Sequence record: MN850592.1 | Direction: 5' to 3' (one strand) | DNA length: 42,379 bases | DNA from: Escherichia phage aldrigsur | Part shown: positions 1-42,379 of the stretch, piece after piece | Numbering within the stretch: the stretch's first letter is position 1 | How the letters are laid out: each line of letters begins with the position of its first letter | Program-made: the position numbers and the translations under genes | The notes under the pieces: generated by a model | The model's database searches: none | Seen by the model: the letters and a program-made list of their open reading frames with translations, nothing else | What the model was told of the DNA's origin: nothing

Positions 1-1942
1 CGGCGATAGCGCGACCGATACGGTCGGGGGCTACGTCAGCAGGCAAGCCGAGCATAGACTGAACAGTTTGGCCTCTCGGTGCGATAAGCACAGAGCCGGG
101 GCTGAATGTGGTTTCACCGACGCGCAGGACACGGTTGGCCAGCTTCGCAGATGCGAGTGCTTCCATACCATCCTTCGTCACGTTCGGGTTCTTGAGGACT
201 ACAGCTTGCAGCTCCTCGCGGTACGCAGCAGACACCTCCGACATTTCCTGCGCGGCAGTAATGTCACCAGATGCAACGCGTGCTTGGAACAGGTTCTGCT
301 GAGTATCTGAGAACAGACCAGCCAGACCCTGCCAAGTGCGAGAGAGGAAGCCCTGAGCCTCCAGCCCATTCACCACAGAGTTAACGTCAGATTGACGCTG
401 CGTGAGGATTTGAGATTTCTGTGCCGGGGTCAAGCCAGCGTAGTCCTGCTGCTGCTTGATGTAACCCTGACCAGCTTGGTCGATGGTGCGGCCAGCCTTA
501 ATCTGCTCGCGCATGTACACCATCTTCTCTTGGTTTTCTTCTGACAGACCTGACAGGAGCTTAGTCCATGCAGTCTTGTCACCCTGATTCTCGGCCACGG
601 TTACGCGGTCAATCAGCCCGGTTACGGTACGGGCAGCGTCAGGGTTCATTTCGTCAACAGTGCCGAAGTTCGACAGAGACGGCTCAATCAACTTGGCGGC
701 AGACTTGTACGCAGAGGGGAAGCCAGTCTGCGCACCCACTTGCAGCAGGTCGAATGCCACGGAACTTGCCGTCGCGCCCGGTTGCTTCATACGGGCCTTG
801 ATGAATGCGTCAGCACCATCCTGCTCACTCGCGCCCTGCTGGAGCATGTACGTCTGGTTCCCGGTGGCGTAAGCCTGACCGAGCTGGCTGGCCTTGGCTT
901 GCTTGGCGTAATCCTTGTAGAAGGACTCGATAGCGGAGCTGAAACCACCAGCGCTAATCAGCTTATTGTCCACCATCTGCTGGAGCGTCTGCGTGTACTG
1001 TTCCGGCGTAACGTCACCGAATACTGCCTGACGCGCATCAAGTTGACCCTTCTGCGCCAGCAGACCCATGTTGTCCTGCACCTCGGTACGAGACTTGGAT
1101 TCACGAATCTGACCTTGCAGCTTGGCTAAGTCGTCGGCAGGCAGCTCGTTGAACAGCCCGGAGTTCACAGCAGTCTCGACCGGGGTGCGCAAATCCTGCT
1201 GGAGCATCAGCCCCATCATGGAAGTCACCTGCGTCCGGCGAGTCTCCAGCGGCAGCTTGTCATCTGCCAGAATAGACTTGGCCCACGCCATGGTCGCAGC
1301 CGTAGCGTTAGCGTACGCGCCGCCATCACCAGTGGCCTTGGCCTGAGCCGCCAGAGTAACGAGAGTGTTACCCTGCGTGTTGTACATCGCCGCACGCTGC
1401 TCAACCAGATACTTGCCATGCTGGGCAGCCTGCGTACGGATAAGGGTGTTGCTGAACGTGAGCTGGTTCTCCAGCAGAGACTTACGCCCGTTCAGCGTCA
1501 TACCATCAGTGTTCTCGAACAGGCCAGTGGTCTTCTCGTCCACCACCTTCAAGAACTCGTCGGGTGCCATCTTCGCATACTGCGGCATGTTAGCCGAGAT
1601 GTCTGAGGCGACCTTCGCCATTTCCATTCGTTTGTACTGGTCGTTGTAACCAGCTTTCTGGAACTGAGCGGTAAGCCAGTTCGAATCCAAATCCTCGACA
1701 GCCTTGCCACTCGCGGCGGCGTTAGCCCCCTTTAGGTATTCTTCCTCGTTCGCACGCTCAGTGACACGGCCAGCAAGTGCGCTGGCCATGTTCAGTACGC
1801 GTTGAATGGACTCGGTAGGAAACGTGTCGATGCGAGTATCGCGGCCTGCGAGACTAAACGGAGTCTGCGCCTGCTGCACACTTGGTAATCCCTGCTGCGC
1901 AGCATTAAGGTTAGCGCCACGCTGGTCACGCATAGTAGCCAT
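1..1942 (-). CDS. Internal virion (core/ejection) protein B-like, N-terminal ~647 codons; gene runs off the window start
   Basis: ATG at 1942-1940 (minus) immediately after the TAA of the upstream gene; hand translation of the minus strand is open down to position 1; absent from ORF track only because no stop lies inside the window; position after tail tubular B and the small internal virion protein matches T7/phiKMV-like order. Confidence 0.65.
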   Translation of the reverse strand, partial: MATMRDQRGANLNAAQQGLPSVQQAQTPFSLAGRDTRIDTFPTESIQRVLNMASALAGRVTERANEEEYLKGANAAASGKAVEDLDSNWLTAQFQKAGYNDQYKRMEMAKVASDISANMPQYAKMAPDEFLKVVDEKTTGLFENTDGMTLNGRKSLLENQLTFSNTLIRTQAAQHGKYLVEQRAAMYNTQGNTLVTLAAQAKATGDGGAYANATAATMAWAKSILADDKLPLETRRTQVTSMMGLMLQQDLRTPVETAVNSGLFNELPADDLAKLQGQIRESKSRTEVQDNMGLLAQKGQLDARQAVFGDVTPEQYTQTLQQMVDNKLISAGGFSSAIESFYKDYAKQAKASQLGQAYATGNQTYMLQQGASEQDGADAFIKARMKQPGATASSVAFDLLQVGAQTGFPSAYKSAAKLIEPSLSNFGTVDEMNPDAARTVTGLIDRVTVAENQGDKTAWTKLLSGLSEENQEKMVYMREQIKAGRTIDQAGQGYIKQQQDYAGLTPAQKSQILTQRQSDVNSVVNGLEAQGFLSRTWQGLAGLFSDTQQNLFQARVASGDITAAQEMSEVSAAYREELQAVVLKNPNVTKDGMEALASAKLANRVLRVGETTFSPGSVLIAPRGQTVQSMLGLPADVAPDRIGRAIA

Positions 1943-1944
1943 GA

Positions 1945-2685
1945 TTAGCCCCCAAAGATTGAACCTGAGCCGTAGCCCATGTAACGATTTGATTGATACT
2001 GCGCAGGCACAGGGTTAAATTCCCCAGCCTTCTGCATCCAGTTAGTTGTTCCATAACTCGCTGTACTGGAGCCGAGGTTATCGAACGTTGACGCTGTAGC
2101 GCCAGCACTGCCGCTCTGTGTACCCGTACCCTTCGCACCCTCAGTCGGCATGTAGTCGAAGCTGGTCTGCGCGAGGCTCGAAGCAAACTGCATAGCAGAC
2201 ACGCCAATGGCGCGGCCCACAATCATGCTGTTGCTCGCTGGCTTCTGCGAATAACGCTGAGCTGCGACGGCGGTGTCGATGATGTCGTTGATACTGGTGT
2301 CGAGGTTCATCTCCTGAATCTGCTCATTGAACCGGGTCTGCGCTTGGCTTTCCTGATTCTGGCGGCTGATGTCCGTGACCGCCTCGTCCACAGAGGCACC
2401 TTCAATCCCGGCAGCGGCGGCATTGTTAATGCTCGCGCCGGATGCCCGGTTAGCTTCCTTGTTGATATTGTACAGGTCGGTGCCAGTCTGCTGCCGGAGC
2501 AGGCCGCGCTGGAGATTCACGGTGTTGATGCGCTGGCCCATTGCCTGCCACGTTTGCTTGTTCAGGCGTTCGTTCTCTGCCTGAACCGCCTTCATCTGCG
2601 CACGCTCTGCTCGTCCTTGAGCATAGGTGGTGATGAAGGAGTTCGTAGCGTCGGCACCAGCTTTAGCAAAAGCTGCCCAACCCAT
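1945..2685 (-). CDS. Internal virion protein A-like (small core protein), ~246 aa
   Basis: ORF track 1945..2730; preferred ATG at 2685 lies 1 nt after the tail tubular B stop and is preceded by GGAGA; synteny. Confidence 0.6.
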   Translation of the reverse strand: MGWAAFAKAGADATNSFITTYAQGRAERAQMKAVQAENERLNKQTWQAMGQRINTVNLQRGLLRQQTGTDLYNINKEANRASGASINNAAAAGIEGASVDEAVTDISRQNQESQAQTRFNEQIQEMNLDTSINDIIDTAVAAQRYSQKPASNSMIVGRAIGVSAMQFASSLAQTSFDYMPTEGAKGTGTQSGSAGATASTFDNLGSSTASYGTTNWMQKAGEFNPVPAQYQSNRYMGYGSGSIFGG

Positions 2686-2686
2686 A

Positions 2687-5131
2687 TTAAATTCTCCGAA
2701 CTTTGTTGTAGAACTTGATGTAGTAGCCAAGCCCCTGAATGTTCAGGTCGCCTGCCGTAGACGAATCCACGACCATGCTGCTGGACTCCACCTCAAGACC
2801 CATGCGAACCTTCAAGTGCGCACGCTTGGCCAACATCGCAGACCCCAGACCCAGCTCTTTACTGGTATACCGGATAGGGCTGCTGATGATGTTCAGTGCC
2901 GAGTACGCGCCCCGGTCGCTGGCCGTGATGTTGAACAGGCTCGTGTACCGCAACGTGAAGTTGTAGTGCATGATGACCATCTTGTTCACGTCCATGTACG
3001 AGCCGTCCTGATTGAACACACGCGGAGGCGTAGGGCTGAACAGGGCAGTGAATCGCAGGCCCACATACAGTGAGCTGCTGCCGTACGAAGGCTGGAGGTA
3101 CACGCGTCGGTTAGTGGTGTCGATGGACTTAACCCCGACCTCAGCCCCGATGTAGTTGCCAGACGGCACTACGTTCGTCATGAAATCCCAGTTGCCCTCA
3201 GTCTGGTAGCGGTACTGAATAATGTCCCACAGCGCCCTCTGCTCGCCAGTGGCAGCGAACTGAATGTACGAGCTGTCCGTGGCCGGGTTCGTCACAGTCA
3301 TCAACTGGGCGTAGTCAATGGCCGGGAGGAATCGCGCCGGGTCAGTCGGGTCAGGGGAGTCTCGCATGGACAGCGTGAGCAGGTTCATGTGGCCCTGTTG
3401 CTCAACCAAGAGCACCAGAACCTCACGGACGAACCACGCAGCCTGCACAGTCCCGTACACCTCCCAGCGATGCCACGAGGACAGAACCTTCTCGTCACCA
3501 GACCACAGGTACTCGTTCACGTAGAGCGTGGACTTCTCAGTGGTTGAGCCAAACACGACGATGTTGTTCGTGGTGCTGGCAGAGATATACGAGTTGGCCC
3601 CTTCCAGATAGGTCGGCAGGTGGTCGGTTACATCCTGACTCACGTACTGCAAATCCGTGTAGCCGGACGGCAGCATCTCCTTGATGGAGAATGAGCTGTT
3701 CGAGCGCGGGTACGCGTAATACAGGCTGCGGCCAGAGGTGGTCGGTGCTACGCCAGTGTCCATCTGGTACGTCGAGGTCAACACAGCAGTGGCGTTGTTC
3801 GGCGTAAGGATTTGGTTACGTCCGGGGATAACGGCTTGGTGTTCCTCACTGGCCAGAATCAGGTCAGAGTTGAACGGGATGCCATACCGGAACGATGCCC
3901 CGGCGAAGCTGGTTGCGGTGAACTCAATGCGGTCGTCGTCCAGTACCTGCGTCACAGTCGTACGGAAGAAGTTGGTTCTGTCTTCCTTGTTGCTGGAACC
4001 CATGGTAATGTACGGGCCGGAGAACACAATCAGGCGACCTTGGAACGAAGCCAGACCAGTGATACCCACACCATCAGCATCAGTGAATGCCGGGATTGAG
4101 TTGGTCTTGTCGTCGCCAGCCAGTCGGCCCGGCCATGAGCCTTGAGCGAACGTGTGCTGGTTGGTGGTCGAGGTCGTGCTGAATACCAGAGGCATAGTGC
4201 TTGGGTTAATCCCGGTCGGGGAACCCCACGCACCTTTCTCCACCCAGCGCGAGTTGGCGTAATCCCACTGGAAATACTGAGCGAAGCTGTCGTCGCCCAC
4301 GGTCATGATGAAGCCACCAGCCTGAGTCGGCAGACGCGCCGGGAGCTTGGTGGTCAGGTCGACGCGGTGAGTGTTCGACGCAATCGCATAGCTGGAACCA
4401 GTGTTGGTGGAGACGTTCAGGTCAGTGTACGCGGCAGTGGTCTGGAGGTACATGTACGCACCATCCACCTGCACAACCTCCAGCCCGGTAGCGCCGCCAA
4501 TGGCAGCGTCGAGCTGAGACTTCAACTGACCGATGATATATTCCGGCGTAGCCTTACCCGAAGCGCCTGTCTCGTCGGAGTTAGGTGTGGTGTAAGAGGC
4601 TGACACAGCGCCGCCGCTTGTTTCAACGCGAACGGTGTACTGCTTACCGTAGCCTCCGGCCAGCACAAAGTAGTAACCCCGGCGACCCGGATTCATACGC
4701 GTCTCGTTCTCCAGAAGCACGGGCAGCTTGGAGCAGTTGGCAACGTACATGGTGTTGCCTACGGTAGCGAACACGATGTCGTCGGGGTTGTTCGTGACGA
4801 GGTACGAGGACTGGCCCATGAACTGGACAGTCTCCGTCTCGACGATGGCGGTGACATACCCGGTCTTCGTATTCACGATGAACGTGGTGATGCCCCAGCC
4901 TAAGTTAGTGGTAGTGAATCGCAGGTGGCCGAAGTTACCAAGGCTCCAGACGTTCGCGTTAGTGGAATCCACAGTACGGTGCAGTCGGGTGCCGGGGCGT
5001 TTACGCAGGCCACGCACGGTGTCAGAGGTCATGTTGACCTGTTCCTCAACCTGCGATAGCTGGCGGTCAGTATAGACCTGCTGGCTCACGCCGCCGAGGA
5101 TGGATTTATAAGCGCCTTGGTATACTGGCAT
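2687..5131 (-). CDS. Tail tubular protein B (T7 gp12-like), 814 aa
   Basis: Size and position match T7 gp12 (~794 aa); start overlaps upstream stop (TAATG) with GGAGAGGA Shine-Dalgarno. Confidence 0.8.
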   Translation of the reverse strand: MPVYQGAYKSILGGVSQQVYTDRQLSQVEEQVNMTSDTVRGLRKRPGTRLHRTVDSTNANVWSLGNFGHLRFTTTNLGWGITTFIVNTKTGYVTAIVETETVQFMGQSSYLVTNNPDDIVFATVGNTMYVANCSKLPVLLENETRMNPGRRGYYFVLAGGYGKQYTVRVETSGGAVSASYTTPNSDETGASGKATPEYIIGQLKSQLDAAIGGATGLEVVQVDGAYMYLQTTAAYTDLNVSTNTGSSYAIASNTHRVDLTTKLPARLPTQAGGFIMTVGDDSFAQYFQWDYANSRWVEKGAWGSPTGINPSTMPLVFSTTSTTNQHTFAQGSWPGRLAGDDKTNSIPAFTDADGVGITGLASFQGRLIVFSGPYITMGSSNKEDRTNFFRTTVTQVLDDDRIEFTATSFAGASFRYGIPFNSDLILASEEHQAVIPGRNQILTPNNATAVLTSTYQMDTGVAPTTSGRSLYYAYPRSNSSFSIKEMLPSGYTDLQYVSQDVTDHLPTYLEGANSYISASTTNNIVVFGSTTEKSTLYVNEYLWSGDEKVLSSWHRWEVYGTVQAAWFVREVLVLLVEQQGHMNLLTLSMRDSPDPTDPARFLPAIDYAQLMTVTNPATDSSYIQFAATGEQRALWDIIQYRYQTEGNWDFMTNVVPSGNYIGAEVGVKSIDTTNRRVYLQPSYGSSSLYVGLRFTALFSPTPPRVFNQDGSYMDVNKMVIMHYNFTLRYTSLFNITASDRGAYSALNIISSPIRYTSKELGLGSAMLAKRAHLKVRMGLEVESSSMVVDSSTAGDLNIQGLGYYIKFYNKVRRI

Positions 5132-5679
5132 TATCCTCTCCGAGCACTCTCATAGCGCCACCAGCTCTTGCGCTGGCGAGCATTGAATCGACGCTGGCGG
5201 GTATGGATAGACTGGCACTGTTGCAGGGCCATGGCATAACCACCAGTAACACTGGCCGGGGGATTGTCACCCATGTCATCCGAGTACGCGGAGATAGCTG
5301 CTTGATATGCAACGAGTCGTTGTACCGGACTGGGTAGGTCATCCCAGCCTAAATCGTAAGTCACCAATCCCGGAACATCTTCTGTAAAAACAAAGGTTTG
5401 GGAATTAGCGTTGTAAAGATACCCGCCACGCACGATACACTCAAACCCATCAGGGATGAAGCTCAATGCGTCGGCGGGGTATTTGACACGACCATCCGTT
5501 TCGCGGGGGATGGTGATTCGAATATTGTTGAACCACCAACCATCAGTGAGAACTTCTTCCTGTGCGATACCAATCTTGTCAAGTGCAAGGGTAACGGACG
5601 GGTTTCGAATCTCGGTGGATGATACAGTGTGTTCAGACAATGCTCGAAGAACAATGTTGACTGCTTCGAGTAGAGTCAT
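5131..5679 (-). CDS. Tail tubular protein A (T7 gp11-like), 182 aa
   Basis: Size/position immediately downstream of capsid gene; GGAGG SD upstream of ATG. Confidence 0.75.
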   Translation of the reverse strand: MTLLEAVNIVLRALSEHTVSSTEIRNPSVTLALDKIGIAQEEVLTDGWWFNNIRITIPRETDGRVKYPADALSFIPDGFECIVRGGYLYNANSQTFVFTEDVPGLVTYDLGWDDLPSPVQRLVAYQAAISAYSDDMGDNPPASVTGGYAMALQQCQSIHTRQRRFNARQRKSWWRYESARRG

Positions 5680-5702
5680 AAAACCTCCCAGTGATAATCA
5701 TA

Positions 5703-5725
5703 GAAGCCCCTCAGAGAAGGGCTTC
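5703..5725 (-). terminator. Stem-loop 10 nt downstream of the major capsid gene stop (7-bp GC-rich stem, 9-nt loop); candidate terminator or RNA-stabilising hairpin
   Basis: Inverted repeat GAAGCCC / GGGCTTC seen directly; same relative position as T7 T-phi after gene 10; no clean U tract. Confidence 0.3.
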
Positions 5726-5735
5726 GAGTTTACCA

Positions 5736-6728
5736 TTAGGACTCAGTGGTAACTACAGCAACCACGTCTGGACGACGCTGACCCACGGTGTACATGTGGA
5801 AGCTATCCAGAACGTTGGTCAGTTCACGTTCGTCATCCCATACGCGGTTGAACAGCGGCTGGGCTTCGACAGTGACCAGAGCCAGAGACGGGTCGAAGAT
5901 AATCATCTTGCGCTGAATCTCGTCGGCGGTGACGTTGAAGTCAGGGCCGAGGATGTGGTCGGTGATTGCCGCCTGCGGGAACGCGTTGCTCTCGATGATA
6001 CGGATACCGTTGACGTACGCAACACGACGCATTGCGAAGTCGTTGACACCACGACCACCAGTGAACTCAACGTTCATCAGTTTCTTGTGCTCCAGCAGAA
6101 TGCTGAACCACGCCGGGTCAATCAGCGTAACCAGTCGGCCAAGGTCGGCATCGCGACGGATGAACGCCTCGATAGCTTTCTTGTGGCCGTGTACCAGCGC
6201 AGACGCATCATCTTCCTCAGATGCCACGGTGCCAGTCAGAGTGACCTGCTCCTTGATACCTGCATTGAACGCGCCAGCCAGAGAAGCCGGAGGCACGAAG
6301 TCGGCAGACTTCTGGAGCTGGATGACGTGCGCTTGGTCGAACGCCTTCGCCTGTGCAGTACCCATGTTACGGGTCAGCTCAGCGCGGAAGTCCGGCGCAG
6401 TCCAGTCGTCCTGATAGTCAATCGGGATACGGATGTAAGACACGGTATCCACAGTGACAATCAGTTTCTCAGAGCGAACTGGCTGGTTGTCCAGCGCCTC
6501 GCCAGAGCGACGACCCTTAACGGTCACAGAGCCGAGACGGTCGCCACGCCAAGTGTTGGACTGGTTAGCCACAGACTTGAAGTTGGTCAGACCGGAACGG
6601 AAGATGGAGTTGTAGATGAACTGGGTTTGAACATCACGGTCATACACCTCAAGGTGAATGTCGTTATCAGAGTTCGCGCCACCCCAGTGTGGACGGAACT
6701 GATTCGGGGTATAAGCGTTATCAGCCAT
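5736..6728 (-). CDS. Major capsid protein, 330 aa
   Basis: Size and position between scaffold and tail tubular genes; long intact ORF. Confidence 0.85.
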   Translation of the reverse strand: MADNAYTPNQFRPHWGGANSDNDIHLEVYDRDVQTQFIYNSIFRSGLTNFKSVANQSNTWRGDRLGSVTVKGRRSGEALDNQPVRSEKLIVTVDTVSYIRIPIDYQDDWTAPDFRAELTRNMGTAQAKAFDQAHVIQLQKSADFVPPASLAGAFNAGIKEQVTLTGTVASEEDDASALVHGHKKAIEAFIRRDADLGRLVTLIDPAWFSILLEHKKLMNVEFTGGRGVNDFAMRRVAYVNGIRIIESNAFPQAAITDHILGPDFNVTADEIQRKMIIFDPSLALVTVEAQPLFNRVWDDERELTNVLDSFHMYTVGQRRPDVVAVVTTES

Positions 6729-6748
6729 GGAAAATCCTTACGAAGAAA

Positions 6749-7978
6749 TTAGTAACCTTGAGCTTTAGCCTGACGGCGCTGCTCTACCAGTGCGGCGTAA
6801 TGCTTGTTGTATTCCGGGGAACCAACAGGATGCGCCTGCTCAAGCCAGCCAAGATGCTGACGGAATGCCTCGTTGGTCATAACCTCACGAGGTGCTTGAC
6901 CGCCACCATTAGGCGTCAAAGTTTGACCAGAACGCTGAATCAAATTCCCTGCGGAACCAGCGAACTGGAGAATGGTGTTCACTGCCAGACGCACCTGATT
7001 AGGGTCGCCGGAGTTCACAGCCGCTACAACGGCATCGACCGTGCCTTTGTCGGCGGCGGTGTTGAATGCCTGTACAGCCAGACCCCATCGCTCCTCGCCA
7101 CCAGCCATCTGGTAAACCTGCTGCTCGATTGCAGCGTCACGCTGCTGACCAGCCGCAACCAGTGCGCCGAATTGACCTTTGAGGATTGATACTGTCTGTG
7201 GGTCGAACTGAGCCAGATAGCGGTCGTTCACCAGAGACGGGTCACGACGCTCGTAAGCAGAACCGAACGCTGCAAGCAGGTCGATGTTCTGGCCACGGGC
7301 AATGGTGTCCATGCCTTGGAATACGGCGCGACTGGTATCGTCCGGGAAAATCTGAGCAACCTGCTCGGAGGTCAAGCCACCTTCCTGAGTAGCCAGTTTC
7401 TCAGCCGTGAGGTTGGGATTCTGGAACTGCTGCGGAGGCTGGCCCGGCTGCTGCTGCAACTGTTGGAATGGCTGCTGCTGCTGTTGAGGCTGCTGTGCCT
7501 GCGGCTGTGCGCCCGGCTGACGACCATACGGGTCGAAAGCATAGGGCTGCGGAGCTACTGGCTGTTGGAACTGTTGTGCCGGAGCCGCTTGGCCCGGAGG
7601 CGTTGCGCCCGGATTCTGATACCCATTAACCGGAATTGGTGGTGCCGCAAACGGAGAGGTCTGCTGCGGAGCACCATACGGGTTCTGCTGAGGTACGGGT
7701 GCGTAAGGACTTGGGTTTCCCTGTTGGGGCTGTGCATACGGATTCTGCTCCTGATAAGGAATCAGGCCCGGCTGCTGTCCGAACGGCTGCGCAGGCTGCG
7801 GGGTAGCGCCACCACGAGGTAACTCGATTGGCGTACCGAGACGGCCTAACGCTGGGTTCTGTACCACCTGTGGGCTTCCACCATAATCATTACCGCTGTG
7901 ACCAGAGGGAGTATAGGTCGGGCCAGCGGGTACGTTTTGGGGAGCGGGTGCGGCAGTAGGTTGGGATTCACCAAACAT
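6749..7978 (-). CDS. Scaffolding protein with ~190-aa Pro/Gln-rich low-complexity N-terminal region, 409 aa
   Basis: Position between portal and capsid genes (synteny); N-terminal half dominated by P, Q, G, Y, A. Confidence 0.6.
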   Translation of the reverse strand: MFGESQPTAAPAPQNVPAGPTYTPSGHSGNDYGGSPQVVQNPALGRLGTPIELPRGGATPQPAQPFGQQPGLIPYQEQNPYAQPQQGNPSPYAPVPQQNPYGAPQQTSPFAAPPIPVNGYQNPGATPPGQAAPAQQFQQPVAPQPYAFDPYGRQPGAQPQAQQPQQQQQPFQQLQQQPGQPPQQFQNPNLTAEKLATQEGGLTSEQVAQIFPDDTSRAVFQGMDTIARGQNIDLLAAFGSAYERRDPSLVNDRYLAQFDPQTVSILKGQFGALVAAGQQRDAAIEQQVYQMAGGEERWGLAVQAFNTAADKGTVDAVVAAVNSGDPNQVRLAVNTILQFAGSAGNLIQRSGQTLTPNGGGQAPREVMTNEAFRQHLGWLEQAHPVGSPEYNKHYAALVEQRRQAKAQGY

Positions 7979-7988
7979 GTATTCTCCA

Positions 7989-9554
7989 TTAAATCTGTGC
8001 GATGTTAGGCGCTACATCGACCGCGCCCGGCTGAACGCCTGCGGCAGCCTGAGCTGCATTGTCGATGGCCTGCCCTTCTTGGGCCAAGTCTTGTGCCGAC
8101 TTACGATAGTCGTCAAGCGCAACACCGTTGGATGCGAAGATAACCTCAAGGACTTTCTGTGGGTCGATGGTGTTAGCAACGCCATTAATATTTTGGACAG
8201 CAACCATTGCTGCCTGCGAGTCAGAGAGCGCACGAATCAGCGTCTCTGCTTCAATGCTGCGACCGAGGGCATCCAGACCAGCTTCAACTTGAAGCGACAG
8301 GATATTGCCTACGATGTCAGGTACGGTGGACTCGTCAATCTCCGCGAGCAGGACGTACGCCAGAGGAATCTGGAGGGTCTTAGCCTGCATTGAGTACGGG
8401 CCACCCAGCCCACGTTCGGCGCTGGTTGCTACCTGCTGCACTTCGGTGGCGGTGGTACGTTCGGAGTCACGGAACTCGCCAGTGTACATGAAGGCTTGCG
8501 CCAGTCGCTGCACAATCTGGTTGATTTCGTCACGGGCCTGTTGAACTTTCTGGTAATCCCCGACCTCCAAGCCGGACAGCGATGTGCCGTTCTGGAGTGG
8601 AATGACCTGACCAGTCTCTGCGCTCTCAATGTCATCGACGTTGCCGCCAGAACCAGTGAGCATCCACAGCACGCGCAACGCTTCCTGCATGTACAGAGCC
8701 GAATGCTCAGACAGCATGGACAGACGTGCGAAATCCCCAGCGTGGTCTTCGACAATCCCGCGACCGTAATGCTCGCCAGACTTCAAAGACCACACTGGGA
8801 ATAACCATGGGCAGACTTTTTCAGGGTAGTAATCCTTACCGGGGGTATAGACGCAACCTTGGTAGTTACCAATCTGCTGCGTGATTTCGTAGCCGTACGT
8901 GCCGCTGTCCTTCTGGACGCGGAGCACACGAGTGTACAGCCATACGCGTTTGTTCCCACCACAGCGGAAGCCTTTGGAGTTCAGCTCATTCTGAAAGTCC
9001 TTGGGCAGAGAATCCCACTGGATGCGCTCCTTCACGATAGCATCCACCACAACGCCACGACCGTCGCGCTGCACCACGAAGGATTCCAATCCGTACACTC
9101 GGTACGAACCAGTTTCCATATCGCGGTACAGCGCGGCGTTTCCGGTCACGGCTTGTTGGGCAATTGCTTGGAGCAGGTCAGCGTAGCCTCCATTCTCTTT
9201 GGCTTTGTCTACGATGGCCTTTTCAATAGTGATAAGCGCCTGATTAACTTGCGACATAGACTGCCGCTGTTGGTCAGACACCTTGTTTAATTTCAGCTTC
9301 ACGAATCGAGCGGAAGCCGGGAACAGGAACTCACCCAGTTTGGCAACTAGGTTGTTGACGAGCAGGGCGCCGACAGACTGGTAATCACGAGTAATCTGCT
9401 GGCGGTTCATGTCGTCCACGTCACTGCGGTCATACTCGCTCACCAGCTTGGCCAGTGTATAGCGGCTGTATTCCCGCGCTTTGGTGACAACGTTGCTATC
9501 CCGGTACTTCTGCCACAGAGACTCATAGCTGACGTTCTGCGCGTCTTGAGTCAT
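7989..9554 (-). CDS. Portal (head-tail connector) protein, 521 aa
   Basis: Size comparable to T7 gp8 (~536 aa); first large gene of the structural module. Confidence 0.85.
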   Translation of the reverse strand: MTQDAQNVSYESLWQKYRDSNVVTKAREYSRYTLAKLVSEYDRSDVDDMNRQQITRDYQSVGALLVNNLVAKLGEFLFPASARFVKLKLNKVSDQQRQSMSQVNQALITIEKAIVDKAKENGGYADLLQAIAQQAVTGNAALYRDMETGSYRVYGLESFVVQRDGRGVVVDAIVKERIQWDSLPKDFQNELNSKGFRCGGNKRVWLYTRVLRVQKDSGTYGYEITQQIGNYQGCVYTPGKDYYPEKVCPWLFPVWSLKSGEHYGRGIVEDHAGDFARLSMLSEHSALYMQEALRVLWMLTGSGGNVDDIESAETGQVIPLQNGTSLSGLEVGDYQKVQQARDEINQIVQRLAQAFMYTGEFRDSERTTATEVQQVATSAERGLGGPYSMQAKTLQIPLAYVLLAEIDESTVPDIVGNILSLQVEAGLDALGRSIEAETLIRALSDSQAAMVAVQNINGVANTIDPQKVLEVIFASNGVALDDYRKSAQDLAQEGQAIDNAAQAAAGVQPGAVDVAPNIAQI

Positions 9555-9556
9555 GC

Positions 9557-9817
9557 TTAGCTCCCAATGCCGAGGTTACTTGCCACACCAGTTCCGGTGC
9601 GACGGCGGCGACCACCCAGCGTATCAGAGGCCGAGCTTACTTGGCCACCTGCCTGAATGGTTGGGGTGTTCTCACCAGCGAGGTCGGCTGCAAGGTTAGC
9701 CTGCATCGTTTCTGCCTTCACCTGCGCCGGGTCAGTCTTGATAGTGTACTGAGGCTTTTGGCTACCCAGCCCGAAGACCGAGCCAATGCCCTTGAATACT
9801 TTGCCTACGCTACCCAT
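9557..9817 (-). CDS. Hypothetical Gly-rich small protein (possible virion protein), 86 aa
   Basis: ORF tightly packed upstream of portal. Confidence 0.45.
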   Translation of the reverse strand: MGSVGKVFKGIGSVFGLGSQKPQYTIKTDPAQVKAETMQANLAADLAGENTPTIQAGGQVSSASDTLGGRRRRTGTGVASNLGIGS

Positions 9818-10236
9818 TACGGTTTCTCCAAATCAATGAAGCGGTACTCCTGAACGTAAGGCCGCACCATATGGGAGTAACCGCACCAACGCACACCCTC
9901 TGAACGGGCCACGTCTTTGAGTACACGGAGGATGGCACGCATCACTCCACGGTTTCTGTACGGGGGCCAGACGTATGAGGCCATAACGACCACCATCTCG
10001 CCCACATGAATATCGAATAACCTGCCGATGTGTGCAACGGCCATGAGGCTGTCGTCATCGTCAGTGATGTAAACGTCAACACAACCGGAGGCGGTGGCCT
10101 CGTACATGCTGTCAACAATCACATCGGGAGATAAGTCTGACCATGGCCGCTCGGCTTGAATGCCTTCGGCCACAGCACGGCGAATGTCGAGTGGCATTGT
10201 CGTGTGTGATGTATTTCCCATAGTAGACACTTTCAT
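9817..10236 (-). CDS. Hypothetical protein, possibly GNAT-like acetyltransferase, 139 aa
   Basis: ATG at 10236 with GGGAGAG SD; weak R-x-x-G motif (YRNRGVMRAIL); function uncertain. Confidence 0.45.
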   Translation of the reverse strand: MKVSTMGNTSHTTMPLDIRRAVAEGIQAERPWSDLSPDVIVDSMYEATASGCVDVYITDDDDSLMAVAHIGRLFDIHVGEMVVVMASYVWPPYRNRGVMRAILRVLKDVARSEGVRWCGYSHMVRPYVQEYRFIDLEKP

Positions 10237-10250
10237 ACCGACAACTCTCC

Positions 10251-10442
10251 CTACAACCCAATGACACGTTCACGGATGAAGTCGATAACATCTTGTTTAC
10301 CAGCTTCTCTGTTAATCAGTGGCAGGTTGGTATCAGGGGTTACAGTCTTACCTACTGCCGCCCAAGTTCCGAAGTGTTTTTCCAGTAGAGCTAACTGAGC
10401 TTTAGTGAACGATACTCTTTCTAATGGAGATTCTTTACCCAT
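10251..10442 (-). CDS. Hypothetical protein, 63 aa
   Basis: ATG preceded by GAGAGG SD; first gene after the RNAP-downstream regulatory region. Confidence 0.45.
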   Translation of the reverse strand: MGKESPLERVSFTKAQLALLEKHFGTWAAVGKTVTPDTNLPLINREAGKQDVIDFIRERVIGL

Positions 10443-10490
10443 TACAATCCTCTCTTAGTGGCAGTAACCCCCGCCACTGACGGGGCTACC

Positions 10491-10526
10491 GGTAGCGTGA
10501 TACATATCACTATAGACACTTTCATA
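10491..10526 (-). promoter_or_regulatory. Composite conserved element (19-bp box TATGAAAGTGTCTATAGTG followed by palindrome TGATAcaTATCA) in the RNAP-downstream intergenic region; candidate phage promoter/operator
   Basis: Near-identical composite found in inverted orientation at 31190..31226; 19-bp box also at 24533..24551 and 10219..10237. Confidence 0.35.
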
Positions 10527-10553
10527 TAAGTCAATGATACATATCACTATTTA

Positions 10554-12986
10554 TCAGCAGAAAAACTTGCTTGATTGTTTCACAAGCTGGATGTCCAGAT
10601 TGCCACGTTCAGGTGGAACAGCATTGTATCTTACCGCAAGTTGTTGAATTGGGTCATGTTGCTCATACATCTGTACGAACTTTTCACGAATGACCTTATG
10701 CAGCAGACCAGCATGTGCCGCCGCAACACCGAACGAGTCATGGATGGATACCATGTACACCCCGTTATTCCACATCTCCCACAGCACCTTCATCATGTGG
10801 CTGGCATCCATGGCGTGTACGAAATTCGGAGCAATCGCAGCCGCACACTTCCGGCTATCCGGCTTGTCCAGATACTCGCGCAGCTTAATGCTGTGGATAC
10901 CCATGAGGTTGATGTTGTTGAGCATCGTCTCCTTGCTGGCTTGGTACAGGTTAACCACCCGCAACCCTGACGGCGCAATGATTTCTACGTACTCCCCGTT
11001 GGCTGCCGCCTCAACCGCGATAGCCTGCAACCATGCCATCAGCTCAGCCGCCTTCGGCACAACACGAGGGATTGCATTCCACATGAACTCTGCGATGAAC
11101 TGCGCACACTCCAGCAGGCTCTTGCCGTCCGGCAGCTTGACCCTGTTCTCACGCAGGTACAGGCAGTAGTAGTCAACCATACCGTGCCGGGTTGCCCCGT
11201 ACACGTAGGTCATCACTGGCTTCTTGGCCATAGCCCGAACGATGCCGATGCTAACAAGCCACGTACCCATCTGCGTCGGCGCTGTCGTCTCACTTTCTTC
11301 AAGAGCCTGCATTGCCGCTGCTGCCGTCTTGAGGTAAATGTCTGCCTTACGTCCGATGCTATTGATAAGATTGACAGCAGCACCGCCAACTTCATCTCGT
11401 AGCATGGCCGACAGGTGTTGTAGTCCTGAACATGTAGCGTCCCATTGTGTAACCACTCGGCAGGGATAAGTCTCAGGACTTCCTGAGTCGATAGCTCGAA
11501 TGAGTTCAACAGATGCAGCCCACGCGCTGACAGGGCTATCGGCCTCTGACCAGAACGAATCAAATGCCTCTGGAAGACGGCACGCCTCACGTAGTCGGGG
11601 GAGTGTTTTGTCCGTCCACGCTGCCCGGTCTTCGAAGTCTGTTGCGTCGTAGCCGAAGCAATTCGCAACATGTACCTTGAGCCAGAACAGCCCCTCACTT
11701 CCGAGAGCCACTGGTTCAGCAAGTTCGAGCAGCGCTCGCACTGCGTCGATGGACTGAGGGTTAAGGGTCGAAGAATAATAAATTCGGCCCCGTGTATCAG
11801 CGTAGGTCGGGAGGTATACCCTGTCATAATGCGCATAGCGCTCTGCCTCTTTGACTGCACCATTCAGCGCCAGCATCTGCGACGTGAACTTACGCAACTC
11901 ATTGTAATACAAGCGAGTCTTAACCTTGTACTCATGAGCCTCGGCATCCATCTGCTGCTGCATCTCTGGTGGGAACTTGCTGATGTACTGCGCGAAGCTG
12001 ACACCAGCCGGGATGGTGAATGGGAGCTTAGGCTCACGAGGCGGCACAGGCAGCCCCATAACGCCTGTACGGTTCGTTCTCAGGAACTCCAGTACCATTG
12101 GGTTAATTCGGTACGGAACGCTGCTGAGCATCATACACGGCTCTATAACAGGGGTCGGGTCAACGTTCAATGCACGATACCCTTTGTGGTTCATGCGACT
12201 CATTACCCGGTACATCGCCGCCTGCCCATCCGAGTGCCACATACCGCTGCGACCGTTCGGTGCAATCTGCTTCGGCGGGATAATCAACGGTGGGCAGCAC
12301 ATGCCATCAGCACGCGGCATGTCCAGCCAGTCGTTCATCGTAGCCAGCACATCCTCATGCAGTGCGAAGTGTGCCGTACCGCGCTGACGTTGGTTGCCGC
12401 CGACGCGAATCGTAGCCACCAACCCAGTTGGCTCCACGCACTTCATCATCAGCTTACCAATGGTAATCAGAGCACGCTGTGGCAGCACGTCAATCTCTAC
12501 CCCAACGTTCGCCGCCGACGCACGAGCTTTGTTGTAGACGTGGTTGGCCGACTTCGACCGGGACTTCTTAACGTCCTGCTTCACGCGCTCCATGTACGCT
12601 GCCTGCTGTGGCCCGGTCTGCTTCGCCCGGAGATACACCACCTCAGCCATCAGCGCTTTACCCATACTCTTGAGCAGACTCAGTACCGCCTGCTCCGACG
12701 CAGCACCGGACACCGCCATGCTCAATGCAAGAGAAGCACACGCCTTGGTGCCAATCTCACGCATGTACGTCCGGTACTGCGCACCGTACCCACGGGTCGT
12801 TTCGTTCAGGGTTTCTTGCATCGCAGCTTCGACAAGAGGATACGCCTCTACCATCATACGCTGGAGCAACGGCACCGACCCGGCCCGGCCACTGGCCATG
12901 GCTTCTTTGATATTGTCCAGCCAGCCCTCGCGGTGTCTGGCTCGTGCTTCTTCTTCAAGTCGAATCTGCTCAGCAAGTAAGTCCAC
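10554..12986 (-). CDS. Single-subunit DNA-dependent RNA polymerase (T7 gp1-like), 810 aa
   Basis: Recognisable T7 RNAP motifs: CSGLQHLSAMLRDEVGG (T7 CSGIQHFSAMLRDEVGG), FVHAMDASH, SIHDSFG. Confidence 0.95.
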   Translation of the reverse strand: MDLLAEQIRLEEEARARHREGWLDNIKEAMASGRAGSVPLLQRMMVEAYPLVEAAMQETLNETTRGYGAQYRTYMREIGTKACASLALSMAVSGAASEQAVLSLLKSMGKALMAEVVYLRAKQTGPQQAAYMERVKQDVKKSRSKSANHVYNKARASAANVGVEIDVLPQRALITIGKLMMKCVEPTGLVATIRVGGNQRQRGTAHFALHEDVLATMNDWLDMPRADGMCCPPLIIPPKQIAPNGRSGMWHSDGQAAMYRVMSRMNHKGYRALNVDPTPVIEPCMMLSSVPYRINPMVLEFLRTNRTGVMGLPVPPREPKLPFTIPAGVSFAQYISKFPPEMQQQMDAEAHEYKVKTRLYYNELRKFTSQMLALNGAVKEAERYAHYDRVYLPTYADTRGRIYYSSTLNPQSIDAVRALLELAEPVALGSEGLFWLKVHVANCFGYDATDFEDRAAWTDKTLPRLREACRLPEAFDSFWSEADSPVSAWAASVELIRAIDSGSPETYPCRVVTQWDATCSGLQHLSAMLRDEVGGAAVNLINSIGRKADIYLKTAAAAMQALEESETTAPTQMGTWLVSIGIVRAMAKKPVMTYVYGATRHGMVDYYCLYLRENRVKLPDGKSLLECAQFIAEFMWNAIPRVVPKAAELMAWLQAIAVEAAANGEYVEIIAPSGLRVVNLYQASKETMLNNINLMGIHSIKLREYLDKPDSRKCAAAIAPNFVHAMDASHMMKVLWEMWNNGVYMVSIHDSFGVAAAHAGLLHKVIREKFVQMYEQHDPIQQLAVRYNAVPPERGNLDIQLVKQSSKFFC

Positions 12987-12988
12987 AA

Positions 12989-13294
12989 CTACTCCTTAAT
13001 TTGTCCAGCCAACCGCTCAACCTCAGCCGCATCGTCTTGAAATTCTTCGACAATACCAACGCCGTAGGTAGGTTTATCGTAACCGGGTTGCGCCTGATTA
13101 CGCTGCCCTAAGTCTGCCAGCACCTCGTGTTGGAGCGTGCTGTTATTCGTACCCGTACCGCCGCAGGCTTCGCAGTCCATCAGGACTACCTGCCCACCAA
13201 TTAACATGCCCCGGTAGGTGCCACTCCCATGGCACGCACCGCACACATTCTTGTCTACCGCTGTGTCATCGACAGCTCTCTGATAACGACTCAT
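12989..13294 (-). CDS. Small DnaJ-type zinc-finger protein (two CxxCxGxG motifs), ~101 aa
   Basis: CGACHGSG and CEACGGTG motifs; preferred ATG at 13294 with AGGGGA SD (ORF track gives 12989..13354). Confidence 0.55.
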   Translation of the reverse strand: MSRYQRAVDDTAVDKNVCGACHGSGTYRGMLIGGQVVLMDCEACGGTGTNNSTLQHEVLADLGQRNQAQPGYDKPTYGVGIVEEFQDDAAEVERLAGQIKE

Positions 13295-13302
13295 ACAATC
13301 CC

Positions 13303-13482
13303 CTACGCCAGATAGCAGATGAACCAAGTTGGCAGTACAGCCAACAGTACCCACACAACGAAACCAGCAGAGCCAGCCCGTGTCGGGTAGTGCGTCAAGT
13401 TGTAAGACTTACACGCGCTGAGGGTGGCCAGTGTAAAGTACACGAACCAGAACAAAGCAATCACATAAAGTAAAGCACTCAT
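13303..13482 (-). CDS. Small membrane protein (two predicted TM helices), ~59 aa
   Basis: Hydrophobic segments; ATG at 13482 with AAGGAAAA SD, ATGA overlap with upstream stop (ORF track 13303..13527). Confidence 0.45.
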   Translation of the reverse strand: MSALLYVIALFWFVYFTLATLSACKSYNLTHYPTRAGSAGFVVWVLLAVLPTWFICYLA

Positions 13483-14063
13483 TTCGTTTTCCTTAAAGCA
13501 AGTTCCAGAATGAACAGCGCATTGCAAGCAGCGTGCGCCAGATGGTGCAGATTGGATTCCGGGTCAGTCTCCTCACCCTTACCCACTGCGGTCAGGTGAC
13601 GAAGCAGCGCTGACTTGTAACGTTCCTCACCTTCCGGCACGGTCTGCCACGAGTGAGCCGCGTACTTCTGAGCGCCGAAGGTTAGCACGCTGGCTACAGC
13701 TTCCAGCGCATTCGGGCAGCCGTCGAACAGCAGAGCCATGCGAGGCTTGTCGCCGTCGAACTTCATACCGCCCGGCCCACCAACACCCTGACCAATGGCC
13801 ACGGCCACCTCAACATCAGAGGCCGGGTCATATGGGTCGTTCTCAATGAACGCAGTCTGGACTGGCTGTACCTCATAAGGCTCCAGTACCAGATGTTCCG
13901 TCCTGCCGTCCCAAACGCAGGTGTAATAATCCCTGCTGTCGTTAGGTACATCATAGGGTTCATCGTACGTCAGGATGATACCGTTGTCCCGCATAGCGTT
14001 GAGCCGTGGGCTTTGGTAGTCTCGGTTAATATCCAGACAGAACTTGTCACCACGTTTACTCAT
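13479..14063 (-). CDS. Hypothetical protein, possibly nucleotide pyrophosphohydrolase (MazG/dNTP diphosphohydrolase-like), ~194 aa
   Basis: Alpha-helical C-terminal half with K..R...Y/W pattern reminiscent of phage dNTP pyrophosphohydrolases (weak, from memory); start at 14063 with GGAG SD (ORF track 13479..14105). Confidence 0.4.
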   Translation of the reverse strand: MSKRGDKFCLDINRDYQSPRLNAMRDNGIILTYDEPYDVPNDSRDYYTCVWDGRTEHLVLEPYEVQPVQTAFIENDPYDPASDVEVAVAIGQGVGGPGGMKFDGDKPRMALLFDGCPNALEAVASVLTFGAQKYAAHSWQTVPEGEERYKSALLRHLTAVGKGEETDPESNLHHLAHAACNALFILELALRKTK

Positions 14064-14559
14064 CTTTGTCTCCATCGTATTTGGCATTGGCGTGGACGTA
14101 TTCATGGTTGTCCTCGTACCGGGTCACTTCATACACTGTGATGCCGAGGCTTCGCATGAAGTCCACGATGTGCGGCAGGTCATCGAAAGCACACACGATG
14201 TTCTCGATACCAATATCCTCCAGAGCGGATAGCTTCATCTCTGTGTCCTTACGGCAGTCACCAATCTCTCTCATGATTAGCTTGTCGTAAACAACGCCAG
14301 CTTCGTCGAGCCACTGCTCTGTTACTTCACGGGCCACGGCCCCGCGTCCAGTCAGGATGACAATGCGATACGTGAGGGCCAGAGCGTTCACAATGTCAAT
14401 CGTATCCTGAAACGCAGGGTCGTCAGCGCCAGCCAAGTTGAACTCGGCCCACGCTTCGTCAAGGTGCCGACGCTCCGGTGGAGGCAGCAGGTGCAAACGC
14501 CAGCGGCCATCGGCCAGCGTACCATCAAGGTCTACTACTACGGTGTCTTTCATGTGCAT
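14056..14559 (-). CDS. HAD-superfamily phosphatase (polynucleotide 3'-phosphatase/nucleotidase-like), ~167 aa
   Basis: HAD motif I VVVDLDGTLADG near N-terminus, later ILTGR and FDD motifs; ATG at 14559 with GAGGAAG SD (ORF track 14056..14724). Confidence 0.65.
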   Translation of the reverse strand: MHMKDTVVVDLDGTLADGRWRLHLLPPPERRHLDEAWAEFNLAGADDPAFQDTIDIVNALALTYRIVILTGRGAVAREVTEQWLDEAGVVYDKLIMREIGDCRKDTEMKLSALEDIGIENIVCAFDDLPHIVDFMRSLGITVYEVTRYEDNHEYVHANAKYDGDKDE

Positions 14560-14749
14560 CGTGTGCTTCCTCAAGAGCAAAGATAATGTCTCGGACGTAC
14601 GCCCAAGGCAACCAGACTTCCTCACCGTCCTGAGAAATGCAGACGGTGCCATCTTTGTACAGCTCAACCTGAGTGTTGGCCTCCCACTCAATCGAGAGGC
14701 CATCTTCTTTAAGCTGTACCACATCTTCTTGGTACAGGGTTCGTGTCAC
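14525..14749 (-). CDS. Hypothetical acidic protein, 74 aa
   Basis: ORF with ATGA overlap to upstream gene stop; overlaps HAD start by ~35 nt. Confidence 0.4.
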   Translation of the reverse strand: MTRTLYQEDVVQLKEDGLSIEWEANTQVELYKDGTVCISQDGEEVWLPWAYVRDIIFALEEAHDAHERHRSSRP

Positions 14750-15873
14750 TCTAACATCTCCGGGCTAATCGTGAATCGTGCAACCTCACCGTACCGGGTA
14801 TGGTACGTAATCACGCTCGCGCTGCGCTCGCTCAGCCAACCACCACGAGAAGCATAGGCATCCTTCGCCGCCAGCGTACGGTGCTGCTCGACAACCATGA
14901 CACCGGACTCCAGTACCTTCTTGTGATGCAGGTGGCCAACGTGTGCATAAGCATGTTTGGTTCGGCCATACACTTCGCGGAACTTGGCGACCAGTACAGT
15001 CTCCAGTTGTTCTGCCTTGCGCTTGTGACCATGGTGGAAGAACAGTGCCGTCTCGCCATGCTCATAGCAGTAGTACGGGTCAGGGCTGCGGTCAACAGTA
15101 ACACGCGGCTCGTCGGCGTACAGTACATGCAGCAGCTCACGCATCCAGATAGAGCTGGCCATGTCGTGGTTGCCCTCGGCACACACTACGTGAACCTGCG
15201 GGAACTTCTCCAGCAGCATACCAATGATGCGGCGCTGCGCCCGGATAGCTACACGCACCAGCTTCTGGAATCGCGTGTCGGCATCCAGCACATGACCACT
15301 CGACGGCGTTACTGCATCCAACCCATCCCAGTGCAGGAAGTCACCGAGCTGTCCGAAGATAGCAACCTGAGCTGGCGGCGCACTGTCGATGGCGGCGGCG
15401 AACCACTTGACCAGCAGGTCTTCCGCAATCTTCATATCCCAGTCGTCGCCAGTCTCCTCAGCCCACGCCAGCATACCGAGGTGGTAGTCAGTCAGGACGA
15501 ACAGGTTAAGCAAATCGGCTGGCGCTGTGCGACCTGCATACAAGCGCGGCGGCTCCGGCACGATGCTCTCACTGATTGCATCAACTGCTGCCTGTAGCAT
15601 AGCCAGCTCTTGCTCACGGTCGAGCGCAGTCTTCACCCACTGCATGACAACGTTGCCGTCCTTATCGTACAGCGTGGACGTACCCTTGACTGCATACGGC
15701 TCCGGTACTTCCTTCGTCATGTCGTGCTCAGGACTCCAGCCGCTCTTGGCAAGCTGGCGCTTCCGGTATCGGATGGCACTCTCGGTCATGTCGTGCTTAT
15801 CCGCAATGGCTTTGGTGCCAAGCCCTTCGGCAATGTCTTCTTTGAGTTGGTGATTCGTTAACTTGGTCATCAT
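14746..15873 (-). CDS. Calcineurin-like metallophosphoesterase with N-terminal helix-turn-helix domain, 375 aa
   Basis: Phosphoesterase motifs GDFLH, GNHD, GHLHH; N-terminal HTH-like GLGTKAIADKHDMTESAIRYRKRQL. Confidence 0.7.
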   Translation of the reverse strand: MMTKLTNHQLKEDIAEGLGTKAIADKHDMTESAIRYRKRQLAKSGWSPEHDMTKEVPEPYAVKGTSTLYDKDGNVVMQWVKTALDREQELAMLQAAVDAISESIVPEPPRLYAGRTAPADLLNLFVLTDYHLGMLAWAEETGDDWDMKIAEDLLVKWFAAAIDSAPPAQVAIFGQLGDFLHWDGLDAVTPSSGHVLDADTRFQKLVRVAIRAQRRIIGMLLEKFPQVHVVCAEGNHDMASSIWMRELLHVLYADEPRVTVDRSPDPYYCYEHGETALFFHHGHKRKAEQLETVLVAKFREVYGRTKHAYAHVGHLHHKKVLESGVMVVEQHRTLAAKDAYASRGGWLSERSASVITYHTRYGEVARFTISPEMLE

Positions 15874-16250
15874 TTCCCCTTAGTCAATAAGGCTCGCGCT
15901 TTCGCGGCTGCTGCCTTCTTACGTCTGTCGGCTACTGCCGCCTTCTTCTCTGCCTCGGTCTTGTGCGTTGGGTACATCAGACCAGTGTGTTGCTTACGTC
16001 GCCACTCGATAGCGCTGTCCAGCCAATCATCCACAGTGCGCTGGCGCTTCGCTCGGTTGGCAGAGTTCTCTACCTTGCCGAGCTGAGCATTGCACCAGCG
16101 ACAGATGACCCCGCGAATCTCCCCACTCACATGGTCGTGGTCAACAACCATGAGCTTGAGGTCTACCATCGGCTCGTTACAGAGTGGGCAAGGACAGCCC
16201 ATCGCATTCTTCCGCATCTGCAACAAGGTCGCGCCAGTCACTTTCCGCAT
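15870..16250 (-). CDS. Endonuclease VII-like Holliday-junction resolvase, ~126 aa
   Basis: CPLC...DHDH...GEIRGVICRWCN matches T4 endo VII pattern (CxxC...HLDHDH...RGLLCNLCN); start uncertain (GTG 16262 / ATG 16250 / ATG 16202). Confidence 0.75.
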   Translation of the reverse strand: MRKVTGATLLQMRKNAMGCPCPLCNEPMVDLKLMVVDHDHVSGEIRGVICRWCNAQLGKVENSANRAKRQRTVDDWLDSAIEWRRKQHTGLMYPTHKTEAEKKAAVADRRKKAAAAKARALLTKGK

Positions 16251-17151
16251 ACCATTCCTCACTCAATTTCTTATGCAACCAGATACGCAGCTCCTTGCTC
16301 AAGGTCAGCGTATTCAAGTGAGCTGCGAATGAGTAGGTCGGCGTGCGGTACAGCCACAGAGCAACAGCCTCCGGCCATGGGTTCTGGTCACGCACCATGT
16401 ATTCTCTCAGCACCAGCTCAGCCACTACCGACTCGTCATCAGTTTCCTGATACTCGTTCAACATATTGTAAGCTGCCTGCTTGCCAAGTTTCTTGACACC
16501 AGCGATGTTGTCTGCCGTGTCACCCATCAGCATCTGCGCCCAAAAGAATATCGGGCCGTGGCCAATGAGCGACTTGTCACTCTTGGTTTCATGCCACCAC
16601 AATGTGCCGATACCTTTGCATGGCTCCAGCACCTTGTTGTCATACGGGTCAAGGAACCTGCCCGGCCAGCAGCGCAGGTCTTTATCCGCACTGTAGATGA
16701 CAGCATCCTCCAGCCCAATCGTCCACGCATCCATGATTAAGGTGTCGTCTGCCTCGAACTCAAAGTTCAGGTGGACGTACCAGTCCTCACCATCGGGAAC
16801 GTTGAACATGTTCCGGCCAATCGCCTTACGCAACGGCTCAACCAGACCGGGCTTTCTGTCCTTGTCTCGGTTGCCTTGGTACGGCTTGACACCGCGCAGC
16901 TTGTACCGACCAGCCTTGCTACACTCGGCAGCGGTCAGCTCGATACGCACAGACTGGGCGGCGGCCAAGAACTTAGCAGTCAGCACCCCTGAGCAGAAGC
17001 GCGTCTTTGCTGTCTCAATGTTCTTCGTGGTTGCCGCCGCGACGTAGACCGTGGAGTCAGCATCGCACAGCAGGATACGACCAGACACGTAACCATCAAA
17101 CTGGTCATCAAGTTCCTCGGCGTTGTGGAGTAGACGTTTCAATCTGCTCAT
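16177..17151 (-). CDS. 5'-3' exonuclease (T7 gp6 / FEN-like), ~324 aa
   Basis: GDTADNIAGV H3TH motif, acidic clusters; ATG at 17151 with GGGGGA SD (ORF track starts at GTG 17169). Confidence 0.8.
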   Translation of the reverse strand: MSRLKRLLHNAEELDDQFDGYVSGRILLCDADSTVYVAAATTKNIETAKTRFCSGVLTAKFLAAAQSVRIELTAAECSKAGRYKLRGVKPYQGNRDKDRKPGLVEPLRKAIGRNMFNVPDGEDWYVHLNFEFEADDTLIMDAWTIGLEDAVIYSADKDLRCWPGRFLDPYDNKVLEPCKGIGTLWWHETKSDKSLIGHGPIFFWAQMLMGDTADNIAGVKKLGKQAAYNMLNEYQETDDESVVAELVLREYMVRDQNPWPEAVALWLYRTPTYSFAAHLNTLTLSKELRIWLHKKLSEEWYAESDWRDLVADAEECDGLSLPTL

Positions 17152-17188
17152 TGGTTTCCCCCGTGGCACATCCCTGTGCCTGCGTCAG

Positions 17189-18082
17189 TTACAGACTCGG
17201 CAGCCCGAAGTCAGCGTCACCAGTTACGTCCGGCTCTTTGGTGCTGGTCTTGTCAGCAGCGCCAGCCGTCTCCAGCTCCTTCACTTCTTCCTTGACCTCG
17301 GCCACTTCCTCCGGCGCACCCACGTCACCCAGCTCCGGCAGCTCAGCGATTGCAGAGCCAGCACCTGCACCATTCAGCAGCAGGTCAAGCGGAGAGCCGG
17401 GGAACTCTGGAGATTCCAGCAGCTTATCCTGAATCCAGTTCTTGGATTTGCCATCGTCGTTCTTACCTTCGATGTACAGGGATTCCCAGTCTTCCTTGGT
17501 CGGACGGTTCCACAGGAACAGCTTGAACAGCGTCTCGTCCTCAACCTCCGGCACCGGGTACGGCTGGTCAGTCACCGGGTCAACCGCGAGCATGATGTTC
17601 TCAAGGTCAATGTTGGCGTACACCTTCTTGTTCTCGCCCTCGCCCGATTCGTTGTGGATAATCGGAACGATGAAGGTGTGGTTCAGAAGCTGCGCGAAGT
17701 GCTTCGCAGTCTTGTCCGGGTTCATACGCTTGAACAGTTTGTATGCGCCGGACTTGCTGTTGAGGTCTTTCTTCACAGCGATGAACTGCGTGCGCACCTT
17801 GCCCGGCACCATCTTACCATTGACAACTTCGTGGTAAGTCTCGCCGTTCTTGGCCTTGCCCCACAGCGCGAACTGGAGGAAGAACTTATTGACAGGCGGC
17901 TTGTCCGGTGCCTGCTTGGTTACGCTCGGCCCCACTTCAATGTAGCCAACCAGACGTGCCAGTGCCTTACCTTCCGGCAGCAGCTTACCACCACCAGACG
18001 TGGCTTCGTTAAAGTCAAGTTCTTCCTCGTCAACGTACTGTTCGACGATGGAGTTCATGCGGTTCAATACAGATGCGGTCAT
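17189..18082 (-). CDS. Hypothetical protein with acidic C-terminal tail (ssDNA-binding protein candidate), 297 aa
   Basis: Position between DNA polymerase and exonuclease; acidic tail ...DVTGDADFGLPSL. Confidence 0.5.
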   Translation of the reverse strand: MTASVLNRMNSIVEQYVDEEELDFNEATSGGGKLLPEGKALARLVGYIEVGPSVTKQAPDKPPVNKFFLQFALWGKAKNGETYHEVVNGKMVPGKVRTQFIAVKKDLNSKSGAYKLFKRMNPDKTAKHFAQLLNHTFIVPIIHNESGEGENKKVYANIDLENIMLAVDPVTDQPYPVPEVEDETLFKLFLWNRPTKEDWESLYIEGKNDDGKSKNWIQDKLLESPEFPGSPLDLLLNGAGAGSAIAELPELGDVGAPEEVAEVKEEVKELETAGAADKTSTKEPDVTGDADFGLPSL

Positions 18083-20544
18083 AATGCGATACCCTTACTC
18101 GTCAGGAATTGTCTCTTAAACTCCAGCACTTCATCGGCTGTCGTCTCTACGTGGTGCTTCTCGTACATGCTTGGCCCTGCTTCCACCTCTGCCGGGAACG
18201 GCACTGTCAGGTTATACTCTGGCCATACGTGGTTATAGTATTCCGGGATGCTCTCCATGATTGCCTTGAGTCCAACGAAGAACTCGTGAGGGCAGTCAGG
18301 TGCAATGTCGAAATAGAATGCGTCATGCACTTGGTTGATGGGAACCACACGCCCACCAAAGAAGTCATTCGATAGCAGCCAGCGGAACAGCAAGCCACCG
18401 ATTCCCTGTACCCAAAATGCTGTCTCACCCTGAATGGGATAGTTACGCATCTGAGTTGGTTTGTATTCCATCAGGTGAGCACGCGCCGCCTTGTTCCATT
18501 TCTCGTACTGACGGAATGAATAACAAGTTCCACCCGGCGAACGGAAGTGACCACGGCGATACACCTGCCACCGCCCGTTCTCGTCCTGCTCCTTGAATAC
18601 ATTGCTCTGTCCACTTTTCTCTACGGCAGGGAAGATAACCGCGTCGAACCATTCTTCAACTTCCGGGAACAGACCCTTCTCGTTGTCGATGAACGCCTGC
18701 GCTTCTTCCTCTGAGCAACCAGTCGAGTAAGCAATACCTCGCGCTGTTGCACCGTACTGGTATGAGAACGCCTTCGGCTTAATGTCAGTACGCATCTGAC
18801 TGTACCGTGCATGGTCAGGATGGGATTCATCCTTGCACTTCTTAAGCACGTCCTCGTACGGCTCGTTGAGCTGAGCTGACAATCGCATACAGTGCATGTC
18901 GATACCATCGAGCAATGCACGAATCAGGTTCTTATCCTTACTGAACCCGGCCAGCCCCACCACTTCCAGTGCCGAGTAGTCAGCTTCAACGATGCGGCCA
19001 CCTTCACCAAAGCGGGAGGTGAACATCTGCTTAACCTTACTCGTACCTTTACGTGGCAAGTTCTGGCTGTTCGGTCGCGCCGAAGATAAGCGCGTCGTCT
19101 CGGTCGCGGTCATGTTGATGGTGTGGTGTACGATACTGTCCGGCTGGATGAACTGCATCATCCCCGACTGGCCAGTCACGTTACCTTCTTCATCGAACGT
19201 CTCGCTGAGGTAGTAGGTGCCGAGGTCTTTCTGTGCCTTGGCCCGGTCAGCAATCTCCACCACGCCGGGAATCTTACGAGCTGCCAGAATGTCCAGCACC
19301 TCACCCGCCGTACTGAATACCGGGGAACCATCGGCCAGCCTACGCTTACCTACCCAATCACCTGTGCGCCGGAGATACTCGCCCGGCTTCTTCGGGTCTT
19401 CCCATTCGAGGTTGTCTGCAATCTCCTTCGCTCGTTTATCCTGCACACGCAGAAGCCCCGGCATACGGAACAGCACCTCACCCCACTTGGTATCCACCTC
19501 GTCGGTAGCCAGCTTCTCAAACTTCGGCTCGCCCTTGTGCTTGCCGCTGGTGTAGATAGTCTGGTGTACCTTCTCAACCGGGTCGTACCACAACCCAGTC
19601 TCGTCATCCCACTCACACTCGCTGGTATGCTTGAGCCACTTGTCCTTGCCTCGCTTGAACAGTGGTGCATCCACCTTCACGTAAATGAGATTGCCCTCGG
19701 CATCCCGGCGCTCGACTCGCGCCTTGTACTTCATCACACCACCGAACACGAAGGCGCTCATGTGATAAGCTGACGTGAACTTGAATTGCTCACGCGCTTC
19801 CTTCGGCATGTCGGCTGGCAGGTAACTCAGCAGCGTTTCAGTCAGCCCACTGATTGCATCCTGTAACTCGCGACGGTTGCGCTCGGCTACCTCGCGGTCA
19901 ACATGCAGACCAGCGTGCATCATGTACGCCCACATGAGCATACCTTCGAAGCGGGTCAGTGCCATCGGCAACATGCCCTGCTTTGTCAGTTCAGCCCACT
20001 GACCAACGAACAGCTTGGTCGTGTTCTCAATATCCCCGGACGGCCCGGACAGATACTCGCTCAGCAGCTCAGGGTCAATCTGGCTGGTCAGGTAGCCTGA
20101 CTCCCACATTGCCTTGACTGCATCCACCTTGTGAGTACCACCATACTTCGGTGCTGTCTCGTTCAAGGATGGGTACTGGGATTGCTGATGCGTCAGCAGG
20201 TACTCAGCATACGCGGTACAGAATACACGGCCACCTCGTTTGAGGAAGGCAATGAACTCGTCACCGTAATGCTCGAACCACCAGCTCAATTCATACGGCG
20301 CGTTGTGAGCTACCAGAATGTTCGTGTCAGGATGCAGGTGCAGACTCTTGTTCTGCAACCAGTCCTCACGAGAACTGTACCGATACTCCTCGCGCTCGTA
20401 GAATACCCAGCCATCCTTGGTCAGCACACAGTCACGCTGGCCCTGCATAACCACATAGTTATCCGGGCAGCGCGGCGATGCCAGCTCCCCATACCACTCA
20501 TGGTTCTCAGTCTCAACGTCGATTACCTGTGCTCTTATTGCCAT
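18079..20544 (-). CDS. Family A DNA polymerase with N-terminal 3'-5' exonuclease (T7 gp5-like), 821 aa
   Basis: Motif A region VEADYSALEVVGLA, motif C NQVHDAFYFD, Exo I-like VIDVETEN. Confidence 0.9.
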   Translation of the reverse strand: MAIRAQVIDVETENHEWYGELASPRCPDNYVVMQGQRDCVLTKDGWVFYEREEYRYSSREDWLQNKSLHLHPDTNILVAHNAPYELSWWFEHYGDEFIAFLKRGGRVFCTAYAEYLLTHQQSQYPSLNETAPKYGGTHKVDAVKAMWESGYLTSQIDPELLSEYLSGPSGDIENTTKLFVGQWAELTKQGMLPMALTRFEGMLMWAYMMHAGLHVDREVAERNRRELQDAISGLTETLLSYLPADMPKEAREQFKFTSAYHMSAFVFGGVMKYKARVERRDAEGNLIYVKVDAPLFKRGKDKWLKHTSECEWDDETGLWYDPVEKVHQTIYTSGKHKGEPKFEKLATDEVDTKWGEVLFRMPGLLRVQDKRAKEIADNLEWEDPKKPGEYLRRTGDWVGKRRLADGSPVFSTAGEVLDILAARKIPGVVEIADRAKAQKDLGTYYLSETFDEEGNVTGQSGMMQFIQPDSIVHHTINMTATETTRLSSARPNSQNLPRKGTSKVKQMFTSRFGEGGRIVEADYSALEVVGLAGFSKDKNLIRALLDGIDMHCMRLSAQLNEPYEDVLKKCKDESHPDHARYSQMRTDIKPKAFSYQYGATARGIAYSTGCSEEEAQAFIDNEKGLFPEVEEWFDAVIFPAVEKSGQSNVFKEQDENGRWQVYRRGHFRSPGGTCYSFRQYEKWNKAARAHLMEYKPTQMRNYPIQGETAFWVQGIGGLLFRWLLSNDFFGGRVVPINQVHDAFYFDIAPDCPHEFFVGLKAIMESIPEYYNHVWPEYNLTVPFPAEVEAGPSMYEKHHVETTADEVLEFKRQFLTSKGIAL

Positions 20545-20554
20545 TCATCCCCCG

Positions 20555-21238
20555 CTATGCTGTGCCACCCAAATGGTCTGGCATACGATTGACGTATGCT
20601 TCGATGCGCTCGCGGTGTGTCTCGTGCTTCTCAAGCATGTAGGCCACACGACTCAGGCTGGCATCCGGTCGGCAGACACGGAGAGTCAGCAGGTCGTCGT
20701 AGCTTTCAACCAGACTGGCCAGCGCCGGATACCACTGCACGTCCTCGGCTGTTAGCTTCGGCTCATACGGGTACGCCATGAACTCACCGGGGTCACGGCT
20801 GTACTGCCCGGAGTATCGCGGGATACTGGACGGGAAGTAGAACTGGTTCAGGTTGAAGTCGAACTCGCTCAGCACCTGTGACCAGCAGCCACATTTACTA
20901 ATGATGATGTCAACCGGGCCGAGCTTGAACACACCGTACAGACGGGAACCGAAGTCGCCGCCCTCGGCTGCGTCGTGGTAGCTTGGCATGTACTCATACG
21001 GCAGGTTGTGCTGCTTGGCATACGCTTCGAGGTTGGTGTCCAACCATTCCAATCTACCGACCACGCGGCTTACATCCCCACCCCAACCGAAGACCACGAT
21101 GTCATAGTCCTTCGGCTCAACACCCAGCGCTGTATCCCTTGCCCCTCCCCCGGCAACCACAAAGTTCAGCTCATGTGATTGCAGCAGACGGCAGATGTCC
21201 TCTGCCCATACGCGCTTGACTTCTGCATTACTTATCAT
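20555..21238 (-). CDS. Pol-beta-superfamily nucleotidyltransferase, CCA-adding/poly(A) polymerase head-domain-like, 227 aa
   Basis: FVVAGGGARDTALGVEPKDYDIVVFG matches class II CCA/PAP head signature GGxVRDxLLGxxPKDxDxVV (E. coli Cca N-terminus as I recall it); lacks DNA ligase KxDG motif. Confidence 0.65.
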   Translation of the reverse strand: MISNAEVKRVWAEDICRLLQSHELNFVVAGGGARDTALGVEPKDYDIVVFGWGGDVSRVVGRLEWLDTNLEAYAKQHNLPYEYMPSYHDAAEGGDFGSRLYGVFKLGPVDIIISKCGCWSQVLSEFDFNLNQFYFPSSIPRYSGQYSRDPGEFMAYPYEPKLTAEDVQWYPALASLVESYDDLLTLRVCRPDASLSRVAYMLEKHETHRERIEAYVNRMPDHLGGTA

Positions 21239-21419
21239 GCTTCTGTTTCCCCTTGCGATAAGTGAAGTTCACCACTGCCACCACATCAGCAGGCGGCACA
21301 TTGAAACGTTCGGCCAGCGCCTCAGCACCACGGAACGCATCACCCTTCCGGTACTGCGCCCGGATGGTTGCTTGCTCACGTTGGTTTAAGGGTGCCGCTC
21401 GATACGTGCGTTCTTCCAT
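21228..21419 (-). CDS. Hypothetical basic protein, 63 aa
   Basis: ATG with GGAG SD. Confidence 0.45.
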   Translation of the reverse strand: MEERTYRAAPLNQREQATIRAQYRKGDAFRGAEALAERFNVPPADVVAVVNFTYRKGKQKHDK

Positions 21420-21539
21420 ACTGCTTTACTCCACACTTTTCACACTCGTAAATCACCAGCGTCTTGCCAGTGGCCTTGCCCTTGGTCTGCTCAGCCAGCA
21501 GACTGCCGCCGCAAGAGCAACGGCGATAGCTGCGACCCT

Positions 21540-21902
21540 TCACCACTTACTCGGCACGCTGCCGGGCAGGTAGCTGGTCGTTGGCTTACGCTCAACGTAC
21601 TGGTTGTACACTGACATGGCATCGCACGCCGCTTGGTACAGACGCTCAGCCTCAGCGTAACTCCAGTCCTCGGCAGTCGCCTCCGGTTCCGGCGTGGCTG
21701 CCACATGCGGCGCGTCACCAATCCGCGCCCACGACGCATGGCGTGCAGTCCACGAGCCGCTGATACCAGAACCACGCGCACCATCATCGCGGTCAATGCT
21801 CACGTACTTGTCGTTGATGTCAACCACAGTACCCTTCGCACCGTAATGCACACTGCGTGCATCAATGTTTACTACTCGGTCGCCTACCTTTAAATGGCTC
21901 AT
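21540..21902 (-). CDS. Hypothetical protein, 120 aa
   Basis: ORF tightly coupled downstream of helicase. Confidence 0.5.
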   Translation of the reverse strand: MSHLKVGDRVVNIDARSVHYGAKGTVVDINDKYVSIDRDDGARGSGISGSWTARHASWARIGDAPHVAATPEPEATAEDWSYAEAERLYQAACDAMSVYNQYVERKPTTSYLPGSVPSKW

Positions 21903-23167
21903 TACATATCCTCGTATTGGCAGCGGTCAGCAAAGAAGTGTACCTGCGACCGCACGTTGCTTGGACGCCCAGCAATCTGGCGTTTGTTCTTCGGCGTACT
22001 GACACCGCGCCGCGCCGCCAGTGATGGGTCATCCACACTGCCGAGCATCACGATAACATCAGTCGCCCCTTGGATACCAGTCTTGGAATCCTTGAGCGCA
22101 TCCAGTGCCGGGAACATATCATCGGCACCATCAGCAGATACCTGCACCGTAGCCAGCGACACAAAGTTGTGACGCACAGCCAGCTCACGTACCTCCTGCC
22201 ATAGCTGCTCGACCTGACTCGCCTTGTTACTGGACGGGTCAGACACAGACAGCTTGAAGTTGGCAAGCATATCCCACACCACAATGCACGGGTTCATCGC
22301 TTCGATAACTTGCTCAGCTTTCGCCAGCGTTGCACCGTGCATATCCTTCACACGAATCACATTGGCTGGCGCACCCAGTGCCTTGGCATACGCAGCGTGC
22401 AGCTTGCTCCTGTCCTCACCCAGCGCTTTCAGTTCCGGGAGCGTACAGTTGAGCGCCGCCTGATAGATTCGCGGGATGATGTTGATGCCCTGCCCCTCAT
22501 TGTTGAACCAGAGGATTGGCCTGCCCGGATACAGCTTCGCTGCTGTCGCCGCCATTCGCGTAAGGTTAAACGCGATGAAGCTGGTCTTCCCACTGTCAGG
22601 TCGGGCAGCGATTGCAACGGAGTCGCCGGGAAGCAGTACGCGTACGCTATCTTGCAGGCACATGAGACCGAACTTAAAGCCTTGGTCATCATCAGTCCGA
22701 TTAATAATGTCAACAACATCGTCATCGACGTAATCGGTAACGGATGATTGACCCCGACTGCGGCGTGCGCCCTCAGCCAGACGGCCAAGCTCATAGATAA
22801 TATCCAGTTCTTCACCATTGTCGTACCTCTGCATTAGCAGGTTCGCACGACCAGCAGTGTCCAACTCTACGAGCTGGTCAAGGATGCCCTCCTTCTGTTC
22901 CTTCGTTGGCTTGTACTCTTTGAGCTGAGCGCACAACGAATCGAAGGCTGCCATCTGTTCAGGCGTGCTGCCTGTCTTCAAACGAACATGCGTACCCAGT
23001 GTCTCAATGTCAATGAAGTCACTGTCCGGGAACGCGTCAAAGTATGAGCCATAAGCACGCAGCATATAGCCCGTGGTCTGGCTCATTGTATCTTCCGGGA
23101 TGGCGTGTCGCAGGGAGTTGTACTTCCCGCGCTCGCGCATCACCGTTAACAACAGCTTGTCAAGCAC
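21902..23167 (-). CDS. DnaB-like replicative DNA helicase, 421 aa
   Basis: Walker A AARPDSGKTSF; position after primase. Confidence 0.85.
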   Translation of the reverse strand: MLDKLLLTVMRERGKYNSLRHAIPEDTMSQTTGYMLRAYGSYFDAFPDSDFIDIETLGTHVRLKTGSTPEQMAAFDSLCAQLKEYKPTKEQKEGILDQLVELDTAGRANLLMQRYDNGEELDIIYELGRLAEGARRSRGQSSVTDYVDDDVVDIINRTDDDQGFKFGLMCLQDSVRVLLPGDSVAIAARPDSGKTSFIAFNLTRMAATAAKLYPGRPILWFNNEGQGINIIPRIYQAALNCTLPELKALGEDRSKLHAAYAKALGAPANVIRVKDMHGATLAKAEQVIEAMNPCIVVWDMLANFKLSVSDPSSNKASQVEQLWQEVRELAVRHNFVSLATVQVSADGADDMFPALDALKDSKTGIQGATDVIVMLGSVDDPSLAARRGVSTPKNKRQIAGRPSNVRSQVHFFADRCQYEDM

Positions 23168-23168
23168 A

Positions 23169-23879
23169 TCACTCTCCTACTATCTGCACTCGCCCTACCA
23201 CGCGCAGTTCCCTGCGGATACGTTGAGCACTTGGGTGGTGACAGATGACCACGATGTTGTAGCCATAGGCCAGCGTCACACTGACCAGTGCCTGCAACGT
23301 TGTGTCATCCACGTTCGGTACGAATGCACAGTTGCCCCCGTCTCGTACCTGCTGTAGATACTCAGCCACCTCGCCATAAATCCACAGGCAGTTTGTCTCA
23401 GCATCACCACGCGGGTGTACCTTCATCGCCAAGCTATGCTTGTGCGGCGAGCGCCACGGGATGAACTGCCTGCCCGTGTAGTCCAGACCACAGTAGCTGC
23501 CCGTGTCGTCCGGCAGATACAGCCTGCCATACGTTGGGCTTGCAGTCAGGAGTGACAGGTGCGGCATCAGGTTCTCGCGCTCCAGCACGGGCAGGAGAAG
23601 GCGGGGCTGCTTGGCAATCACCTCAGTGATAGGCACAACATCAGTCGGCACCTTCACCTGCACCTCGGCTGGCGGTACGTACACTGCATGGGTCAGGTCA
23701 TGCTTGCGGCTGTACCCACAGCGATGGCACTTGCACCAGATGTAATCCGGCGCACGGCCATACTCAAAGTTGGTCTTGCTGAATGACCGCGAGCAACTGT
23801 GAAACGTCCTTCGCTTTTGTCCTACTGGCAGACGCTTCGCCAGCTCCGGCCACTCGTCGTTGCTCACTGATTTCATCAT
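23169..23879 (-). CDS. DNA primase (zinc-binding N-terminus), 236 aa
   Basis: Cys/His cluster HSCSRS...CKCHRCG near N-terminus; located directly upstream of helicase as in phiKMV-like phages. Confidence 0.6.
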   Translation of the reverse strand: MMKSVSNDEWPELAKRLPVGQKRRTFHSCSRSFSKTNFEYGRAPDYIWCKCHRCGYSRKHDLTHAVYVPPAEVQVKVPTDVVPITEVIAKQPRLLLPVLERENLMPHLSLLTASPTYGRLYLPDDTGSYCGLDYTGRQFIPWRSPHKHSLAMKVHPRGDAETNCLWIYGEVAEYLQQVRDGGNCAFVPNVDDTTLQALVSVTLAYGYNIVVICHHPSAQRIRRELRVVGRVQIVGE

Positions 23880-24316
23880 TCGTTATCCCACTCTGGTATG
23901 TACTGAATCTTCTTCTTCATCTTCACGCTGGCTACAACTTGCAGCACACGGACAGTACCTCCGTTGCGCTCAGCCAAACGCTCAGCTTCTTCCCGCGCAT
24001 CCAGTTCAGTGATGTGCTCAACCTTCGGCGGTGCATTGCTGCCTTCAACCAAGCACATGTAGCGGCCCCGGTCTTCTGGCTTGCGGCTGACCAGACTGGT
24101 GTTTTCCTCCAGCCAGTCAGACTTGTAGTGGCTGATGTCCGGCTGTGCATTCAGCCGCTCACCAATCCAGCTCACGATGTAGCGGGTCTCACCACTGCGC
24201 TCCCATGCTCGGCGGTCAGGGTTAACCCATGCGATGATACCCAGCTTACCTGACCGGGTGCCAGTGTCGTTGTGACCTACAATCTCGTCACCGATTTTGT
24301 ACTTAGGCTTTACCAT
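23876..24316 (-). CDS. Hypothetical protein, 146 aa
   Basis: ORF with coupled start/stop. Confidence 0.5.
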   Translation of the reverse strand: MVKPKYKIGDEIVGHNDTGTRSGKLGIIAWVNPDRRAWERSGETRYIVSWIGERLNAQPDISHYKSDWLEENTSLVSRKPEDRGRYMCLVEGSNAPPKVEHITELDAREEAERLAERNGGTVRVLQVVASVKMKKKIQYIPEWDNE

Positions 24317-24513
24317 CTAATCCACCTCCGGCTCTGACCTACGCTCAGGCTTACGTGCATCAAGCCCCAGCCTACCAGCATACCGAGCAGCGTACCCACC
24401 GAAGAAGTAGCCGACTCACCGATGGCGGGTATCAGTGCGAACACTGCCAGCGCCATCCATAAAGCTCCCCAAATAATAACGAGGAACAGGAACAACAATA
24501 TAACTCGGAACAT
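24310..24513 (-). CDS. Small membrane protein (two TM helices), 67 aa
   Basis: Strongly hydrophobic sequence. Confidence 0.45.
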   Translation of the reverse strand: MFRVILLFLFLVIIWGALWMALAVFALIPAIGESATSSVGTLLGMLVGWGLMHVSLSVGQSRRWIRW

Positions 24514-24532
24514 ATTTCATCCTCACGTTGGC

Positions 24533-24551
24533 CAATATAGACACCTTCATA
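24533..24551 (-). promoter_or_regulatory. Copy of 19-bp conserved box (TATGAAGGTGTCTATATTG), 20 nt upstream of the 24513 start; candidate promoter
   Basis: 17/19 match to boxes at 10508..10526 and 31190..31208; preceded by hairpin 24552..24576. Confidence 0.3.
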
Positions 24552-24576
24552 ATGCCTGCTAAATAATAACAGGCAT
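24552..24576 (-). terminator. Stem-loop (7-bp stem ATGCCTG/CAGGCAT, 11-nt AT-rich loop) in intergenic gap
   Basis: Inverted repeat seen directly; lies between stop at 24587 and next start at 24513. Confidence 0.3.
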
Positions 24577-24586
24577 GAGTAGATGA

Positions 24587-24757
24587 CTACGCCGGAATAA
24601 CATTACGCACTATGCGTTGCAGGTCTTCGAGTTTACTCTCGGCTTCCCACTTTGTATCACGCACAGCCAAAGGTTTATTCGGCTGGAGTTTATTAACAAC
24701 CCACCAGAATAATCCGGTGGGTGATTTGACTACGGCCAGCTTAGTGTCGCGTTGCAT
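24587..24757 (-). CDS. Hypothetical protein, ~56 aa
   Basis: ATG at 24757 with GGAG SD (ORF track 24587..24778 from GTG). Confidence 0.35.
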   Translation of the reverse strand: MQRDTKLAVVKSPTGLFWWVVNKLQPNKPLAVRDTKWEAESKLEDLQRIVRNVIPA

Positions 24758-25253
24758 TCTTCGACTCCAGCATTGCACGAATCATCTGCTCAACGTTGCC
24801 CTTGATAGTACGCATCGTTGTGTCAATGAACTCGCCCACGAACAGCAGACCCAGCGCCGTCTCGCTAATATCCCCCGGCACATTGGAGCACGCCATGTAC
24901 CAGTCGTGATACTTCTCAGCAATATCAACCGAGGACATAGCCTGCGCTGCCATCTTACCAGCCAGACGCAGCTCGACCTGCAACTCCTCGTCACCGTCTG
25001 CCTGCGCAGCTCGCATGTTCATGCCGATGATGACGCTGACGTTGCGTGCCAGCAGCGCACCAGTACGAGTGGCCGGAACAATGTCCAGCATACCCTCGCG
25101 CCCGGCACGCACCGCGCCGATGTAACTTTGCTTCGGCAGGTAGCCGCCCTTGAACTCGACCAGCTCACTGAGCATAGGCTCGCTGTCGATGTGTGCAGCC
25201 AGCAGCTTAATCACTTCCAACTGCTTCGGATTAAAAGTTTTGAAGTCAATCAT
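24741..25253 (-). CDS. Hypothetical protein, 170 aa
   Basis: Intact ORF with ATGA overlap. Confidence 0.5.
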   Translation of the reverse strand: MIDFKTFNPKQLEVIKLLAAHIDSEPMLSELVEFKGGYLPKQSYIGAVRAGREGMLDIVPATRTGALLARNVSVIIGMNMRAAQADGDEELQVELRLAGKMAAQAMSSVDIAEKYHDWYMACSNVPGDISETALGLLFVGEFIDTTMRTIKGNVEQMIRAMLESKNATRH

Positions 25254-25549
25254 TTGTTATCCTCTTTCAGAATACGGACGGTGAACTCGTCATCTTCGTA
25301 CGCCTGCCACTCACGCTCAGGCCCATGCCCTAACTTGGTTACGACCAGTCGGCTGCCGTCATACTCCACGGCACCGATGCGCTGGATGTAACCGCCGTAT
25401 GCTACCACGTAGTCACCCAGCTTAAGCTCCTGCGTTTTCTTCTCGACGTACTTGAACGGCGAGTCGTCATGCACAGGGGCTGGCGGTGCGCCAAAGGCAT
25501 CGACCAACCAACGCTGTAGCTTGGCTACGTTATCTTTCCACTTGCTCAT
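25250..25549 (-). CDS. Hypothetical protein, ~99 aa
   Basis: ATG at 25549 with GAGAGGTG SD (ORF track 25250..25576). Confidence 0.45.
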   Translation of the reverse strand: MSKWKDNVAKLQRWLVDAFGAPPAPVHDDSPFKYVEKKTQELKLGDYVVAYGGYIQRIGAVEYDGSRLVVTKLGHGPEREWQAYEDDEFTVRILKEDNK

Positions 25550-25551
25550 AC

Positions 25552-25836
25552 TCACACCTCTCGTTGTTCCAGCCATACCTGCGCGGCTGCATACGCATCT
25601 TCATAACTTACGAAGCCGTCGAACTCGTCGCCGTTCGGTGCGAGGAAGCACCAGTCGAGGTGTTCATGTGGGTTGCCCCGCGAGAATATCACGCAAGGAA
25701 ATACGCCGCCGACTGAATGCCCACGCAGACCGCCGTTGCCAGCACAGTGACCGAGCGTTGCGGCTACCCCACGCAGATGCTCAGCTTCACGGATTGCGCC
25801 AGCCTGTTCGATAATACTTTCAGATGCCAGTACCAT
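25552..25836 (-). CDS. Hypothetical His/Cys-containing protein, ~94 aa
   Basis: ATG at 25836 with AGGGGG SD; ORF track lists longer 25552..26070 version. Confidence 0.45.
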   Translation of the reverse strand: MVLASESIIEQAGAIREAEHLRGVAATLGHCAGNGGLRGHSVGGVFPCVIFSRGNPHEHLDWCFLAPNGDEFDGFVSYEDAYAAAQVWLEQREV

Positions 25837-25838
25837 AG

Positions 25839-25991
25839 TTACCCCCTGATTAAATAGTATTCGTGGTGCATGTAGTGACCGCCGAGATACACCGCCCGGC
25901 TCATTAGGTTCGGGTTGCTCGCCCCACCCAGTGCGCAGTACCCTGCGTAACTTATCTGGTTGGCGTGCGCATTGTATGTGCTGCCACTCAT
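25839..25991 (-). CDS. Hypothetical protein, ~50 aa
   Basis: ATG at 25991 with GAGGTG SD. Confidence 0.3.
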   Translation of the reverse strand: MSGSTYNAHANQISYAGYCALGGASNPNLMSRAVYLGGHYMHHEYYLIRG

Positions 25992-26047
25992 GTTCACCTC
26001 TCTCGTTTGATAATGACACAGCCCCCGCAAGCAGAGGCTGTAGCTTA

Positions 26048-26281
26048 TCACTCGACCAGCTCGAAGCCATCGCCCAGTGTTGTCACCACGTTCTCACCGA
26101 TGTCATCCACCAACCACAGCTCGTCATGCAGGCAGACTTCCAAGCCGTCCGGGTCAACCTCACCCGGCTCAGGGCGACGGGCATCGTACACCTTGTCCAC
26201 TGTCAGGTCACGGGCCACAAACTTACCATGATGGGAGGTGTGCTTCCCGGTGTACAGAACCTTCACATTCGCAGCCATCAC
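26048..26281 (-). CDS. Small acidic protein, paralog family 2 (copy c), 77 aa
   Basis: Shares V(R/A)D..VYDA..GE(L/V)DP.G.E..VDD pattern with 26526..26771. Confidence 0.5.
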   Translation of the reverse strand: MMAANVKVLYTGKHTSHHGKFVARDLTVDKVYDARRPEPGEVDPDGLEVCLHDELWLVDDIGENVVTTLGDGFELVE

Positions 26282-26523
26282 AGCACCTCAAACCAGTCGT
26301 TGTAATCAGAGACAAAGAAGTCACACGGATGACCGCTCTCGTCCAGTACAGCTACAGTCTCGTAGCCTGCCACGTCATCAGCACCCTTGCCGTACACTGC
26401 GGCCAGCTTAGGGAACGCCTTGACCAGATTCTCACCCTCAGCAACCAGCACTGCCGGGTACTCATTGCCCACGGTGAACCCGGTGCGGCGCTTGACTACC
26501 TTCAAAGTTACTTTCTTACCCAT
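26278..26523 (-). CDS. Small acidic protein, paralog family 2 (copy b), 81 aa
   Basis: MGKKVTLKVV N-terminus parallels MSKKVRIEII of copy a; ATG at 26523. Confidence 0.5.
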   Translation of the reverse strand: MGKKVTLKVVKRRTGFTVGNEYPAVLVAEGENLVKAFPKLAAVYGKGADDVAGYETVAVLDESGHPCDFFVSDYNDWFEVL

Positions 26524-26525
26524 GA

Positions 26526-26771
26526 TTATTCCCCCAGTTCTTTGATGGTGATGTCTTTGTGGGCTGACACGAACGCCAGACATTCATCGCCTTCATCATC
26601 AACGAAGGAGTAGCCCGGCTCGTCCAGCTCATAGCCTACCGGGTCAAGCTCACCAGCTTCCAACAGCTCAGCGTCATACACCTGCCCAATGGTGGTGTCA
26701 CGCACAGCGCCAGAGAACCAGTGCGGCTGGGATACGTGGCCGATGATTTCAATGCGTACTTTCTTGCTCAT
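26526..26771 (-). CDS. Small acidic protein, paralog family 2 (copy a), 81 aa
   Basis: Tandem with copies b and c, same size class. Confidence 0.5.
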   Translation of the reverse strand: MSKKVRIEIIGHVSQPHWFSGAVRDTTIGQVYDAELLEAGELDPVGYELDEPGYSFVDDEGDECLAFVSAHKDITIKELGE

Positions 26772-26773
26772 GA

Positions 26774-27109
26774 TTATTCCTCGTTGTCAATACCAAACAG
26801 ATACATCTCACCCTCGTAGATGGGAGTGAGAATCTTGAGCCACGTCTGGATAGCCAGCGGCGCGGCACTGTAATGCAGCTCGTTCAGCAGGTCGATGATG
26901 AATGGCCTGCGCCCGGCGTACGCCTTGAAGCGTTCGATGATTTGCTCGTCGCTCGCCTCACTCGTCAGCATCTGCTGCCCTAAGATTTCAATCTGGTCAA
27001 TGACGACCAGCCCTTCCTGACCATCGGGCAGGCGGTACAACAGTACCGCCACGTCTTGCCCATCCGTAATGTCAGGCCCACGGAATACCTTGACCGGATG
27101 CAACGCCAT
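26774..27109 (-). CDS. Hypothetical protein, 111 aa
   Basis: Intact ORF, tightly coupled. Confidence 0.45.
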   Translation of the reverse strand: MALHPVKVFRGPDITDGQDVAVLLYRLPDGQEGLVVIDQIEILGQQMLTSEASDEQIIERFKAYAGRRPFIIDLLNELHYSAAPLAIQTWLKILTPIYEGEMYLFGIDNEE

Positions 27110-27111
27110 GC

Positions 27112-27396
27112 TTAGACCTCGAAGCTACCGACTTCTTCGTAGCCCTTGGCAGGCATGTCAACCGCAGCAGTAGCGTTCAGCGAACCACCGTGCAGCAGGA
27201 AGGCCAGCTCACCCATGCGTTCGATGTCAGCTTGCAGCGACGGCAGCGCAGCCACAGCATCATCAACCGTGTTCAGCTTCGGCACTTCCTTACAGCCGGA
27301 AATGCAGAGTGCGAAGTTGCCTTCTTCGAAGCCGTCACCAACAACAGCCACGATGTCTTTCTCTTGTGCGGAGTAGTATGCAGTTACTTTAGCCAT
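27112..27396 (-). CDS. Small acidic protein, paralog family 1, ~94 aa
   Basis: ATG at 27396 preceded by conserved upstream module (hairpin, GGCAATCATGCC box, CTGAGGG SD). Confidence 0.5.
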   Translation of the reverse strand: MAKVTAYYSAQEKDIVAVVGDGFEEGNFALCISGCKEVPKLNTVDDAVAALPSLQADIERMGELAFLLHGGSLNATAAVDMPAKGYEEVGSFEV

Positions 27397-27464
27397 GGTA
27401 AAACCCTCAGTTAGTTGTGGCATGATTGCCCTACAGCCCACCGCTATGGATGGGCTGACAGAAA

Positions 27465-27701
27465 TCACGCAGTCTTGATGACTTCGCCTTCATCCAGTGC
27501 GGCCTGCACTGCGTCGGCGTACTCACCACCGGACAGCAGCACGTAGCTCACGCTGTCAAAGTGCAGTTCCTCACCGAACTGTTCGAAAGCAAAGGTCTTG
27601 CTGGTGTACACTGCCACCTGCTGGCGGTCGTCAGCGAATTGCGCATAGGTTACTTCACCATCGTTCGGGTCAGTGAAGCGTACCAGTTCAAACTTAGCCA
27701 T
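27465..27701 (-). CDS. Small acidic protein, 78 aa
   Basis: ATG with AGGAG SD. Confidence 0.5.
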   Translation of the reverse strand: MAKFELVRFTDPNDGEVTYAQFADDRQQVAVYTSKTFAFEQFGEELHFDSVSYVLLSGGEYADAVQAALDEGEVIKTA

Positions 27702-27737
27702 GTTGTTTCTCCTGTTACTGGTGGGTTAGTGGTCGGC

Positions 27738-28013
27738 TTACTCGAAGTCAGCCGCGTCTACGTTGTCAGCTTCAAAGCTGGTGATGAAGCGAGGCTCCAG
27801 TGCATTCAGCTTTTCAACCGACAGCTTGCCACCCTGAATGGCAATCAGCATACCGCCGAGGTCTTCCAGCGCCTCGCGCACCTCGCCAATCACCTCGTCA
27901 TGGCTTGCGTCTGGCTTCGGCTGCACACCCAGTGAAGGTGCATTGTCAACAGTCTCGCCAACGATGAAAGCCAGACCGCCGTTGTTCAGGGAAAACACAT
28001 TGATAGTGGACAT
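27738..28013 (-). CDS. Small acidic protein, paralog family 1, 91 aa
   Basis: Conserved upstream module; C-terminus ...DAADFE. Confidence 0.5.
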   Translation of the reverse strand: MSTINVFSLNNGGLAFIVGETVDNAPSLGVQPKPDASHDEVIGEVREALEDLGGMLIAIQGGKLSVEKLNALEPRFITSFEADNVDAADFE

Positions 28014-28078
28014 AATAAATCCTCAGTAGATTGGGGCATGATTGCCGCACTGCCCCGTCGCAACGAGGCAGTAAGGTA

Positions 28079-28420
28079 TCACGCAGAGAAGTCTACGTCA
28101 TCTTCATCGCCGTACACTTTCAGCTCGGTGACAGACACGTCTGCACCCAGCTTCTCACGGTCGATGAAAGGCACGCCGTTCATCATGCCGAACAGTTCCA
28201 GCGGCAGGCCAGAAGCTGCGAACCCAGCGAAGCCTTCGTCAGCGTCGAAGTGCGCCACGATGTCCTCGGCAGAGTCGCCGTCGCGGTTGCGGCCTGCAAT
28301 CAGGTAGCCCTCGTCGTCGGAGGTGAATGCCACCCACTCAGCGGTACGCGCTTCTTCCGGTACGTCTGCGCCGAATGCGGAAGCTGCGATGTTGGTCAGG
28401 ATTACAAGTTTGATGCTCAT
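28079..28420 (-). CDS. Small acidic protein, paralog family 1, 113 aa
   Basis: Conserved upstream module; segment SAEDIVAHFDADEGFAGFA resembles SAQEKDIVAVVGDGFEEGNFA of the 27112..27396 product. Confidence 0.5.
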   Translation of the reverse strand: MSIKLVILTNIAASAFGADVPEEARTAEWVAFTSDDEGYLIAGRNRDGDSAEDIVAHFDADEGFAGFAASGLPLELFGMMNGVPFIDREKLGADVSVTELKVYGDEDDVDFSA

Positions 28421-28491
28421 ATTAAAACCCTCAGATTGAGTAAGGCATTATTGCCACGCTGCACCCTCGCAAGGATGCAGCAGGACAACGC

Positions 28492-28773
28492 TTACTCGTC
28501 GTCTACTTCTGCTTCGAACGTGCCGATTTCTTCAATCGTAAGGTCGTCGCCGTGGCGCAGTCGCAGGTCGTCTTCGTCCTGCTCAGCGAGCATGATGATG
28601 AACTCGTGCGGCAGCGGGATACCCTGCAACGTTTCGAGGATGGCTACGGCCTCAGTCGGCTCGCCTTCTTCACGGACGTGGTGCAGGTACTGGCCTTCGT
28701 TCAGGGAAACAGCGAAGCCATACAGTTCGCCAGCTTTCTTGGTCACGAATGCAGTTACAGTTTTGATAGTCAT
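28492..28773 (-). CDS. Small acidic protein, paralog family 1, ~93 aa
   Basis: ATG at 28773 with GGAG SD and conserved upstream module; ORF-track 178-aa version rejected as N-terminal over-extension. Confidence 0.5.
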   Translation of the reverse strand: MTIKTVTAFVTKKAGELYGFAVSLNEGQYLHHVREEGEPTEAVAILETLQGIPLPHEFIIMLAEQDEDDLRLRHGDDLTIEEIGTFEAEVDDE

Positions 28774-28849
28774 GGTTAATACTCCGAATAGGTTGGGGCA
28801 GAATTGCCATAAAGCCAGCGCCTTGACACTGGCTTGAGTCAATCCCGGC

Positions 28850-29128
28850 TTACGCCACTTCGAAGTCTTCCTGACGACCCCAGCGAACGGTGCCATCCCA
28901 TTCGGTGCCTTGGTCTTCATCGACCAGCCACAGGAAGTCGCCGGACTCGTCCAGAATGTCACGGCTCTGAGCAAAGTGCGGCAGGTTCTCCGCGCCTTCC
29001 TTGATGTCGATGCGGCCAGTGTCGTCAATGGTCGCTACGATGGTGCCAGTAAGCTGGCCGCCCATCAGTGCTGCCGGGAAAGAGTGCGCCAGCGGTTTGG
29101 TGCGAGTGTCTACAGCTTTAAAAGTCAT
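28850..29128 (-). CDS. Small acidic protein, probable paralog family 1, 92 aa
   Basis: MTFKAV start and acidic C-terminus ...EDFEVA; preceded by hairpin 29164..29186. Confidence 0.45.
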   Translation of the reverse strand: MTFKAVDTRTKPLAHSFPAALMGGQLTGTIVATIDDTGRIDIKEGAENLPHFAQSRDILDESGDFLWLVDEDQGTEWDGTVRWGRQEDFEVA

Positions 29129-29193
29129 GCTATGCCCCTTTGGGTTGGTGTGTGGTTACAATTCAGGCCACTCAGTGAATGGCCTGTCAGTAA

Positions 29194-29724
29194 TCACGCA
29201 GCTTGCTTAGCCTTGCGCAGTGCATCCAGCACGTTCTGAGGAACAACAACCTTGTTCGCGTCTTCGTCCTTCCCTTCGTGGCGCAGTTCGTTCGCCTTGT
29301 TCAGCGCCTTCTCAGCTTTGGCAATCAGCTTTTCGAGCGCATCTTGCAGGTCGAAGCCTTCGAACGCCTGCTCAGGTTTCAGGCTCCACCACATAGTGGC
29401 TTTGGCCGTGTCAATGTTCGCCTTAATGTACTCAGCGCCCTGCCAGCCGATAAAGCCCTGTTTCCCGCCGTTCTCACCGATAATCAGGCCGCCGAACTTG
29501 ACGAACCAGTCTACCAGCGCCTTACCACGGATACCCTGACCGAGCTGATTCACGAAGGATTCAGCACGAGTGTAGTCGCCGTGATGGTAAGCGTGCAGGA
29601 TGATGCCGACCGCAACGTTCTGAATGTCGCTACGGAGTGAGTGCGCCTTCTTGACGGTAGACTCAATGGCCTTGTCCAGAGCGGCAGCGTCTTTGAAGCT
29701 GGTGTATTTGATTGCAGTTGTCAT
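29194..29724 (-). CDS. Hypothetical early protein, ~176 aa
   Basis: ATG at 29724 with AAGGGG SD (ORF track starts at GTG 29757). Confidence 0.5.
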   Translation of the reverse strand: MTTAIKYTSFKDAAALDKAIESTVKKAHSLRSDIQNVAVGIILHAYHHGDYTRAESFVNQLGQGIRGKALVDWFVKFGGLIIGENGGKQGFIGWQGAEYIKANIDTAKATMWWSLKPEQAFEGFDLQDALEKLIAKAEKALNKANELRHEGKDEDANKVVVPQNVLDALRKAKQAA

Positions 29725-29785
29725 GGTAGTACCCCTTGTCAGGTTGGTTGATTTCACATAGCGCCTCGCAAGACGCTATAGGCTA

Positions 29786-29860
29786 TCAGCCACGGCGACG
29801 GCTCAGTCGCTGGTCAATGACCCAGCAGGCCGCCGCTACTACACACAGTGCGGTAAACAT
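29786..29860 (-). CDS. Very small hydrophobic peptide (24 aa, MFTALCVVAAACWVIDQRLSRRRG)
   Basis: ATG 1 nt after upstream stop (TAACATG), GGAGG 5 nt upstream; below ORF-track size cutoff. Confidence 0.3.
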   Translation of the reverse strand: MFTALCVVAAACWVIDQRLSRRRG

Positions 29861-29861
29861 G

Positions 29862-30254
29862 TTACGCCTCCACTACCCAAAATTGTTCACCATCGTAAGT
29901 CCAAGCGGTGTGCTGCCCGGCTTCCATTTCGGCCTCTGTCTTGCTGACGAACTTGCCAGCAGGCTTGCCCGGATATGGTGAATCCATGAAGATTGCATCA
30001 TCATCTTTGGTCACTACCATGATGCAGTCCTGTTCGAATGCTTTACAGAACAGCTTAACAGCCTGCCTGATTTCGTAGATTCCATCGACAGGAAAGACCA
30101 TGCTTAACTCGTACGCATTGTCGAACTTGCCTGTCAGTGTGACCGGAACCACTCCGAACATATCCTGCACCGTTCGCAGTGCCTTGCAATGAAGCGCCAG
30201 ATTAACACATTCAGCGTTGCCCTGACGATATGCGCTTGCATAGATACGGTACAT
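29862..30254 (-). CDS. First early gene, hypothetical protein, 130 aa
   Basis: First ORF downstream of the tandem promoters; GGAGA SD. Confidence 0.55.
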   Translation of the reverse strand: MYRIYASAYRQGNAECVNLALHCKALRTVQDMFGVVPVTLTGKFDNAYELSMVFPVDGIYEIRQAVKLFCKAFEQDCIMVVTKDDDAIFMDSPYPGKPAGKFVSKTEAEMEAGQHTAWTYDGEQFWVVEA

Positions 30255-30711
30255 AGTTATTTCTCCAGTTGTTGGCTATTTTCAGGTGGATAGTGAACCC
30301 ATTGTGACGCGCCGTACATGTTGCACTAAGTGGCATTGATTGGCTTGTCGGATTCACTACCCTGAAAAATCGCCCCGCCCATTTCGCGCCGTGGATATTG
30401 TCTGCATCCACTCTCAGGAGTCCTCCAGCAGTCCGGCTCACCGTTACCAGCTTGCCTACCTACCCGCTTCACTCCGCGCCTTATAAGACGTTTGGGATTT
30501 TACTGATACTGCGCTGTGTCTATCGCGCTTCTCCGTTCCCTTGCATCAGGCACTACCCCTACGGCGTTAGCATTGTTGCGATACCGTTGCTTTTCAGCGA
30601 TGCCTCTCACCAGTTCCTAGCTGCGCCGGATACCCATGAGACCGTGACACTACGTGGCCAGTTTACGTTCACTCAGAGCAGGTTGTTTTGCAACCTTTCA
30701 ACTCGGTGCTG

Positions 30712-30740
30712 ATTACATCACATCGTATTCAGCGTGTCAA
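30712..30740 (-). promoter_or_regulatory. Sigma70-type early promoter A (TTGACA-17-TGTAAT)
   Basis: Minus strand: -35 TTGACA at 30740..30735, 17-nt spacer, -10 TGTAAT at 30717..30712. Confidence 0.55.
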
Positions 30741-30791
30741 CTACTTTTTACTTCTGACTGACTGGCTTGCTGCCCTGTCAATCTGGTGTGC

Positions 30792-30820
30792 ATTACAGCA
30801 TACTCATTTCATCCTGTCAA
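30792..30820 (-). promoter_or_regulatory. Sigma70-type early promoter B (TTGACA-17-TGTAAT)
   Basis: -35 at 30820..30815, -10 at 30797..30792; shares TATGCTGTAATGC context with promoter C. Confidence 0.55.
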
Positions 30821-30928
30821 CCGATTTAATCAGCGCCCGTTCTGAGATAATTAAACCGTACCAGTTCGCCTACGTGTGTTTTAACGTCTTTATCAATGAC
30901 TGTTTAGCTTGCTGGCTGACGTGGAAGC

Positions 30929-30957
30929 ATTACAGCATAGTGAGCTTGCCTTGTCAA
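30929..30957 (-). promoter_or_regulatory. Sigma70-type early promoter C (TTGACA-17-TGTAAT)
   Basis: -35 at 30957..30952, -10 at 30934..30929. Confidence 0.55.
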
Positions 30958-31034
30958 CACACCAGATTGTTAAAGAGCAGTGTTACCGTCCTACACCGTC
31001 CAACACGTTGACGCTGTGTTGTCCGGCGAGATGA

Positions 31035-31063
31035 ATTACAGCAAATAGCGAATACCTTTGCAA
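31035..31063 (-). promoter_or_regulatory. Sigma70-type early promoter D (TTGCAA-17-TGTAAT)
   Basis: -35 TTGCAA at 31063..31058, -10 at 31040..31035; weaker -35. Confidence 0.4.
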
Positions 31064-31189
31064 GTATTATTTTCAAGAAATGTGATAAGTGTATGTAATC
31101 ATTAGGATTAAAGTTTGATTAGATAATCATAACACTGGATAGAATACCGTTATCAGATAGGTTATAAGTTACTGTAATCATTAGATAAT

Positions 31190-31226
31190 TATGAAAGTGT
31201 CTATAGTGATATAGTATCGCTAGATA
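31190..31226 (+). promoter_or_regulatory. Inverted copy of the composite element (TATGAAAGTGTCTATAGTG + TGATAtagTATC palindrome) at the boundary of the AT-rich and T-depleted regions
   Basis: Same composite as minus-strand 10491..10526, here on plus strand. Confidence 0.35.
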
Positions 31227-31230
31227 CGCA

Positions 31231-31620
31231 GAGCGAGCGCGGCGCAGCCGAAACAAGCGAGCGCCGAACGGATGACGGATGGCAGACCGTAGGACTGACA
31301 GACGGCAGACAGTGAAGGCAGTAGGACAGTAACAGCAGGTAGCAGAGCATGACGCGCAGAGCTGGCAGGCGCAGACAGTAGACCAGCACACCACACAGCA
31401 CCACGCCGCACACCGCTACACACCAGCACCACGAAAAGAGACAGATACCCGCACGACCACGCGCAGCACACAGCACCACACAGCCAGCGCAGAGCGTCCC
31501 CAATAGGACAGCACCACACCGCCACCGATAGCCCACACAGCAGGCACACAGCCAGCCAGCAGGACAGCACCACGCGGCGAGTGATGAAACGCGACACGCA
31601 CGAGCTATACCGCACGCAGG
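31231..31620. repeat. Strand-asymmetric block (plus strand ~5% T) with degenerate short repeats (ACAGCACCAC x4, GACAG-type); candidate terminal-repeat/packaging region
   Basis: Composition counted directly; lies between last late gene (stop 31810) and early promoters, where genome ends of T7-like phages map. Confidence 0.4.
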
Positions 31621-31809
31621 CAATCCTCTTGACGCGCCGCGCAACGCACGCGAGACAATATCGCGCACGTCGCGAGGCTAATCCGCGCACACGTCATGGG
31701 GGTACGCGCGGTCATTTGGGTCGAGGGAGGGGCAACCATAAACATGCAATTTTCAAGCCGGGGGTATTGCTCCACACGGCCTGTTCAATGCTCCAGCTTT
31801 CGATAGCCC

Positions 31810-32346
31810 CTACAGCGTCGCACAGTAGTCGCTACAGCGTTTTGCACGAGCTACCAAGGCATCCCTATACCGAACGATTGTCGGGGCTGTAGAAGCCTTT
31901 AGGAACGCAATACGAAGGTCACAGATGGCTGCTGCTGCGGAGTGAGGTTCCAGACGTTTGGCTGCTGCCACGGTAGCAGGGCCAATAACCCCGTCCTGTG
32001 CAACACCGCATACCCGCTGTAGAGCTTTCGCCGCACGGGAGACACCTGAGTTAACGCCGTAGTCGAACACGGCACATGCAATCGCAGGGTGAAGCTCGTC
32101 ACCTCGGATGGGGCTGTAGTAGTCCCGTCGATAGATAGCTTCGGCTTGTGCTTTGGTGAGGTCGCGGATAGGCACACAAATAGTGCCGCCAAGCCCAGTA
32201 GGGACACCGCAAGCTCTACCATCCAGCTTTCCATCACGAGCGTCACTAATTCCATGATTCGTTTCCCCTCCGGTGTCGCCGGGCAGGTTGGCGTAACCGC
32301 CTTCTGCCAGCCCGGTGAACCGCATACAGATTTCAAAGTTAGTCAT
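31810..32346 (-). CDS. Endolysin, GH108-type lysozyme with C-terminal peptidoglycan-binding domain, 178 aa
   Basis: N-terminal AEGGYANLPGDTGGETNHGI (GH108 EGGY..GGETN.GI signature) and C-terminal DGVIGPATVAAAKR (PG_binding_3-like); no signal or SAR segment. Confidence 0.75.
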   Translation of the reverse strand: MTNFEICMRFTGLAEGGYANLPGDTGGETNHGISDARDGKLDGRACGVPTGLGGTICVPIRDLTKAQAEAIYRRDYYSPIRGDELHPAIACAVFDYGVNSGVSRAAKALQRVCGVAQDGVIGPATVAAAKRLEPHSAAAAICDLRIAFLKASTAPTIVRYRDALVARAKRCSDYCATL

Positions 32347-32729
32347 TACATCCCCAAGATAGTCGTGATAAAGGACTGGAGAGCCGTTAGGTCGCCAGCT
32401 TTAACAGCTAAGTAGATACCGCTGCACAGGGATGCGGTTAAGAGACACCATTTGACAGCGTGAGCCGCCGCCGTAAAGAGCTTACCGATATGGCTCATAG
32501 TCTTCTGAATGTCCTGAATTTGCTCAACCACAAGGAGCTGCTGTTGAACGGTCTGCCAGCGGGTATCGTTCTCCGCGAGCTTGGCCAGCATTGCAGCATC
32601 GCCCTTTTCAAGAGTGGCGATTTGTACCTCGTGCTTGTCGAGTCGAAGTTCTACGGATTGCATACGAGCCTCCACTGCACCCATACGCGAGTGGATGTTA
32701 GGAGTTGGCTCCTTCTTTGCTTCCGTCAT
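32346..32729 (-). CDS. Membrane protein with N-terminal coiled-coil and C-terminal TM segment(s); holin or lysis-regulator candidate, 127 aa
   Basis: AAGGAAAG SD; hydrophobic WCLLTASLCSGIYLAV near C-terminus; adjacent to endolysin. Confidence 0.35.
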   Translation of the reverse strand: MTEAKKEPTPNIHSRMGAVEARMQSVELRLDKHEVQIATLEKGDAAMLAKLAENDTRWQTVQQQLLVVEQIQDIQKTMSHIGKLFTAAAHAVKWCLLTASLCSGIYLAVKAGDLTALQSFITTILGM

Positions 32730-33186
32730 CTTTCACTTTCCTTTTCCACGGAGATGGTACAAACCACATGACTAAACCAAGGATACATGTAAGGCCCATG
32801 CCAAAAGCCCACAGGAGACTGCGTGGGTCGCTCTGTGAGACGATTACTGTGCGAGCCTGTACGTTTCCTTGGGTCATTTGCGACCCCTGCTTAGAAGCGT
32901 TTACAGAGCCTCCTGTAACGTCCTTGACGGAAGTGCCATTCGAACCCTGTTTAGCGGTATCCACTTTCGCGTTACCTGATACGTCACCGACCTTTGTTTC
33001 GTCGGACTGTTTCGCAGTCACACCGATACCTTGCTTCGTGTTCTCTGCACCGACTTGGGCCGTGAGTTCCGGCTTGTTGGGAGAGACAGCCGAAGTTACA
33101 GCAGACAGTGCGCTAGTTGCGGAGCAGCCCGTCAATGTCAGTGACAATGAGAGGACTGCCCCGGCCATTAGCCGAGACAGTTTCAT
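32698..33186 (-). CDS. Lipoprotein with C-terminal TM helix; unimolecular-spanin-like, 162 aa
   Basis: Signal peptide with lipobox LTLTGC, Gly/Ser/Thr/Lys-rich periplasmic region, C-terminal LLWAFGMGLTCILGLVMWFV followed by KRKVKDD; strong AAGGAG SD. Confidence 0.5.
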   Translation of the reverse strand: MKLSRLMAGAVLSLSLTLTGCSATSALSAVTSAVSPNKPELTAQVGAENTKQGIGVTAKQSDETKVGDVSGNAKVDTAKQGSNGTSVKDVTGGSVNASKQGSQMTQGNVQARTVIVSQSDPRSLLWAFGMGLTCILGLVMWFVPSPWKRKVKDDGSKEGANS

Positions 33187-33196
33187 ACGCTACTCC

Positions 33197-33391
33197 TTAC
33201 GCGCCGCCGTTAGTGAGGTTGGTGAGTGCCGTTTGTACACGGGTCACGAACGTCTGGTAGTAAGCAACCAGCTCGGTGTTGGTGGTGTCGAAGAAGTAGT
33301 CTTCCGTCCAAACGTTCAGATACTTGGCTGCCATATTACAGGCTGCCACGAACTCCGCACGTTCAGCAGCGGTAGAGTCAACAAGTGCCAT
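33197..33391 (-). CDS. Hypothetical protein, 64 aa
   Basis: AAGGAGA SD. Confidence 0.45.
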   Translation of the reverse strand: MALVDSTAAERAEFVAACNMAAKYLNVWTEDYFFDTTNTELVAYYQTFVTRVQTALTNLTNGGA

Positions 33392-33402
33392 AAAGATTCT
33401 CC

Positions 33403-34071
33403 TTAAGAGAGGGTGATGCCAGTGATAACGCCACCAGCGACAGTGAAGGTTACAGTGTCGGTGTAAGTGCCAGTCACCGGAACCTGTAGTGCAGCGGCGT
33501 TAGCCACAGCAGCGATAGTTGCAGGGAAGGTGCCGTACGAGATTACCCCGTTGGACACAGTAAACGTGGCGTTGGCGATAGCCGTACCCGCAGAGTTGCG
33601 GATTTGGATACCGTTACCGCTGGAGATACAGGCCACCGTCGCCGGGAGCCGGGCTGCCAGCAGCACGCCGTTGGTGTTCACGAAGGAAGTGGACGTAATG
33701 CCAGCGGCACCGTTCACGTTCTGCACAGAGATTGAATCACCGTTGGACTTCATACCGACAGTCACCGGGAATCGAATCTGATAAGTAGAGCCATCAACCT
33801 CAACCGTACCCGACTTGGACACAGTGCCGTCTTGGTTCACTACAGTCGCTGTAGCGCCGTCTGCGACGATTACTGAGCCTTCCGGTACGGAACTATACCC
33901 AGCCGCTTCCAACGCTGTCATGAGCTGCTGGATGGCCGTGTCGATGTCAGCAGCCTGAGCTGCCGTGATAGTGGTCGTGTTGTTCACGAAACGCTGCGTA
34001 AGGTTCGCAGCAATGTTGGCGCGGTAGCCGATGTCATACCGCTGTTGGTCAGTGATGGAAATCAAGGACAT
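33403..34071 (-). CDS. Hypothetical Gly/Thr/Ala/Val-rich protein (beta-rich, fibre/adhesin-like), 222 aa
   Basis: Start overlaps terminase stop (TAATG); composition suggests beta-sandwich/fibre-like fold. Confidence 0.5.
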   Translation of the reverse strand: MSLISITDQQRYDIGYRANIAANLTQRFVNNTTTITAAQAADIDTAIQQLMTALEAAGYSSVPEGSVIVADGATATVVNQDGTVSKSGTVEVDGSTYQIRFPVTVGMKSNGDSISVQNVNGAAGITSTSFVNTNGVLLAARLPATVACISSGNGIQIRNSAGTAIANATFTVSNGVISYGTFPATIAAVANAAALQVPVTGTYTDTVTFTVAGGVITGITLS

Positions 34072-35831
34072 TAACGTAGTCTCCGTCGCACGCCGCGCAC
34101 AGGCTTATGGCTGCGCCACTTCGAGTCGTCGTAACCCATGGGGTTGGCAAGGAACTCTTGTGCAGCAGCAGTCTCGCGCTTGGCAGCTTCTTCATGTTCG
34201 TCCTGCTGTAGCACCTCAGCGTGCAGGTACACGGCAGCAGATAGGGTTTCAATACGGTCATCATGAGGGATTGATTGACGGTCTTGGGTCAGGTTCTGGA
34301 GCTGCCAGAACAGACTGAACTCGCGACCACCGTTATTCATCCCCCGGCACAGCCGCAGGTCTTCTTCAACAACGCACCAATGCACAACGACACGGTGGCG
34401 CTGCATGATTGGGCCGAGGCGGTTGATGATACGCACCTCTTTCTGGCCGGACGAGTACACGCCTTCGCAGCCAATGGTCGAGCTCTGCCGCTTAATCTCA
34501 CCTCGGTACATGTTGGTCACGGTTCCGTGGCCCATGTTATCCTCAATGACCAGCCGTTTAACGCCGACCTCAGACAACCACTCTACCGCCGCCTTGATGT
34601 TCTCCTCCGTCTGGCCGCCGTGGTAGACGTGCATACCAATGACGTGGATAAACGGGCCGACAGAAGCTGTGGCGATGATAACTGATTCGTCCGACCCACC
34701 ACCAGCAGGGTCAAGAAACGCCGAGGTATTTTCGAATGGTACATACGTGTCCGAGAAGTCAGCAGCCAAGAATAGCTGAGCGCGAGCAAGTGGGAAATCC
34801 AGTGGCAGCTCGGCGGCATGGCGCGGGTGGTTCGACCAATGCAGAACCTCTGGCGCAGACTGCGTAGAGCCGTGGAAGAAGATTAAGTCTCTGAGATGTA
34901 ACGTTTGTTTGAGCGCATCAGACAGCGACGTGTCCAGCATGAACTGCAACTGGAAGCCTGCCTGCTGATAATCTCGTTCGTTCTGGAGCTGCTTCTCCTC
35001 AGAATAACGCTGAGGGTCAGTCTGAGCACCACGGTTCCCAAGGATACCGTAGCCAGTACGCAGTTCCGGGTGGCCTTCCATCTTCTGCTTAATCCACGGG
35101 GCCAGACAGCCGCCGTACCGTTCTTCTTCTTCCGGCGTAGGGAAACGACCGGGCCAGATACGAACGTCGAAGCCACGCTGCGGGAGCGTGTTATAGATGG
35201 AGTCCTGAGTCTGCGGGGTGCCGAGGTACAGAATCTCTGCACCATCGTTGGCGATAGCCGCGAACTCTTTGGTCAGGGTGTTGATACGGGCGCGGTTGGC
35301 AGGAGAGCTACCGTTACTGGTAGTCTCCACGTCATCGGCAATCAACAGCGATACGTGGTTCCCCTGCAACTGGCCGAAGATACCGACCGCTTTTACAGAG
35401 GGCTGTTTGTCAGGGATACGGAACGCGTGATGCACGTCAAAGCCGTCAGTGTATGACGTACGTGCGCCAGCGCGAGTCTCCGGGCGCAGCCATTCAAGTC
35501 TGTCCCATTGCATGATGGCAGACACGATAGCGTGCGAGAGCGTGCCAGCATAGTCATCCGAACCGGAGACCAGCAGCACAGTGGCGTTCGGCATCTGCAC
35601 AAATTCGTACAGAGCACGGGCAATGCCGATGGTGGACTTAGCCTCACCACGCTGCGCCATGACGCACTTGTTCTTGAGCGTCCTGTCGGCCATGTAGCGG
35701 CCAATGTCGAGCTGCATTTCAGTGAGGTCAAAGCCCAGCCATGCGAAGTAGTCATGCAGGAACAGCGGGAAGTTGTTCTCGTAGTGAGCGCGAACGATTC
35801 CTGCCATCACCATGCGGCGTTGTAAATCCAT
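34071..35831 (-). CDS. Terminase large subunit (T7 gp19-like), 586 aa
   Basis: Size close to T7 gp19; position after small terminase subunit and tail fibre. Confidence 0.8.
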   Translation of the reverse strand: MDLQRRMVMAGIVRAHYENNFPLFLHDYFAWLGFDLTEMQLDIGRYMADRTLKNKCVMAQRGEAKSTIGIARALYEFVQMPNATVLLVSGSDDYAGTLSHAIVSAIMQWDRLEWLRPETRAGARTSYTDGFDVHHAFRIPDKQPSVKAVGIFGQLQGNHVSLLIADDVETTSNGSSPANRARINTLTKEFAAIANDGAEILYLGTPQTQDSIYNTLPQRGFDVRIWPGRFPTPEEEERYGGCLAPWIKQKMEGHPELRTGYGILGNRGAQTDPQRYSEEKQLQNERDYQQAGFQLQFMLDTSLSDALKQTLHLRDLIFFHGSTQSAPEVLHWSNHPRHAAELPLDFPLARAQLFLAADFSDTYVPFENTSAFLDPAGGGSDESVIIATASVGPFIHVIGMHVYHGGQTEENIKAAVEWLSEVGVKRLVIEDNMGHGTVTNMYRGEIKRQSSTIGCEGVYSSGQKEVRIINRLGPIMQRHRVVVHWCVVEEDLRLCRGMNNGGREFSLFWQLQNLTQDRQSIPHDDRIETLSAAVYLHAEVLQQDEHEEAAKRETAAAQEFLANPMGYDDSKWRSHKPVRGVRRRLR

Positions 35832-36136
35832 TAGTGCATCATCCCGCTATCTTCTGCGATTGAGTTAATGGCAGCGGTCATAATATCCTTACGACCTGCC
35901 TCGGTCTTTTCGTTATTCAGTTGCTCTTGCAGCGCCAGCAGGTCATCTGCGTGGTCTTTGTCAGCCTGAATACCGTTGTCTTTCAGGAACTGGCGAAGTA
36001 CGGACAGCTCAGCCGCCGCCATAGGTTCGATGATGTTACCATGTTCATCTTTCCTACGAGCGTCGGCCAAGCGGTCGGACAGATACTCCACCAGCATCCG
36101 GTGCAGCCCGTCGAGCTGCTTGTTCACGGATGCCAT
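35831..36136 (-). CDS. Terminase small subunit (T7 gp18-like), 101 aa
   Basis: Small helical protein directly upstream of and overlapping the large subunit. Confidence 0.6.
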   Translation of the reverse strand: MASVNKQLDGLHRMLVEYLSDRLADARRKDEHGNIIEPMAAAELSVLRQFLKDNGIQADKDHADDLLALQEQLNNEKTEAGRKDIMTAAINSIAEDSGMMH

Positions 36137-36145
36137 GGTTTCTCC

Positions 36146-38518
36146 TTAGATGTAAGCCACCGGGTATGTAGCGGCGAGCTGCGTCCCAGCAGGGATAGCA
36201 GTCACCAGCGGCGGTGTGATGTCAATGCGCACCGGGTTCCCGATGTTGTTATCCACCTGATACGGCGCACGCACTACGGTTACAGTGAGCGCACCACCAC
36301 TCGGCCCTGCGCCCGGCACCTGTAGGCGAGTACCAGCCGAGATAGGCTTATGGTACAGCCACGATGTAGACGCCTGAGTACCAGCCGGAGTCAGGTTCTG
36401 CTCCAGATACGTCTGGCCAGCGGCAGCAGCACGCACCTTGAAGTTGTTGCCATCATCGGGGATGTAGGCACCAAACCGGGTTACGATGAAGTTGCCACCT
36501 GAGCCGTCAGTCTTGAGCAGCACAGTGCCTTCCGGCAGCTCTTTGCCAGTAGGGAACTCATTCCCGTCCAGCGTAGCGAGGTCGTTCGGCAGAGTGTAGA
36601 TGCGGTTGACTGGTGACAGGATGACACCCACGTTACCTTGGATATTGGTGTACGGGATAGCACGCACGTTGGAGTTCAGCGTGCTAATGTCAGAGTACCG
36701 AGCCTTACTGTACAGCGCACCCTCGGTCATGCCCGGCCCGTAGAAGTTCACGTTCACCATGTTCAGGCACGTCTTCTTACGCGGGTACACACCGTTGGAT
36801 GAAGTACCACCACTGGAGTCATCGCCAACAGCGTCGAACACGACACCAGTAACGTTGGTCATATTCAGCAGAGTAGCCACACCGAACAGCGTCATCTTGT
36901 AACAGTGAATGTTTTCAAGGTGATATGTGTTAGTGTTGGTGTCATCTGAGCCTACGCCAGCATAGAAGCGCCCGGTACGGGTCTGTACGTTGCGCACGGT
37001 CATGTCGAAGGATGGACATGCAGCGCCCGGCGTACCGCCAGCACCTGCTTGGTTGGCACCCCACTCCAGCATAACGAGACGAATATCGTTAGGGGAGGTT
37101 GAACCAGTGTTGATAGGCTCACCCACCACACCGTCAATGGTCATGCGTTTGCAGCCGTACGTGATTACGCCAGCAGCAGACAGGCCAGTACCAGTGGACA
37201 CGGACAGGTCAGGGTTACAGACCACGTTCTCGCACACGCTGTCGCGGGTAACTTCGAAGTGGACAACCTGACGTACACCGCGCGGAGCATGGACGTTACG
37301 CACGGTCACGTTCTTCGCGTACTGAGTCTCAGCAGCGTCCCAACCGAACGGGCCTTGACCAGCGATACCGATACCGATGCCCCAGTTGGACAGTGGAATA
37401 GGTGCGTTGGTGCCGTCGATATTCTCAAGGTAGATGTTCTCAATCAGCAGGCCACCGTCATAGTGCTTGTTGATTACGTTCATCTCAATACCATCACCCA
37501 TCATATCCATCATAGCGACGTTGCGGATAATGCCGTTGGTGATAGCCTCACCAGTACCTTGTTGCAGAATACCGAACTTGCCGTTGCGGTGGATACCGTT
37601 CTCGATTACGTAGCTGCCCCCGGCGATGTTGCCTTGGAACAGGATTGACGTAACCTTGGAGTTGCTCGGCGCACTGGTGAACTCATAGTCAGCAATGCGA
37701 ACCTTGCCACCCCAGTACGCCACGCGCACAGTGGATGCCTTGAAGTTGCGGAACGTTGAATCAATCAGTCGAATATCTGCCTTACCGTGCCACGTACCGC
37801 CGACGACCTCAATACCATCCATCGTCACCGTGGAGTCCACAGTGCCTTCCCAGCCGCGTGCATCCACAACCTTACCGTTTGCCTTGGCATAGTCGAAACA
37901 TGCCTGCACAGCGGCAGCGATGGACGCATAGCCAGTGTTGTTGGTGAACTCTGACAGACACACAGTGTCCTGACGGTCGAGGAATGTGCCACCGCCAAGG
38001 GTGCCAATCCACTTACCGCCGTCATTCATCGCCAGCGCAATGGCCAGAGCTGAGTCAGGAATATCAACCAGAGGAATCATGAACGGCTGGCCAGCGTTGT
38101 CAAAGCCCAATGCCTTGTTACGGCGGCCAGCGACGTTCGGTAATGCGTTGATGGAGACTTCGGAGTTCGGGACACGGACTGCGCGGTCAAGTGGCGCGAG
38201 CCATGCCTCCTGAGTTTCCTCAGCCTTAAACAGAATCTGCTCGAAGTTCTCGTCGAGGTTGCTGCCCGTGAAGGCAGCGTCCTGACCGAACTTGTTAAGC
38301 AGCGTCTCAGAGGTGTAGCGTTGCAGGCGTACGATTGTTCCGGCGACAGGTGCCGTCGAGAAGACAATCTGCTTGGTCACAGAGTTGTAGGTGTACCCTT
38401 CCGTCACGAGGGTGGAGTTGAGGTACACCTGAATCTGCGTAAATACGCGCTGCTCAAAGGTGACGAGGAACGCAGTCTGCGTCCCGTTCGCCACGTAGGT
38501 GTTATAGCTGTTCGCCAT
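36146..38518 (-). CDS. Tail fibre/tailspike with T7 gp17-like N-terminal adaptor and beta-helix body, 790 aa
   Basis: N-terminus MANSYNTY...DENFEQILFKAEETQEAW resembles T7 gp17 N-terminal domain; central region has repetitive N/V/G/T beta-helix-like rungs. Confidence 0.8.
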   Translation of the reverse strand: MANSYNTYVANGTQTAFLVTFEQRVFTQIQVYLNSTLVTEGYTYNSVTKQIVFSTAPVAGTIVRLQRYTSETLLNKFGQDAAFTGSNLDENFEQILFKAEETQEAWLAPLDRAVRVPNSEVSINALPNVAGRRNKALGFDNAGQPFMIPLVDIPDSALAIALAMNDGGKWIGTLGGGTFLDRQDTVCLSEFTNNTGYASIAAAVQACFDYAKANGKVVDARGWEGTVDSTVTMDGIEVVGGTWHGKADIRLIDSTFRNFKASTVRVAYWGGKVRIADYEFTSAPSNSKVTSILFQGNIAGGSYVIENGIHRNGKFGILQQGTGEAITNGIIRNVAMMDMMGDGIEMNVINKHYDGGLLIENIYLENIDGTNAPIPLSNWGIGIGIAGQGPFGWDAAETQYAKNVTVRNVHAPRGVRQVVHFEVTRDSVCENVVCNPDLSVSTGTGLSAAGVITYGCKRMTIDGVVGEPINTGSTSPNDIRLVMLEWGANQAGAGGTPGAACPSFDMTVRNVQTRTGRFYAGVGSDDTNTNTYHLENIHCYKMTLFGVATLLNMTNVTGVVFDAVGDDSSGGTSSNGVYPRKKTCLNMVNVNFYGPGMTEGALYSKARYSDISTLNSNVRAIPYTNIQGNVGVILSPVNRIYTLPNDLATLDGNEFPTGKELPEGTVLLKTDGSGGNFIVTRFGAYIPDDGNNFKVRAAAAGQTYLEQNLTPAGTQASTSWLYHKPISAGTRLQVPGAGPSGGALTVTVVRAPYQVDNNIGNPVRIDITPPLVTAIPAGTQLAATYPVAYI

Positions 38519-41500
38519 TATTCGCCCTTAACTGCTTCGTTGAGTGCTCGGACACCCGGCACAATGGAGATTAGTGGGAGAGCCTGAATGATGTTCCCGG
38601 CAGCCTTGCGAGCGTCATGCCCGGCTTGGTCGATGTCACCAGTAGCCAGACTCCCTGCTGTAGCAGAGGTGGCCCCAGCGATACCGTACAGGCGGTCGAG
38701 GAACAGCAGGCCCGGCGCACCGAAGCTGCGCTGCTGCCCGGTCAGTACACCAGTGAACTCAGAGGCGAAGCCAATAGCACCAAGATAGTTCAGTGCCTGA
38801 CCTGCCAGTTTGTTCGGTGCCATAGTGTCCGGGTCAGAGAATGCCTTGCCGGAGATGACGTTGTTGGCAGCAGTGGCCATCATCGCCAGCGGGTACTGGT
38901 ACGCCATCAGCGTAGCCAGACCACGCGCACCCTCGCGATTCCAAGTACCAACCAGCGTCTTGTTGTGCGTAGCCGCGACGAAGCGACGGAACGTAAACAG
39001 GAACTTACCGAGGGTACTGAACTCTGCGAAAGCAGGCAGCTCACCTACACGAGCGCGAACAATAGCGTCATCCATGGCGTTCATCATGACGATGCGAGAG
39101 CGATTGAACACCCCTTCATCCCAAGCGTCAGGCTTGGTGCCATGAGTACCAACCTGCTTGCGAATGTCAGCCAGCAGCGCATCGTTGGCCCCGTAGGTTT
39201 TCATGGCTGCAATAGCCTTGGCATCACCTTCGGCTGCCTTGCGCAGCGTCTGCATCACGAGCGCAGCGTTGGTTCGAGTCTGGTGGAAGTGGATGTATTT
39301 CTGCATGTTGATGAACATCGTGGCATCGCGCAGGTGTTCCATACGCATGACCCACGGCGACTTATCCGCAGAGAACATGTCGTCATAGTGCTGCATGATT
39401 GGGCGCATACGAATATCACTCGCAACCGCCGCAGTCAGAGCTTCCTCGGCATCAAGTGCCAACTGACGACCTTCCTTAGTAGACACCCTCATTTGCTTAA
39501 ATAGTGCGCGTGCTTCGGGAATTGTACGCATCATGGCGCGAAACGTATTGACTGCCCCGAAACGTTGCATCATCGTGCCGTATTCCACCAACTGCCACAG
39601 ACCAGATGCAGCCAGACCAGTGGCCTGAGTCAGCGCCGACAACTGACGCATGAACTCCGGCATCTCCTCACCAACAGGAGCACCTTGGTAGTAGGCCATG
39701 ATGTTGTCGTACTGGTCGAGAGCCTTGCGGCGTGCAGTGCTGTCCGGGATAGATTTGGCCAGAGCCTCGCGAGCAGCAGCTCGTTCAGCGTCAGTACCCA
39801 ATCCAGCCTCGTGCAGAGCCAGTCGCCCAGTAATGCGTCGGTTATAGCTGTCCATCATACTGGTGATGCTGTCATCGAACAGGTCACGCACCTGCAAGTT
39901 AGGGCCAAGCGTGTGCATCATGTCGATGTTGATACGGCTCTTAAGCATTGACGGTCTACCAGCGTCCGAGCCAGACTCACGAAGGAGCGCTGACGCACGG
40001 GCCTTGGCAGCCTCGTCCATACCTTTCGTGTTCGCGATGATTTCGAGTAATTCATCACGACCCTCCTTGTTGATAATCATCCCGGAGTTGTCGATACCAT
40101 AACCCTTACGACGAGCACGCTCAACCATAGCGTGGGCAATGACGTTGGCAGTCGGACGGTCAGTACCGATACCGCGCTGCACAGCAGTCGTCATCTGCTT
40201 CATGAATGGTTTCTTGCCGAGCAACTGCTCAGCCTGCTCAATCTTGGTCACGTTCATCCGGCGCGGGTAGTAGTACGGGTTCTTCTCAACGAAGCCCGGT
40301 TCAACCATACCCTTGTTCTCCAGCTCACGGCCAACGGCACGGGAGTATTCCCCCAGTCGGTCGGCAGCGTTGGCCACATTTGGGTTAGCGCCTTTGAAAC
40401 TGGGGTCAATCATACGCTTATCCAGCTCCAGACGCACAGCAGCTTCAAACTCCTGCTGCGCCCGGCGATAGCCTACCGGGTCGCGGAAGCGCCGGATGTT
40501 GCTCCAGCCATCAGCGTTCAGGGCGTTGCGCAGTGTATCCTCATACTGGTTCAGCAACACACCAAAGCGAGCCTGAGTCTCGCGCTGGATAGACGCAGCG
40601 GAGGTCATGTTCGGATTCAGTGGGTCGTCCAGCAGTCGCCCGGCCAGAGCACTTGATTCATCAGAGTGCTGGCTGAAAGACTTGAACAGTGACCACTCAA
40701 GGAACGGACGCTTAGGGTTGGTCTGCTCACCACGGCGTGCGAGGTCGAGTCCACGCTGAGCCGTAGCCCGGATGGATTCAGGAACCTCGTCAACGACAGC
40801 GGCACCGCGTGGGCCAACACCGAGCGACATCGCCAGCGGCGACATAGCATTGTTCGGGTCGAACTGCGGCGGGTTGTTGGGGTCGATACCGTTACGGCGC
40901 TGCATCTCAGCAGCGAACTCCTCCGGCGACAGTTCATCAAGGCGACGAGCTGGCGCGGCGGCGGGACGATAGAATGCGGTGGTGGCCGCCCCGTGCAGGG
41001 CAGCCGCGAAGATAATCTCGTTCTGAGACACTGGGCGTGCTTCGTTACCCACCGCTGTCATAGTGGCAGCAGTTGAAGCTGCACCGACAGCGGCGGTTCC
41101 GAGGCGACCTAATTTCAGGGCAGTGCCTGCTCCCATCGAGAGCAGGTCGGTGGCGAGATACAGCGGGTCAGCGAATTGCAGAACCGCGTTCATCACCGGG
41201 GCAGTGTGAGCCAACTGGGTACGCTCACGCATCTCTTGGAGCTGCTGGGTACGCCAGTTGAACTCGTCCATGGATTTGGATTTGAACAGGAACGTCCGGT
41301 CATCTGCACCCACCGGGAACTGTACGTTCTGCAATGCCTCGTTGGGCTTGAAGTCCGGGTCAGCTTGGAAGGTGGGCTTGTTGAACGCGGCATCAAAGAG
41401 CTGGGTGGTGTCCCAGTTCTTCACAGAAGCACTCAACGCCGTGGCCATCGGAGTTGCTTCCAGTTCCTGCATCTTGTCGAACTGCTCGACGGCACCCTGA

Positions 41501-41628
41501 CGAGTGGCATCTTGCAGTGGAGTGCTGAGGTCAGCAGTCTTTACGGGAGCTGGAATAACCAGCGAGGGAGCGTTGGCCCCCTGCTTGGGAGCCATGAACT
41601 TGTCGAGCGATTCTTGTGTGATAATCAT
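38518..41628 (-). CDS. Internal virion protein C-like (large core/ejection protein, T7 gp16 analogue), 1036 aa
   Basis: Size and position between internal virion protein B and tail fibre. Confidence 0.7.
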   Translation of the reverse strand: MIITQESLDKFMAPKQGANAPSLVIPAPVKTADLSTPLQDATRQGAVEQFDKMQELEATPMATALSASVKNWDTTQLFDAAFNKPTFQADPDFKPNEALQNVQFPVGADDRTFLFKSKSMDEFNWRTQQLQEMRERTQLAHTAPVMNAVLQFADPLYLATDLLSMGAGTALKLGRLGTAAVGAASTAATMTAVGNEARPVSQNEIIFAAALHGAATTAFYRPAAAPARRLDELSPEEFAAEMQRRNGIDPNNPPQFDPNNAMSPLAMSLGVGPRGAAVVDEVPESIRATAQRGLDLARRGEQTNPKRPFLEWSLFKSFSQHSDESSALAGRLLDDPLNPNMTSAASIQRETQARFGVLLNQYEDTLRNALNADGWSNIRRFRDPVGYRRAQQEFEAAVRLELDKRMIDPSFKGANPNVANAADRLGEYSRAVGRELENKGMVEPGFVEKNPYYYPRRMNVTKIEQAEQLLGKKPFMKQMTTAVQRGIGTDRPTANVIAHAMVERARRKGYGIDNSGMIINKEGRDELLEIIANTKGMDEAAKARASALLRESGSDAGRPSMLKSRINIDMMHTLGPNLQVRDLFDDSITSMMDSYNRRITGRLALHEAGLGTDAERAAAREALAKSIPDSTARRKALDQYDNIMAYYQGAPVGEEMPEFMRQLSALTQATGLAASGLWQLVEYGTMMQRFGAVNTFRAMMRTIPEARALFKQMRVSTKEGRQLALDAEEALTAAVASDIRMRPIMQHYDDMFSADKSPWVMRMEHLRDATMFINMQKYIHFHQTRTNAALVMQTLRKAAEGDAKAIAAMKTYGANDALLADIRKQVGTHGTKPDAWDEGVFNRSRIVMMNAMDDAIVRARVGELPAFAEFSTLGKFLFTFRRFVAATHNKTLVGTWNREGARGLATLMAYQYPLAMMATAANNVISGKAFSDPDTMAPNKLAGQALNYLGAIGFASEFTGVLTGQQRSFGAPGLLFLDRLYGIAGATSATAGSLATGDIDQAGHDARKAAGNIIQALPLISIVPGVRALNEAVKGE

Positions 41629-42379
41629 TCCTGCATACCTGCGAGTAGAGTTTGGACGTAATACTGCTTACGCTCGTCCTGCGACAGCTTATAAGCCGGG
41701 GTCGCAGCCAGAGCCTGCACAGCTTTCTCTTGGTCGCCAACACGGATTGCATCAGCCAGTTTGCTGTACGCACCATCGGTACGATACCAGCTTGAACCTG
41801 CCTGATAACCCATCTGCATCATGAACTGGAACTGGGCATCGTTATCACGACTCCACCCCAGTGCAGCAGCAGTGCCGGGCATCTGCCGGGCTACCATGTT
41901 GGTGTGTTGCACGAACGTATCGTGGATAGTTCGCGGCGACCACTCAGTACCGCCTTTCATACCAGACGCTTGGCCTTGGGCAAAGTACGGGCTACGGTCG
42001 GAGATACCGACACCGTTAGTCTGTACGCCAGTGCTGTCGCGGTAGGTGCTGCTGCGGATACCTTCGAAGTCAATCAGTTTGCCACGGGCAACAAGCATAC
42101 GCTGCTCGTCTACCCCCGCAGTATTAACGCCATTCACGCGGATACCCACGTTACTGGTCTTATCAACAAAGAGTTTCCCGTCGCCATACACTTCGTTGTT
42201 GGCAGTGGCTGCTGCACGGTCGTCTTCACGGATGCGTTCCTGCACGAGCTGCGGCAGAATGCGTACCGAGTTCGGGGAAACGTCACCTTGCTTATTGAAG
42301 AACTGAACATTCAGAGAGCCATCTGGCATAAACGAGTAGGACGACTCGAAGCCTTCTGGTGCCTTGGTCTGGTCAAGTG
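41625..42379 (-). CDS. Internal virion protein B-like, C-terminal part (same gene as 1..1942 if the sequence is circular)
   Basis: Minus-strand frame open from the window end to stop at 41625; frame is continuous with the ORF ending at position 1 (joint codon GCA from 42378-42379 plus 1). Confidence 0.65.
   Translation of the reverse strand, partial: LDQTKAPEGFESSYSFMPDGSLNVQFFNKQGDVSPNSVRILPQLVQERIREDDRAAATANNEVYGDGKLFVDKTSNVGIRVNGVNTAGVDEQRMLVARGKLIDFEGIRSSTYRDSTGVQTNGVGISDRSPYFAQGQASGMKGGTEWSPRTIHDTFVQHTNMVARQMPGTAAALGWSRDNDAQFQFMMQMGYQAGSSWYRTDGAYSKLADAIRVGDQEKAVQALAATPAYKLSQDERKQYYVQTLLAGMQE

Follow-up and report, generated by a model that had tools for sequence, protein, structure and literature searches.

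Phage J8-65 (NC_025445), the type species of the genus Bonnellvirus, was deposited in canonical orientation, with both 259-bp copies of its terminal repeat and with no gene split by the ends of the record. The two ends are identical direct repeats annotated as repeat regions, the record starts at the repeat, and the right copy lies 73 nt after the endolysin stop; the J8-65 paper gives no account of how the repeat was determined. Direct terminal repeats are characteristic of phiKMV-like phages according to a preprint from the depositors of phage aldrigsur, which also describes an excess read abundance in noncoding end regions and gives the size of the repeat only as "a few hundred bp". For the phages of that study, including aldrigsur, Nextera XT libraries were sequenced and the reads were assembled de novo in CLC and SPAdes, and the similarity of aldrigsur to J8-65 was given as 71.9% (Olsen et al., 2020). 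The published text makes no mention of termini, a terminal repeat, PhageTerm or the term circular, and contains no termini analysis.

Phage records that have been opened at an arbitrary point are already known, and it is nothing unusual for the shotgun assembly of a terminally redundant podophage genome to be linearised arbitrarily. Bonnellvirus phage LF82-23 (42,378 bp) came out of SPAdes as a circle, and its record starts at the small terminase gene; the records of Kc261 and Lidtsur begin with the first-gene ATG, and those of usur, BHUENT7 and megetsur were opened at yet other points. Here we show that the aldrigsur record is cut inside a structural gene, and we conclude that it is very probably an arbitrarily opened, reverse-complemented whole-genome record with its real ends at a repeat located at approximately 31724-31459.

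Genome organization and relatives

The window, by which we mean the whole stretch of aldrigsur DNA (MN850592) that was analysed, comprises 42,379 nt with a GC content of 55.73%. Judged by its sequence, it is the complete genome of a lytic E. coli podophage of the genus Bonnellvirus, reverse-complemented and rotated compared to the conventional map. Bonnellvirus groups Autographiviridae-type podophages whose genes follow the phiKMV arrangement. All long ORFs in the ORF list are located on the minus strand, and once the window is circularised, 90.2% of it is taken up by minus-strand ORFs with a minimum length of 100 aa. After reverse-complementing and rotation, the window was collinear from end to end with J8-65, glasur and Kc261 and, more distantly, with LIMEzero, and in each of these four genomes one long HSP crosses the window junction. 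The collinear HSPs show 75-88% identity and cover positions 675-40722 of J8-65 except for the variable early genes; J8-65 diverges from aldrigsur in its early genes and inside its repeat. The initial annotation had described the window as a circularly permuted whole genome. The collinearity and the ORF coverage uphold a complete and rotated record, whereas the permutation is a property of the record and not of the packaged DNA; by analogy with the genus, the packaged DNA should end at fixed points and carry a short direct terminal repeat.

From the SAMase to the endolysin, the genes are arranged as in J8-65. The first early gene (29862..30254, minus strand) belongs to the SAM-dependent methyltransferase/anti-restriction SAMase family (PHROG 2226) and corresponds to J8-65 gp01, while the endolysin gene (31810..32346, minus strand; PHROG 315) is, by the gene order of J8-65, the last gene at the right end of the canonical map. 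In between, also on the minus strand, lie the single-subunit RNA polymerase (RNAP) gene at 10554-12986 (PHROG 414, matched over residues 1-810), which is followed by the structural module, and the genes of the terminase large subunit (34071-35831; PHROGs 17672/38) and small subunit (35831-36136; PHROG 891). Thus, all three criteria for Bonnellvirus are found in the window, namely a single coding strand, an RNAP gene beside the structural genes, and similarity to J8-65 together with its gene order. Aldrigsur furthermore resembles the T7- and phiKMV-type podophages in its unidirectional genes, its single-subunit RNAP, its terminase pair, the circular closure of the assembly and the position of the predicted repeat, which follows the last late gene and precedes the early host promoters. 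It differs from T7 in that the RNAP gene of T7 lies in the early region, whereas that of aldrigsur has the position typical of the phiKMV arrangement. A prophage, a plasmid and a true circular replicon were also considered as sources of the window and were ruled out by the lytic Autographiviridae-type gene content and the collinearity with relatives that have linear genomes. Searches of the whole window found neither tRNA genes nor any Rfam family that reached the gathering threshold, and a tandem-repeat scan of the window added nothing.

A gene divided between the two ends of the record

Direct translation of the minus strand showed that an ATG at 1942 opens a frame that is free of stops down to position 1. 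When 42379..41625 was appended, the frame was kept and an ORF of 898 aa was obtained, with a length of 2,697 nt including the stop, which ends at 41625. The 5' part of the gene (1..1942, minus strand) holds codons 1-647 and the first base of codon 648, and the 3' part (41625..42379, minus strand) supplies the other two bases of this codon, followed by codons 649-898 and the stop. Window positions 1, 42379 and 42378 make up the junction codon, GCA (Ala648). Joining the ends and translating in this way reproduced all coordinates of the initial annotation, as well as its junction codon and both of its lengths.

Two ends will join in frame by chance alone in one of three cases, and the real evidence for the junction therefore comes from homology. 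In a profile search, residues 1-898 of the joined protein matched positions 2-905 of the 908 positions of PHROG 2083 (E = 2.8e-211). A tblastn search of 50,697 phage records identified approximately 20 relatives with uninterrupted genes that span residues 1-898 at 63-98% identity and unchanged length; these homologs show no gap at residue 648, and the joined length of 898 aa equals theirs. An intact 898-aa homolog with 89.3% aa identity is present in J8-65. At the DNA level, a junction query of 2,000 nt, consisting of the last 1000 and the first 1000 bases of the window, gave a single contiguous alignment in 16 independent records (86-94% identity) and aligned to altidsur at 98.5% identity through the junction, with both sides of equal length. 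The window contains 0 N, and its last and first bases do not overlap.

The chance of one in three is also what could be said in favor of an incomplete contig, in which the in-frame join would be coincidental and sequence would be missing or duplicated between the two ends. We consider this practically excluded, as the joined protein has exactly the 898 aa of its homologs and is gapless at residue 648, as the 16 genomes and altidsur align through the junction with equal lengths on each side, and as the window shows no terminal overlap and carries a full gene complement collinear with J8-65. The earlier proposal that a single gene is split by the window ends is thus borne out by the in-frame translation, the match to PHROG 2083, the tblastn search and the junction DNA alignments. 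There is no biological event at the junction, and the split gene is an artefact of the record.

The split gene is the middle one of a block of three internal virion protein genes, in the same order as gp37-39 of J8-65. Its upstream neighbour (1945..2730, minus strand; PHROG 4295) has its stop 2 nt before the ATG at 1942, which is the spacing of gp37 and gp38 in J8-65. The downstream neighbour (38518..41628, minus strand) encodes an internal virion protein of 1036 aa with an endolysin domain (PHROG 342), and its ATG overlaps the stop of the split gene by 4 nt (ATGA, 41625-41628), as is the case for gp38 and gp39 of J8-65.

Phage altidsur (MN850568), also a Bonnellvirus, is the nearest deposited relative of aldrigsur, with 97.7-98.5% nucleotide identity in the regions compared, consistent with the published identity of 97.1% (Olsen et al., 2020), and with 99.9% aa identity over residues 1-800 of the split gene. 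It originates from the same study and method, and its record of 42,197 nt is likewise cut inside the 898-aa gene, but at residue 800 and in the opposite deposit orientation. The break of the altidsur record corresponds to window positions 41920|41921, which are contiguous in aldrigsur, and altidsur is contiguous across the break of aldrigsur. Since each record is unbroken at the break of the other, aldrigsur and altidsur close each other reciprocally. In the altidsur annotation (MN850568, 1-1500 and 39000-42197), a 91-aa fragment is named "internal head protein", and two spurious "hypothetical proteins" on the opposite strand overlie the remaining 800 codons of the 898-aa gene.

The 898-aa internal virion protein

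By its profile match, the joined protein is assigned to the phiKMV-type "internal virion lysozyme motif" proteins (PHROG 2083; phiKMV gp36-like) and is a predicted virion/ejection protein. The likeness to this family and to a solved "Internal virion protein" (9sfd/9sfn) consists of the match over the full length of the profile, the shared length of 898 aa with the solved chain, and the location between two other internal virion proteins; the solved chain aligns to residues 43-844 and hence spans the junction. As a difference, the match of the aldrigsur protein to the Pfam domain Phage_lysozyme (PF00959) at residues 751-871, a weak lysozyme-like region within the 3' part of the gene, scored 18.2 bits and falls under the curated cut-off of 22.3 bits. 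Because the aldrigsur record was opened inside this structural gene, the full-length protein is missing from the protein databases, and an exact look-up among approximately 15 billion public proteins did not return the joined 898-aa sequence, nor with it a second assembly of aldrigsur that would bear out the junction at every base.

Predicted physical ends and terminal repeat

The initial annotation had proposed that the true ends lie elsewhere, in the noncoding region at 30.3-31.8 kb, and this is supported by a homolog of the J8-65 repeat at approximately 31724-31459. The motif at the left boundary of the repeat, CCTCCC|TCGACCC, occurs once per genome in all 12 genomes compared, 72-86 nt past the endolysin stop. 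TCGACCC begins at 31724 on the minus strand of the window and the endolysin gene ends at 31810, while in the alignment of the 12 genomes the last base of the J8-65 repeat aligns to 31459. A single, collapsed direct terminal repeat of 266 bp (31459..31724, minus strand; 64% GC) is thus predicted, with the left physical end at 31724. The window contains a single homolog of the repeat, and with one copy in the record, the virion DNA is predicted to be longer by approximately 266 bp, corresponding to approximately 42.6 kb. By homology, the predicted left boundary is firm. The right boundary, at approximately 31459, is approximate, because conservation between J8-65 and aldrigsur is poor inside the repeat and the alignment is gapped. 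A direct blastn search with the 259-nt repeat of J8-65 gave no match in the window, and the repeat was placed only by pairwise alignments anchored in the flanking sequence and by the 12-genome alignment. The altidsur record has an annotated "repeat_region" of 41 nt that falls inside the predicted terminal repeat and is a short local feature.

In principle, the identical contig ends of J8-65 could be an assembler overlap rather than a repeat; against this, they are found at a motif conserved throughout the genus and in the expected intergenic site. A related question is whether aldrigsur has fixed, repeated ends at other coordinates within 30.3-31.8 kb, with a repeat that is shorter, longer or extended toward 31.2 kb. 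Inside the repeat, the window departs strongly from J8-65, among other things by a 29-nt insertion that only altidsur shares, an A-poor, GT-rich tract continues to approximately 31215, and the statement on repeat size in the preprint is a loose one, all of which would agree with shifted limits. On the other hand, all 12 genomes carry the left motif unchanged and with constant spacing to the end of the endolysin gene, and a block conserved in the genus begins exactly where the repeat of J8-65 ends, and we therefore regard shifted limits as unlikely.

Headful packaging, in which the DNA would be truly circularly permuted and have no unique ends, would likewise account for the circular behavior of the assembly, which is also seen with headful phages. 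This explanation appears highly improbable to us, since the type species J8-65 was deposited with defined ends and a 259-bp repeat, the depositors noted an excess of reads over the noncoding end region, direct terminal repeats count as a phiKMV-like trait, and the boundary motifs are conserved.

Opening of the record within a gene

Preferring fixed ends at the repeat at 31724-31459, we infer how the record was assembled, and also that aldrigsur has this repeat and where exactly it begins and ends. The virion DNA would be linear with a short direct terminal repeat, and in a short-read assembly the two copies of such a repeat would merge into one, whereby the assembly graph would close as a circle. 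Software would then cut this circle at an arbitrary point, which in the case of aldrigsur would have fallen within codon 648 of the 898-aa gene, and the true ends would be located at the repeat, between the endolysin gene and the cluster of host promoters that would drive the early genes.

The main value of the finding lies in curation, as the junction itself holds no new biology. If the record were re-oriented to begin at the predicted left end (31724, minus strand) and a second copy of the repeat were added, the gene would be restored and the map would become comparable with that of J8-65.

Two further records deserve mention. Position 1 of the glasur record (MN850583) is the first base of the 23-nt element described below (TATCACTATAG...), suggesting that the assembler broke the glasur circle at this inverted repeat. 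For Kc261 (MW250275), the genome size is 42,203 bp in the paper and 42,432 nt in GenBank, a difference of 229 nt, and the record, which begins at the first-gene ATG, has no terminal repeat.

The region next to the predicted left end

To the right of the predicted repeat, the window presents the layout expected of a left end, with an A-poor tract, a 23-nt element, four promoters and the first gene starting at 30254. Immediately adjacent to the repeat lies the block GGTCGTGCGGGTATCTGTCTCTTTT (31434..31458, minus strand), which is conserved in the 12-genome alignment and begins at the first base past the predicted repeat. It contains T-ATCTGTC-TCTTTT, with the heptamer and the preceding T at 31447-31440, and TCTCTTTT comes after the heptamer. 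In the class II (concatemer-junction) pause signal of T7, the heptamer ATCTGTT is strictly conserved and follows an A, C or T, and any base change in it abolishes termination by T7 RNAP. The aldrigsur block resembles this signal in six of the seven heptamer bases, in the T tract and in the analogous position beside the repeat; the heptamer of J8-65, ATCTATC, agrees in five of seven bases, and the strict heptamer is thus found in neither phage. Because T7 RNAP strictly requires the heptamer, we regard the block as a lead based on resemblance and not as a member of the class II signals.

The A-poor tract (31740-31215) contains 8% A in gene orientation and spans the predicted repeat and 250 nt beyond it. 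It holds long spurious ORFs, such as 31201-31668 and 31220-31690, and the equivalent stretch has been annotated with "hypothetical proteins" in other records (forsur_28, glasur_55, QQM15444 of Kc261, XMR00743 of HHU8 and gp21-24 of ROV85).

Further toward the first gene, four putative sigma-70-type early promoters with an extended -10 (TTGACA-N14-TGnTGTAAT; 30712..31063, minus strand) point to the early genes. The motif was derived from the repeat family D3, and its four matches compare to 0.21 expected by chance. A generic sigma-70 scan of 30200-31900 returned no promoters, as the -10 hexamer of these four is TGTAAT. The leader between the early promoters and the first-gene ATG at 30254 is approximately 450 nt and thus unusually long.

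An inverted promoter-like element

The 23-nt element next to the predicted left end (31190..31212, minus strand) resembles a phage promoter and is inverted relative to its twin at 10504..10526 on the plus strand, which lies 28 nt downstream of the RNAP stop. Among the exact inverted repeats of the window, this pair (ATATCACTATAGACACTTTCATA) is the longest, and the same pair of 23-mers also ranks first in length among the inverted repeats of every Bonnellvirus genome examined. The two copies co-vary between genomes, with versions containing TAGACAC, TAGTCAC or TAGTAGC, and J8-65 carries the version CACTACAG. In gene orientation, the copy on the RNAP side is similar to the "putative phage specific promoter" that the LIMEzero annotation gives for this place, and LIMEzero also has a perfect inverted copy near its left end (636-655). 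A leftward-pointing, promoter-like copy just inside the left repeat and directed toward the terminal repeat is hence found in two genera. In T7, all promoters point rightward.

A tentative and rather doubtful idea, which we favor little, is that in Bonnellvirus and Waewaevirus the inverted, co-varying promoter-like copy approximately 250 nt inside the left repeat, together with the abutting pause-like motif, could serve transcription by the phage RNAP across the repeat during replication initiation or concatemer processing. If true, the ends of phiKMV-type phages would have an architecture unlike that of T7, and the split gene would still be an artefact.

In the interval from the RNAP stop to the next gene (10440-10553, minus strand), the RNAP-side 23-mer is flanked by the two copies of a local direct repeat, ATAGTGATATGTATCA, which are spaced 36 nt apart. 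The repeat is followed by a GC-rich, hairpin-like sequence, GCCCCGTCAGTGGCGGGGG, that has no T tract. Weaker copies of the promoter-like motif are present at the early/middle boundary. The start of a 139-aa gene near 10238 (ATGAAAGTGTCTAC...) resembles the motif with 6 mismatches in 23 positions, and a like resemblance is seen at the start of J8-65 gp30 (19869); both of these may be coincidence.

Follow-up and report, generated by a model that had tools for sequence, protein, structure and literature searches.

How scaffolding proteins organise the shell of a phage head and yet stay flexible enough to exit from it is poorly understood, partly since these proteins are invisible in most reconstructions. 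The head genes of Escherichia phage aldrigsur (record MN850592.1; the window, that is, the whole stretch of DNA analysed, is 42,379 nucleotides long) raise this question in a particular form, as the first half of the protein encoded between the portal and capsid genes is extremely rich in proline and glutamine. A first-pass annotation, made from the letters alone, described this half as an intrinsically disordered extension of a T7-type scaffold and likened it to prion-like or phase-separating domains. The questions addressed here are whether this arm belongs to the scaffolding protein, to which family that protein belongs, whether the arm is maintained by selection and what it could do inside a procapsid.

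The scaffold gene, its neighbours and its reading frame

The window represents the complete, or nearly complete, genome of a phage of the Autographiviridae, genus Bonnellvirus. The scaffold gene and its surroundings are read from the minus strand:

5736-6728, minus strand: major capsid protein gene, adjoining the scaffold gene downstream (weak Pfam Gp10A-like match; annotated as capsid protein in relatives)
6749-7978, minus strand: head scaffolding protein gene, 409 aa, 43.6 kDa, pI 5.1 (from the ORF list)
7984-7987, minus strand: Shine-Dalgarno sequence GGAG, 5 nt before the ATG at 7978 (from the sequence itself)
7989-9554, minus strand: portal (head-tail connector) gene, adjoining the scaffold gene upstream (Pfam PF12236, E = 4e-49)

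This portal-scaffold-capsid gene order is identical in phiKMV, LIMEzero and one metagenomic relative. The 5.5 kb around the scaffold gene share 98.9% identity with Escherichia phage altidsur, whose counterpart carries the annotation "scaffolding protein", and in GenBank 18 phage records span at least 80% of this region (21 if partial matches are included).

The P/Q-rich stretch might be separate from the scaffold, either as a gene of its own or through a misassigned start codon or an artefactual frameshift. Two existing gene models point in this direction: the GenBank record of Cronobacter phage RZ4 annotates the scaffold as a 277-aa product only, and a metagenomic gene call (P0014, 305 aa) begins at an internal Met. 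However, the full-length ORF is open in RZ4 too, as it is in altidsur, megetsur, HHU8, glasur, J8-65 and Lidtsur (all from Bonnellvirus) and in LIMEzero, and the length differences among these ORFs are all in-frame and all located within the P/Q-rich arm. Only one of the six frames is stop-free across the P/Q-rich region, and this is the scaffold frame, which is also the sole frame with positive codon-usage log-odds when the phage's own capsid, portal and RNA polymerase genes are taken as the reference. The first ATG has its ribosome-binding site directly after the portal stop codon (TAA, 7989-7991, just ahead of the GGAG). A conserved internal start codon was sought in the scaffold ORF and in the alignment of its relatives, and none was found: where the scaffold ORF has a candidate TTG (codon 202), the relatives have I or M, and a candidate ATG at codon 223 lacks a properly spaced ribosome-binding site. 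Finally, the purifying selection described below is specific to the scaffold frame.

The reading frame, the ribosome-binding site, selection and the lack of a conserved internal start together refute a separate gene, a misplaced start or a frameshift, and we give this explanation virtually no credence. The P/Q-rich region is translated and shares its ORF with the helical scaffold core. The first-pass annotation had already treated both halves as one gene product and had named a separate start codon or a frameshift as what would overturn this; neither was found, and no interruption of the ORF was seen in the seven Bonnellvirus relatives or in LIMEzero. The arm does mislead gene callers and annotators, since truncated models are present in at least one GenBank record and in one metagenomic call.

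The helical core and its family

Three parts can be distinguished in the C-terminal half of the protein:

6941-7408, minus strand: predicted all-helical scaffold core, aa 191-346 (AF2, Foldseek)
6893-6940, minus strand: predicted flexible Gly-rich loop, aa 347-362 (pLDDT below 50, residues 157-172 of the C-domain model)
6761-6874, minus strand: predicted C-terminal helix-turn-helix, aa 369-382 and 388-406, a candidate coat-binding hook (AF2 helices; analogy with P22 gp8)

AF2 modelling of aa 191-409 with 77 family sequences predicts helices only, with a mean pLDDT of 87. A Foldseek search with this model against BFVD, whose entries are predicted structures, retrieved scaffolding proteins of phiKMV-like and other Autographiviridae phages, with E values down to 2e-8 outside the clade; against the PDB it gave nothing below E = 1, and PDB sequence searches, whether started from the protein itself or from a profile of 45 sequences, gave no meaningful match, so that no solved structure of a relative was found. 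The full-length protein matched no Pfam family at E ≤ 0.1. Among the PHROG profiles, the protein matched 36307 (E = 7e-214) and, for aa 191-409, 1018, "head scaffolding protein" (E = 2e-25). When the C-terminal half was used as a tblastn query, 402 phage records were matched, phiKMV gp31 among them at 30% identity over about 180 aa, and a HMMER scan of 1.84 billion representative proteins yielded 174 clusters at E ≤ 1e-3. Residues R401, L397 and G408 are invariant or nearly so across the scaffold family.

By these homologies, the aldrigsur protein is a phiKMV-type (gp31-type) head scaffolding protein, and not strictly a "T7-type" one. It shares with the phiKMV-type family the homologous core, the position between the portal and capsid genes, the predicted all-helical fold with a helix-turn-helix and the Pro-rich N-terminus. 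The T7 baseline adopted in the first-pass annotation was thus misplaced, the likeness to T7 gp9 being remote (see below).

Composition, length and conservation of the arm

The features of the N-terminal half are the following:

7409-7978, minus strand: N-terminal P/Q-rich low-complexity region, predicted to be disordered, aa 1-190, 20.1 kDa (composition, AF2, charge-hydropathy)
7811-7873, minus strand: conserved island, aa 36-56 (PQVVQNPALGRLGTPIELPRG), with invariant V39 and N41-P-A-L-G45 (17-cluster alignment)
7526-7789, minus strand: zone of the degenerate x-P-[Y/F]-[A/G] motif, aa 64-151 (Pro-aromatic coupling, invariant columns)
7409-7522, minus strand: Gln-rich tract, variable, aa 153-190, where about 40% of the arm's gap positions fall (in-frame length differences)

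The arm contains 23% Pro, 23% Gln, 11% Gly, 11% Ala and 5% Asn, 16 aromatic residues in its 190 aa (8.4%) and eight charged ones (D2 E3 R3 K0; fraction of charged residues 0.04), and the composition of aa 191-409 is ordinary. The interval first singled out, 7408-7966, corresponds to about aa 5-190, and the string quoted from it, QQPQQQQQPFQQLQQQPGQPPQQF, to aa 162-185. The P+Q content, taken over 100-aa segments, peaks at 56% in the arm, compared with at most 20% in each of the 24 other long ORFs of the window, so that chance is no explanation. A Pro/Gln-rich half of about 190 aa in a 409-aa scaffold, as originally described, is thus confirmed by its composition, by the single open frame with its ribosome-binding site and by the dN/dS values given below. 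In the DNA of the arm, Tandem Repeats Finder detected no more than weak arrays of the CAG type (at 7446-7507, with a further one at 7579-7613), and an origin of the arm from a simple repeat, a microsatellite or a recent tandem repeat was rejected on this ground.

AF2 predicted no secondary structure for aa 1-190 (pLDDT 30-45) and gave a pLDDT of 45 for the full-length protein modelled with 17 sequences, too poor for a fold search; with so shallow an alignment, a low pLDDT is no proof of disorder. A charge-hydropathy plot also classes the arm as disordered. These predictions agree with the disorder that had been proposed from the sequence, and the arm is probably intrinsically disordered. It holds 14 P-X(0-4)-G motifs and a Pro about every four residues, its longest Pro-free runs being 11, 7 and 7 aa.

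A chain of this kind could also be taken for a prion-like, amyloid-forming domain, as suggested in the first-pass annotation, given its Gln (23%) and Asn (5%), the presence of Tyr and Gly and its low charge (4%). However, proline strongly disfavours amyloid cores, and here it makes up 23% of the residues and is evenly spread, even the Gln-rich tract having no Pro-free run above 7 aa. Furthermore, a scaffold has to exit the procapsid reversibly. Prion-like amyloid is unlikely because of the frequency of proline and the shortness of the longest run without it, and we hold this poorly fitting idea to be very improbable.

The family was surveyed through 147 representatives clustered at 50% identity, the N-terminal segment being defined as the sequence before the helical core. 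At the median, this segment is 76 aa long (interquartile range 59-92) and contains 19% Pro (n = 147). It reaches at least 30 aa in 141 of the 147 representatives, and in these 141 it contains at least 15% Pro in 100 cases and is acidic in only six. By this comparison, a non-globular N-terminal arm is the rule among phiKMV-type scaffolds, and the "compact helical" norm against which the aldrigsur protein had been set does not hold for its family. The protein is unusually long for its family, as had been noticed: arms of 156-192 aa were found in one clade only, the next longest among the representatives being 132 and 124 aa, and the aldrigsur arm differs from the family median in length (190 vs 76 aa), in Gln (23% vs 9%), in aromatics (8.4% vs 2%) and in its lower Ala. 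As judged from the survey, it is a clade-specific, about 2.5-fold expansion of a disordered arm that the family already had, and not an added extension.

Databases already contained the gene and the protein, annotated as a scaffolding protein; the expanded Gln- and P-Y/F-rich arm of this clade is a new variant. The full-text literature search found no description of a Pro/Gln-rich arm in phiKMV-type scaffolds. For the phiKMV-like phage Ar-KM, a 2026 preprint reports MS detection of the putative scaffold gp36 in the virion preparation; gp36 is invisible in the density, and its AlphaFold models are of low confidence (10.64898/2026.05.18.726046). The GenBank record of J8-65 states a resemblance to LIMEzero gp39 for the "C-terminal half" only.

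Pairwise dN/dS values with seven Bonnellvirus relatives are 0.08-0.27 for the arm, as against 0.03-0.11 for the C-terminal helical half; the arm evolves 2-3 times faster than this half, and its dN to LIMEzero is 0.45. On these ratios, the arm is under purifying selection, which maintains it. An alignment of the arms of 17 protein clusters (about 57-98% overall identity) contains 22 invariant columns, which include V39, N41-P-A-L-G45, Q97, N99-P-Y101, S108-P109, A112, P114, P127, Q130 and P133. The mean majority-residue fraction is 0.77 in aa 36-56 and 0.72 in aa 91-120, compared with 0.56 over the whole arm and 0.46 in aa 153-190, where the gap fraction is 0.33. The arm can be described as a series of motif islands, VxNPALG (aa 39-45), QxNPY, SPxxAxP and PxxQxxP, lying between Pro/Gln spacers and followed by the Gln-rich tract. 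When arms were aligned with each other and compared with composition-matched shuffles, z was 8-22 within the clade and about 0 outside it, which indicates that within the Bonnellvirus/Waewaevirus clade the arm is conserved by position and is not merely alike in composition.

Part of this pattern extends further. Of 143 family representatives, 12 carry the motif NP[AM]L[GS] in the arm, when 0.18 would be expected from shuffles, and these carriers include members with a core identity of only 25-33%. The aromatic residues are also placed in a particular manner, nine of the 16 being directly preceded by Pro (3.6 ± 1.6 in shuffles, p = 0.003), with seven copies of P[YF][AG] in aa 64-151 at a spacing of about 9-11 aa; the regularity of the aromatic spacing as such is not significant (CV 0.64, shuffles 0.87; p = 0.08). 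Near the N-terminal tip, many family members have a loose "hydrophobic-P-[PA]-G" motif, a pattern too permissive in Pro/Ala-rich sequence to carry any claim.

The simplest reading of such an arm would be a passive entropic spacer, in which only length and composition are selected and the extra length is neutral slippage in CAG/CCN-rich DNA. The faster evolution of the arm is consistent with this, and so are the confinement of all length variation to the arm (especially to aa 153-190, with its weak CAG arrays), the resemblance in composition only beyond the clade (z about 0) and the lack of the first 26 residues in LIMEzero-type relatives, from which it follows that some parts of the arm are dispensable. 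On the other hand, dN/dS is well below 1, 22 positions are invariant and conserved islands exist, NP[AM]L[GS] is common to distant family members, the DNA is not a simple repeat and the length is held at 156-192 aa despite the strong divergence from LIMEzero. We therefore consider a purely passive spacer unlikely, while leaving it some weight.

The conserved short motifs could instead bind a host factor (e.g., a chaperone, a protease or a division or envelope protein), so that the arm would have its job outside capsid assembly, and in general terms its composition does resemble that of the P/Q-rich linkers of FtsK and ZipA. However, the arm DNA has no similarity in 5,426 complete E. coli genomes, and among 50,697 phage records it matches the scaffold gene of its own clade only; moreover, the hosts of the clade and the family are diverse, and the arm is always joined to a scaffold core. 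A host-directed function looks quite improbable to us. The E. coli genome search also led to the rejection of a recent capture of the arm from the host. A HMMER search of a large protein database with the arm only returned zero matches despite the presence of 97%-identical entries, probably owing to composition correction, and is uninformative.

Possible function in the procapsid and known systems

The reading that we favour, with confidence somewhat exceeding our doubts, is that the arm, selected and probably disordered, is a flexible tether that offers many weak binding sites inside the procapsid. In P22, gp8 holds the coat through a C-terminal helix-turn-helix hook, and the remainder of the protein is directed inward, self-associates and contacts the portal (PMC12005531). 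By analogy with P22 gp8, the C-terminal helix-turn-helix of the aldrigsur protein, with its invariant R401, would dock on the coat shell from inside. Docking of this kind implies that the arm, nearly uncharged and stiffened by proline, would project into the lumen of the procapsid, a direction taken from P22. If T7-like numbers are assumed (100-200 scaffold copies and a procapsid inner radius of about 21 nm), the arms would reach roughly 90-170 g/L in the lumen. At such a density, weak contacts of the motif islands with other arms and/or with the portal and internal core proteins could matter, helping to nucleate and to fill the procapsid, with the scaffold still expellable as DNA enters. Low charge and high proline would keep the chain extended, soluble and readily expelled, and the expansion seen in the clade would add both length and binding sites in the form of extra P-Y/F motifs.

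The same features could be carried one step further, to liquid-like demixing, as the first-pass annotation had also suggested by its mention of phase-separating domains. Tyr and Phe would here act as "stickers" within Pro/Gln/Gly "spacers", and the resulting condensate would raise the local concentration of coat protein and so nucleate procapsids, in a manner like that of CsoS2 in carboxysome assembly. The abundance of aromatics (16 in 190 aa, about four times the family median), their conserved P-[YF]-[AG] contexts, the very low fraction of charged residues, the P-X(0-4)-G motifs and a local procapsid concentration estimated at about 100 g/L are all compatible with this, and published simulations cited in PMC13185644 suggest that condensates can speed shell assembly. 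Nevertheless, demixing is not reported for any phage scaffolding protein in the literature searched, the aromatic spacing is not significantly uniform and most family members are short-armed and aromatic-poor, and yet assemble, so that demixing cannot be a general requirement. We regard demixing as possible but unlikely, nearly on a par with the passive spacer, the other main rival of the tether, and are a shade more doubtful about its fuller version, in which the enlarged aromatic-rich arm would drive a liquid-like condensate that recruits both coat and portal proteins and nucleates procapsids. If this were true, no phage scaffolding protein would have been shown to act through phase separation before this one, and its short-armed relatives would be natural controls.

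Whether it acts as the tether preferred here or otherwise, the arm belongs to a natural series, in which one helical core is joined to Pro-rich arms of about 30 to 190 residues. Comparing or swapping these arms could show whether disordered arms set nucleation, filling or the recruitment of portal and core, and the same series bears on condensate-like behaviour in phage head assembly. The main value of the finding lies in this series, graded in length and in motif number, for the study of disordered scaffold arm function.

The closest known system is phiKMV gp31, with which the aldrigsur protein has in common the homologous helical C-terminal domain (30% identity) and the gene position between portal and capsid. 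The 322-aa gp31 has a low-complexity region of its own in aa 1-135 (P 24%, A 16%, Q 13%); the difference from the phiKMV-type family is that the sequence of the aldrigsur arm cannot be aligned with arms beyond its own clade. T7 gp9 is alike in genomic position and role, and its N-terminal third is likewise non-globular, but its first 130 aa are strongly acidic (E 19%, D 11%, G 12%), whereas the aldrigsur arm is P/Q-rich and nearly uncharged. In the core, the match to gp9 is remote (VYQMAGGEERW... vs VIEYAGGRERF...), with a plausible-looking AGG(E/R)ER(W/F) segment; hhalign gave E = 0.007 but a probability of 5.6%, and PHROG 1052, "head assembly", was matched at E = 6e-5 over 57 residues, so that the helical domain appears only remotely T7 gp9-like. 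P22 gp8, of which no match was detectable in PDB sequence and fold searches, differs in being largely helical, without a long low-complexity arm (PMC12005531 and general knowledge).

Two further parallels come from outside phage scaffolds. One, of composition, is provided by cellular linkers: the arm is akin to them but differs by having conserved motifs of its own, and it has no DNA similarity to E. coli. In E. coli, such linkers occur in the division proteins FtsK and ZipA (P/Q-rich) and in SSB (G/Q/P-rich), where they behave as extended, flexible chains in the same cytoplasm. The other is the carboxysome protein CsoS2, a repetitive disordered protein that organises an icosahedral shell from inside through short, multi-site binding motifs. 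The aldrigsur scaffold would be comparable as a repetitive, predicted disordered and putative short-motif organiser of a shell; CsoS2, by contrast, is basic, is unrelated to it in sequence and remains in the finished compartment.

Base composition and codon usage over the arm

The head scaffolding protein of aldrigsur, of the phiKMV gp31 type, is encoded between the portal and capsid genes, and the following features are considered here:

6749-7978, minus strand: scaffold gene, 409 aa
7409-7978, minus strand: arm (aa 1-190), the Pro/Gln-rich N-terminal half, predicted to be disordered; the remainder (aa 191-409) is the helical half, or core
7316-7822, plus strand: antisense ORF of 168 aa, rich in Leu and Arg, overlapping the arm

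The GC content reaches 60-63% at 7250-7850, against 52-58% in the flanks, and the plus-strand GC skew over the arm is +0.12 to +0.19. Both the rise and the skew are the compositional footprint of CCN, CAG, GGN and GCN codons, a signal that could be misread as a foreign island. The antisense ORF was rejected as a gene, being a mirror of the CAG/CCN-rich coding strand, with negative codon log-odds in its frame. Tyrosine codons in the arm are biased towards TAT (eight TAT to one TAC), while the core has a TAT to TAC ratio of 1:5 and the genes for capsid, portal and RNA polymerase have one of 19:46. This bias is common to the close Bonnellviruses (6-8 TAT) and absent from the more distant relative LIMEzero and from the P0018 contig.

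Arm homologues in searches and gene models

A large-database protein search using only the arm (7409-7978) as query returned no match at E ≤ 1e-3, even though the database contains proteins that are 97% identical; in searches of this kind, homologues of low complexity apparently go unseen because of the composition correction. Gene callers also appear to be misled by the arm. The annotated product of Cronobacter phage RZ4 (LC778449; L006, 1750-2985) has only 277 aa, leaving about 400 nt without annotation, despite a complete ORF of 411 codons being open at this locus; the metagenomic homologue P0014 (305 aa) has its start similarly placed at an internal Met.

Divergence among relatives

The synonymous divergence (dS) of the aldrigsur scaffold gene from those of RZ4 and glasur is higher in the arm (0.47-0.50) than in the core (0.29-0.31), whereas the order is the opposite with J8-65 and Lidtsur (arm 0.47-0.80, core 0.82-1.25). 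This contrast suggests recombination within the gene, or a mosaic ancestry. In phages forsur (MN850617) and mellemsur (MN850570), the 5.5-kb stretch 5000-10500 aligned as two pieces, with a record span about 200 bp longer and an additional "hypothetical protein" annotated, suggesting that a short segment is inserted at some point between the region of tail gene A and that of the RNA polymerase.

Comparison with T7 gp9

A short motif, NP[AM]L[GS], recurs in the arms of phiKMV-type scaffolds. When the T7 gp9 sequence alone was compared, a likeness that may be due to chance was found close to its N-terminus, where FGVNSAVMSGG (residues 12-22) loosely resembles this motif.

What the first reader, a model, noticed from the sequence alone, without database searches (positions are those of the whole stretch)
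10443..10553. RNAP-downstream intergenic region is packed with signals: two palindromes, conserved box and GC hairpin
Within 111 nt after the RNAP stop codon there are two direct copies of the imperfect palindrome TGATAcaTATCA(CTAT) (plus 10498-10513 and 10535-10550, 37 bp apart, the second overlapping the last RNAP codons), the 19-bp conserved box (10508-10526) and a CCCCG/CGGGG hairpin (10469-10485). This is the position where T7 has promoters 1.1A/1.1B and its primary replication origin. The palindromes look like dimeric-protein operator sites that could feed back on RNAP expression.
Basis: partly seen in the sequence, partly recalled or inferred. Interest (0 to 1): 0.5.

Follow-up and report, generated by a model that had tools for sequence, protein, structure and literature searches.

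The report
Late phage promoter and mRNA leader
The stretch after the phage RNA polymerase gene is the phage's own late promoter followed by a strongly conserved mRNA leader, an arrangement already mapped in related phages, and the two palindromes are the start of the late transcript plus a lineage-specific upstream copy of it, not repressor binding sites.

Summary
Two exact 16-mers, the conserved box, a 12-nt palindrome and a GC inverted repeat lie in the 111-nt gap between the RNA polymerase (RNAP) gene and the next gene. All genes are on the minus strand.

The window is a circularly permuted Bonnellvirus genome with phiKMV/LIMEzero-like gene order. The box TATGAAAGTGTCTATAG (10526-10510) is most likely the promoter for the phage's single-subunit RNAP:
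- It occurs five times at positions syntenic with LIMEzero.
- Its layout matches the promoters mapped experimentally in LUZ19.
- All copies change together within each relative.
- Those changes track substitutions in the RNAP segment that aligns to the T7 specificity loop.

Palindrome copy B is then the first ~14 nt of the late transcript. Relatives keep dyad symmetry there but change its sequence and spacing, which fits a hairpin rather than an operator. Copy A exists only in one subclade, where it is invariant. It pairs with copy B into a 16-20 bp stem only in read-through RNA. Its role is inferred, possibly processing or insulation.

The 30-nt GC-rich leader is almost invariant and unexplained. 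No regulator gene co-occurs with copy A, and no terminator or sigma-70 promoter was found. Verdict: an ordinary late promoter and leader, a new member of a known kind.

Side observation: an E. coli chromosomal island carries this promoter type and a capsid homolog.

The parts
10551..10556 (-). Tandem stop codons TGA TAA ending the RNAP gene (ORF 12986..10554)
10535..10550 (-). Palindrome copy A, ATAGTGATATGTATCA, in the 3' untranslated region of the RNAP gene. It duplicates positions -3 to +13 of the late promoter and is present in only one Bonnellvirus subclade.
   Evidence: Exact repeat. Invariant together with the spacer (0 of 27 variable sites) in 9 genomes whose synonymous sites vary at 46%. 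Absent from the other relatives.
10527..10534 (-). Spacer TTGACTTA between copy A and the promoter box. A TTG(A)C-like motif is kept upstream of the late promoter in all Bonnellvirus relatives.
   Evidence: No sigma-70-type promoter was called here.
10510..10526 (-). Late promoter for the phage single-subunit RNAP, TATGAAAGTGTCTATAG. The predicted start is A10511 or G10510.
   Evidence: Five syntenic copies per genome. They co-vary with the RNAP specificity-loop segment. The LIMEzero record annotates a promoter at the same position. The validated CD23823 promoter has the same AATG-N7-CTATA layout.
10497..10510 (-). Palindrome GTGATATGTATCAC, the core of copy B (copy B spans 10513-10498). It is the first ~14 nt of the late transcript and is predicted to form a 5-bp 5'-terminal hairpin.
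   Evidence: Dyad symmetry is kept in relatives with changed sequence and spacing.
10485..10496 (-). Perfect 12-nt palindrome GCTACCGGTAGC in the leader, unique in the genome
   Evidence: Invariant in 12 genomes.
10469..10485 (-).
   Evidence: Invariant in 12 genomes. No U-tract follows, and no terminator was called.
10457..10478 (-). Alternative 8-bp hairpin AGUGGCGG/CUGCCACU, which overlaps the CCCCG/CGGGG repeat and ends 1 nt before the Shine-Dalgarno (SD) sequence. The folding programs prefer it.
   Evidence: All substitutions among relatives fall in its loop or flanks. There is no covariation.
10440..10456 (-). SD sequence AAGAGAGG (10456-10449) and the ATG (10442-10440) of the 63-aa gene, the first gene of the late unit
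10221..10237 (-). Second late promoter copy, TATGAAAGTGTCTACTA, overlapping the start codon of the 139-aa GNAT (Rac-like) gene
   Evidence: Pfam GNAT match. LIMEzero has the same arrangement at ORF36.

Best explanation
The 111-nt gap holds the main late promoter of a phiKMV/LIMEzero-like phage and the 5' leader of its late operon.

1. The phage's own single-subunit RNAP recognises TATGAAAGTGTCTATAG (10526-10510).
2. It starts transcription at about A10511 or G10510.
3. It transcribes the 63-aa gene, the Rac-like acetyltransferase gene and the structural genes.

Palindrome copy B is therefore not an operator but the first ~14 nt of that RNA. There it can form a small 5'-terminal hairpin. By analogy with 5' stem-loops on E. 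coli and T7 late mRNAs, this probably protects the message. That step is inferred.

The following GC-rich 30 nt (palindrome plus two mutually exclusive hairpins next to the SD sequence) is an almost invariant leader element of unknown role. It is probably an RNA-level element affecting stability or translation of the first late gene.

Copy A is a lineage-specific duplicate of the start region, placed just after the RNAP stop codon. It is transcribed only on read-through RNA coming from the RNAP gene, where it pairs with copy B into a 16-20 bp duplex that encloses the promoter sequence. Its most likely role is to mark or process read-through RNA, for example by RNase III cleavage or a stable 3' end for the RNAP message. 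This last step is speculative.

Shown in silico: promoter identity, the layout, and the conservation pattern. Inferred: the exact start site, the hairpin function, and the roles of the leader and of copy A.
For: Promoter identity:
- The box occurs five times in the window. One copy is at 31190-31206 on the plus strand, reversed, in the left-end non-coding region. The other four are on the minus strand at 24551-24535, 10526-10510, 10237-10221 and 39493-39477.
- LIMEzero has five copies of its own box at the same five syntenic positions. Its GenBank record annotates two of them as 'putative phage specific promoter', one starting 1 nt after the RNAP stop codon.
- Within each relative examined across its whole genome, the copies carry the same variant: GTGTCT, GTGACT or GCTACT at all five sites, and GTAACT, with a few single-base departures, in J8-65 and Lidtsur. 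This includes nonsynonymous changes in the Rac-like N-terminus.
- These classes match substitutions in the RNAP segment ETMLNNIN..GIHS. HMMER aligns that segment to T7 RNAP 741-754, which contains R746 and N748.
- The validated CD23823 promoter AATGTATACCCCTATATACAC (+1 = A) has the same AATG-N7-CTATA layout (PMC12272871).
- The three intergenic promoters coincide with the three most AT-rich 80-nt windows of the genome.

Leader:
- 1 of 30 sites varies across 12 genomes, against about 60% of synonymous sites in the flanking genes.

Copy B:
- Dyad symmetry is kept while sequence and spacing change.
- The paralogous reversed promoter also starts with a hairpin.

Copy A:
- 0 of 27 sites vary in the 9 genomes that carry it, against 46% of synonymous sites.
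- The read-through RNA folds to -40.9 kcal/mol, z = -2.96, and 0 of 200 shuffles fold as well. The long stem is predicted only in genomes that carry copy A.
Against: - No transcription start has been mapped for any Bonnellvirus, so the start is placed only by analogy, within 1-2 nt.
- The KP34 case shows that a repeated motif predicted in silico can be the wrong promoter (PMC6834552).
- The 5' hairpin is weak: -3.9 kcal/mol, about the top 10% of random 18-mers from the genome. It is nearly absent in Lidtsur and LIMEzero as RNA.
- The leader fold is not significantly more stable than shuffles (z = -1.5), and no base pair shows covariation. Sequence-specific recognition, at the DNA or RNA level, therefore remains possible.
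- The invariance of copy A could partly reflect recent short-patch recombination rather than selection. ROV85 and RZ4 combine a window-like copy A with a forsur-like box.
- The long stem is absent from close relatives, so it is not essential to the group.
Confidence: 0.8

Rival explanations
1. The two palindromes are operator sites for a dimeric DNA-binding protein, from the phage or the host, that regulates the late promoter or feeds back on RNAP expression.
For: - Two identical dyad-symmetric 16-mers flank a promoter.
- Both are invariant within a 9-genome subclade.
- By eye, copy B resembles GTGA-N6-TCAC, the core of a CRP-type site. This is a hand comparison and was not tested.
Against: - Half-site spacing and sequence change among relatives while the symmetry persists.
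- Copy A is missing in seven relatives that keep the promoter and the genes.
- No ORF co-occurs with copy A.
- There is no further site in the genome.
- The 37-bp spacing puts the two sites on opposite faces of the helix.
- Both sites lie downstream of the RNAP coding sequence.
Confidence: 0.08
2. The region is a replication origin primed by phage RNAP transcription, like the T7 primary origin downstream of gene 1 (phi1.1A/1.1B plus an AT-rich segment).
For: - Two phage promoters lie within 300 nt downstream of the RNAP gene.
- 10500-10579 is the second most AT-rich 80-nt window of the genome, at 72% A+T.
Against: - The AT-rich part lies upstream of and at the promoter. The transcribed leader is 41% A+T, so the T7 layout (promoter followed by an AT-rich segment) is not reproduced.
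- The extremes of cumulative GC skew are at about 8600 and 30870, not here.
- The same layout in LUZ19 is explained simply as late promoters.
Confidence: 0.07
3. Copy A has no function. It is a neutral remnant of recombination or gene conversion among the paralogous promoter start regions (P_late, P_left), and the long stem is a by-product.
For: - The same 12-15 nt, GTGATATGTATC, appears as the start region of the reversed left-end promoter in forsur and usur, which lack copy A.
- Variants of the centre (TATG, TAGA, TATAG, TAAG) are shuffled among the three sites in different genomes, as gene conversion would predict.
- The stem is absent in close relatives.
Against: - 0 of 27 sites vary in 9 genomes whose flanking synonymous sites vary at 46%. 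The chance of this is about 6e-8 if the sites were free to vary.
- That includes ROV85 and RZ4, whose RNAP C-terminus is only about 90% identical to the window's.
Confidence: 0.25

Closest known systems
[quoted passage not shown]
   Same: - There are few copies per genome (4-5).
[quoted passage not shown]
- One lies inside the structural region.
- One is in reverse orientation in the early, left-end region.
- The upstream half contains TTATG (LUZ19 motif GgtTATGTCACacACAnnGG).
   Different: - The specificity part of the motif differs.
- This phage group also has a copy upstream of the DNA-metabolism module.
- No transcription start data exist for Bonnellvirus.
Pantoea phage LIMEzero 'putative phage specific promoter' annotations (NC_015585: 7294-7313 and 20330-20349)
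   Same: - The closest outgroup, with 63% identity over the C-terminal 250 aa of the RNAP.
- Promoter copies at the same five syntenic sites, including one overlapping the start codon of the Rac homolog ORF36.
- The late promoter is followed by a dyad-symmetric start region, TGATATAGATATC.
   Different: - The LIMEzero box is TATGAAGGCAAGCACTAAGG.
- Its late promoter begins 1 nt after the stop codon.
- It has no copy A and no GC-rich leader.
Experimentally validated promoters of Cronobacter phage Dev-CD-23823 RNAP (AATGTATACCCCTATATACAC, +1 = A; PMC12272871) and KP34 RNAP (T(A/G)ATGTTACAGGAGTA; PMC6834552)
   Same: - A/T-ATG at the upstream edge, a specificity segment of about 7 nt, then CTATA next to the start (CD23823).
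- The promoter is about 16-21 nt long.
   Different: - The RNAPs are only distantly related.
- The similarity was judged by hand alignment.
- Genome positions in CD23823 were not examined.
T7 gene 1 / gene 1.1 intergenic region: phi1.1A, phi1.1B, RNase III site R1.1 and the primary origin (established knowledge, Dunn and Studier 1983)
   Same: - Phage promoters sit immediately after the RNAP gene.
- There is a potential long irregular RNA duplex in the intercistronic read-through RNA.
   Different: - The gene order differs: here the RNAP gene precedes the structural genes.
- No AT-rich segment follows the promoter.
- The duplex exists in only one subclade.
- RNase III cleavage is untested.
5'-terminal stem-loops that stabilise E. 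coli and T7 late mRNAs (ompA leader; T7 phi10 leader; established knowledge)
   Same: The hairpin begins within 0-1 nt of the predicted 5' end.
   Different: The hairpin is short and AT-rich (-3.9 kcal/mol) and is not kept in every relative.

Membership tests
Single-subunit (T7-family) phage RNAP promoter, phiKMV-like class | A conserved 16-20 nt motif repeated a few times in a genome that encodes a single-subunit RNAP | tested here: met
   Five copies in the window and in each fully examined relative. The RNAP matches T7 RNAP structures.
Single-subunit (T7-family) phage RNAP promoter, phiKMV-like class | [quoted passage not shown] | tested here: met
   Window copies at 10526, 10237, 39493, 24551 (minus strand) and 31190 (plus strand, reversed). 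LUZ19 map. LIMEzero.
Single-subunit (T7-family) phage RNAP promoter, phiKMV-like class | Promoter bases co-vary with the RNAP specificity loop | tested here: met
   The GTGTCT, GTGACT, GCTACT and GTAACT classes partition exactly with the RNAP segment aligned to T7 741-754.
Single-subunit (T7-family) phage RNAP promoter, phiKMV-like class | Primary transcripts start at the motif, and the cognate RNAP initiates there in vitro | not testable with these tools
   No transcriptome or in vitro data for Bonnellvirus were found.
Operator for a dimeric DNA-binding regulator | A dyad-symmetric site whose half-site sequence and spacing are conserved among relatives | tested here: not met
   Spacing and sequence vary, and copy A is absent in seven relatives.
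Operator for a dimeric DNA-binding regulator | A cognate regulator gene co-occurs with the site | tested here: not met
   No window ORF has the copy-A presence/absence pattern across 8 genomes. A host factor is not excluded.
Operator for a dimeric DNA-binding regulator | Specific protein binding | not testable with these tools
   Needs EMSA or footprinting.
T7-type primary replication origin | Phage promoter(s) followed by an AT-rich segment where DNA synthesis starts | tested here: not met
   The sequence downstream of the start is 41% A+T. The AT-rich part is the promoter and its upstream region.
RNase III processing site (T7 R1.1 type) | An irregular RNA duplex of about 20 bp in an intercistronic region | tested here: met
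   A 16-bp stem, plus a 4-bp inner stem and outer stems, is predicted in read-through RNA (z = -2.96). It is predicted only in copy-A genomes.
RNase III processing site (T7 R1.1 type) | Cleavage by RNase III | not testable with these tools
   Needs an rnc+ versus rnc- comparison or an in vitro cleavage assay.
Intrinsic (hairpin plus U-tract) terminator | A GC-rich hairpin followed by a U-run | tested here: not met
   No terminator-like site in 10100-10800. GUUACUG follows the GC repeat.
Curated RNA families (Rfam) | A match above the gathering score | tested here: not met
   The only hit is to a human lncRNA model at 20.5 bits against a gathering score of 60.

The most novel reading that the evidence does not exclude
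In one Bonnellvirus subclade, the first 13 nt of the late transcript were copied into the 3' untranslated region of the RNAP gene. As a result, only RNA that reads through from the RNAP gene forms a 16-20 bp duplex around the late promoter sequence. This would act as a discriminator. Read-through RNA would be processed (for example by RNase III) or structurally insulated, giving the RNAP message a stable 3' end and separating it from the late messages. Promoter-initiated RNA would carry only the small 5' hairpin.
Probability: 0.2. Interest if true: 0.4.

Novelty: new member of a known kind. Interest (0 to 1): 0.25.

Why it matters
It supplies a missing annotation. No promoter description for Bonnellvirus was found in the held papers. 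The five promoter copies, with their variants matched to RNAP specificity-loop variants, form a small natural set of RNAP-promoter pairs of the kind used to engineer orthogonal expression systems.

For the finding itself, the result is mostly clarifying. The 'packed signals' are a late promoter and its leader, not a repressor-controlled switch on the RNAP gene.

Two points remain open and are cheap to test:
- why 30 nt of the leader are invariant;
- whether copy A creates a processing site.

The promoter motif also led to an E. coli chromosomal island that carries phage-type promoters and a capsid gene. That island may be of more interest than the finding.

Tried and rejected
- **Sigma-70 promoter or intrinsic terminator in 10100-10800:** none found. 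Whole-window scans gave nothing above the shuffle expectation.
- **Rfam:** only one sub-threshold spurious hit.
- **Small ORF.** An ORF runs from the ATG inside the box (27 codons, ending at TAATG). Indels in relatives break the frame, and all three codon positions are equally invariant. The 88-aa CDS annotated in usur from this ATG is probably an artefact.
- **Long-range pairing of the leader with the 63-aa gene.** Leader 10480-10464 could pair with 10343-10316. The coding partner mutates freely without compensation, so this was rejected.
- **Plus-strand T7-like 'CACTATAG' promoter:** it arises only because CTATAG is its own reverse complement. The specificity positions do not match the phage box.
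- **Copy A as a decayed promoter:** upstream of copy A only 1 of 10 positions matches the box (hand alignment).
- **Covariation support for the leader structure:** none, because the sequences are too conserved.
- **More distant homologs of the leader:** confined to Bonnellvirus and unique in the genome.
- **CRP-like and IHF-like resemblances:** noticed by eye only. They are not conserved in relatives and were not pursued.
- **The LIMEzero paper (PMC3126476):** could not be read.

Full report
**What the window is.** All long ORFs are on the minus strand. The region around the finding is 97% identical to Escherichia phage altidsur and 84-93% identical to other Bonnellvirus phages. The window length of 42,379 bp equals that listed for phage aldrigsur in PMC7552041. 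Gene order is phiKMV/LIMEzero-like. The 810-aa RNAP gene (12986..10554) ends the DNA-metabolism module. It is followed by a 63-aa gene, a 139-aa GNAT acetyltransferase gene, and the structural genes. The GNAT gene sits in the position of Rac in phiKMV-like phages (PMC7552054). The window is a circular permutation: the physical genome ends lie near 31,700, between the endolysin gene and the SAMase gene.

**Check of the observation.** The gap 10443-10553 contains, in the direction of transcription:

| Element | Sequence | Coordinates |
|---|---|---|
| Stop codons | TGA TAA | 10556-10551 |
| Copy A | ATAGTGATATGTATCA | 10550-10535 |
| Spacer | TTGACTTA | 10534-10527 |
| Box | TATGAAAGTGTCTATAG | 10526-10510 |
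| Copy B | ATAGTGATATGTATCA | 10513-10498 |
| Palindrome | GCTACCGGTAGC | 10496-10485 |
| GC inverted repeat | CCCCGTCAGTGGCGGGG | 10485-10469 |
| SD sequence | AAGAGAGG | 10456-10449 |
| Start codon | ATG | 10442-10440 |

The two 16-mers are exact, and there are no other copies in the window. About 0.001 such repeats are expected by chance. Copy A does not overlap the RNAP coding sequence.

**The box is the phage RNAP promoter.**
- *Copy number and position.* It occurs five times:
  - 24551-24535, upstream of the DNA-metabolism module;
  - 10526-10510, inside the finding;
  - 10237-10221, overlapping the start codon of the GNAT gene;
  - 39493-39477, inside an internal virion protein gene;
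  - 31190-31206, on the plus strand (reversed), in the left-end non-coding region.
- *LIMEzero.* This is the nearest outgroup, with 63% RNAP identity. It has five copies of its own box, TATGAAGGCAAGCACTAAGG, at the same five positions. Its record annotates two of them as putative phage-specific promoters, one starting 1 nt after the RNAP stop codon.
- *LUZ19.* ONT-cappable-seq found four phage-specific promoters. [quoted passage not shown] The layout is conserved in 15 Phikmvvirus species (PMC10914365).
- *Co-variation within genomes.* In each relative examined across its whole genome, the copies carry the same variant. GTGTCT is in the window clade. GTGACT is in ROV85 and forsur, and at both downstream-of-RNAP sites in RZ4. 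GCTACT is in usur, and at those two sites in Kc261. J8-65 and Lidtsur carry GTAACT with a few single-base departures. This holds even where it changes amino acids of the GNAT N-terminus.
- *Co-variation with the RNAP.* The classes partition with one hypervariable RNAP patch, ETMLNNIN..GIHS. HMMER aligns that patch to T7 RNAP residues 741-754. From established knowledge, that segment belongs to the specificity loop and contains the base-contacting residues R746 and N748.
- *Validated relatives.* The promoter of the Dev-CD-23823 RNAP, AATGTATACCCCTATATACAC with +1 = A, has the same AATG-N7-CTATA layout (PMC12272871). The KP34 promoter starts with TAATG (PMC6834552).
- *Start site.* By these analogies the start is A10511 or G10510.
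- *Caveat.* For KP34 an earlier purely bioinformatic promoter prediction turned out to be wrong. Here the co-variation with the RNAP gives independent support that the KP34 prediction lacked.

**The palindromes.**
- *Copy B* spans -3 to +13 of this promoter, so GUGAUAUGUAUCAC is the 5' end of the late RNA.
- Relatives keep dyad symmetry at this position with different sequence and spacing:
  - megetsur, usur, Kc261: GTGATA-GA-TATCAC;
  - forsur: GTGAT-AGA-ATCAC, a 1-nt deletion;
  - J8-65 and smaasur: TCTGG-TATAC-CCAGA;
  - Lidtsur: GGTATACC;
  - LIMEzero: GATAT-AG-ATATC.
- The reversed left-end promoter starts with a related hairpin.
- This pattern fits selection for hairpin potential and argues against a fixed-geometry dimeric operator.
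- The RNA hairpin is weak, however: -3.9 kcal/mol, about the top 10% of random 18-mers. It is very weak in Lidtsur and LIMEzero. Its function as a stabilising 5' stem-loop is therefore an inference.
- *Copy A* is found only in the window, altidsur, an IMG/VR contig, LF82-23, megetsur, mellemsur, HHU8, ROV85 and RZ4. Other relatives have unrelated sequence of similar length there.
- In those nine genomes the 27 nt from the stop codon to the box are invariant, while flanking synonymous sites vary at 46%.
- In read-through RNA, copy A pairs with copy B in a 16-bp stem extended by inner and outer stems. The fold is -40.9 kcal/mol with z = -2.96, and none of 200 shuffles folds as well. The long stem is predicted only in copy-A genomes.
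- The same 12-15 nt is the start region of the left-end promoter in forsur and usur, which lack copy A. The three paralogous start regions therefore appear to exchange sequence.
- No window ORF co-occurs with copy A across eight genomes, and no other site resembling the palindrome exists in the window.

**The leader.**
- From +15 to +44 (10496-10467) only 1 of 30 columns varies among 12 genomes, against about 60% of synonymous sites in the flanking genes.
- The element is unique in the genome and confined to this clade. J8-65, smaasur, Lidtsur and LIMEzero lack it.
The two hairpins are mutually exclusive.
- The fold is not significantly more stable than shuffles (z = -1.5). No pair shows covariation, because nothing varies.
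- It is not a terminator and not a known RNA family.
- Its function is unexplained. Such invariance suggests sequence-specific recognition rather than mere stability.

**Comparison with T7.** T7 has phi1.1A/1.1B, RNase III site R1.1 and the primary origin after gene 1 (established knowledge). Here there are also two phage promoters after the RNAP gene and, in one subclade, a candidate duplex. The AT-rich DNA, however, is the promoter region itself (72% A+T), and the leader downstream is 41% A+T. The GC-skew extremes lie elsewhere. An origin function is neither supported nor excluded.

**Side observations.**
- Searching the region against E. coli genomes found 49 chromosomes with a near-exact match to the box plus start region.
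- In E2348/69 the match lies in a roughly 15-kb island bounded by an integrase gene and tRNA-Leu.
- The island shares 210 nt at 86% identity with the phage's reversed left-end promoter region. It also shares 44 nt at 93% with sequence near the phage genome end.
- The island encodes a protein 55.5% identical to the phage major capsid protein (PHROG major head protein).
- It carries two divergent phage-type promoters. One points into its helicase-to-capsid gene cluster.
- This looks like a satellite or defective element wired to a Bonnellvirus-type RNAP. A limited literature search found no description of it.

**Verdict.** The operator interpretation is not supported. The region is a late phage promoter with its leader, a known kind of element newly recognised in this genus. 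Two features remain unexplained: the invariant leader and the subclade-specific copy A.

Noticed in passing
window 31190-31206 (+ strand): An exact copy of the promoter box lies in reverse orientation in the left-end non-coding region. It points away from all genes and towards the genome end. It is conserved in altidsur, megetsur, ROV85, forsur, usur, J8-65, Lidtsur and LIMEzero, and it parallels the antisense promoter P001 mapped in LUZ19. The most AT-rich 80 nt of the genome (31062-31141) lies just upstream.
   Followed up: partly
window 10221-10237 (- strand): A second late promoter copy overlaps the start codon of the GNAT (Rac-like) gene. The first codons (MKVS, MKVT, MKAT) change together with the promoter class of each genome. 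Transcripts from this promoter would lack the Rac start codon, so the 63-aa gene and the Rac-like gene could be expressed separately from the structural genes.
   Followed up: partly
window 39477-39493 (- strand): A fifth promoter copy, AATGAGGGTGTCTACTA, lies inside the 1036-aa internal virion protein gene. It is syntenic with copies in LIMEzero ORF45, Lidtsur, megetsur, ROV85, forsur and usur, and it follows each genome's box class.
   Followed up: partly
window 24554-24574 (- strand): A hairpin, GCCTG-N11-CAGGC, directly abuts the promoter upstream of the DNA-metabolism module. ROV85, forsur and usur have GCCAG/CTGGC, a compensatory double change. J8-65 and Lidtsur have different hairpins at the same place. 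LIMEzero annotates a terminator there.
   Followed up: partly
L035 (E. coli E2348/69 NC_011601.1 4837758-4865786), island at about 3548-18529; promoter-like sites at 14002 (+) and 13778 (-): A chromosomal island of about 15 kb lies between an integrase gene and tRNA-Leu and is present in 49 E. coli genomes. It shares 210 nt (86% identity) with the phage's reversed left-end promoter region and 44 nt (93%) with sequence near the phage genome end. It encodes a major capsid protein homolog (55.5% identity), an endonuclease VII-like protein, an HNH endonuclease and a helicase. It carries two divergent phage-type promoters, one pointing into its gene cluster. It may be a satellite activated by the helper phage's RNAP.
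   Followed up: partly
window 10467-10496 (- strand): The 30 nt of leader, CGCTACCGGTAGCCCCGTCAGTGGCGGGGG, vary at 1 of 30 sites in 12 genomes whose synonymous sites vary at about 60%. The element is entirely absent from J8-65, smaasur, Lidtsur and LIMEzero. No explanation was found.
   Followed up: partly
L011 971-1237 (usur_19): The usur record annotates an 88-aa CDS that starts at the ATG inside the promoter box and runs into the 63-aa gene. The frame is not conserved in relatives, so this is probably an annotation artefact.
   Followed up: yes
L018 (IMGVR_UViG_2228664000_000004) about 2250-2450: A relative with 81% RNAP identity has a different box, ATGAAAACTACTATCA, 6 nt after the RNAP stop codon. 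It is followed by GC-rich repetitive sequence resembling the left-end region rather than the 63-aa gene, which suggests a rearranged or differently organised genome.
   Followed up: no

Follow-up and report, generated by a model that had tools for sequence, protein, structure and literature searches.

Three adjacent genes of Escherichia phage aldrigsur, encoding a metallophosphoesterase with an N-terminal helix-turn-helix (HTH), a HAD phosphatase and a DUF5664 protein, may work together as a facultative module that breaks down DNA and curates the nucleotide pool, a reading that we favour while giving it only about an even chance. The window (the whole stretch of DNA analysed, 42,379 nucleotides of record MN850592.1) belongs to a Bonnellvirus (Autographiviridae) and is, at the locus, 98.8% identical to Escherichia phage altidsur, in which all three genes are already annotated. 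The frames lie exactly where the original prediction had put them, on the minus strand (Table 1), and, judged by their PHROG E-values (1e-146, 4e-55 and 4e-72), they are real conserved genes, chance open reading frames (ORFs) being excluded. The three enzyme classes that had been proposed were also right, by profile, motif and homology evidence. Since the families are common and catalogued in phages, and the altidsur annotations match, the finding in itself is ordinary.

Table 1. Coordinates of the three genes, their domains and the genes bounding the slot in the window.
Feature	Coordinates	Strand	Basis or remark
HTH-metallophosphoesterase gene, 375 aa	14746..15873	-	PHROG 704 'DNA repair exonuclease'
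N-terminal three-helix HTH of the same protein, residues ~1-43	15745..15873	-	AlphaFold and homologue profiles
Binuclear metallophosphoesterase domain, residues ~121-375	14749..15513	-	Motifs DxH, GD, GNHD, HHGH, GHxH
Stand-alone Pnkp-type HAD phosphatase, 167 aa, without kinase domain	14056..14559	-	HAD_PNKP, PDB matches
DUF5664 protein, putative dNTP pyrophosphohydrolase, 194 aa	13479..14063	-	PF18909; Wayne homology
DUF5664 conserved C-terminal catalytic domain, residues ~99-194	13482..13769	-	Predicted four-helix bundle
DUF5664 variable N-terminal beta-rich domain, residues ~1-92	13788..14063	-	Predicted SH3/KOW-like
74-aa ORF	14525..14749	-	Overlaps both neighbours; present in altidsur and J8-65
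Endonuclease VII gene	15870..16262	-	PF02945, E = 3.6e-13; upstream slot boundary (context)
Single-subunit RNA polymerase gene	10554..12986	-	Downstream slot boundary (context)

Packing of the three genes and their flanking ORFs on the minus strand is close and operon-like. The endonuclease VII stop codon overlaps the first ATG of the HTH-metallophosphoesterase gene in the junction ATGATGA, a second ATG at 15870 giving the 374-aa version annotated in altidsur, and at the other end of this gene its stop codon overlaps the GTG start of the 74-aa ORF in the junction GTGA. That small ORF overlaps the start of the HAD gene by 35 nt, and the HAD gene overlaps the DUF5664 gene by 8 nt (ATGAGTAA); GAGGAAG precedes the former and GGAG the latter. 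The three genes are probably co-transcribed as members of the middle (DNA-metabolism) class. We rejected a conserved partnership between the 74-aa ORF and the metallophosphoesterase, as Jerseyvirus and T1-like phages have other, unrelated small ORFs downstream of the metallophosphoesterase gene; a counterpart was also absent in the two outside phages compared. No terminal repeats were found within the window.

In the HTH-metallophosphoesterase the catalytic residues are intact, the five motifs (D129-x-H131, G177-D178, G234-N-H-D237, H280-H-G-H283 and G313-H-x-H316) being invariant in 37 sequences, and an insertion at residues 181-210 is strongly conserved. The β-sandwich fold of metallophosphoesterases was recovered; the Pfam Metallophos profile matches 14 of the 37 homologues and scores the window protein below threshold (E = 0.019). 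The HTH that had been predicted at the N-terminus is upheld by a predicted trihelical fold (AlphaFold helices at residues 7-15, 20-26 and 31-43, pLDDT 76-90) and by profile matches of the homologues, with DNA binding putative: HTH_8 matches 8 of 37 (best 6.4e-10), HTH_1, HTH_28 and HTH_23 match 8 of 37 each, GerE and related HTH families match as well, and the window protein itself reaches a sub-threshold E of 0.029 with HTH_23. The fusion is family-wide across very different phages (T1-like, Jerseyvirus, Webervirus and Vibrio phages), a distribution more in keeping with a general anchor on nucleic acid than with an operator specific to one phage. Binding of the HTH to the palindromes at 10498-10550, as originally suggested, thus found no support, and we rejected these sites as its operator: the exact 13-nt core occurs, among 249 loci, in the near-identical altidsur only, and the equivalent intergenic region of phage J8-65 contains no such repeat, although its HTH-metallophosphoesterase is 88% identical.

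The family is large (PHROG 704; 2,046 of 50,697 phage records), and the literature yielded nothing specific on functional work with phage HTH-metallophosphoesterases. A PDB sequence search, profiles included, returned no matches and hence no sequence-detectable characterised relative. Structural searches point in several directions, to nucleases, to phosphodiesterases (cyclic-nucleotide and others) and to nucleotidases; the top Foldseek match is the cyclic-nucleotide phosphodiesterase Rv0805, and this and two further non-nuclease phosphodiesterases, MJ0936 and YfcE, match as well as the nucleases do. At the sequence level there is no similarity to Mre11/SbcD/T4 gp47 or to PolD DP1. Whereas Mre11-type enzymes have a C-terminal capping and Rad50-binding region, the phage protein has an N-terminal HTH instead, and no large coiled-coil ABC ATPase gene that could supply a Rad50/SbcC partner is present in the window, where every ORF of at least 500 aa has another assigned function except one of 1036 aa, which has no family match and is located among the virion genes. 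We also rejected a role as a trans-acting, PolD DP1-like proofreading exonuclease, which would be superfluous because the phage DNA polymerase carries its own exonuclease-type motifs (an N-terminal Exo I-like IDVETE motif and an HNAPYE motif).

The HAD protein matches Pfam HAD_PNKP (PF25109) with E = 1.2e-14 (55 bits; cut-off, 27.6) and, in the PDB, the sequences of Capnocytophaga Pnkp1 (4xrp, 9e-8) and of T4 polynucleotide kinase, PseT (1ltq, 5uj0). With the phosphatase domains of these enzymes it shares the PF25109 HAD fold, the DxDGT nucleophile motif (as predicted, here DLDGT) and the TGR, GDxRKD and DD motifs; D10, D12, T70-G-R72, D101, K104 and D126-D127 are invariant. Unlike T4 PseT and Pnkp1, it stands alone among nucleotide-metabolism neighbours, and neither the ORFs of the window nor the annotations of altidsur and J8-65 include a partner ligase. 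All of its 167 residues belong to the HAD domain and the P-loop 5'-kinase domain is absent; the protein thus qualifies as a Pnkp-type phosphatase but not as a Pnkp.

DUF5664 proteins are best known from Z-genome phages. The window protein matches PF18909 (dGTP_diPhyd_N/DUF5664) with E = 1e-32 (112.5 bits; cut-off, 27) over residues 113-206, as numbered on a longer 208-aa reading, and this family is shared with ALY10775.1 of Arthrobacter phage Wayne and with the DUF5664-DUF550 fusion of Acinetobacter phage SH-Ab 15497. Identity to the Wayne protein is 43% over 77 aa (E = 3e-11), and the two proteins share the invariant columns G, A-x-K-Y, W, Y, A-x-x-R-H, G-E-x-x-D-x-E, H and E-L, among which are GA-K-Y, W, R-H, GE-x-x-D-x-E and H. 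The stand-alone Wayne enzyme was reported in 2026 to be a pyrophosphohydrolase that converts dATP, dUTP and dGTP to dNMPs, with the preference dATP > dUTP > dGTP (PMC12884076). Based on homology to this characterised enzyme, the earlier 'MazG/dNTP-pyrophosphohydrolase-like' label appears correct on function; the Pfam MazG profile did not match the protein, nor did a PDB sequence search, profile included, return any match. The AlphaFold model has four helices at residues 109-193, and a whole-protein Foldseek search with it gave weak matches to the N-terminal β domain only. The latter is conserved in close relatives only and is unrelated to the N-terminal domains of the Wayne and SH-Ab 15497 proteins. 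Both of those phages synthesise DNA with 2-aminoadenine (Z) and encode PurZ or PurZ0, whereas the assigned ORFs of the window include no PurZ/PurA-like gene (all ORFs of at least about 300 aa, except the 1036-aa ORF, have been assigned other functions), and a Z genome was rejected on this ground. A phage with canonical DNA would have no obvious gain from a dNTP hydrolase unless its specificity differs from that of the Wayne enzyme.

Gene neighbourhoods were analysed in 240 related loci. Among 80 DUF5664-anchored IMG/VR loci, 59 are complete between endonuclease VII and RNA polymerase, and in this slot of phiKMV-type phages 42 of the 59 have an HTH-metallophosphoesterase-type gene (PHROG 704, PHROG 221 or a 402-aa family) without a DEDD exonuclease, and 17 have a DEDD/RNase_H_2 exonuclease without a metallophosphoesterase; no locus has both genes and none has neither. 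Parsimony on a neighbour-joining tree of the RNA polymerase gives ~5 swaps between the two. This alternation indirectly suggests that the metallophosphoesterase is a nuclease.

Synteny also recurs outside this slot. In unrelated siphoviruses the HAD gene lies directly after the metallophosphoesterase gene: start and stop overlap by 4 nt in Kagunavirus Golestan, a 37-nt gap separates the two genes in Webervirus GH-K3, and the order is repeated in related IMG/VR loci. The gene after HAD is DUF5664 in Autographiviridae and a dNMP-kinase-like P-loop gene (PHROG 139; GxxGxGKD) in siphoviruses; at two loci (L102 and L118) an NDT-like DUF7768 gene occupies the HAD position, and in ~14 further loci DUF5664 or the kinase adjoins the metallophosphoesterase without HAD. 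The HAD neighbours elsewhere are mononucleotide enzymes, which, with DUF5664 biochemically shown to be a dNTP pyrophosphohydrolase (PMC12884076), supports the original idea of dNTP-pool manipulation. The three-gene association is facultative: HAD is present in 9 of 78 metallophosphoesterase-anchored loci, 55 of 80 have no partner gene, and in T1 and Jerseyvirus the metallophosphoesterase is alone. On the tree of the Autographiviridae, HAD is gained or lost only ~2 times, and co-occurrence there therefore largely reflects shared ancestry.

In the scheme that we prefer, the HTH-metallophosphoesterase would most likely be a Mn/Mg-dependent DNA nuclease with the HTH as a nucleic-acid tether, its genomic position being filled by the DEDD-type exonuclease in sister phages. 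The HAD enzyme, as a T4-PseT-type 3'-phosphatase without the kinase, would strip 3'-phosphates from DNA ends or from 3'-nucleotides, and its substrates are possibly the products of the metallophosphoesterase. The DUF5664 enzyme would convert selected dNTPs to dNMP and pyrophosphate in a sanitising or biasing step. It is the substrates of the enzymes, the end chemistry of the nuclease and the cooperation of all three that we infer here. A bolder version, which strikes us as very improbable, would combine a coupled counter-defence cascade with a new class of nuclease, the HTH-metallophosphoesterase leaving 3'-phosphate ends and therefore needing its own phosphatase. Breakdown products of the host chromosome would then be processed by all three enzymes, and signals such as m6-dAMP, the trigger of PUA-Cal-HAD immunity, or other nucleotide messengers would be erased, so that the cascade would mirror, on the viral side, a bacterial effector that depletes dNTPs.

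Considering that every recurrent neighbour except the metallophosphoesterase is a mononucleotide enzyme, all three proteins might act on mononucleotides only, in a stepwise cascade from (d)NTP through (d)NMP to nucleoside (or base) that reshapes pools or destroys nucleotide immune signals or triggers, as a phage counterpart of the bacterial PUA-Calcineurin-HAD effector. In the E. coli ECOR28 PUA-Calcineurin-CE-HAD system, which acts on dNTPs, HAD converts dNTP to dNDP and the calcineurin-like phosphoesterase converts dNDP to dNMP, and MazG-like enzymes can replace the calcineurin domain while HAD is kept (bioRxiv 10.64898/2026.01.15.699771). The likeness is one of enzyme class. The ECOR28 system is a bacterial defence effector that senses through PUA and assembles into filaments, whereas the phage proteins have no PUA domain and none of them matched a PADLOC defence model (NCBIfam also gave no specific matches). 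The match to Rv0805 and the loci in which DUF5664 or the kinase adjoins the metallophosphoesterase without HAD also fit such a cascade. We nevertheless consider it unlikely, keeping in mind that an HTH fusion is difficult to account for on a small-molecule enzyme, that the alternation with a DEDD exonuclease, being perfect, speaks for nucleic acid as the substrate, that the HAD protein belongs to the polynucleotide-phosphatase family PF25109 and not to a nucleotidase family, and that the genes are located in the replication module. It is also conceivable that there is no joint function and that the stretch between endonuclease VII and RNA polymerase is a permissive slot in which unrelated accessory genes accumulate and the enzymes work independently. 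The highly variable contents (HAD, DUF7768, a small MazG, the DEDD exonuclease and three metallophosphoesterase families), the mostly solitary metallophosphoesterase elsewhere and the rarity of HAD gain or loss in Autographiviridae are all consistent with this. However, metallophosphoesterase-HAD and HAD-kinase adjacency recurs with overlapping or abutting frames despite entirely different genome layouts, and all contents are nucleases or nucleotide enzymes and not a random gene set; we therefore hold a purely permissive slot to be improbable.

The original prediction had also proposed nucleic-acid end healing together with the nucleotidyltransferase (NTase) at 20555-21238. Spelled out as healing or repair of RNA (tRNA) or DNA ends, this scheme would counter host ribonuclease toxins, with the metallophosphoesterase opening 2',3'-cyclic phosphates, HAD removing 3'-phosphates and the NTase rebuilding the 3' end. 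In Clostridium thermocellum Pnkp a metallophosphoesterase is the 2',3'-phosphoesterase module, a precedent for the first step; the closest solved relatives of HAD are phosphatase domains of RNA-repair enzymes, Pnkp1 (of Pnkp1-Rnl-Hen1) and T4 Pnkp, and the genome does encode the NTase (PHROG 1614). This proposal appears weak and very unlikely, since neither a 5'-kinase domain nor a ligase was found in the window, and the P-loop partner in siphoviruses is dNMP-kinase-like, unlike Pnk. Moreover, the NTase is distant and non-syntenic, being situated 6 kb from the cluster, beyond the DNA polymerase gene; two very close relatives aside, a homologue occurs in only one (L143) of 160 HAD- and DUF5664-anchored loci, and its match to the poly(A)/CCA head domain is sub-threshold.

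Our preferred reading, in which the three genes jointly serve DNA breakdown and the curation of nucleotide pools, offers a testable hypothesis for the very common, uncharacterised PHROG 704 HTH-metallophosphoesterases, which alternate with DEDD exonucleases in one slot and repeatedly attract a 3'-phosphatase and nucleotide enzymes. If the coupling of nuclease and phosphatase is true, it would account for host-DNA recycling in many small phages and correct the widespread mis-annotations 'polynucleotide kinase', 'endolysin; inhibits RNA polymerase' and 'DNA repair exonuclease'. In T4, host-DNA breakdown and nucleotide reuse involve gp46/47 (a metallophosphoesterase nuclease), the PseT 3'-phosphatase, the gp1 dNMP kinase and the gp56 dCTPase/dUTPase. 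The T4 genes are scattered and the likeness is an analogy, the families being non-orthologous save for the HAD domain; the four classes of this set, metallophosphoesterase nuclease, HAD 3'-phosphatase, dNMP kinase and dNTP pyrophosphohydrolase, recur around the cluster across phages.

The original prediction described three adjacent genes, encoding a MazG/dNTP-pyrophosphohydrolase-like protein, a HAD phosphatase and a calcineurin-like metallophosphoesterase with an N-terminal helix-turn-helix (HTH), and read them as possible nucleic-acid end healing or manipulation of the dNTP pool. The observation is confirmed, with the coordinates of the three genes exact, and its interpretation is partly supported. 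All three genes fall into known families that already carry annotation, and the phage has a near-identical counterpart among deposited genomes: across the 2.9 kb that surround the cluster it shares 98.8% identity with Escherichia phage altidsur (MN850568; Autographiviridae, genus Bonnellvirus), whose record already labels the trio 'phosphoesterase', 'polynucleotide 5'-kinase/3'-phosphatase-like protein' and 'putative phosphodiestherase', and 79-90% with other Bonnellvirus members, e.g. J8-65. What interest remains lies in the HTH-metallophosphoesterases, a very abundant and uncharacterised family, and in how repeatedly a Pnkp-type phosphatase is found beside them.

Features of the cluster and its surroundings (positions in MN850592.1 unless a related phage locus, L006, L124 or L128, is named)
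Feature	Position	Strand	Length	Remark
NTase (nucleotidyltransferase)	20555-21238	-	227 aa	PHROG 1614
PHROG 862 protein	17189-18082	-	297 aa	between DNA polymerase and 5'-3' exonuclease genes
HTH-metallophosphoesterase	14746-15873	-	375 aa	
74-aa ORF	14525-14749	-	74 aa	wedged between metallophosphoesterase and HAD genes
HAD phosphatase	14056-14559	-	167 aa	
DUF5664 protein	13479-14063	-	194 aa	
DUF5664 N-terminal part	13788-14063	-	~90 aa	
Hydrophobic protein	13303-13482	-	59 aa	between DUF5664 and zinc-finger genes
CxxCxGxG zinc-finger protein	12989-13354	-		directly upstream of RNA polymerase gene
Palindrome copies	10498-10513, 10535-10550		16 nt each	
GNAT acetyltransferase-like ORF	9817-10236	-		between RNA polymerase gene and structural genes
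402-aa protein family	L124 4704-5912; L128 4631-5839		402 aa	in the metallophosphoesterase slot
DUF5664 gene of Vibrio phage K174	L006 6025-6396			

Gene order in this part of the window is phiKMV-like, with every gene on the minus strand: primase, helicase, nucleotidyltransferase, DNA polymerase, PHROG 862 protein, 5'-3' exonuclease and endonuclease VII lead up to the metallophosphoesterase, HAD and DUF5664 cluster, after which come genes for a small membrane protein, for a zinc-finger protein and for the single-subunit RNA polymerase, followed by the structural genes. Packing of the cluster is operon-like. Endonuclease VII ends in a stop codon that overlaps the first metallophosphoesterase ATG, and the metallophosphoesterase stop in turn overlaps the GTG with which a 74-aa ORF begins. 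This ORF runs over the HAD start, with GAGGAAG ahead of that start, and the HAD stop shares 8 nt with the start of the DUF5664 gene, which GGAG precedes. Inside the cluster, neither a sigma-70-like promoter nor an intrinsic terminator rose above background. The 74-aa ORF is present in altidsur and in J8-65 (50% identity to gp24), was matched in neither of the two outside phages used for comparison, and gave a marginal match to the Pfam SH3-like integrase DNA-binding domain (22 bits; cut-off 21). Beyond the cluster, the strongly hydrophobic, membrane-like 59-aa protein gave no family match, and the DnaJ central-domain-like zinc-finger protein (PHROG 6060, 'anti-termination protein Q-like') is kept in all Bonnellvirus-type loci and missing from Drulisvirus-type loci.

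The DUF5664 protein has its conserved part in the last 95 residues, and this stretch matches PF18909 (dGTP_diPhyd_N, formerly DUF5664; E=1e-32). The purified stand-alone DUF5664 protein of Arthrobacter phage Wayne converts dATP, dUTP and dGTP to dNMPs, with a kcat of 0.48 s-1 and a Km of 20 uM on dATP (2026; PMC12884076). When the Wayne sequence was taken from its genome for comparison, the two proteins shared 43% identity over 77 residues (E=3e-11) and all family-invariant columns, and on this similarity the predicted dNTP pyrophosphohydrolase-like assignment is sound. The first ~90 residues, which AlphaFold models with high confidence as a small SH3/KOW-like beta barrel, differ among homologues; in these, including the Wayne enzyme, unrelated N-terminal extensions take their place, an exchange suggestive of a variable domain for targeting or regulation. 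PHROGs 5033 and 2252 label DUF5664 proteins 'endolysin; inhibits RNA polymerase', a label that many Vibrio and Pseudomonas phage records have taken over as 'endolysin' and that is almost certainly an annotation error passed on from record to record. Because the window holds no PurZ-like gene, we rejected the idea of a Z-DNA phage.

The HAD protein matches HAD_PNKP (PF25109) above threshold (E=1.2e-14) and carries DLDGT, TGR, GDxRKD and DD motifs that are invariant across diverse phage homologues; among solved structures, sequence comparison relates it to the phosphatase domains of Capnocytophaga Pnkp1 and T4 polynucleotide kinase. It has no kinase domain, and by these sequence criteria it is a Pnkp-type phosphatase and not the polynucleotide kinase named in many GenBank records of such proteins. 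End healing in concert with the NTase is weakly supported: besides the missing kinase, the window encodes no ligase, and the NTase lies 6 kb away and is not syntenic with the cluster. Its similarity to the head domains of poly(A) polymerases and CCA enzymes is marginal, spanning only ~25 residues, and the predicted product is too short for a full CCA-adding enzyme.

The metallophosphoesterase belongs to PHROG 704 ('DNA repair exonuclease'; E=1e-146), a very large family that spans over 5,384 clusters of the protein collection and has members in 2,046 phage records, including T1-like phages (T1 p16), Webervirus, Kagunavirus, Jerseyvirus, Rhizobium phage 16-3 and Vibrio phages. The N-terminal HTH is common to the whole family; the protein fits no assignable sub-family, and a sequence search detected no related solved structure. 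We compared 80 IMG/VR loci per anchor gene for all three genes, scanning six-frame ORFs with purpose-built profiles. In phiKMV-type phages the constant gene directly upstream of the RNA polymerase gene is DUF5664, and the content further upstream varies. Among the 59 loci with a complete stretch from endonuclease VII to RNA polymerase, 42 carry an HTH-metallophosphoesterase-type gene (PHROG 704, PHROG 221 or a 402-aa family) and no DEDD exonuclease, 17 carry a DEDD/RNase_H_2 exonuclease and no metallophosphoesterase, and none has both or neither within the 6 kb covered. The two alternate with approximately five changes on a rough RNA polymerase tree. From this alternation, the best available argument, we infer that the metallophosphoesterase is a DNA nuclease. 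In the 402-aa family of some phiKMV-type phages, GD and GNHD motifs can be recognised and the N-terminus resembles an HTH; the family matches nothing in Pfam, and hhalign gives a probability of just 33%. These proteins may represent a third and very divergent family of HTH-metallophosphoesterases.

A HAD gene lies directly 3' of the metallophosphoesterase gene in Bonnellvirus and some Drulisvirus-like phages, and also in unrelated siphoviruses. In Kagunavirus Golestan the two frames share 4 nt and a dNMP-kinase-like gene comes next, while in Webervirus GH-K3 a 37-nt gap separates them and a 4-nt overlap joins the HAD frame to that of the kinase; the order recurs in related IMG/VR loci. Two loci have an NDT-like DUF7768 gene at the HAD position, Vibrio phage K174 has the order metallophosphoesterase, HNH, NDT-like and DUF5664, and in DEDD-exonuclease lineages a small canonical MazG gene often adjoins DUF5664. 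The association of the metallophosphoesterase with its partners is facultative: HAD was present in only 9 of 78 metallophosphoesterase-anchored loci, 55 of 80 had none of the partners, and T1 and Jerseyvirus carry the metallophosphoesterase alone. In the Autographiviridae sample, HAD presence changes only approximately twice.

The most economical reading of the cluster is a module for DNA breakdown and nucleotide curation, in which the HTH would tether the metallophosphoesterase nuclease, the HAD enzyme would act as a 3'-phosphatase cleaning 3'-phosphorylated ends or 3'-nucleotides, and the DUF5664 enzyme would clear unwanted dNTPs as a dNTP pyrophosphohydrolase. T4 gp46/47, PseT, gp1 and gp56 make up a parallel enzyme set. 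The nuclease may leave 3'-phosphates; this would account for the presence of HAD beside metallophosphoesterases and for its constant absence, among the loci sampled, beside DEDD exonucleases, whose products end in 3'-OH. A serious rival is a cascade that would act on mononucleotides only, by analogy with the PUA-Calcineurin-HAD defence effector, in which HAD and calcineurin-like enzymes strip dNTPs stepwise of phosphate and MazG can substitute for the calcineurin domain (bioRxiv 10.64898/2026.01.15.699771); the HTH fusion and the alternation of the metallophosphoesterase with an exonuclease argue against it.

The palindromic sites at 10498-10550, proposed as targets of the HTH, are real: two identical copies, 37 nt apart, read TGATACATATCACTAT on the + strand, each contains a palindrome, and the pair sits just downstream of the RNA polymerase stop codon, ahead of the next gene, with a GC-rich hairpin after it. 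No finding ties these sites to the HTH, which is conserved widely; the site recurs only in the near-identical altidsur and is missing at the equivalent J8-65 position and in every other locus examined. The GNAT-like ORF matches Pfam at E=8e-5, and the PHROG 862 protein has an acidic C-terminal tail and a weak, sub-cut-off match to the NGO0469 phage replication-initiation family (E=4e-4).

What the first reader, a model, noticed from the sequence alone, without database searches (positions are those of the whole stretch)
20555..21238. CCA-adding/poly(A)-polymerase-like nucleotidyltransferase in the replication module
The 227-aa protein carries GGGARDTALGVEPKDYDIVV, the hallmark of class II tRNA nucleotidyltransferase/PcnB head domains, but is only about half the length of a full CCA enzyme. 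It sits at the position between helicase and DNA polymerase where phiKMV-like phages, as I recall, encode DNA ligase. A minimal Pol-beta NTase here could repair tRNA 3' ends against host tRNA-targeting defences, tail RNAs, or act in an unrecognised nucleotide-signalling or anti-defence role.
Basis: partly seen in the sequence, partly recalled or inferred. Interest (0 to 1): 0.6.

Follow-up and report, generated by a model that had tools for sequence, protein, structure and literature searches.

The report
Small phage nucleotidyltransferase beside the polymerase
The gene is real and encodes a stripped-down relative of tRNA CCA-adding and poly(A) polymerase enzymes, but it belongs to an already catalogued family found next to the replication genes of many T7/phiKMV-like phages, and nobody has yet shown what that family does.

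Summary
Observation confirmed. A 227-aa ORF (20555-21238, minus strand) carries GGGARDTALGVEPKDYDIVV, lies between helicase and DNA polymerase, and is under purifying selection (dN/dS 0.13).

The window is a complete Bonnellvirus genome (98.7% identical to Escherichia phage altidsur). The protein belongs to PHROG 1614 'nucleotidyltransferase' (1.6e-42) and is already annotated as such in RefSeq (J8-65 gp17). It is a homologue of phiKMV ORF16, which sits beside the phiKMV ligase, so it does not replace a ligase.

It is not a true CCA-adding enzyme:
- The ribose-reading RRD motif reads xFD.
- The base-templating EDxxR motif is missing.
- The tRNA-binding body and tail domains are missing.
- The whole family is acidic (median pI 4.8).

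Homologues lie beside replisome genes in seven lineages. The catalytic domain is remotely related to the N-terminal domain of Gad2, an anti-Gabija protein of unknown mechanism.

Most likely reading: an active minimal nucleotidyltransferase made with the replisome, whose acceptor is unresolved. Known family, moderate-to-low interest.

The parts
20555..21238 (-). CDS of the 227-aa minimal class-II-like nucleotidyltransferase (PHROG 1614; homologue of phiKMV ORF16)
21092..21151 (-). Motif A, residues 30-49 GGGARDTALGVEPKDYDIVV: the GG-x-x-RD turn plus metal-binding D44-x-D46
   Evidence: G30, G31, R34, D44 and D46 are invariant in 144/144 family members. Aligned to GGxVRD..DxD of Cca/PcnB
20909..20911 (-). 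D110, the candidate third catalytic carboxylate, at the start of strand 109-114
   Evidence: D in 143/144 and E in 1/144. Strand position from the AF2 secondary structure. The catalytic role is inferred
20843..20863 (-). Motif-B-like segment F126-D127-F128-N129-L130-N131-Q132, aligned to RRDFTIN of class II enzymes with the two Arg lost
   Evidence: hhalign mapping E125/F126 to RR, D127 to D and N131 to N. F126 140/144, D127 143/144, N131 142/144. RRD reads the ribose (PMC2910056)
20627..20659 (-). C-terminal helix carrying S194..R197..K204, the family signature S/T-x-x-R-x6-K
   Evidence: R197 144/144 and K204 122/144; helix 195-207. Aligned with low confidence to S148..R151..K158 of Gad2 and to the P-x-R helix of PcnB
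21249..21254 (-). Shine-Dalgarno-like AAGGGG upstream of the ATG. The CDS start overlaps the preceding 63-aa ORF (21228-21419) by 11 nt
   Evidence: Sequence read; ORFs
18079..20544 (-). DNA polymerase gene. Its ATG lies 10 nt after the NTase stop codon, so the two are probably translated together
21902..23167 (-). DnaB-like replicative helicase, upstream neighbour separated from the NTase by two small ORFs (21540-21902 and 21228-21419)
   Evidence: PHROG 19 at 1.3e-63

Best explanation
The gene encodes the Bonnellvirus counterpart of phiKMV ORF16. It is a stand-alone, catalytically intact, minimal class-II-type Pol-beta nucleotidyltransferase of PHROG 1614, made together with the replisome and probably translationally coupled to the DNA polymerase.

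Shown:
- The head-domain fold of poly(A) and CCA-adding enzymes.
- Invariant GG..RD..DxD, plus D110 and D127.
- Purifying selection.
- A position next to replisome genes that is conserved in seven phage lineages.
- A remote but colinear relationship to the N-terminal NTase domain of the anti-Gabija protein Gad2.

Inferred:
- It uses two-metal-ion chemistry (D44, D46, D110) to transfer a nucleotide from an NTP or dNTP to a 3'-OH acceptor without a template.
- Because it lacks the ribose-reading RRD, the base-templating EDxxR and the tRNA-binding body and tail, it is not a sequence-specific CCA-adding enzyme.
- Its most probable role is an accessory or counter-defence activity that modifies a nucleic-acid 3' end in support of phage replication. 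Whether the acceptor is RNA/tRNA or DNA is not resolved by the evidence.
Against: No biochemical or genetic data exist for this family. Gad2's own mechanism was still unknown in 2026. The family is uniformly acidic (median pI 4.78; 97% below 6) and has no recognisable nucleic-acid-binding module, which argues against unaided binding of tRNA or DNA. Pfam PF01743 is below threshold. A narrow Gad2 HMM does not reach the window protein. Gad2 has Q where this family has D110. Synteny with replisome genes may only reflect shared timing of expression in small genomes.
Confidence: 0.55

Rival explanations
1. It is a genuine, miniaturised tRNA nucleotidyltransferase that rebuilds CCA, or adds the terminal A, on host tRNAs damaged during infection or by tRNA-targeting defences.
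Against: RRD is replaced by x-F-D (F126 in 140/144), EDxxR is absent and there are no body or tail domains. The family is acidic. The phage has no tRNA genes. The 3'-phosphatase occurs in 1290 phage records with a different host distribution, so it is not specifically linked. The gene travels with replisome genes, not translation genes.
Confidence: 0.15
2. It is a Gad2-like counter-defence enzyme acting at DNA ends. It would add (deoxy)nucleotides to phage DNA 3' ends or nicks, blunting end-sensing or nicking immunity such as Gabija, or preparing ends for repair.
For: The NTase domain is shared with Gad2, which is needed for SPbetaL7 to resist Gabija. Gabija acts at phage DNA ends. Loss of the ribose-reading Arg pair is shared with Gad2, which reads TFDFT. 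The replisome synteny is tight, and in phiKMV the gene abuts the ligase that mediates NHEJ-like repair of nuclease cuts (PMC13622161 abstract).
Against: No class II NTase is known to use DNA. The protein lacks Gad2's roughly 200-residue C-terminal half. The homology is remote: a narrow Gad2 HMM misses it and the closest relatives have no Pfam Gad2 hit. The protein is acidic. Its position in the replication module and its presence in every close relative examined here are not what I would expect of a variable anti-defence gene.
Confidence: 0.2
3. It is a small-substrate or protein-modifying nucleotidyltransferase. It would make a nucleotide-derived product or nucleotidylate a host or phage protein or metabolite, rather than extend a nucleic acid.
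For: It is a small acidic protein made of an NTase head plus a short helical C-terminus. This resembles the size and layout of ANT(2'')-Ia and LnuA, which appear as weaker structural hits. GajA nuclease activity is reported to be nucleotide-regulated (my recollection of the literature, not checked here), so a nucleotide product could silence it.
Confidence: 0.15
4. It is a phage poly(A)/oligo(N) polymerase that tails host or phage RNAs to change their stability.
Against: It lacks the PAP-specific motif between motif A and the flexible loop described in PMC2910056 (absent from the sequence read). It also lacks the neck, body and C-terminal RNA-binding regions, and is acidic where PcnB has pI 9.7.
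Confidence: 0.1
5. It is a divergent DNA ligase adenylation domain or a decayed, inactive remnant.
For: None was found. The idea rests only on the positional argument that phiKMV has a ligase in this region.
Against: There is no ligase hit in Pfam, PHROGs, NCBIfam, PDB sequence or fold searches. All catalytic residues are invariant and dN/dS is 0.13. phiKMV has both genes side by side.
Confidence: 0.02

Closest known systems
phiKMV ORF16 / PHROG 1614 small phage nucleotidyltransferases (LIMEzero gp22, J8-65 gp17, LKD16, phiPsa17 gp22, Drulisvirus and Maculvirus homologues, Chaseviridae Myduc gp38)
   Same: Same family by HMM (1.6e-42; others 1e-28 to 1e-57). Same whole fold (TM up to 0.83). 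Same invariant residues. Same replisome-adjacent location. Already annotated 'nucleotidyltransferase'.
   Different: The Bonnellvirus/LIMEzero branch carries a roughly 40-residue insertion after motif B (PSSIPRYSGQYSRDP...YEP) that shorter members lack. Unlike phiKMV, there is no neighbouring ligase. The family has no experimentally defined activity.
[quoted passage not shown]
   Different: Half the length. RR of RRD replaced by x-F. No EDxxR template motif. No conserved acidic residue two positions after R99, where class II enzymes have their B-x-A motif (read from the alignment). No body or tail domains. PF01743 score below the gathering cut-off. Acidic.
Gad2 (Gabija anti-defence 2, Bacillus phage SPbetaL7; Pfam PF26128)
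   Same: The N-terminal roughly 165 residues of Gad2 have the same order of secondary-structure elements and the same motifs: AGG, DxD, FDF and an S..R..K helix. Gad2 hits PHROG 1614 at 8.2e-6. Many relatives of the window protein carry a weak Pfam Gad2 hit.
   Different: Gad2 is 400 aa with an extra C-terminal half containing many beta-strands. It lacks the RD of GGxxRD and has Q88 where this family has D110. Pairwise similarity to the window protein is not significant. Anti-Gabija activity has been shown only for Gad2 proper.
MenT/AbiEii-type nucleotidyltransferase toxins
   Different: Much weaker structural similarity than to class II enzymes. No PADLOC hit. No antitoxin partner. Encoded in a lytic phage's replication module.

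Membership tests
Class II CCA-adding enzyme / poly(A) polymerase | Motif A: GGxVRD followed by the DxD metal ligands | tested here: met
   GGGARDTALGVEPKDYD at residues 30-46. G30, G31, R34, D44 and D46 are 144/144. Aligned to Cca/PcnB.
Class II CCA-adding enzyme / poly(A) polymerase | Pfam PF01743 (PolyA_pol head) at or above the gathering score | tested here: not met
   14.6 bits against a cut-off of 23; only residues 28-51 align.
Class II CCA-adding enzyme / poly(A) polymerase | Head-domain fold | tested here: met
Class II CCA-adding enzyme / poly(A) polymerase | Motif B RRD (ribose recognition) | tested here: not met
   hhalign places E125-F126-D127 on R-R-D. F126 is 140/144 and no Arg is present. 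The role of RRD is from PMC2910056.
Class II CCA-adding enzyme / poly(A) polymerase | Motif D EDxxR (amino-acid template for C and A) | tested here: not met
   The segment aligned to EDPVR is Y158-E-P-K-L, which lies in an insertion absent from shorter relatives and is not conserved.
Class II CCA-adding enzyme / poly(A) polymerase | Body and tail domains that bind tRNA or RNA (total length about 350-470 aa) | tested here: not met
   227 aa. Target-normalised TM is at most 0.29 to class II enzymes. All 67 relatives found in 1.84 billion representatives are 145-273 aa, apart from a 53-aa fragment and two longer spurious hits.
Class II CCA-adding enzyme / poly(A) polymerase | CTP/ATP addition to tRNA or RNA 3' ends | not testable with these tools
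   Needs an enzyme assay.
PHROG 1614 / phiKMV ORF16-like small phage nucleotidyltransferase | Significant full-length match to the family profile | tested here: met
   1.6e-42, residues 6-224. hhalign against phiKMV ORF16 98.7%, E 2e-16.
PHROG 1614 / phiKMV ORF16-like small phage nucleotidyltransferase | Family-invariant residues (GG, R34, DxD, D110, FDxNxNQ, R197) | tested here: met
   All are present in the window protein.
PHROG 1614 / phiKMV ORF16-like small phage nucleotidyltransferase | Gene placed next to primase/helicase or DNA polymerase | tested here: met
   Window: helicase, two small ORFs, NTase, DNAP. The same neighbourhood occurs in six other lineages.
Gad2 (anti-Gabija, Pfam PF26128) | Homology of the NTase domain to Gad2 | tested here: inconclusive
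   For: hhalign 88.8%, E 2.5e-6, 148 columns; Gad2 hits PHROG 1614 at 8.2e-6; same secondary-structure order. Against: pairwise BLASTP not significant; a narrow Gad2 HMM does not hit the window protein.
Gad2 (anti-Gabija, Pfam PF26128) | Hit to the Pfam PF26128 model | not testable with these tools
   The local Pfam copy lacks PF26128; Gad2 itself gets no hit. Among precomputed hits, most relatives at 62-70% identity and several more distant ones carry one, while those at 70% or more carry none. The hit on P0033 is marked 'weak'.
Gad2 (anti-Gabija, Pfam PF26128) | Roughly 400-aa architecture with the C-terminal half | tested here: not met
   The window protein ends at residue 227. Gad2 residues 200-400 have no counterpart.
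Gad2 (anti-Gabija, Pfam PF26128) | Neutralises Gabija in vivo | not testable with these tools
   Needs plaque assays. Shown only for Gad2 of SPbetaL7 and a Brevibacillus homologue.
DNA ligase (adenylation domain) | Any profile or fold similarity to ligase nucleotidyltransferase domains | tested here: not met
   No ligase family appears in Pfam, PHROGs, NCBIfam, PDB sequence or fold searches.

The most novel reading that the evidence does not exclude
The PHROG 1614 NTases and the Gad2 N-terminal domain would form one clade of class-II-derived enzymes that lost ribose 2'-OH reading (RRD to FD) and now act on DNA rather than RNA. They would add a few nucleotides to phage DNA 3' ends or nicks at the replication fork. 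This would hide or repair ends targeted by end-sensing or nicking immunity such as Gabija. It could also contribute to the NHEJ-like repair scars reported for phiKMV, whose homologous gene abuts the ligase. If so, it would supply the missing mechanism for Gad2 and a new job for CCA-enzyme-like folds.
Probability: 0.15. Interest if true: 0.75.

Novelty: already known. Interest (0 to 1): 0.3.

Why it matters
As a sequence feature this is ordinary. The same gene is annotated 'nucleotidyltransferase' in RefSeq and PHROGs. It was discussed as a putative tRNA nucleotidyltransferase of Autographiviridae in 2020. A 2026 preprint reports homologues annotated as 'Gad2 family'.

What remains open is the biochemistry. 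No member of this widespread family, which always sits next to replisome genes, has a known substrate. Its only functionally characterised distant relative, Gad2, defeats Gabija by an unknown mechanism. These small phages are easy to manipulate genetically, so the gene is a convenient entry point to two questions: what a CCA-enzyme head domain does without its tRNA-binding parts, and whether the catalytic domain it shares with Gad2 underlies Gabija evasion.

Tried and rejected
- Single-sequence searches against Pfam, the PDB and NCBIfam aligned only the roughly 25-residue motif A, below their thresholds. Profiles were needed.
- hhalign of the 61-sequence profile against single Cca or PcnB sequences also aligned only motif A.
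- A narrow Gad2 HMM, built from homologues at least 48% identical, gave 15 bits or less on family members. It did not hit the window protein, phiKMV ORF16, Cca or PcnB.
- PADLOC gave no hit for the window protein.
- The afdb50 fold library was unavailable.
- The idea that the NTase works with the HAD polynucleotide 3'-phosphatase as a tRNA end-healing pair was dropped. The phosphatase is in 1290 phage records with a different host distribution, and it is not annotated in the regions read for phiKMV, phiPsa17 and Maculvirus.
- The idea that the NTase substitutes for the ligase was dropped, because phiKMV has both.
- A consistent NTase-ligase pairing was also dropped. The ligase is adjacent in phiKMV, distant in phiPsa17, nearby in Myduc and absent here.
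- The long hits P0089 and P0128 from the representative search are compositional artefacts.
- Only the abstract of the phiKMV ligase-repair preprint is held. I could not check whether ORF16 came up in its screens.
- Literature searches found no enzymology for this family.
- Residue-level 3D checks, such as the distance of R197/K204 from the active site, were not possible because model coordinates are not exposed.

Full report
**1. The observation**

The window is a complete phage genome with every gene on the minus strand. It is 98.7% identical over 6 kb to Escherichia phage altidsur, and its close relatives are classified as Bonnellvirus (Autographivirales).

The ORF at 20555-21238 is on the minus strand and encodes 227 aa. 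It contains GGGARDTALGVEPKDYDIVV at residues 30-49. It has an AAGGGG Shine-Dalgarno sequence and overlaps the preceding 63-aa ORF by 11 nt. It ends 10 nt before the DNA polymerase ATG.

dN/dS against the LF82-23 and J8-65 orthologues is 0.13. The helicase (21902-23167) and primase (23169-23879) lie upstream and the polymerase (18079-20544) lies downstream.

**2. What family it belongs to**

- Pfam PolyA_pol (PF01743) scores only 14.6 bits, below the 23-bit cut-off, over residues 28-51.
- PHROG 1614 'nucleotidyltransferase' matches nearly full length at 1.6e-42.
- RefSeq already calls the J8-65 orthologue (gp17) a nucleotidyltransferase, 'similar to LIMEzero gp22'. The LF82-23 record uses the same product name.
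- tblastn finds homologues in 211 phage records, mainly from Pseudomonas, Vibrio, Klebsiella and Escherichia.
- An exhaustive HMMER scan of 1.84 billion representatives finds short proteins of 145-273 aa, a 53-aa fragment and two long hits that proved spurious. It finds no full-length CCA enzyme.
- Evseev et al. 2020 (PMC7693777) already discussed this gene as a putative tRNA nucleotidyltransferase of Autographiviridae, with LIMEzero as outgroup.

**3. Structure and active site**

An AlphaFold2 model built on a 61-sequence alignment is confident (pLDDT 88.3, pTM 0.86).

The top Foldseek hits in the PDB are class II enzymes, with MenT1 and ANT(2'') further down. The query-normalised TM is only 0.3-0.44, so only the head domain is shared. 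The family profile hits CCA enzymes in the PDB at 4.6e-6.

Conservation across 144 relatives:

| Residue(s) | Conservation |
|---|---|
| G30, G31, R34, D44, D46, R197 | 144/144 |
| D110, D127 | 143/144 |
| N131 | 142/144 |
| F126 | 140/144 |

The enzyme is therefore almost certainly active. D44 and D46 would be the metal ligands, and D110 is the likely third carboxylate. That last assignment is inferred from its position on strand 109-114.

**4. Why it is not a bona fide CCA-adding enzyme**

A profile-profile alignment to E. coli PcnB and Cca (95.4%, E 1.8e-8) puts motif B in register. E125-F126-D127-F128-N129-L130-N131 aligns with R-R-D-F-T-I-N. The Asp and Asn are kept, but the two arginines are replaced, and F126 is nearly invariant. 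Those arginines belong to the RRD signature, which is 'involved in ribose recognition' (PMC2910056).

The EDxxR amino-acid template has no conserved counterpart. The aligned segment, YEPKL, lies in an insertion that shorter relatives lack. The body and tail domains are absent.

The family is uniformly acidic: median pI 4.78, 97% below 6, none above 8. The phage has no tRNA genes.

**5. Context**

That is true, but phiKMV ORF16, directly after the helicase and directly before ligase gp17, is a homologue of the window protein (hhalign 98.7%, E 2e-16). The NTase is therefore a conserved neighbour of the ligase, not a replacement for it. The Bonnellvirus simply has no annotated ligase.

The gene keeps its place next to replisome genes even though the local gene order differs between lineages:

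| Lineage | Local gene order |
|---|---|
| Window (Bonnellvirus) | helicase, two small ORFs, NTase, DNAP |
| phiKMV | helicase, NTase, ligase, small ORF, DNAP |
| Drulisvirus | DNAP, NTase |
| Ghunavirus phiPsa17 | phage promoter, NTase, primase/helicase |
| Maculvirus | DNAP, hypothetical ORF, NTase |
| Gajwadongvirus ECBP5 | NTase, DNAP |
| Chaseviridae Myduc | NTase, primase/helicase, DNAP |

All of the homologues tested belong to PHROG 1614.

A HAD-type polynucleotide 3'-phosphatase with no kinase domain is encoded at 14056-14724. It occurs in 1290 phage records with a different host distribution and is not annotated in several NTase-positive lineages. No specific partnership is supported.

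**6. The Gad2 lead**

Precomputed Pfam annotations give many relatives a hit to PF26128, whose name is 'Gad2'. The hit on P0033 is flagged weak.

Gad2 is a 400-aa protein of Bacillus phage SPbetaL7 with a predicted nucleotidyltransferase domain. Its deletion makes the phage Gabija-sensitive, a Brevibacillus homologue blocks Gabija, and the SPbetaL7 protein is toxic when expressed (bioRxiv 10.1101/2023.05.01.538930). Its mechanism was still listed as unknown in February 2026 (PMC12904381).

I retrieved Gad2 (OQ921347.1 109563-110765) and compared it with the window family.

Evidence for a relationship:
- Gad2 has IAGG...DVDI, then TFDFT, then an S..R..K helix, in the same order as the window family.
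- Broad family profiles align at 88.8% probability, E 2.5e-6, over 148 columns (46.5% with narrower profiles).
- Gad2 itself hits PHROG 1614 at 8.2e-6.
- The AF2 model of a 98%-identical Gad2 homologue shows the same succession of helices and strands through residue 158.

Evidence against membership:
- Pairwise BLASTP is not significant.
- A narrow Gad2 HMM does not reach the window protein.
- Gad2 lacks the RD of GGxxRD and has Q88 where this family has D110.
- The window protein lacks Gad2's C-terminal half.

I conclude that the catalytic domain is shared remotely and that the window protein is not a Gad2 orthologue.

A September 2026 preprint reports that Emajogi gp22 is cytotoxic when strongly overexpressed. 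It also reports that homologues are annotated in some phages as 'Gabija anti-defense Gad2 family'. Emajogi gp22 is an NTase followed by gp23 primase/helicase, the same gene position as phiPsa17 gp22. Its homology to the window protein is inferred from that position and was not tested directly.

**7. Mechanism**

Shown: the class II head fold, intact catalytic residues, purifying selection, coupling to replisome genes, and a remote link to Gad2.

Inferred: template-independent transfer of a nucleotide to a 3'-OH acceptor, in an accessory or counter-defence role.

The acceptor is unresolved.
- RNA or tRNA is favoured by the identity of the closest characterised enzymes and by the reported toxicity.
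- DNA is suggested by the replisome synteny, by the loss of the ribose-reading arginines (shared with Gad2), and by adjacency to the phiKMV ligase, which mediates NHEJ-like repair of nuclease cuts (PMC13622161, abstract only). It is also suggested by Gabija's action at DNA ends.
- A small-molecule or protein substrate is suggested by the acidic, compact architecture.

**8. Verdict**

The feature is a member of an already catalogued and annotated family, so I rate it 'already known' and of moderate-to-low interest. The open question is the family's substrate and its possible mechanistic kinship with Gad2.

Noticed in passing
window 14056-14724 (-): The protein annotated 'polynucleotide kinase' contains only the HAD-type PNKP 3'-phosphatase domain (PF25109, 1.2e-14, residues 60-201) and no kinase domain. 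The genome has no ligase, so it cannot be part of a T4-style heal-and-seal pathway. Homologues occur in 1290 phage records.
   Followed up: partly
window 13479-14105 (-): A 208-aa protein with a dATP/dGTP diphosphohydrolase N-terminal domain (PF18909, 1e-32) lies just downstream of the phosphatase gene on the coding strand, which puts it upstream of the RNA polymerase. Its ORF overlaps the phosphatase ORF by 50 nt. phiKMV gp25 carries the same annotation.
   Followed up: no
window 17189-18082 (-): A 297-aa protein directly after the DNA polymerase (PHROG 862, unknown function, no Pfam hit) has a long acidic C-terminal tail ending ...DADFGLPSL. From memory, this resembles the acidic tail of T7-type single-stranded DNA-binding proteins.
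   Followed up: no
whole window; L003: No tRNA genes (ARAGORN) and no annotated DNA ligase in this genus, whereas phiKMV, phiPsa17 and Myduc encode a ligase.
   Followed up: partly
window 23167-23169 junction; L001:11040-11438: The close relative LF82-23 carries an extra 399-nt 'endonuclease' gene between primase and helicase. The window lacks it, so this looks like a homing-endonuclease presence/absence polymorphism.
   Followed up: no
window 21540-21902 (-) and 21228-21419 (-): Two small conserved ORFs (120 and 63 aa; PHROGs 19629 and 31596, unknown function) sit between helicase and NTase. The first has a weak SH3-like match (PF18129, below cut-off).
   Followed up: no
L011:1064-2266 (Gad2 of SPbetaL7); model m604f3fe2b9e8: Bona fide Gad2 has an invariant Q88 and a nearly invariant H91 where the PHROG 1614 family has the near-invariant D110 strand. 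It also lacks the Arg-Asp of GGxxRD. Its NTase domain weakly hits a PADLOC candidate defence protein (PDC-S19, 3.1e-4). Both points may bear on the unknown Gad2 mechanism.
   Followed up: partly
window 12989-13354 (-): A 121-aa protein immediately upstream of the phage RNA polymerase is annotated 'anti-termination Q-like' in relatives. It has a weak DnaJ-type CXXCXGXG zinc-finger match (PF00684, below cut-off).
   Followed up: no

Follow-up and report, generated by a model that had tools for sequence, protein, structure and literature searches.

Our analysis indicates that the short hairpins lying between the early genes of Escherichia phage aldrigsur, a T7-relative coliphage of the genus Bonnellvirus, probably form the upper stems of T7-type processing signals for the host RNase III. 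The elements are most likely ordinary RNA-processing signals and not a new loop-specific protein-binding motif. In the window, that is, the whole stretch of 42,379 nt analysed (MN850592.1), we found seven composite stem-loop sites between 26005 and 29795, plus one at 24535-24590 and another, in the late region, at 5686-5739 (Table 1). The papers on the genus Bonnellvirus that we consulted make no mention of RNase, hairpins or terminators.

As read from the sequence, three tandem promoter-like sites (30712..30957) would drive an early polycistronic transcript holding the hairpins. They went unlisted by our promoter consensus scanner, which accepts only A as the second base of the -10 hexamer.

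Table 1. Predicted composite stem-loops and associated features of the window (scores in bits, by model; E-values are rough)
Feature	Coordinates	Strand	Upper hairpin or sequence	Context and lower part	Scores
Site A	29743..29795	-	29757-29780: UAUAGCGUCU-UGCG-AGGCGCUAUG	3' of the small ORF downstream of the SAMase gene; lower stem UGG.UGAU..C / G..AUCA.CCA, UGA stop codon within	R2 15.6, E about 0.01
Site C	29144..29203	-	29164-29186: CAGGCCAUUC-ACU-GAGUGGCCUG	internal loop 3x4 (UGA/AAUU); lower stem GUG.UUAC/GUAA.CAC, overlapping UGA stop codon; predicted cut between 29161 and 29160, following GGCCUG-AAU (T7 register)	R2 55.1; R3 30.4, E 1.7e-4
Site B	28792..28853	-	28812-28835: AAGCCAGUGU-CAAG-GCGCUGGCUU	T7-like internal-loop strands GACUC ... 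UAUG either side of upper hairpin; predicted cut between UAU and GGCAAU (28809 and 28808)	R2 49.8; R3 25.2, E 0.003
Site D	28439..28495	-	28457-28482: UGCUGCAUCCU-UGCG-AGGGUGCAGCG	UUGCG hairpin; nearly continuous lower helix GAGUAAG.CGUUGU.CC / GG..AUAAUG.CUUACUC, UAA stop codon within	R1 42.7; R2 61.7; R3 no match
Site E	28030..28088	-	28048-28073: UACUGCCUCGU-UGCG-ACGGGGCAGUG	UUGCG hairpin; lower stem GCGUGAU.CC / GG..AUCAUGC, UGA stop codon within	R3 no match
Site F	27414..27474	-	27434-27457: CAGCCCAUC-CAUAGC-GGUGGGCUG	lower stem GCGUGAUUUCU / AGG.GCAAUCAUGC	R3 17.3, E 0.21 (borderline)
Site G	26005..26057	-	26017-26042: UACAGCCUCUG-CUUG-CGGGGGCUGUG	lower stem UGAUAAG / C.AUUAUCA, UGA stop codon within	R2 14.2; R3 20.6, E 0.034
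Site H	24535..24590	-	ACUC-AUGCCUGUUA-UUAUU-UAGCAGGCAU-UAUGAAGG	outside the initial four; T7-like internal loop; UAG stop codon in lower stem	R3 27.1, E 0.001
Late-region site	5686..5739	-	UAAUGGUAA-ACUC-GAAGCCCUUC-UCU-GAGGGGCUUC-UAUGA-UUAUCACU	outside the initial four; between 330-aa and 182-aa ORFs; UAA stop codon in lower stem	R3 36.1, E 8e-6
GGCAAUNNUGCC copy	28797..28808	-	GGCAAUUCUGCC		
Other GGCAAUNNUGCC copies	28444-28455, 28035-28046, 27419-27430	-			
Tandem promoter-like sites	30957-30929, 30820-30792, 30740-30712	-	TTGACA-N17-TGTAAT		

Composite stem-loops in the early region

The initial annotation had described at least four early hairpins with CGCAA (UUGCG in the minus-sense mRNA) in a common loop. 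All four are present, with minus-sense TTGCG at the apex of each predicted hairpin (26026-30, 28059-63, 28468-72 and 29767-71). The common loop itself, U(UGCG)A, holds at sites A, D and E and not at site G, the fourth hairpin of that set, where UUGCG is out of register, spanning the loop, G(CUUG)C, and the 3' arm. Moreover, the family is bigger than the four, since three further early intergenic hairpins (sites C, B and F) carry other loops. TTGCG is rarer than expected in the window (65 found vs 114 expected, 30 of the 65 on the minus strand), and its presence at the tips of four of the seven early intergenic hairpins is therefore not a chance placement; the sites being paralogous repeats (alignment A1), however, the four copies are not independent.

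At all seven early sites, the hairpin forms the top of a composite stem-loop about 18-25 bp long. The lower stem, of 7-11 bp, pairs the end of the upstream gene (last codons and stop codon) with sequence 3' to the hairpin, and is separated by a small, usually asymmetric internal loop from an upper stem of 9-12 bp, with the RNase III proximal box (N, A-U or U-A, G-C, in that order) at its base and a stable loop, often UNCG, as its cap. The stems of the four hairpins first described, given as 5-9 bp, actually measure 10-11 bp when G.U pairs are counted. RNase III had been excluded on the grounds that the stems were too short; this was wrong because the lower stems extend the helices to about two turns, which is the substrate length of the E. 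coli enzyme (PMC1540722), and the agreement with T7 sites in sequence, structure and proximal-box rules also counters the exclusion.

Fold z-scores of the seven early sites range from -2.4 to -3.8. The lower-stem energy was clearly better than that of shuffled flanks at only four of the seven window sites (at site D, better than 199 of 200 shuffles) and, overall, at 6 of 15 sites tested (p <= 0.035). The minus-sense RNA alone can form the G.U pairs, which makes the structures specific to the mRNA strand.

Covariation in relatives and resemblance to phage T7

We compared the window with 14 relatives (15 genomes in total). Across 51 aligned Bonnellvirus sites, of which 30 are distinct, pairing holds in 95.5% of cells, against 34-47% in slid controls, with double changes in seven of the eight upper-helix pairs. 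A plain MAFFT alignment (A4) of seven Bonnellvirus and five T7 early sites on a single two-helix structure gave 92.6% of cells paired (slid controls, 34-44%) and compensatory changes in 11 of 18 pairs. In the relatives the stems covary, whereas the loop motif drifts between UGCG, UACG and UUCAACGA. Site A orthologues show compensatory changes in both stems under the loops U-UGCG-A, C-UGCG-G and C-UACG-G. Four relatives have swapped the site D loop for UUCAACGA with the stem preserved, site E has compensatory stem changes in BHUENT7, HHU8, Lidtsur and J8-65, site C shows covariation in A4, and a paralogue of site G with a CGUGC loop occurs in seven relatives. The lower stem is invariant between sites E and F, and this pair therefore gives no covariation signal.

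The closest known system is the set of T7 RNase III signals (early R0.3, R0.5, R1, R1.1 and R1.3; later R4.7, R18.5 and others). The T7-only model (R3), built from seven T7 sites and searched against the window, had as its six top matches the late site, its best in the whole window, followed by C, H, B, G and F, all six on the transcribed strand. The same search, at E <= 10, did not find the UGCG-loop sites A, D and E, which are tied to the family by paralogy with F, B and C, as well as by helix length and proximal box. In the reciprocal search of T7, the four best matches of a Bonnellvirus-only covariance model were R1, R0.5, R1.1 and R18.5, with R0.3 sixth.

The likeness extends to the sequences. 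T7 R1 reads CAGGUCAUC-UGCG-GGUGGCCUG and the J8-65 site CAGGCCAUC-UGCG-GGUGGCCUG, while T7 R1.1 reads AAGGUCAUUC..GAGUGGCCUU; the upper stem of site C is near-identical to both T7 signals, and that of site F may be compared with R1. As in T7, a two-helix hairpin with an internal loop occupies intercistronic gaps of a host-RNAP early transcript, upper stems of 9-10 bp contain G.U pairs above a stem base of the form (A/C)AG...CU(U/G), ACUC/UAUG(A) strands form the internal loop (sites B, H and the late site), and a stop codon lies within the lower stem, as GAGUGA does in R0.5. On the other hand, the sites are denser here, eight occupying about 5.3 kb, which approaches one for each small gene, compared with five in about 7 kb in T7; the phage belongs to a different genus and subfamily, and its sites are predicted whereas those of T7 are mapped. 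Sites D, E and F differ from T7 sites in their smaller internal loops and longer, near-continuous helices. The UGCG-loop sites A, D and E are the least T7-like of the predicted sites, and their small internal loops (1x1 or 1x2) could give a cleavage pattern different from that of T7. Site A is the weakest member, its lower stem being fragmented in addition to the missed T7-only match and an unusual proximal-box spacing.

Proximal box and predicted cut

RNase III is known to require G-C at pb1 and A-U or U-A at pb2 of the proximal box, G-C or C-G blocking binding (PMC1540722). This is the arrangement we observed in every aligned site (pb1 GC in 29; pb2 AU in 15 and UA in 14), pb2 being A-U in all 12 rows of A4. 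At 45 of 47 distinct sites, 7-8 bp (6 bp for site A) separate the triplet from the loop above it. Sites C and H have distal-box UA/UG pairs, which A, D and E lack; at site H, the U-A/U.G pairs just under the loop-closing pair take the distal-box positions of T7 R1.1.

The T7 cut coordinates of eight sites fall exactly 3 nt past the upper stem. Likewise, in 49 of 49 copies from 15 genomes, the hairpin-adjacent GGCAAU begins exactly 3 nt downstream of the 3' partner of pb3. It opens GGCAAUNNUGCC, the 3' strand of the lower stem at four sites here and without counterpart in T7, of which the window holds four exact copies, all on the minus strand and all in the early region. This repeat folds as a 5'-terminal GGCA-N4-UGCC hairpin with an energy no better than that of shuffles.

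By analogy with T7, the helix of about two turns would be the binding target of RNase III, which would make a single cut in the 3' strand of the internal loop, 3 nt from the base of the upper stem. This would leave the upstream mRNA ending in a hairpin that blocks 3'-5' exonucleases, and the downstream cistron would be freed with a new 5' end, which at four sites is predicted to start with GGCAAUNNUGCC. Internal loops have indeed been found to lead to single RNase III cuts leaving protective 3' hairpins (PMC4858673, PMC1540722, PMC3867540). The UGCG tetraloop would serve fast folding and hairpin stability and would not be a recognition element; E. coli RNase III makes no strict demand on tetraloop sequence (PMC1540722).

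Alternative readings and other phage hairpins

We consider it unlikely that the hairpins are intercistronic stabilisers or insulators uncut by RNase III, which would block 3'-5' exonucleases after cuts elsewhere (e.g., by RNase E) or insulate the translation of neighbouring cistrons. The conserved lower stems would then be left unexplained, as would the fixed A-U/U-A and G-C proximal-box pairs at a constant distance from the loop, the T7-like ACUC/UAUG strands at B, H and the late site, and the near-identity to mapped T7 sites. Such a role would nevertheless suit very stable hairpins with UNCG or CUUG caps directly after stop codons, and the failure of the T7-only model to detect A, D and E; furthermore, a terminating ribosome would unwind lower stems that overlap stop codons.

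A role at the level of DNA or transcription, as intrinsic or factor-dependent terminators, phage-RNAP promoters or early-gene recombination cassettes, appears quite improbable. Synteny breakpoints among relatives cluster at the sites and in phage mellemsur a hairpin chimeric between C and F marks the exact position of a five-gene deletion, from which it follows that the sites do serve as recombination joints. Recombination is however to be expected as a by-product wherever sequence is repeated and leaves the covariation unexplained, and both the G.U pairs and the strand-specific scores point to a constraint on RNA. As the initial annotation had noted, U tracts for intrinsic termination are lacking, with no T-run after any hairpin. 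Our scan classed none of the hairpin sites as promoter-like, site H doing no more than overlap two weak matches of chance level (24534-24567), and GGCAAUNNUGCC, being confined to the early region, is not a general phage promoter.

Of the earlier proposals, the category of processing or stability elements stands, whereas it is very improbable that a phage or host protein binds the UUGCG loop sequence-specifically, with an operator role in translation or an effect on stability. In favour of such binding, U(UGCG)A is the cap seen most often in the genus (32 of 88 instances, distributed over four stem types), and T7 R1 has a UGCG loop as well. Against it, orthologous loops change at sites A and D with stems and flanks preserved, unrelated loops are found in over half of the family, the loop shared by D and E can be explained by duplication, and UGCG and UACG both belong to the UNCG class of stable tetraloops, which suggests selection for stability.

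The RNase III-type elements also share features with hairpins of phage T4. Promoter-early stem-loop cassettes (PeSLs) of T4 reportedly bound shuffled early genes, and the elements described here are likewise repeated and intergenic, at boundaries where relatives have gained, lost or replaced genes. They differ in holding no promoter and in being constrained as RNA structure, recombination looking like a side effect. The C(UUCG)G hairpins of T4 intercistronic regions are an example of stable-tetraloop (UNCG, CUUG or GNRA) hairpins. As with these, stable tetraloops cap intercistronic phage mRNA hairpins here, UGCG and UACG following the UNCG pattern and site G being CUUG, although the loop only caps a larger RNase III-type structure. 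Unlike in C(UUCG)G, the loop-closing pair in the window is U-A and not C-G. A C-G closing pair gives UNCG loops extra stability, and we found it in altidsur, HHU8, Kc261, RZ4, Lidtsur and J8-65.

Composite stem-loops behind the early genes

The initial annotation had singled out hairpins of the early region that share a UUGCG loop. We found CGCAA, which reads UUGCG in the mRNA sense, at 26026-30, 28059-63, 28468-72 and 29767-71, in each case at the apex of a predicted hairpin. Since the genome holds fewer copies of this pentamer than expected (65 observed, 114 expected), these four apical copies are not a chance placement. The shared loop held for three hairpins, which carry U(UGCG)A, but not for the one at 26017-26042, whose loop is G(CUUG)C and in which UUGCG spans the loop and the 3′ arm. 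Likewise, all four hairpins are present but the family is larger, with three more members (loops ACU, CAAG and CAUAGC) behind other early genes. The stems, previously put at 5-9 bp, are 10-11 bp long when G.U pairs are counted, and these pairs are possible only in the minus-sense RNA, the plus-sense forms being weaker or shorter.

Bonnellvirus comprises T7-related podophages of enterobacteria. Between 26000 and 30000, the window shares 98% identity with Escherichia phage altidsur and 80-88% with other phages of the genus. All genes of the window lie on the minus strand. From the promoter side downward, the early region holds three promoter-like sites, the gene for a SAMase and roughly twelve small genes without an assigned function. 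The promoter-like sites have a perfect -35 and an identical -10 hexamer, are spaced by ~80-140 nt and recall the T7 promoters A1-A3; our consensus scanner omitted them because of its -10 hexamer rule. A leader of ~446 nt (30255-30700, minus strand) devoid of a convincing ORF separates them from the SAMase gene. Its predicted fold reaches -153 kcal/mol (z = -3.2), and it matched neither Rfam nor either of our two RNase III models. Every stem-loop site lies between same-strand ORFs, 0-15 nt past a stop codon and 25-50 nt ahead of the next start.

We folded the whole intergenic region of each site. In every fold, sequence directly 3′ of the hairpin pairs with the final codons of the upstream gene, including its stop codon; examples are GCGUGAU/AUCAUGC at E and F, GAGUAAG/CUUACUC at D and UGAUAAG/CAUUAUCA at G. 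The composite consists of a lower stem of 7-11 or more bp, a small internal loop, an upper stem of 9-12 bp and the apical loop, ~18-25 bp in total, with fold z-scores of -2.4 to -3.8 at the early sites. As the hairpins are only the tops of these structures, the earlier exclusion of RNase III on account of short stems does not hold. The internal loop is 3x4 at site C, about 2-4 x 3-5 nt at B, H and the late site, where its size varies with the fold and its strands are ACUC/UAUG like those of T7, and only 1x1 to 2x2 at D, E and F. The conserved motif GGCAAUNNUGCC, which forms the 3′ strand of the lower stem, occurs four times, always on the minus strand of the early region. In a flank-swap/shuffle test, the lower-stem energy stood out clearly in 6 of 15 sites (A, D, E and F of the window and two in relatives); the test was uninformative for C, B and G because their GC-rich flanks pair by chance.

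Stem-loop sites and promoter-like sites of the window, with matches to the model built from T7 sites only
Feature	Coordinates	Strand	T7-only model	Remark
Promoter-like sites (three, tandem)	30957-30712	-		TTGACA-N17-TGTAAT, read by eye
Site A	29743-29795	-	not found	early
Site C	29144-29203	-	E 1.7e-4	early
Site B	28792-28853	-	E 3e-3	early
Site D	28439-28495	-	not found	early
Site E	28030-28088	-	not found	early
Site F	27414-27474	-	E 0.21	early
Site G	26005-26057	-	E 0.03	early
Site H	24535-24590	-	E 1e-3	early or middle
Late site	5686-5739	-	36 bits, E 8e-6	best in window

Conservation in Bonnellvirus and likeness to T7 sites

We compared the early regions of 14 relatives. The hairpins recur there at orthologous positions and show compensatory changes. 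At site A, UAUAGC/GCUAUG is replaced in some phages by UAAUGC/GCAUUG, and the closing pair changes from U-A to C-G; at site E, CUGCCUCG/CGGGGCAG alternates with UUGCCUCC/GGGGGCAA, and at site F, CAGCCCAUC/GGUGGGCUG with CUGCCCUUG/CGAGGGCAG. In the lower stem of D, relatives display the series G-C, G.U, A-U. A covariance model built from E and F recovered D, C and B (E 1e-10 to 1e-4) and, weakly, G and A. When 51 Bonnellvirus sites (30 distinct) were aligned, 95.5% of the cells were paired, against 34-47% in slid controls, and both sides had changed in seven of the eight upper-helix pairs.

We also folded the T7 intergenic regions that hold the early RNase III sites. Their architecture is that of the Bonnellvirus sites, with a striking similarity in sequence. 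The hairpin of T7 R1 is CAGGUCAUC-UGCG-GGUGGCCUG, and phage J8-65 has CAGGCCAUC-UGCG-GGUGGCCUG; T7 R1.1 reads AAGGUCAUUC-GCAA-GAGUGGCCUU and site C CAGGCCAUUC-ACU-GAGUGGCCUG; T7 has ACUC-AAGG...CCUU-UAUGA where site B has GACUC-AAGC...GCUU-UAUGG. The lower stem of T7 R0.5 likewise contains the upstream stop codon (GAGUGA). When seven Bonnellvirus C-type sites and five T7 sites were aligned with plain MAFFT, a single two-helix structure fitted the alignment, with 92.6% of the cells paired (slid controls, 34-44%) and compensatory changes in 11 of 18 pairs, including six of the eight in the lower helix.

The four best matches of a Bonnellvirus-only model in the T7 genome were R1, R0.5, R1.1 and R18.5, with R0.3 in sixth place. 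Conversely, a model made only from seven T7 sites had nine matches across the whole window, and its six best matches all lay on the transcribed strand (see table). As the late site is the best of these, T7-type sites are not confined to the early region. A BLAST "distant" search with a 66-nt site as query was too insensitive for T7-like phages.

The late site, UAAUGGUAA-ACUC-GAAGCCCUUC-UCU-GAGGGGCUUC-UAUGA-UUAUCACU, lies between a 330-aa ORF (5736..6728) and a 182-aa ORF (5131..5679), with a UAA stop within its lower stem. Site H, an eighth early or middle site, has a T7-like internal loop (ACUC/UAUGA) and carries U-A/U.G pairs just under the loop-closing pair, at the distal-box positions. It is kept in all relatives with compensatory changes (AUGCCUGUUA/UAGCAGGCAU vs AUGCCAGUUA/UAGCUGGCAU).

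The T7 records NC_001604 and V01146 carry no RNase III features, and cut coordinates reportedly given by Dunn & Studier 1983 were used instead. Eight of the ten cuts fall exactly 3 nt past the last pair of the canonical upper stem (cut registers UAU/G and AAU/A), which supports these coordinates. The R6.5 and R13 positions lacked the structure and R3.8 was misaligned; all three were dropped.

Probable RNase III processing and competing readings

Substrates of E. coli RNase III typically span two helical turns and are cut at least 11 bp from the loop; internal loops confine the cut to one strand, leaving a 3′ hairpin that protects against exonucleases.(PMC1540722) Recognition involves a proximal box, with G-C at position pb1 and A-U or U-A at pb2, where G-C or C-G blocks binding, and a distal box of UA/UG pairs near the loop.(PMC1540722) At all seven early sites, an upper stem of 10-11 bp and 8-19 lower pairs, separated by an internal loop, offer a helix of about two turns (~20 bp, coaxial stacking allowed). 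At the base of the upper stem, the 29 scored rows of the Bonnellvirus alignment have G-C at pb1 throughout and A-U (15) or U-A (14) at pb2; all 12 rows of the joint alignment with T7 have A-U at pb2. As in T7, 45 of 47 distinct sites carry the triplet N-(A/U)-G at 7-8 bp below the loop, the distance being 6 bp at site A. Distal-box pairs are present at C and H, in part at F (U.G), and absent from A, D, E and B; T7 R1 and R0.3 also depart from this box. GGCAAU starts exactly 3 nt past the partner of pb3, the third proximal-box pair, in all 49 hairpin-adjacent copies, and therefore a cut in the T7 register would fall immediately 5′ of GGCAAU. At B, D, E and F, the predicted cut directly precedes GGCAAU; at C, it follows GGCCUGAAU.

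Given their anatomy, covariation, strand specificity, similarity to T7 and proximal-box pairs, the Bonnellvirus elements are probably T7-type processing signals for the host RNase III. Cleavage would then occur at the predicted positions, which can be checked through end-mapping, and the retained 3′ hairpin may stabilise the upstream mRNA, by analogy with T7, for which such processing and stabilisation have been described.(PMC3867540, PMC4858673) Processing by RNase III would account for the conserved GGCAAUNNUGCC as well as for the module boundaries of the variable early genes, and T7-type signals, including near-identical upper stems and proximal-box pairs, would reach beyond the T7 subfamily. 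No new mechanism is revealed: the elements are new members of a well-known kind, described neither in Rfam nor in the papers examined on the genus. Rfam gave no match at gathering score in the whole window, and only two sub-threshold chance matches by E-value in 25900-31200. Our literature search found no RNase III sites described for Bonnellvirus, SP6-like or phiKMV-like phages, and the papers examined on Bonnellvirus do not mention RNA processing. The elements form an unannotated class of regulatory element in a little-studied coliphage genus, whose records give just "hypothetical proteins" in this region.

The U(UGCG)A sites A, D and E are the least T7-like members: they escape the T7-only model, have small internal loops and lack a UA/UG distal box; at site A, moreover, the lower stem is broken. 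What places them in the family is their clear paralogy with F, B and C, together with helix length and the proximal box. Cleavage of these three sites might involve both strands or be less efficient. The loop of A, D and E is UGCG, and that of G is CUUG. We take UGCG and UACG to fit the UNCG pattern of stable tetraloops, and CUUG to be another stable class. The UNCG tetraloop is classically closed by C-G; the closing pair of UGCG in the window is U-A, and extra tetraloop stability is uncertain.

A more elaborate possibility, which we put forward tentatively, is that the elements are two-ended protection modules for early mRNAs and also recombination joints for early-gene swaps between phages. 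RNase III would cut exactly 5′ of GGCAAUNNUGCC, leaving the upstream mRNA with the UNCG-capped hairpin as its 3′ end. Once released, the 3′ strand of the lower stem would form a new, flush 5′-terminal GGCA-N4-UGCC hairpin, which could shield the new 5′-monophosphate from 5′-end-dependent RNase E, so that each small early gene would yield a doubly protected monocistronic mRNA. The 5′-terminal GGCAAUNNUGCC hairpin was the predicted minimum-energy structure in all four cases, at energies no better than those of shuffles.

Compared with T7-type processing signals, hairpins that stabilise or insulate the transcript without being cleaved are an improbable reading. Elements acting at the DNA level or in transcription are more improbable still, as no T-run follows any hairpin (here the initial annotation was right) and no site was flagged as promoter-like. 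The 3′ flanks (UGUGAAAU, AAUUGUAA, UAUGGCAA, UGGCAAUA, CGGCAAUC, UAGGGCAA and UCAUUAUC) contain no U-run, and an intrinsic-terminator scan of 24000-31300 called none of the hairpins. A sigma-70 scan called no site as an internal promoter, with only two chance-level matches overlapping site H. TTGCGA-N14-AATNAT, considered by eye as a promoter, has too short a spacing, and GGCAAUNNUGCC was rejected as a phage-RNAP promoter or sigma-54 site, being restricted to the early region and wrongly spaced.

The initial annotation had also envisaged an RNA-binding protein and had proposed covariation in related genomes as a check. The stems are indeed kept with compensatory changes, but the loop motif is not conserved: orthologues of site A have U-UGCG-A, C-UGCG-G or C-UACG-G, and the loop of site D becomes UUCAACGA in four phages. 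Across the family we counted 19 loop types, U(UGCG)A being the commonest cap (32 of 88 instances), and we did not observe a loop both conserved across orthologues and common to all members, as an operator would require. This variability contradicts a loop-specific protein site, which we regard as scarcely credible.

Recombination at the sites and further hairpins

Homology breakpoints among the relatives cluster at A, B, C, E, F and G. Recombination there looks like a consequence of repeated sequence rather than a selected function. In mellemsur (L008 1790-1850), exactly where five early genes are missing, we found a chimeric hairpin with the 5′ half of site C and the 3′ half of site F, joined within CCAU(U/C)CA, and a mismatch in its hybrid stem. 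Recombination between two RNase III-type sites therefore produced this deletion. In forsur (L010 4200-4290), an internal in-frame deletion has cut the 113-aa gene between D and E to a 26-codon mini-ORF, with both flanking sites intact.

Further minus-strand hairpins were observed. At 24664-24722 (also L013 527-570 and L014 1796-1825), the strong hairpin ACCCACCGGA-UUAU-UCUGGUGGGU, of 10 bp, precedes UGUUAAUAAA and another hairpin; the two hairpins fall within a small ORF annotated in altidsur. The first has no proximal-box triplet, and its stem is lengthened to 13-20 bp in J8-65 and Lidtsur. This hairpin may be the terminator of early transcription or another signal. At 31640-31711 (and L001 8463-8525), repeated hairpins of very high G+C content, CGCGACGUGCGCGA...UCGCGUGCGUUGCG, with a 14-bp stem adjoin the repeat_region annotated in altidsur and probably belong to the genome end or terminal repeat. 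Finally, a 12-bp hairpin at 33155-33181, ACUGUCUCGGCU-AAU-GGCCGGGGCAGU (-18.8 kcal/mol), lies shortly past the start of a lysis-cassette ORF and is kept in mellemsur, forsur and ROV85.

Follow-up and report, generated by a model that had tools for sequence, protein, structure and literature searches.

Three small genes that resemble one another lie side by side in the genome of Escherichia phage aldrigsur, and the question is whether they are recent copies of a single gene or relatives of much older separation brought together at one locus. The window analysed here is the complete genome of this phiKMV-type podovirus, 42,379 bp long. Aldrigsur (MN850592) comes from Danish wastewater, was isolated on E. 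coli K-12, and belongs to the genus Bonnellvirus (PMC7552041), whose members differ mainly in small hypothetical genes (Olsen et al., PMC7552041). A first-pass annotation, made from the sequence alone, had described three adjacent ORFs encoding acidic products of about 80 aa with a common motif pattern, and had interpreted them as a recent tandem amplification selected for dosage or diversification. We refer to them as A, B, and C, and the features of the locus are collected in Table 1. All the phage genes that were compared lie on the minus strand of the window. With respect to the altidsur record, the aldrigsur sequence is reverse-complemented and circularly permuted; the order annotated in altidsur is SAM lyase, about 16 small hypothetical genes, primase/helicase, DNA polymerase, RNA polymerase, and structural genes.

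Table 1: Features of the A-B-C locus and of its early-region surroundings in the aldrigsur window.
Feature	Position	Strand	Description
Gene A (aldrigsur_35)	26526..26771	-	81 aa, pI 4.3; A-clade; identical to P0006
Gene B (aldrigsur_34)	26278..26523	-	81 aa, pI 5.0; divergent B-clade
Gene C	26048..26278	-	76 aa, pI 4.6; C-clade, the most widespread type
Variable cassette	26065..26746	.	from whole-genome blastn against altidsur and breakpoints
Left-flank gene, 111 aa	26774..27109	-	65-100% identical in 13/13 genomes compared
Right-flank microgene, 50 aa	25839..25991	-	conserved; Tyr/His/Gly-rich; MSGSTYNAHANQISYAGYCALGGASNPNLMSRAVYLGGHYMHHEYYLIRG
Right-flank gene, 94 aa	25552..25836	-	conserved; matches phrog_18383
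Junction repeat, copy 1	26757..26780	-	GGAATAATCATGAGCAAGAAAGTA; end of the 111-aa gene, RBS, and first 5 codons of A
Junction repeat, copy 2	26509..26532	-	GGAATAATCATGGGTAAGAAAGTA; end of A, RBS, and first 5 codons of B
Stem-loop	25992..26050	-	directly after the last family gene; shared 3′ cassette boundary in all relatives
TTGACA-N17-TGTAAT repeats (family D1), three of ~32 nt	30710-30741, 30790-30821, 30927-30958	-	~4 kb upstream of A-B-C
S-AdoMet lyase gene	29862-30254		Pfam PF23780, E 1e-27

The three genes are tightly packed: neighbours are either 2 nt apart or have a stop codon that overlaps the next start, and each has a Shine-Dalgarno-like sequence upstream. C had been drawn as the ORF 26048-26281, which begins at a GTG one codon farther upstream; its start is most likely the ATG at 26278, since the resulting 76 aa match the length of the C orthologues, and this ATG overlaps the TGA stop of B by one base (TGATG). 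Between orthologues the dN/dS was 0.09-0.31 overall (0.09-0.31 for A and 0.18-0.31 for B), which indicates that all three ORFs do code for protein and are kept by purifying selection. The other ORFs of the window gave no further match to the family HMM.

The relationship among the three proteins was examined pair by pair, comparing Smith-Waterman scores with those of 2000 composition-preserving shuffles. A and C scored 78 against 25.6 ± 4.9 for the shuffles (z = 10.6, 0/2000 as high), and by this measure they are clearly homologous. The A-B score of 46 was marginal (z = 4.6, 3/2000 shuffles as high), and B-C, with a score of 22 (z = −0.5), gave no signal above the background of the 2000 shuffles. 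It is with profile methods, and with these only, that B is placed in the family as a divergent member. The comparison of the A/C profile with the B profile by hhalign resulted in a probability of 92% (E 6e-7), and an HMM built without any B-type sequence assigned to B 15.4 bits, the best of 2000 shuffles reaching 11.3. MAFFT aligned B with the family from end to end, including the C-terminal F-E-V motif; with respect to the other members B is missing about 10 residues of the first (β1-β2) loop, and 12-17 extra residues follow its conserved GE. Its homologues in other lineages (L012_3852, P0085) retain the E-IVE end of the family. Considering the background score of B-C and the marginal score of A-B, it could be argued that the resemblance of B to A is due to chance, and that only A and C are paralogues, product of a duplication and not of a triplication. 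This is highly improbable, taking into account the hhalign result, the rank of B above 2000/2000 shuffles in the HMM from which its own type had been left out, the full-length alignment with its F-E-V motif, the E-IVE end of B-type proteins elsewhere, and the location of B at the same locus as other members.

The resemblance among three adjacent ORFs that had been noticed at the outset is therefore present, carried by the pairwise score for A and C and by the profiles for B. The motifs listed at that time are all common to A and C, but B has only MxKKV, xEYxA, GE, and xDExG. Something similar occurs with the acidic character, which holds for A and C (net charge −12 and −9) but is mild in B (−3), and unrelated neighbour genes are about as acidic.

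The AF2 model of A was a β-barrel with a pLDDT of 89.8, and that of B (pLDDT 94.6) had the same order of five β-strands, with the insert at residues 33-44 forming two short helices. Both models were built from one 25-sequence alignment, so that the shared fold is not independent evidence for the homology of B. Each of the three proteins is predicted to be a small SH3-like β-barrel. The best structural matches in BFVD were proteins of the PHROG 17459/23195 type and their relatives, all of them uncharacterised phage proteins. At the sequence level A matched phrog_17459 (E 2.4e-7) and C matched phrog_23195 (E 1.4e-16), neither of which has a known function; B had no PHROG match below E 0.1. PHROGs splits the family into separate groups, with no member of described function; these groups and their relatives are small early proteins encoded by phiKMV-type podoviruses of enterobacteria (Bonnellvirus, Drulisvirus, Koutsourovirus). 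Searches of A, B, and C against Pfam, NCBIfam, and PADLOC gave no HMM match (E ≤ 1), a profile search of PDB sequences returned only chance RCC1 matches (E > 0.5), and no published work on these early genes turned up in the literature searches.

An exhaustive profile search collected 159 clusters (50% identity) at E ≤ 1e-3, 45 of them at E ≤ 1e-10, and the family extends over Bonnellvirus, Drulisvirus, Koutsourovirus, and a myovirus. The members are mostly stand-alone proteins of 68-90 aa. Two giants with fn3 repeats (P0157, P0158) in the list, together with P0027 (giant, multi-stretch) and P0096 (weak Bac_thur_toxin match), were set aside as probable false positives by partial motif. By tblastn, C-type genes were found in 35 phage records, 29 of them of Klebsiella phages and several located 2.5-3 kb from the left genome end, A-type genes in 7 records, and B-type genes in 3. 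The C-type carriers whose taxonomy was checked are Klebsiella phages of Drulisvirus, Koutsourovirus (Enterobacter), and the Edwardsiella myovirus MSW-3. The positions that hardly vary among 147 members, in the numbering of A, were D25, T27, G29, Y32, G40, E41, G46, D58, D59, G61, and D62, and the hypervariable, indel-rich segments were 11-23, 42-55, and 69-75; B-type proteins do not have D25 and D62.

Some forms of the family depart from the single stand-alone domain. Two-domain tandem fusions were seen in P0032, P0033, P0040, and P0067, and from them it follows that tandem gene duplication and then fusion has happened elsewhere in the family. In P0075, P0147, P0151, and P0154 the domain is N-terminal in proteins of 160-330 aa, in whose C-terminal extensions no Pfam domain was detected, and hence no Rosetta-stone clue. 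The region 6235-6717 of L010 is also listed among the fusion or longer-protein forms. In Klebsiella phage KP-Rio/2015 (L023) a clear member at 2733-2975 (HMM E 1.4e-20) falls in an unannotated gap of the RefSeq record, and there is a second one at 7605-7823.

The age of the three copies was judged from their divergence. Codon-aligned, A, B, and C are 23-40% identical in residues and 46-52% in bases, and their dS of 1.4-2.0 is saturated; the flanking genes, compared between aldrigsur and altidsur, have a dS of 0.015-0.07. Nucleotide similarity among the copies is confined to the 24-nt junction repeat and to a 22-nt stretch encoding GE(V/L)DP(D/V)G. The grouping of each copy is with orthologues in other phages (57-98% identity) and not with the genes at its side. 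For A, a metagenomic contig has a counterpart at 99% identity, and the A′ genes stand at 57-62%; the B genes of altidsur, HHU8, and LF82-23 match B at 74-85%, and those of type C in megetsur and mellemsur match C at 67-68%. Neighbour-joining placed the three in deep clades, a different one for each, that also include genes of other phages. A distant contig, L012, shares only 30-68% identity with the window in its conserved early proteins; it has genes of type C and type B, the latter with the same helical insert, and one further member. The coexistence of B and C types in this contig indicates that the subfamilies predate these phage lineages. From the divergence and the grouping of their sequences, the three genes are paralogues that separated long ago within a single phage-specific family, whose proteins have about 75-85 aa.

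The recent amplification proposed at first pass is refuted by these values, given that the copies are not each other's closest relatives, and they are too different for a reading in terms of dosage. A recent triplication in situ of one gene, kept for dosage, would leave homologous genes adjacent and on the same strand, as these are, and the two copies of the 24-nt junction stand exactly one gene unit apart, the spacing expected after an unequal crossover. Nevertheless, half of the bases and most of the residues have changed and dS is saturated, closer orthologues of each copy exist in other phages, the subfamilies coexist in distant ones, and the loop architecture of B differs, so that the copies are not interchangeable doses; such a triplication is then extremely improbable. 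Homologues that stand side by side in a phage are no evidence of recent amplification.

A comparison of the locus among relatives supports ancient paralogues being re-assorted. Between the same ends, the 111-aa gene on one side and the pair of 50-aa and 94-aa genes on the other, 8 architectures were found among 13 genomes. Aldrigsur and contig ERR5234162 have A-B-C, altidsur and contig SRR35864872 have B-A′, megetsur and mellemsur have A′-C, LF82-23 has B-X-A′, and BHUENT7 has X-A′; in HHU8 the order is B, a remnant of 13 codons of A′, A′′, and Y, and in contig SRR32130093 it is B followed by a frameshifted A′. A′′ was also seen as the lone family member among the relatives. X, Y, and Z are modules unrelated to the family that occupy the same locus. 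The number of family copies was between 1 and 3 in 25/25 loci scanned, and the window has the maximum seen. The same A-B-C array was present in an independent metagenomic contig (L017); scans of IMG/VR for the locus gave 0 and 1 loci.

The genomes of aldrigsur and altidsur align collinearly by blastn at 98% identity, with the variable cassette as the one exception: nowhere else in the 42.4 kb does the identity fall below 93% or the alignment fail. Inside the cassette, the B gene has a dS of 0.49 between the two phages, compared with 0.015-0.07 in the flanks, which points to the import of an allele and not to local mutation. We have here a clean natural cassette swap of about 700 bp, the sole hot spot separating two near-identical coliphages that were both isolated on E. 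coli K-12 in the same survey. The suggestion of diversification was a reasonable one, considering that this is the only strongly divergent segment between phages of 98% identity, but it has to be altered in the sense that old subfamilies have been re-assorted.

The traces of turnover can be seen in two of the relatives. In HHU8 (L005, ~2610-2690) the first 13 codons of A′ run into the last codons of Z, with a GGTCAT microhomology at the join, and in contig SRR32130093 (L018, 2770-3141) A′ is frameshifted (P0020); both cases indicate dispensability and turnover of the family genes. Gene Z, a signal-peptide gene, was seen in RZ4 and Kc261.

The ends of the genes are short conserved sequences. 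The two copies of the 24-nt junction (repeat family D9) are 92% identical and 248 nt apart, the distance of one gene unit, and their consensus, GGAATAATCATGrGyAAGAAAGTA, is also located before B in altidsur, LF82-23, and HHU8. Owing to the presence of this same junction before A, the protein begins with MSKKV as the B-type genes do, and its A′ relatives begin with MARSI. At the other end, the arrays all finish in ...VE-stop followed by the stem-loop, which is the same after C, A′, or A′′ in the relatives. Its RNA fold had an energy of −21.9 kcal/mol (z −3.4), and 0/200 shuffles folded as well. Around module Y the stem-loop is duplicated, with a compensatory change from ACAGCC/GGCTGT to ACTGCC/GGCAGT.

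The duplicated junction, the shared hairpin, the gene remnant, and the frameshifted copy argue for recombinational shuffling, and as far as the compared genomes show, the locus is a recombination-shuffled accessory cassette in which types A, A′, A′′, B, and C are sometimes mixed with X, Y, and Z. The A-B-C array would have been assembled by recombination among pre-existing subfamily genes, and not by amplification in situ, with crossovers at the short conserved boundaries, that is, the junction at the gene start and the ...VE-stop with the hairpin at the 3′ end. The events were presumably unequal or illegitimate recombinations at these shared boundaries, whose order and direction cannot be reconstructed from these genomes. 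We consider this evolutionary part of the explanation, an array of ancient paralogues shuffled at an accessory cassette, to be very probable.

Immediately beside the hypervariable cassette lies the gene of a strongly constrained protein, the 50-aa microprotein of the right flank. It was 100% identical in most relatives, including megetsur, at a nucleotide identity of 89%, and its dN/dS was 0.03. The microgene has no annotation in altidsur.

The location of the cassette gives some indication of when its genes may be expressed. The A-B-C block has the promoter-like repeats and the SAM lyase gene on its upstream side and the primase gene downstream, and by position it would be part of the early region, presumptively transcribed by the host RNA polymerase. 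The three repeats between 30710 and 30958 are probably a cluster of strong early promoters for this polymerase, comparable to A1-A3 of T7. They escaped the consensus scanner due to the G at position 2 of the −10. No promoter or terminator consensus was found inside the A-B-C block.

T7-type phages have variable regions of accessory early genes, as is the case of T7 genes 0.3-0.7, among them Ocr, and of the SAM lyase of T3. A, B, and C are similar to these genes in being small, mostly acidic, dispensable, and variable between close relatives, and in their location after early promoters and near an anti-restriction gene. They differ from them in that no homology to characterised early proteins of T7 or T3 was found in the Pfam and PDB profile searches, and in that the variation here centres on a single locus and a single family of paralogues. 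Variable cassettes of accessory early genes are an ordinary kind of phage feature, and it is the family that is uncharacterised. Small variable early genes have been the source of many phage proteins of counter-defence or host take-over. One known small phage protein that recurred among the hits is Gp54 of Escherichia phage Bas11 (PDB 9AXB), of 66 aa, non-essential, which triggers the CapRelSJ46 defence (PMC11578894). It was rejected as a homologue, with an hhalign probability of 0.4% and no appearance in the PDB profile search up to E 10; it belongs to another phage family (Drexlerviridae), and its structural score against the family was at the level of a generic fold.

With respect to function, the proteins may be dispensable early proteins that bind host factors, each of them one, in counter-defence or host take-over. 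The early position, the small size, the dispensability, the purifying selection within subfamilies, and the difference between phages at this locus are what suggest it, and we propose this part only tentatively. The conserved core with its acidic set (D25, E41, and D58-D59-x-G61-D62) would act as scaffold or common site, the three indel-rich loops would set the target specificity, and the presence of several different paralogues would broaden the range that the phage can neutralise. Taken as a whole, with its evolutionary and functional parts, this explanation seems to us probable. That the locus is a hypervariable counter-defence cassette, and that its products form a new class of phage inhibitors, small and SH3-like, in which the acidic core is conserved and the specificity loops can be exchanged, is a doubtful proposal. 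If it were true, each of A, A′, A′′, B, and C would neutralise its own host defence, or its own allele of one, and re-assortment mediated by the junctions would explain the sole difference between aldrigsur and altidsur.

Other functions have to be weighed against the binding of host factors. The acidity of A and C, the predominance of Asp and Glu among the near-invariant positions of the 147 members, and the location in the early region downstream of the anti-restriction S-AdoMet lyase could be explained if the proteins were DNA mimics, with an action like that of Ocr or ArdA, whose acidic residues would imitate the phosphate backbone and block restriction or nucleases of the RecBCD type. The very high negative charge together with a structural match to known mimics, proper of Ocr and ArdA, was not found, and we consider this function quite unlikely. 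It could also be thought that the genes are near-neutral passengers, and that the variation is owed only to recombination-prone short junctions and not to selection by host diversity, considering that copies are lost, truncated, or frameshifted in relatives and that the unrelated modules X, Y, and Z take the same locus. This is unlikely since, as the dN/dS values indicate, there is purifying selection on every subfamily; the family is also kept across several genera with its near-invariant motif set, and useless genes would seldom be kept in a compact lytic genome of 42 kb. As for A, B, and C being subunits of one machine, a hetero-oligomer, and not independent effectors, the translational coupling of the genes by their 2-nt spacers and overlapping stop and start, as well as the existence of two-domain fused members, would be consistent with it, but an obligate complex would not allow what is seen among the relatives, where 1-3 members occur in any combination (B with A′, A′ with C, A′′ alone); we consider it very unlikely.

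Two further observations concern the early region at large. The genes at 27738-28013 and 27112-27396 were examined as a second paralogue pair, which was unsupported (z 2.85, 46/3000 shuffles as high); one protein of L012 matches both early proteins (E 1e-23 and 7e-4). A conserved intergenic element of 39 nt, with core GGCAATCATGCCCCAA...CTGAGG, was found at 27401-27439, 28017-28055, and 28779-28817, in each case immediately upstream of the RBS of an early gene, those starting at 27396, 28013, and 28773. The copy at 27401 heads the packed block formed by a 94-aa gene, the 111-aa gene, A, B, and C. This element could be a phage promoter, a processing site, or a translational element. In KP-Rio/2015, "promoters" found by MEME are annotated at similar positions of its own early region.
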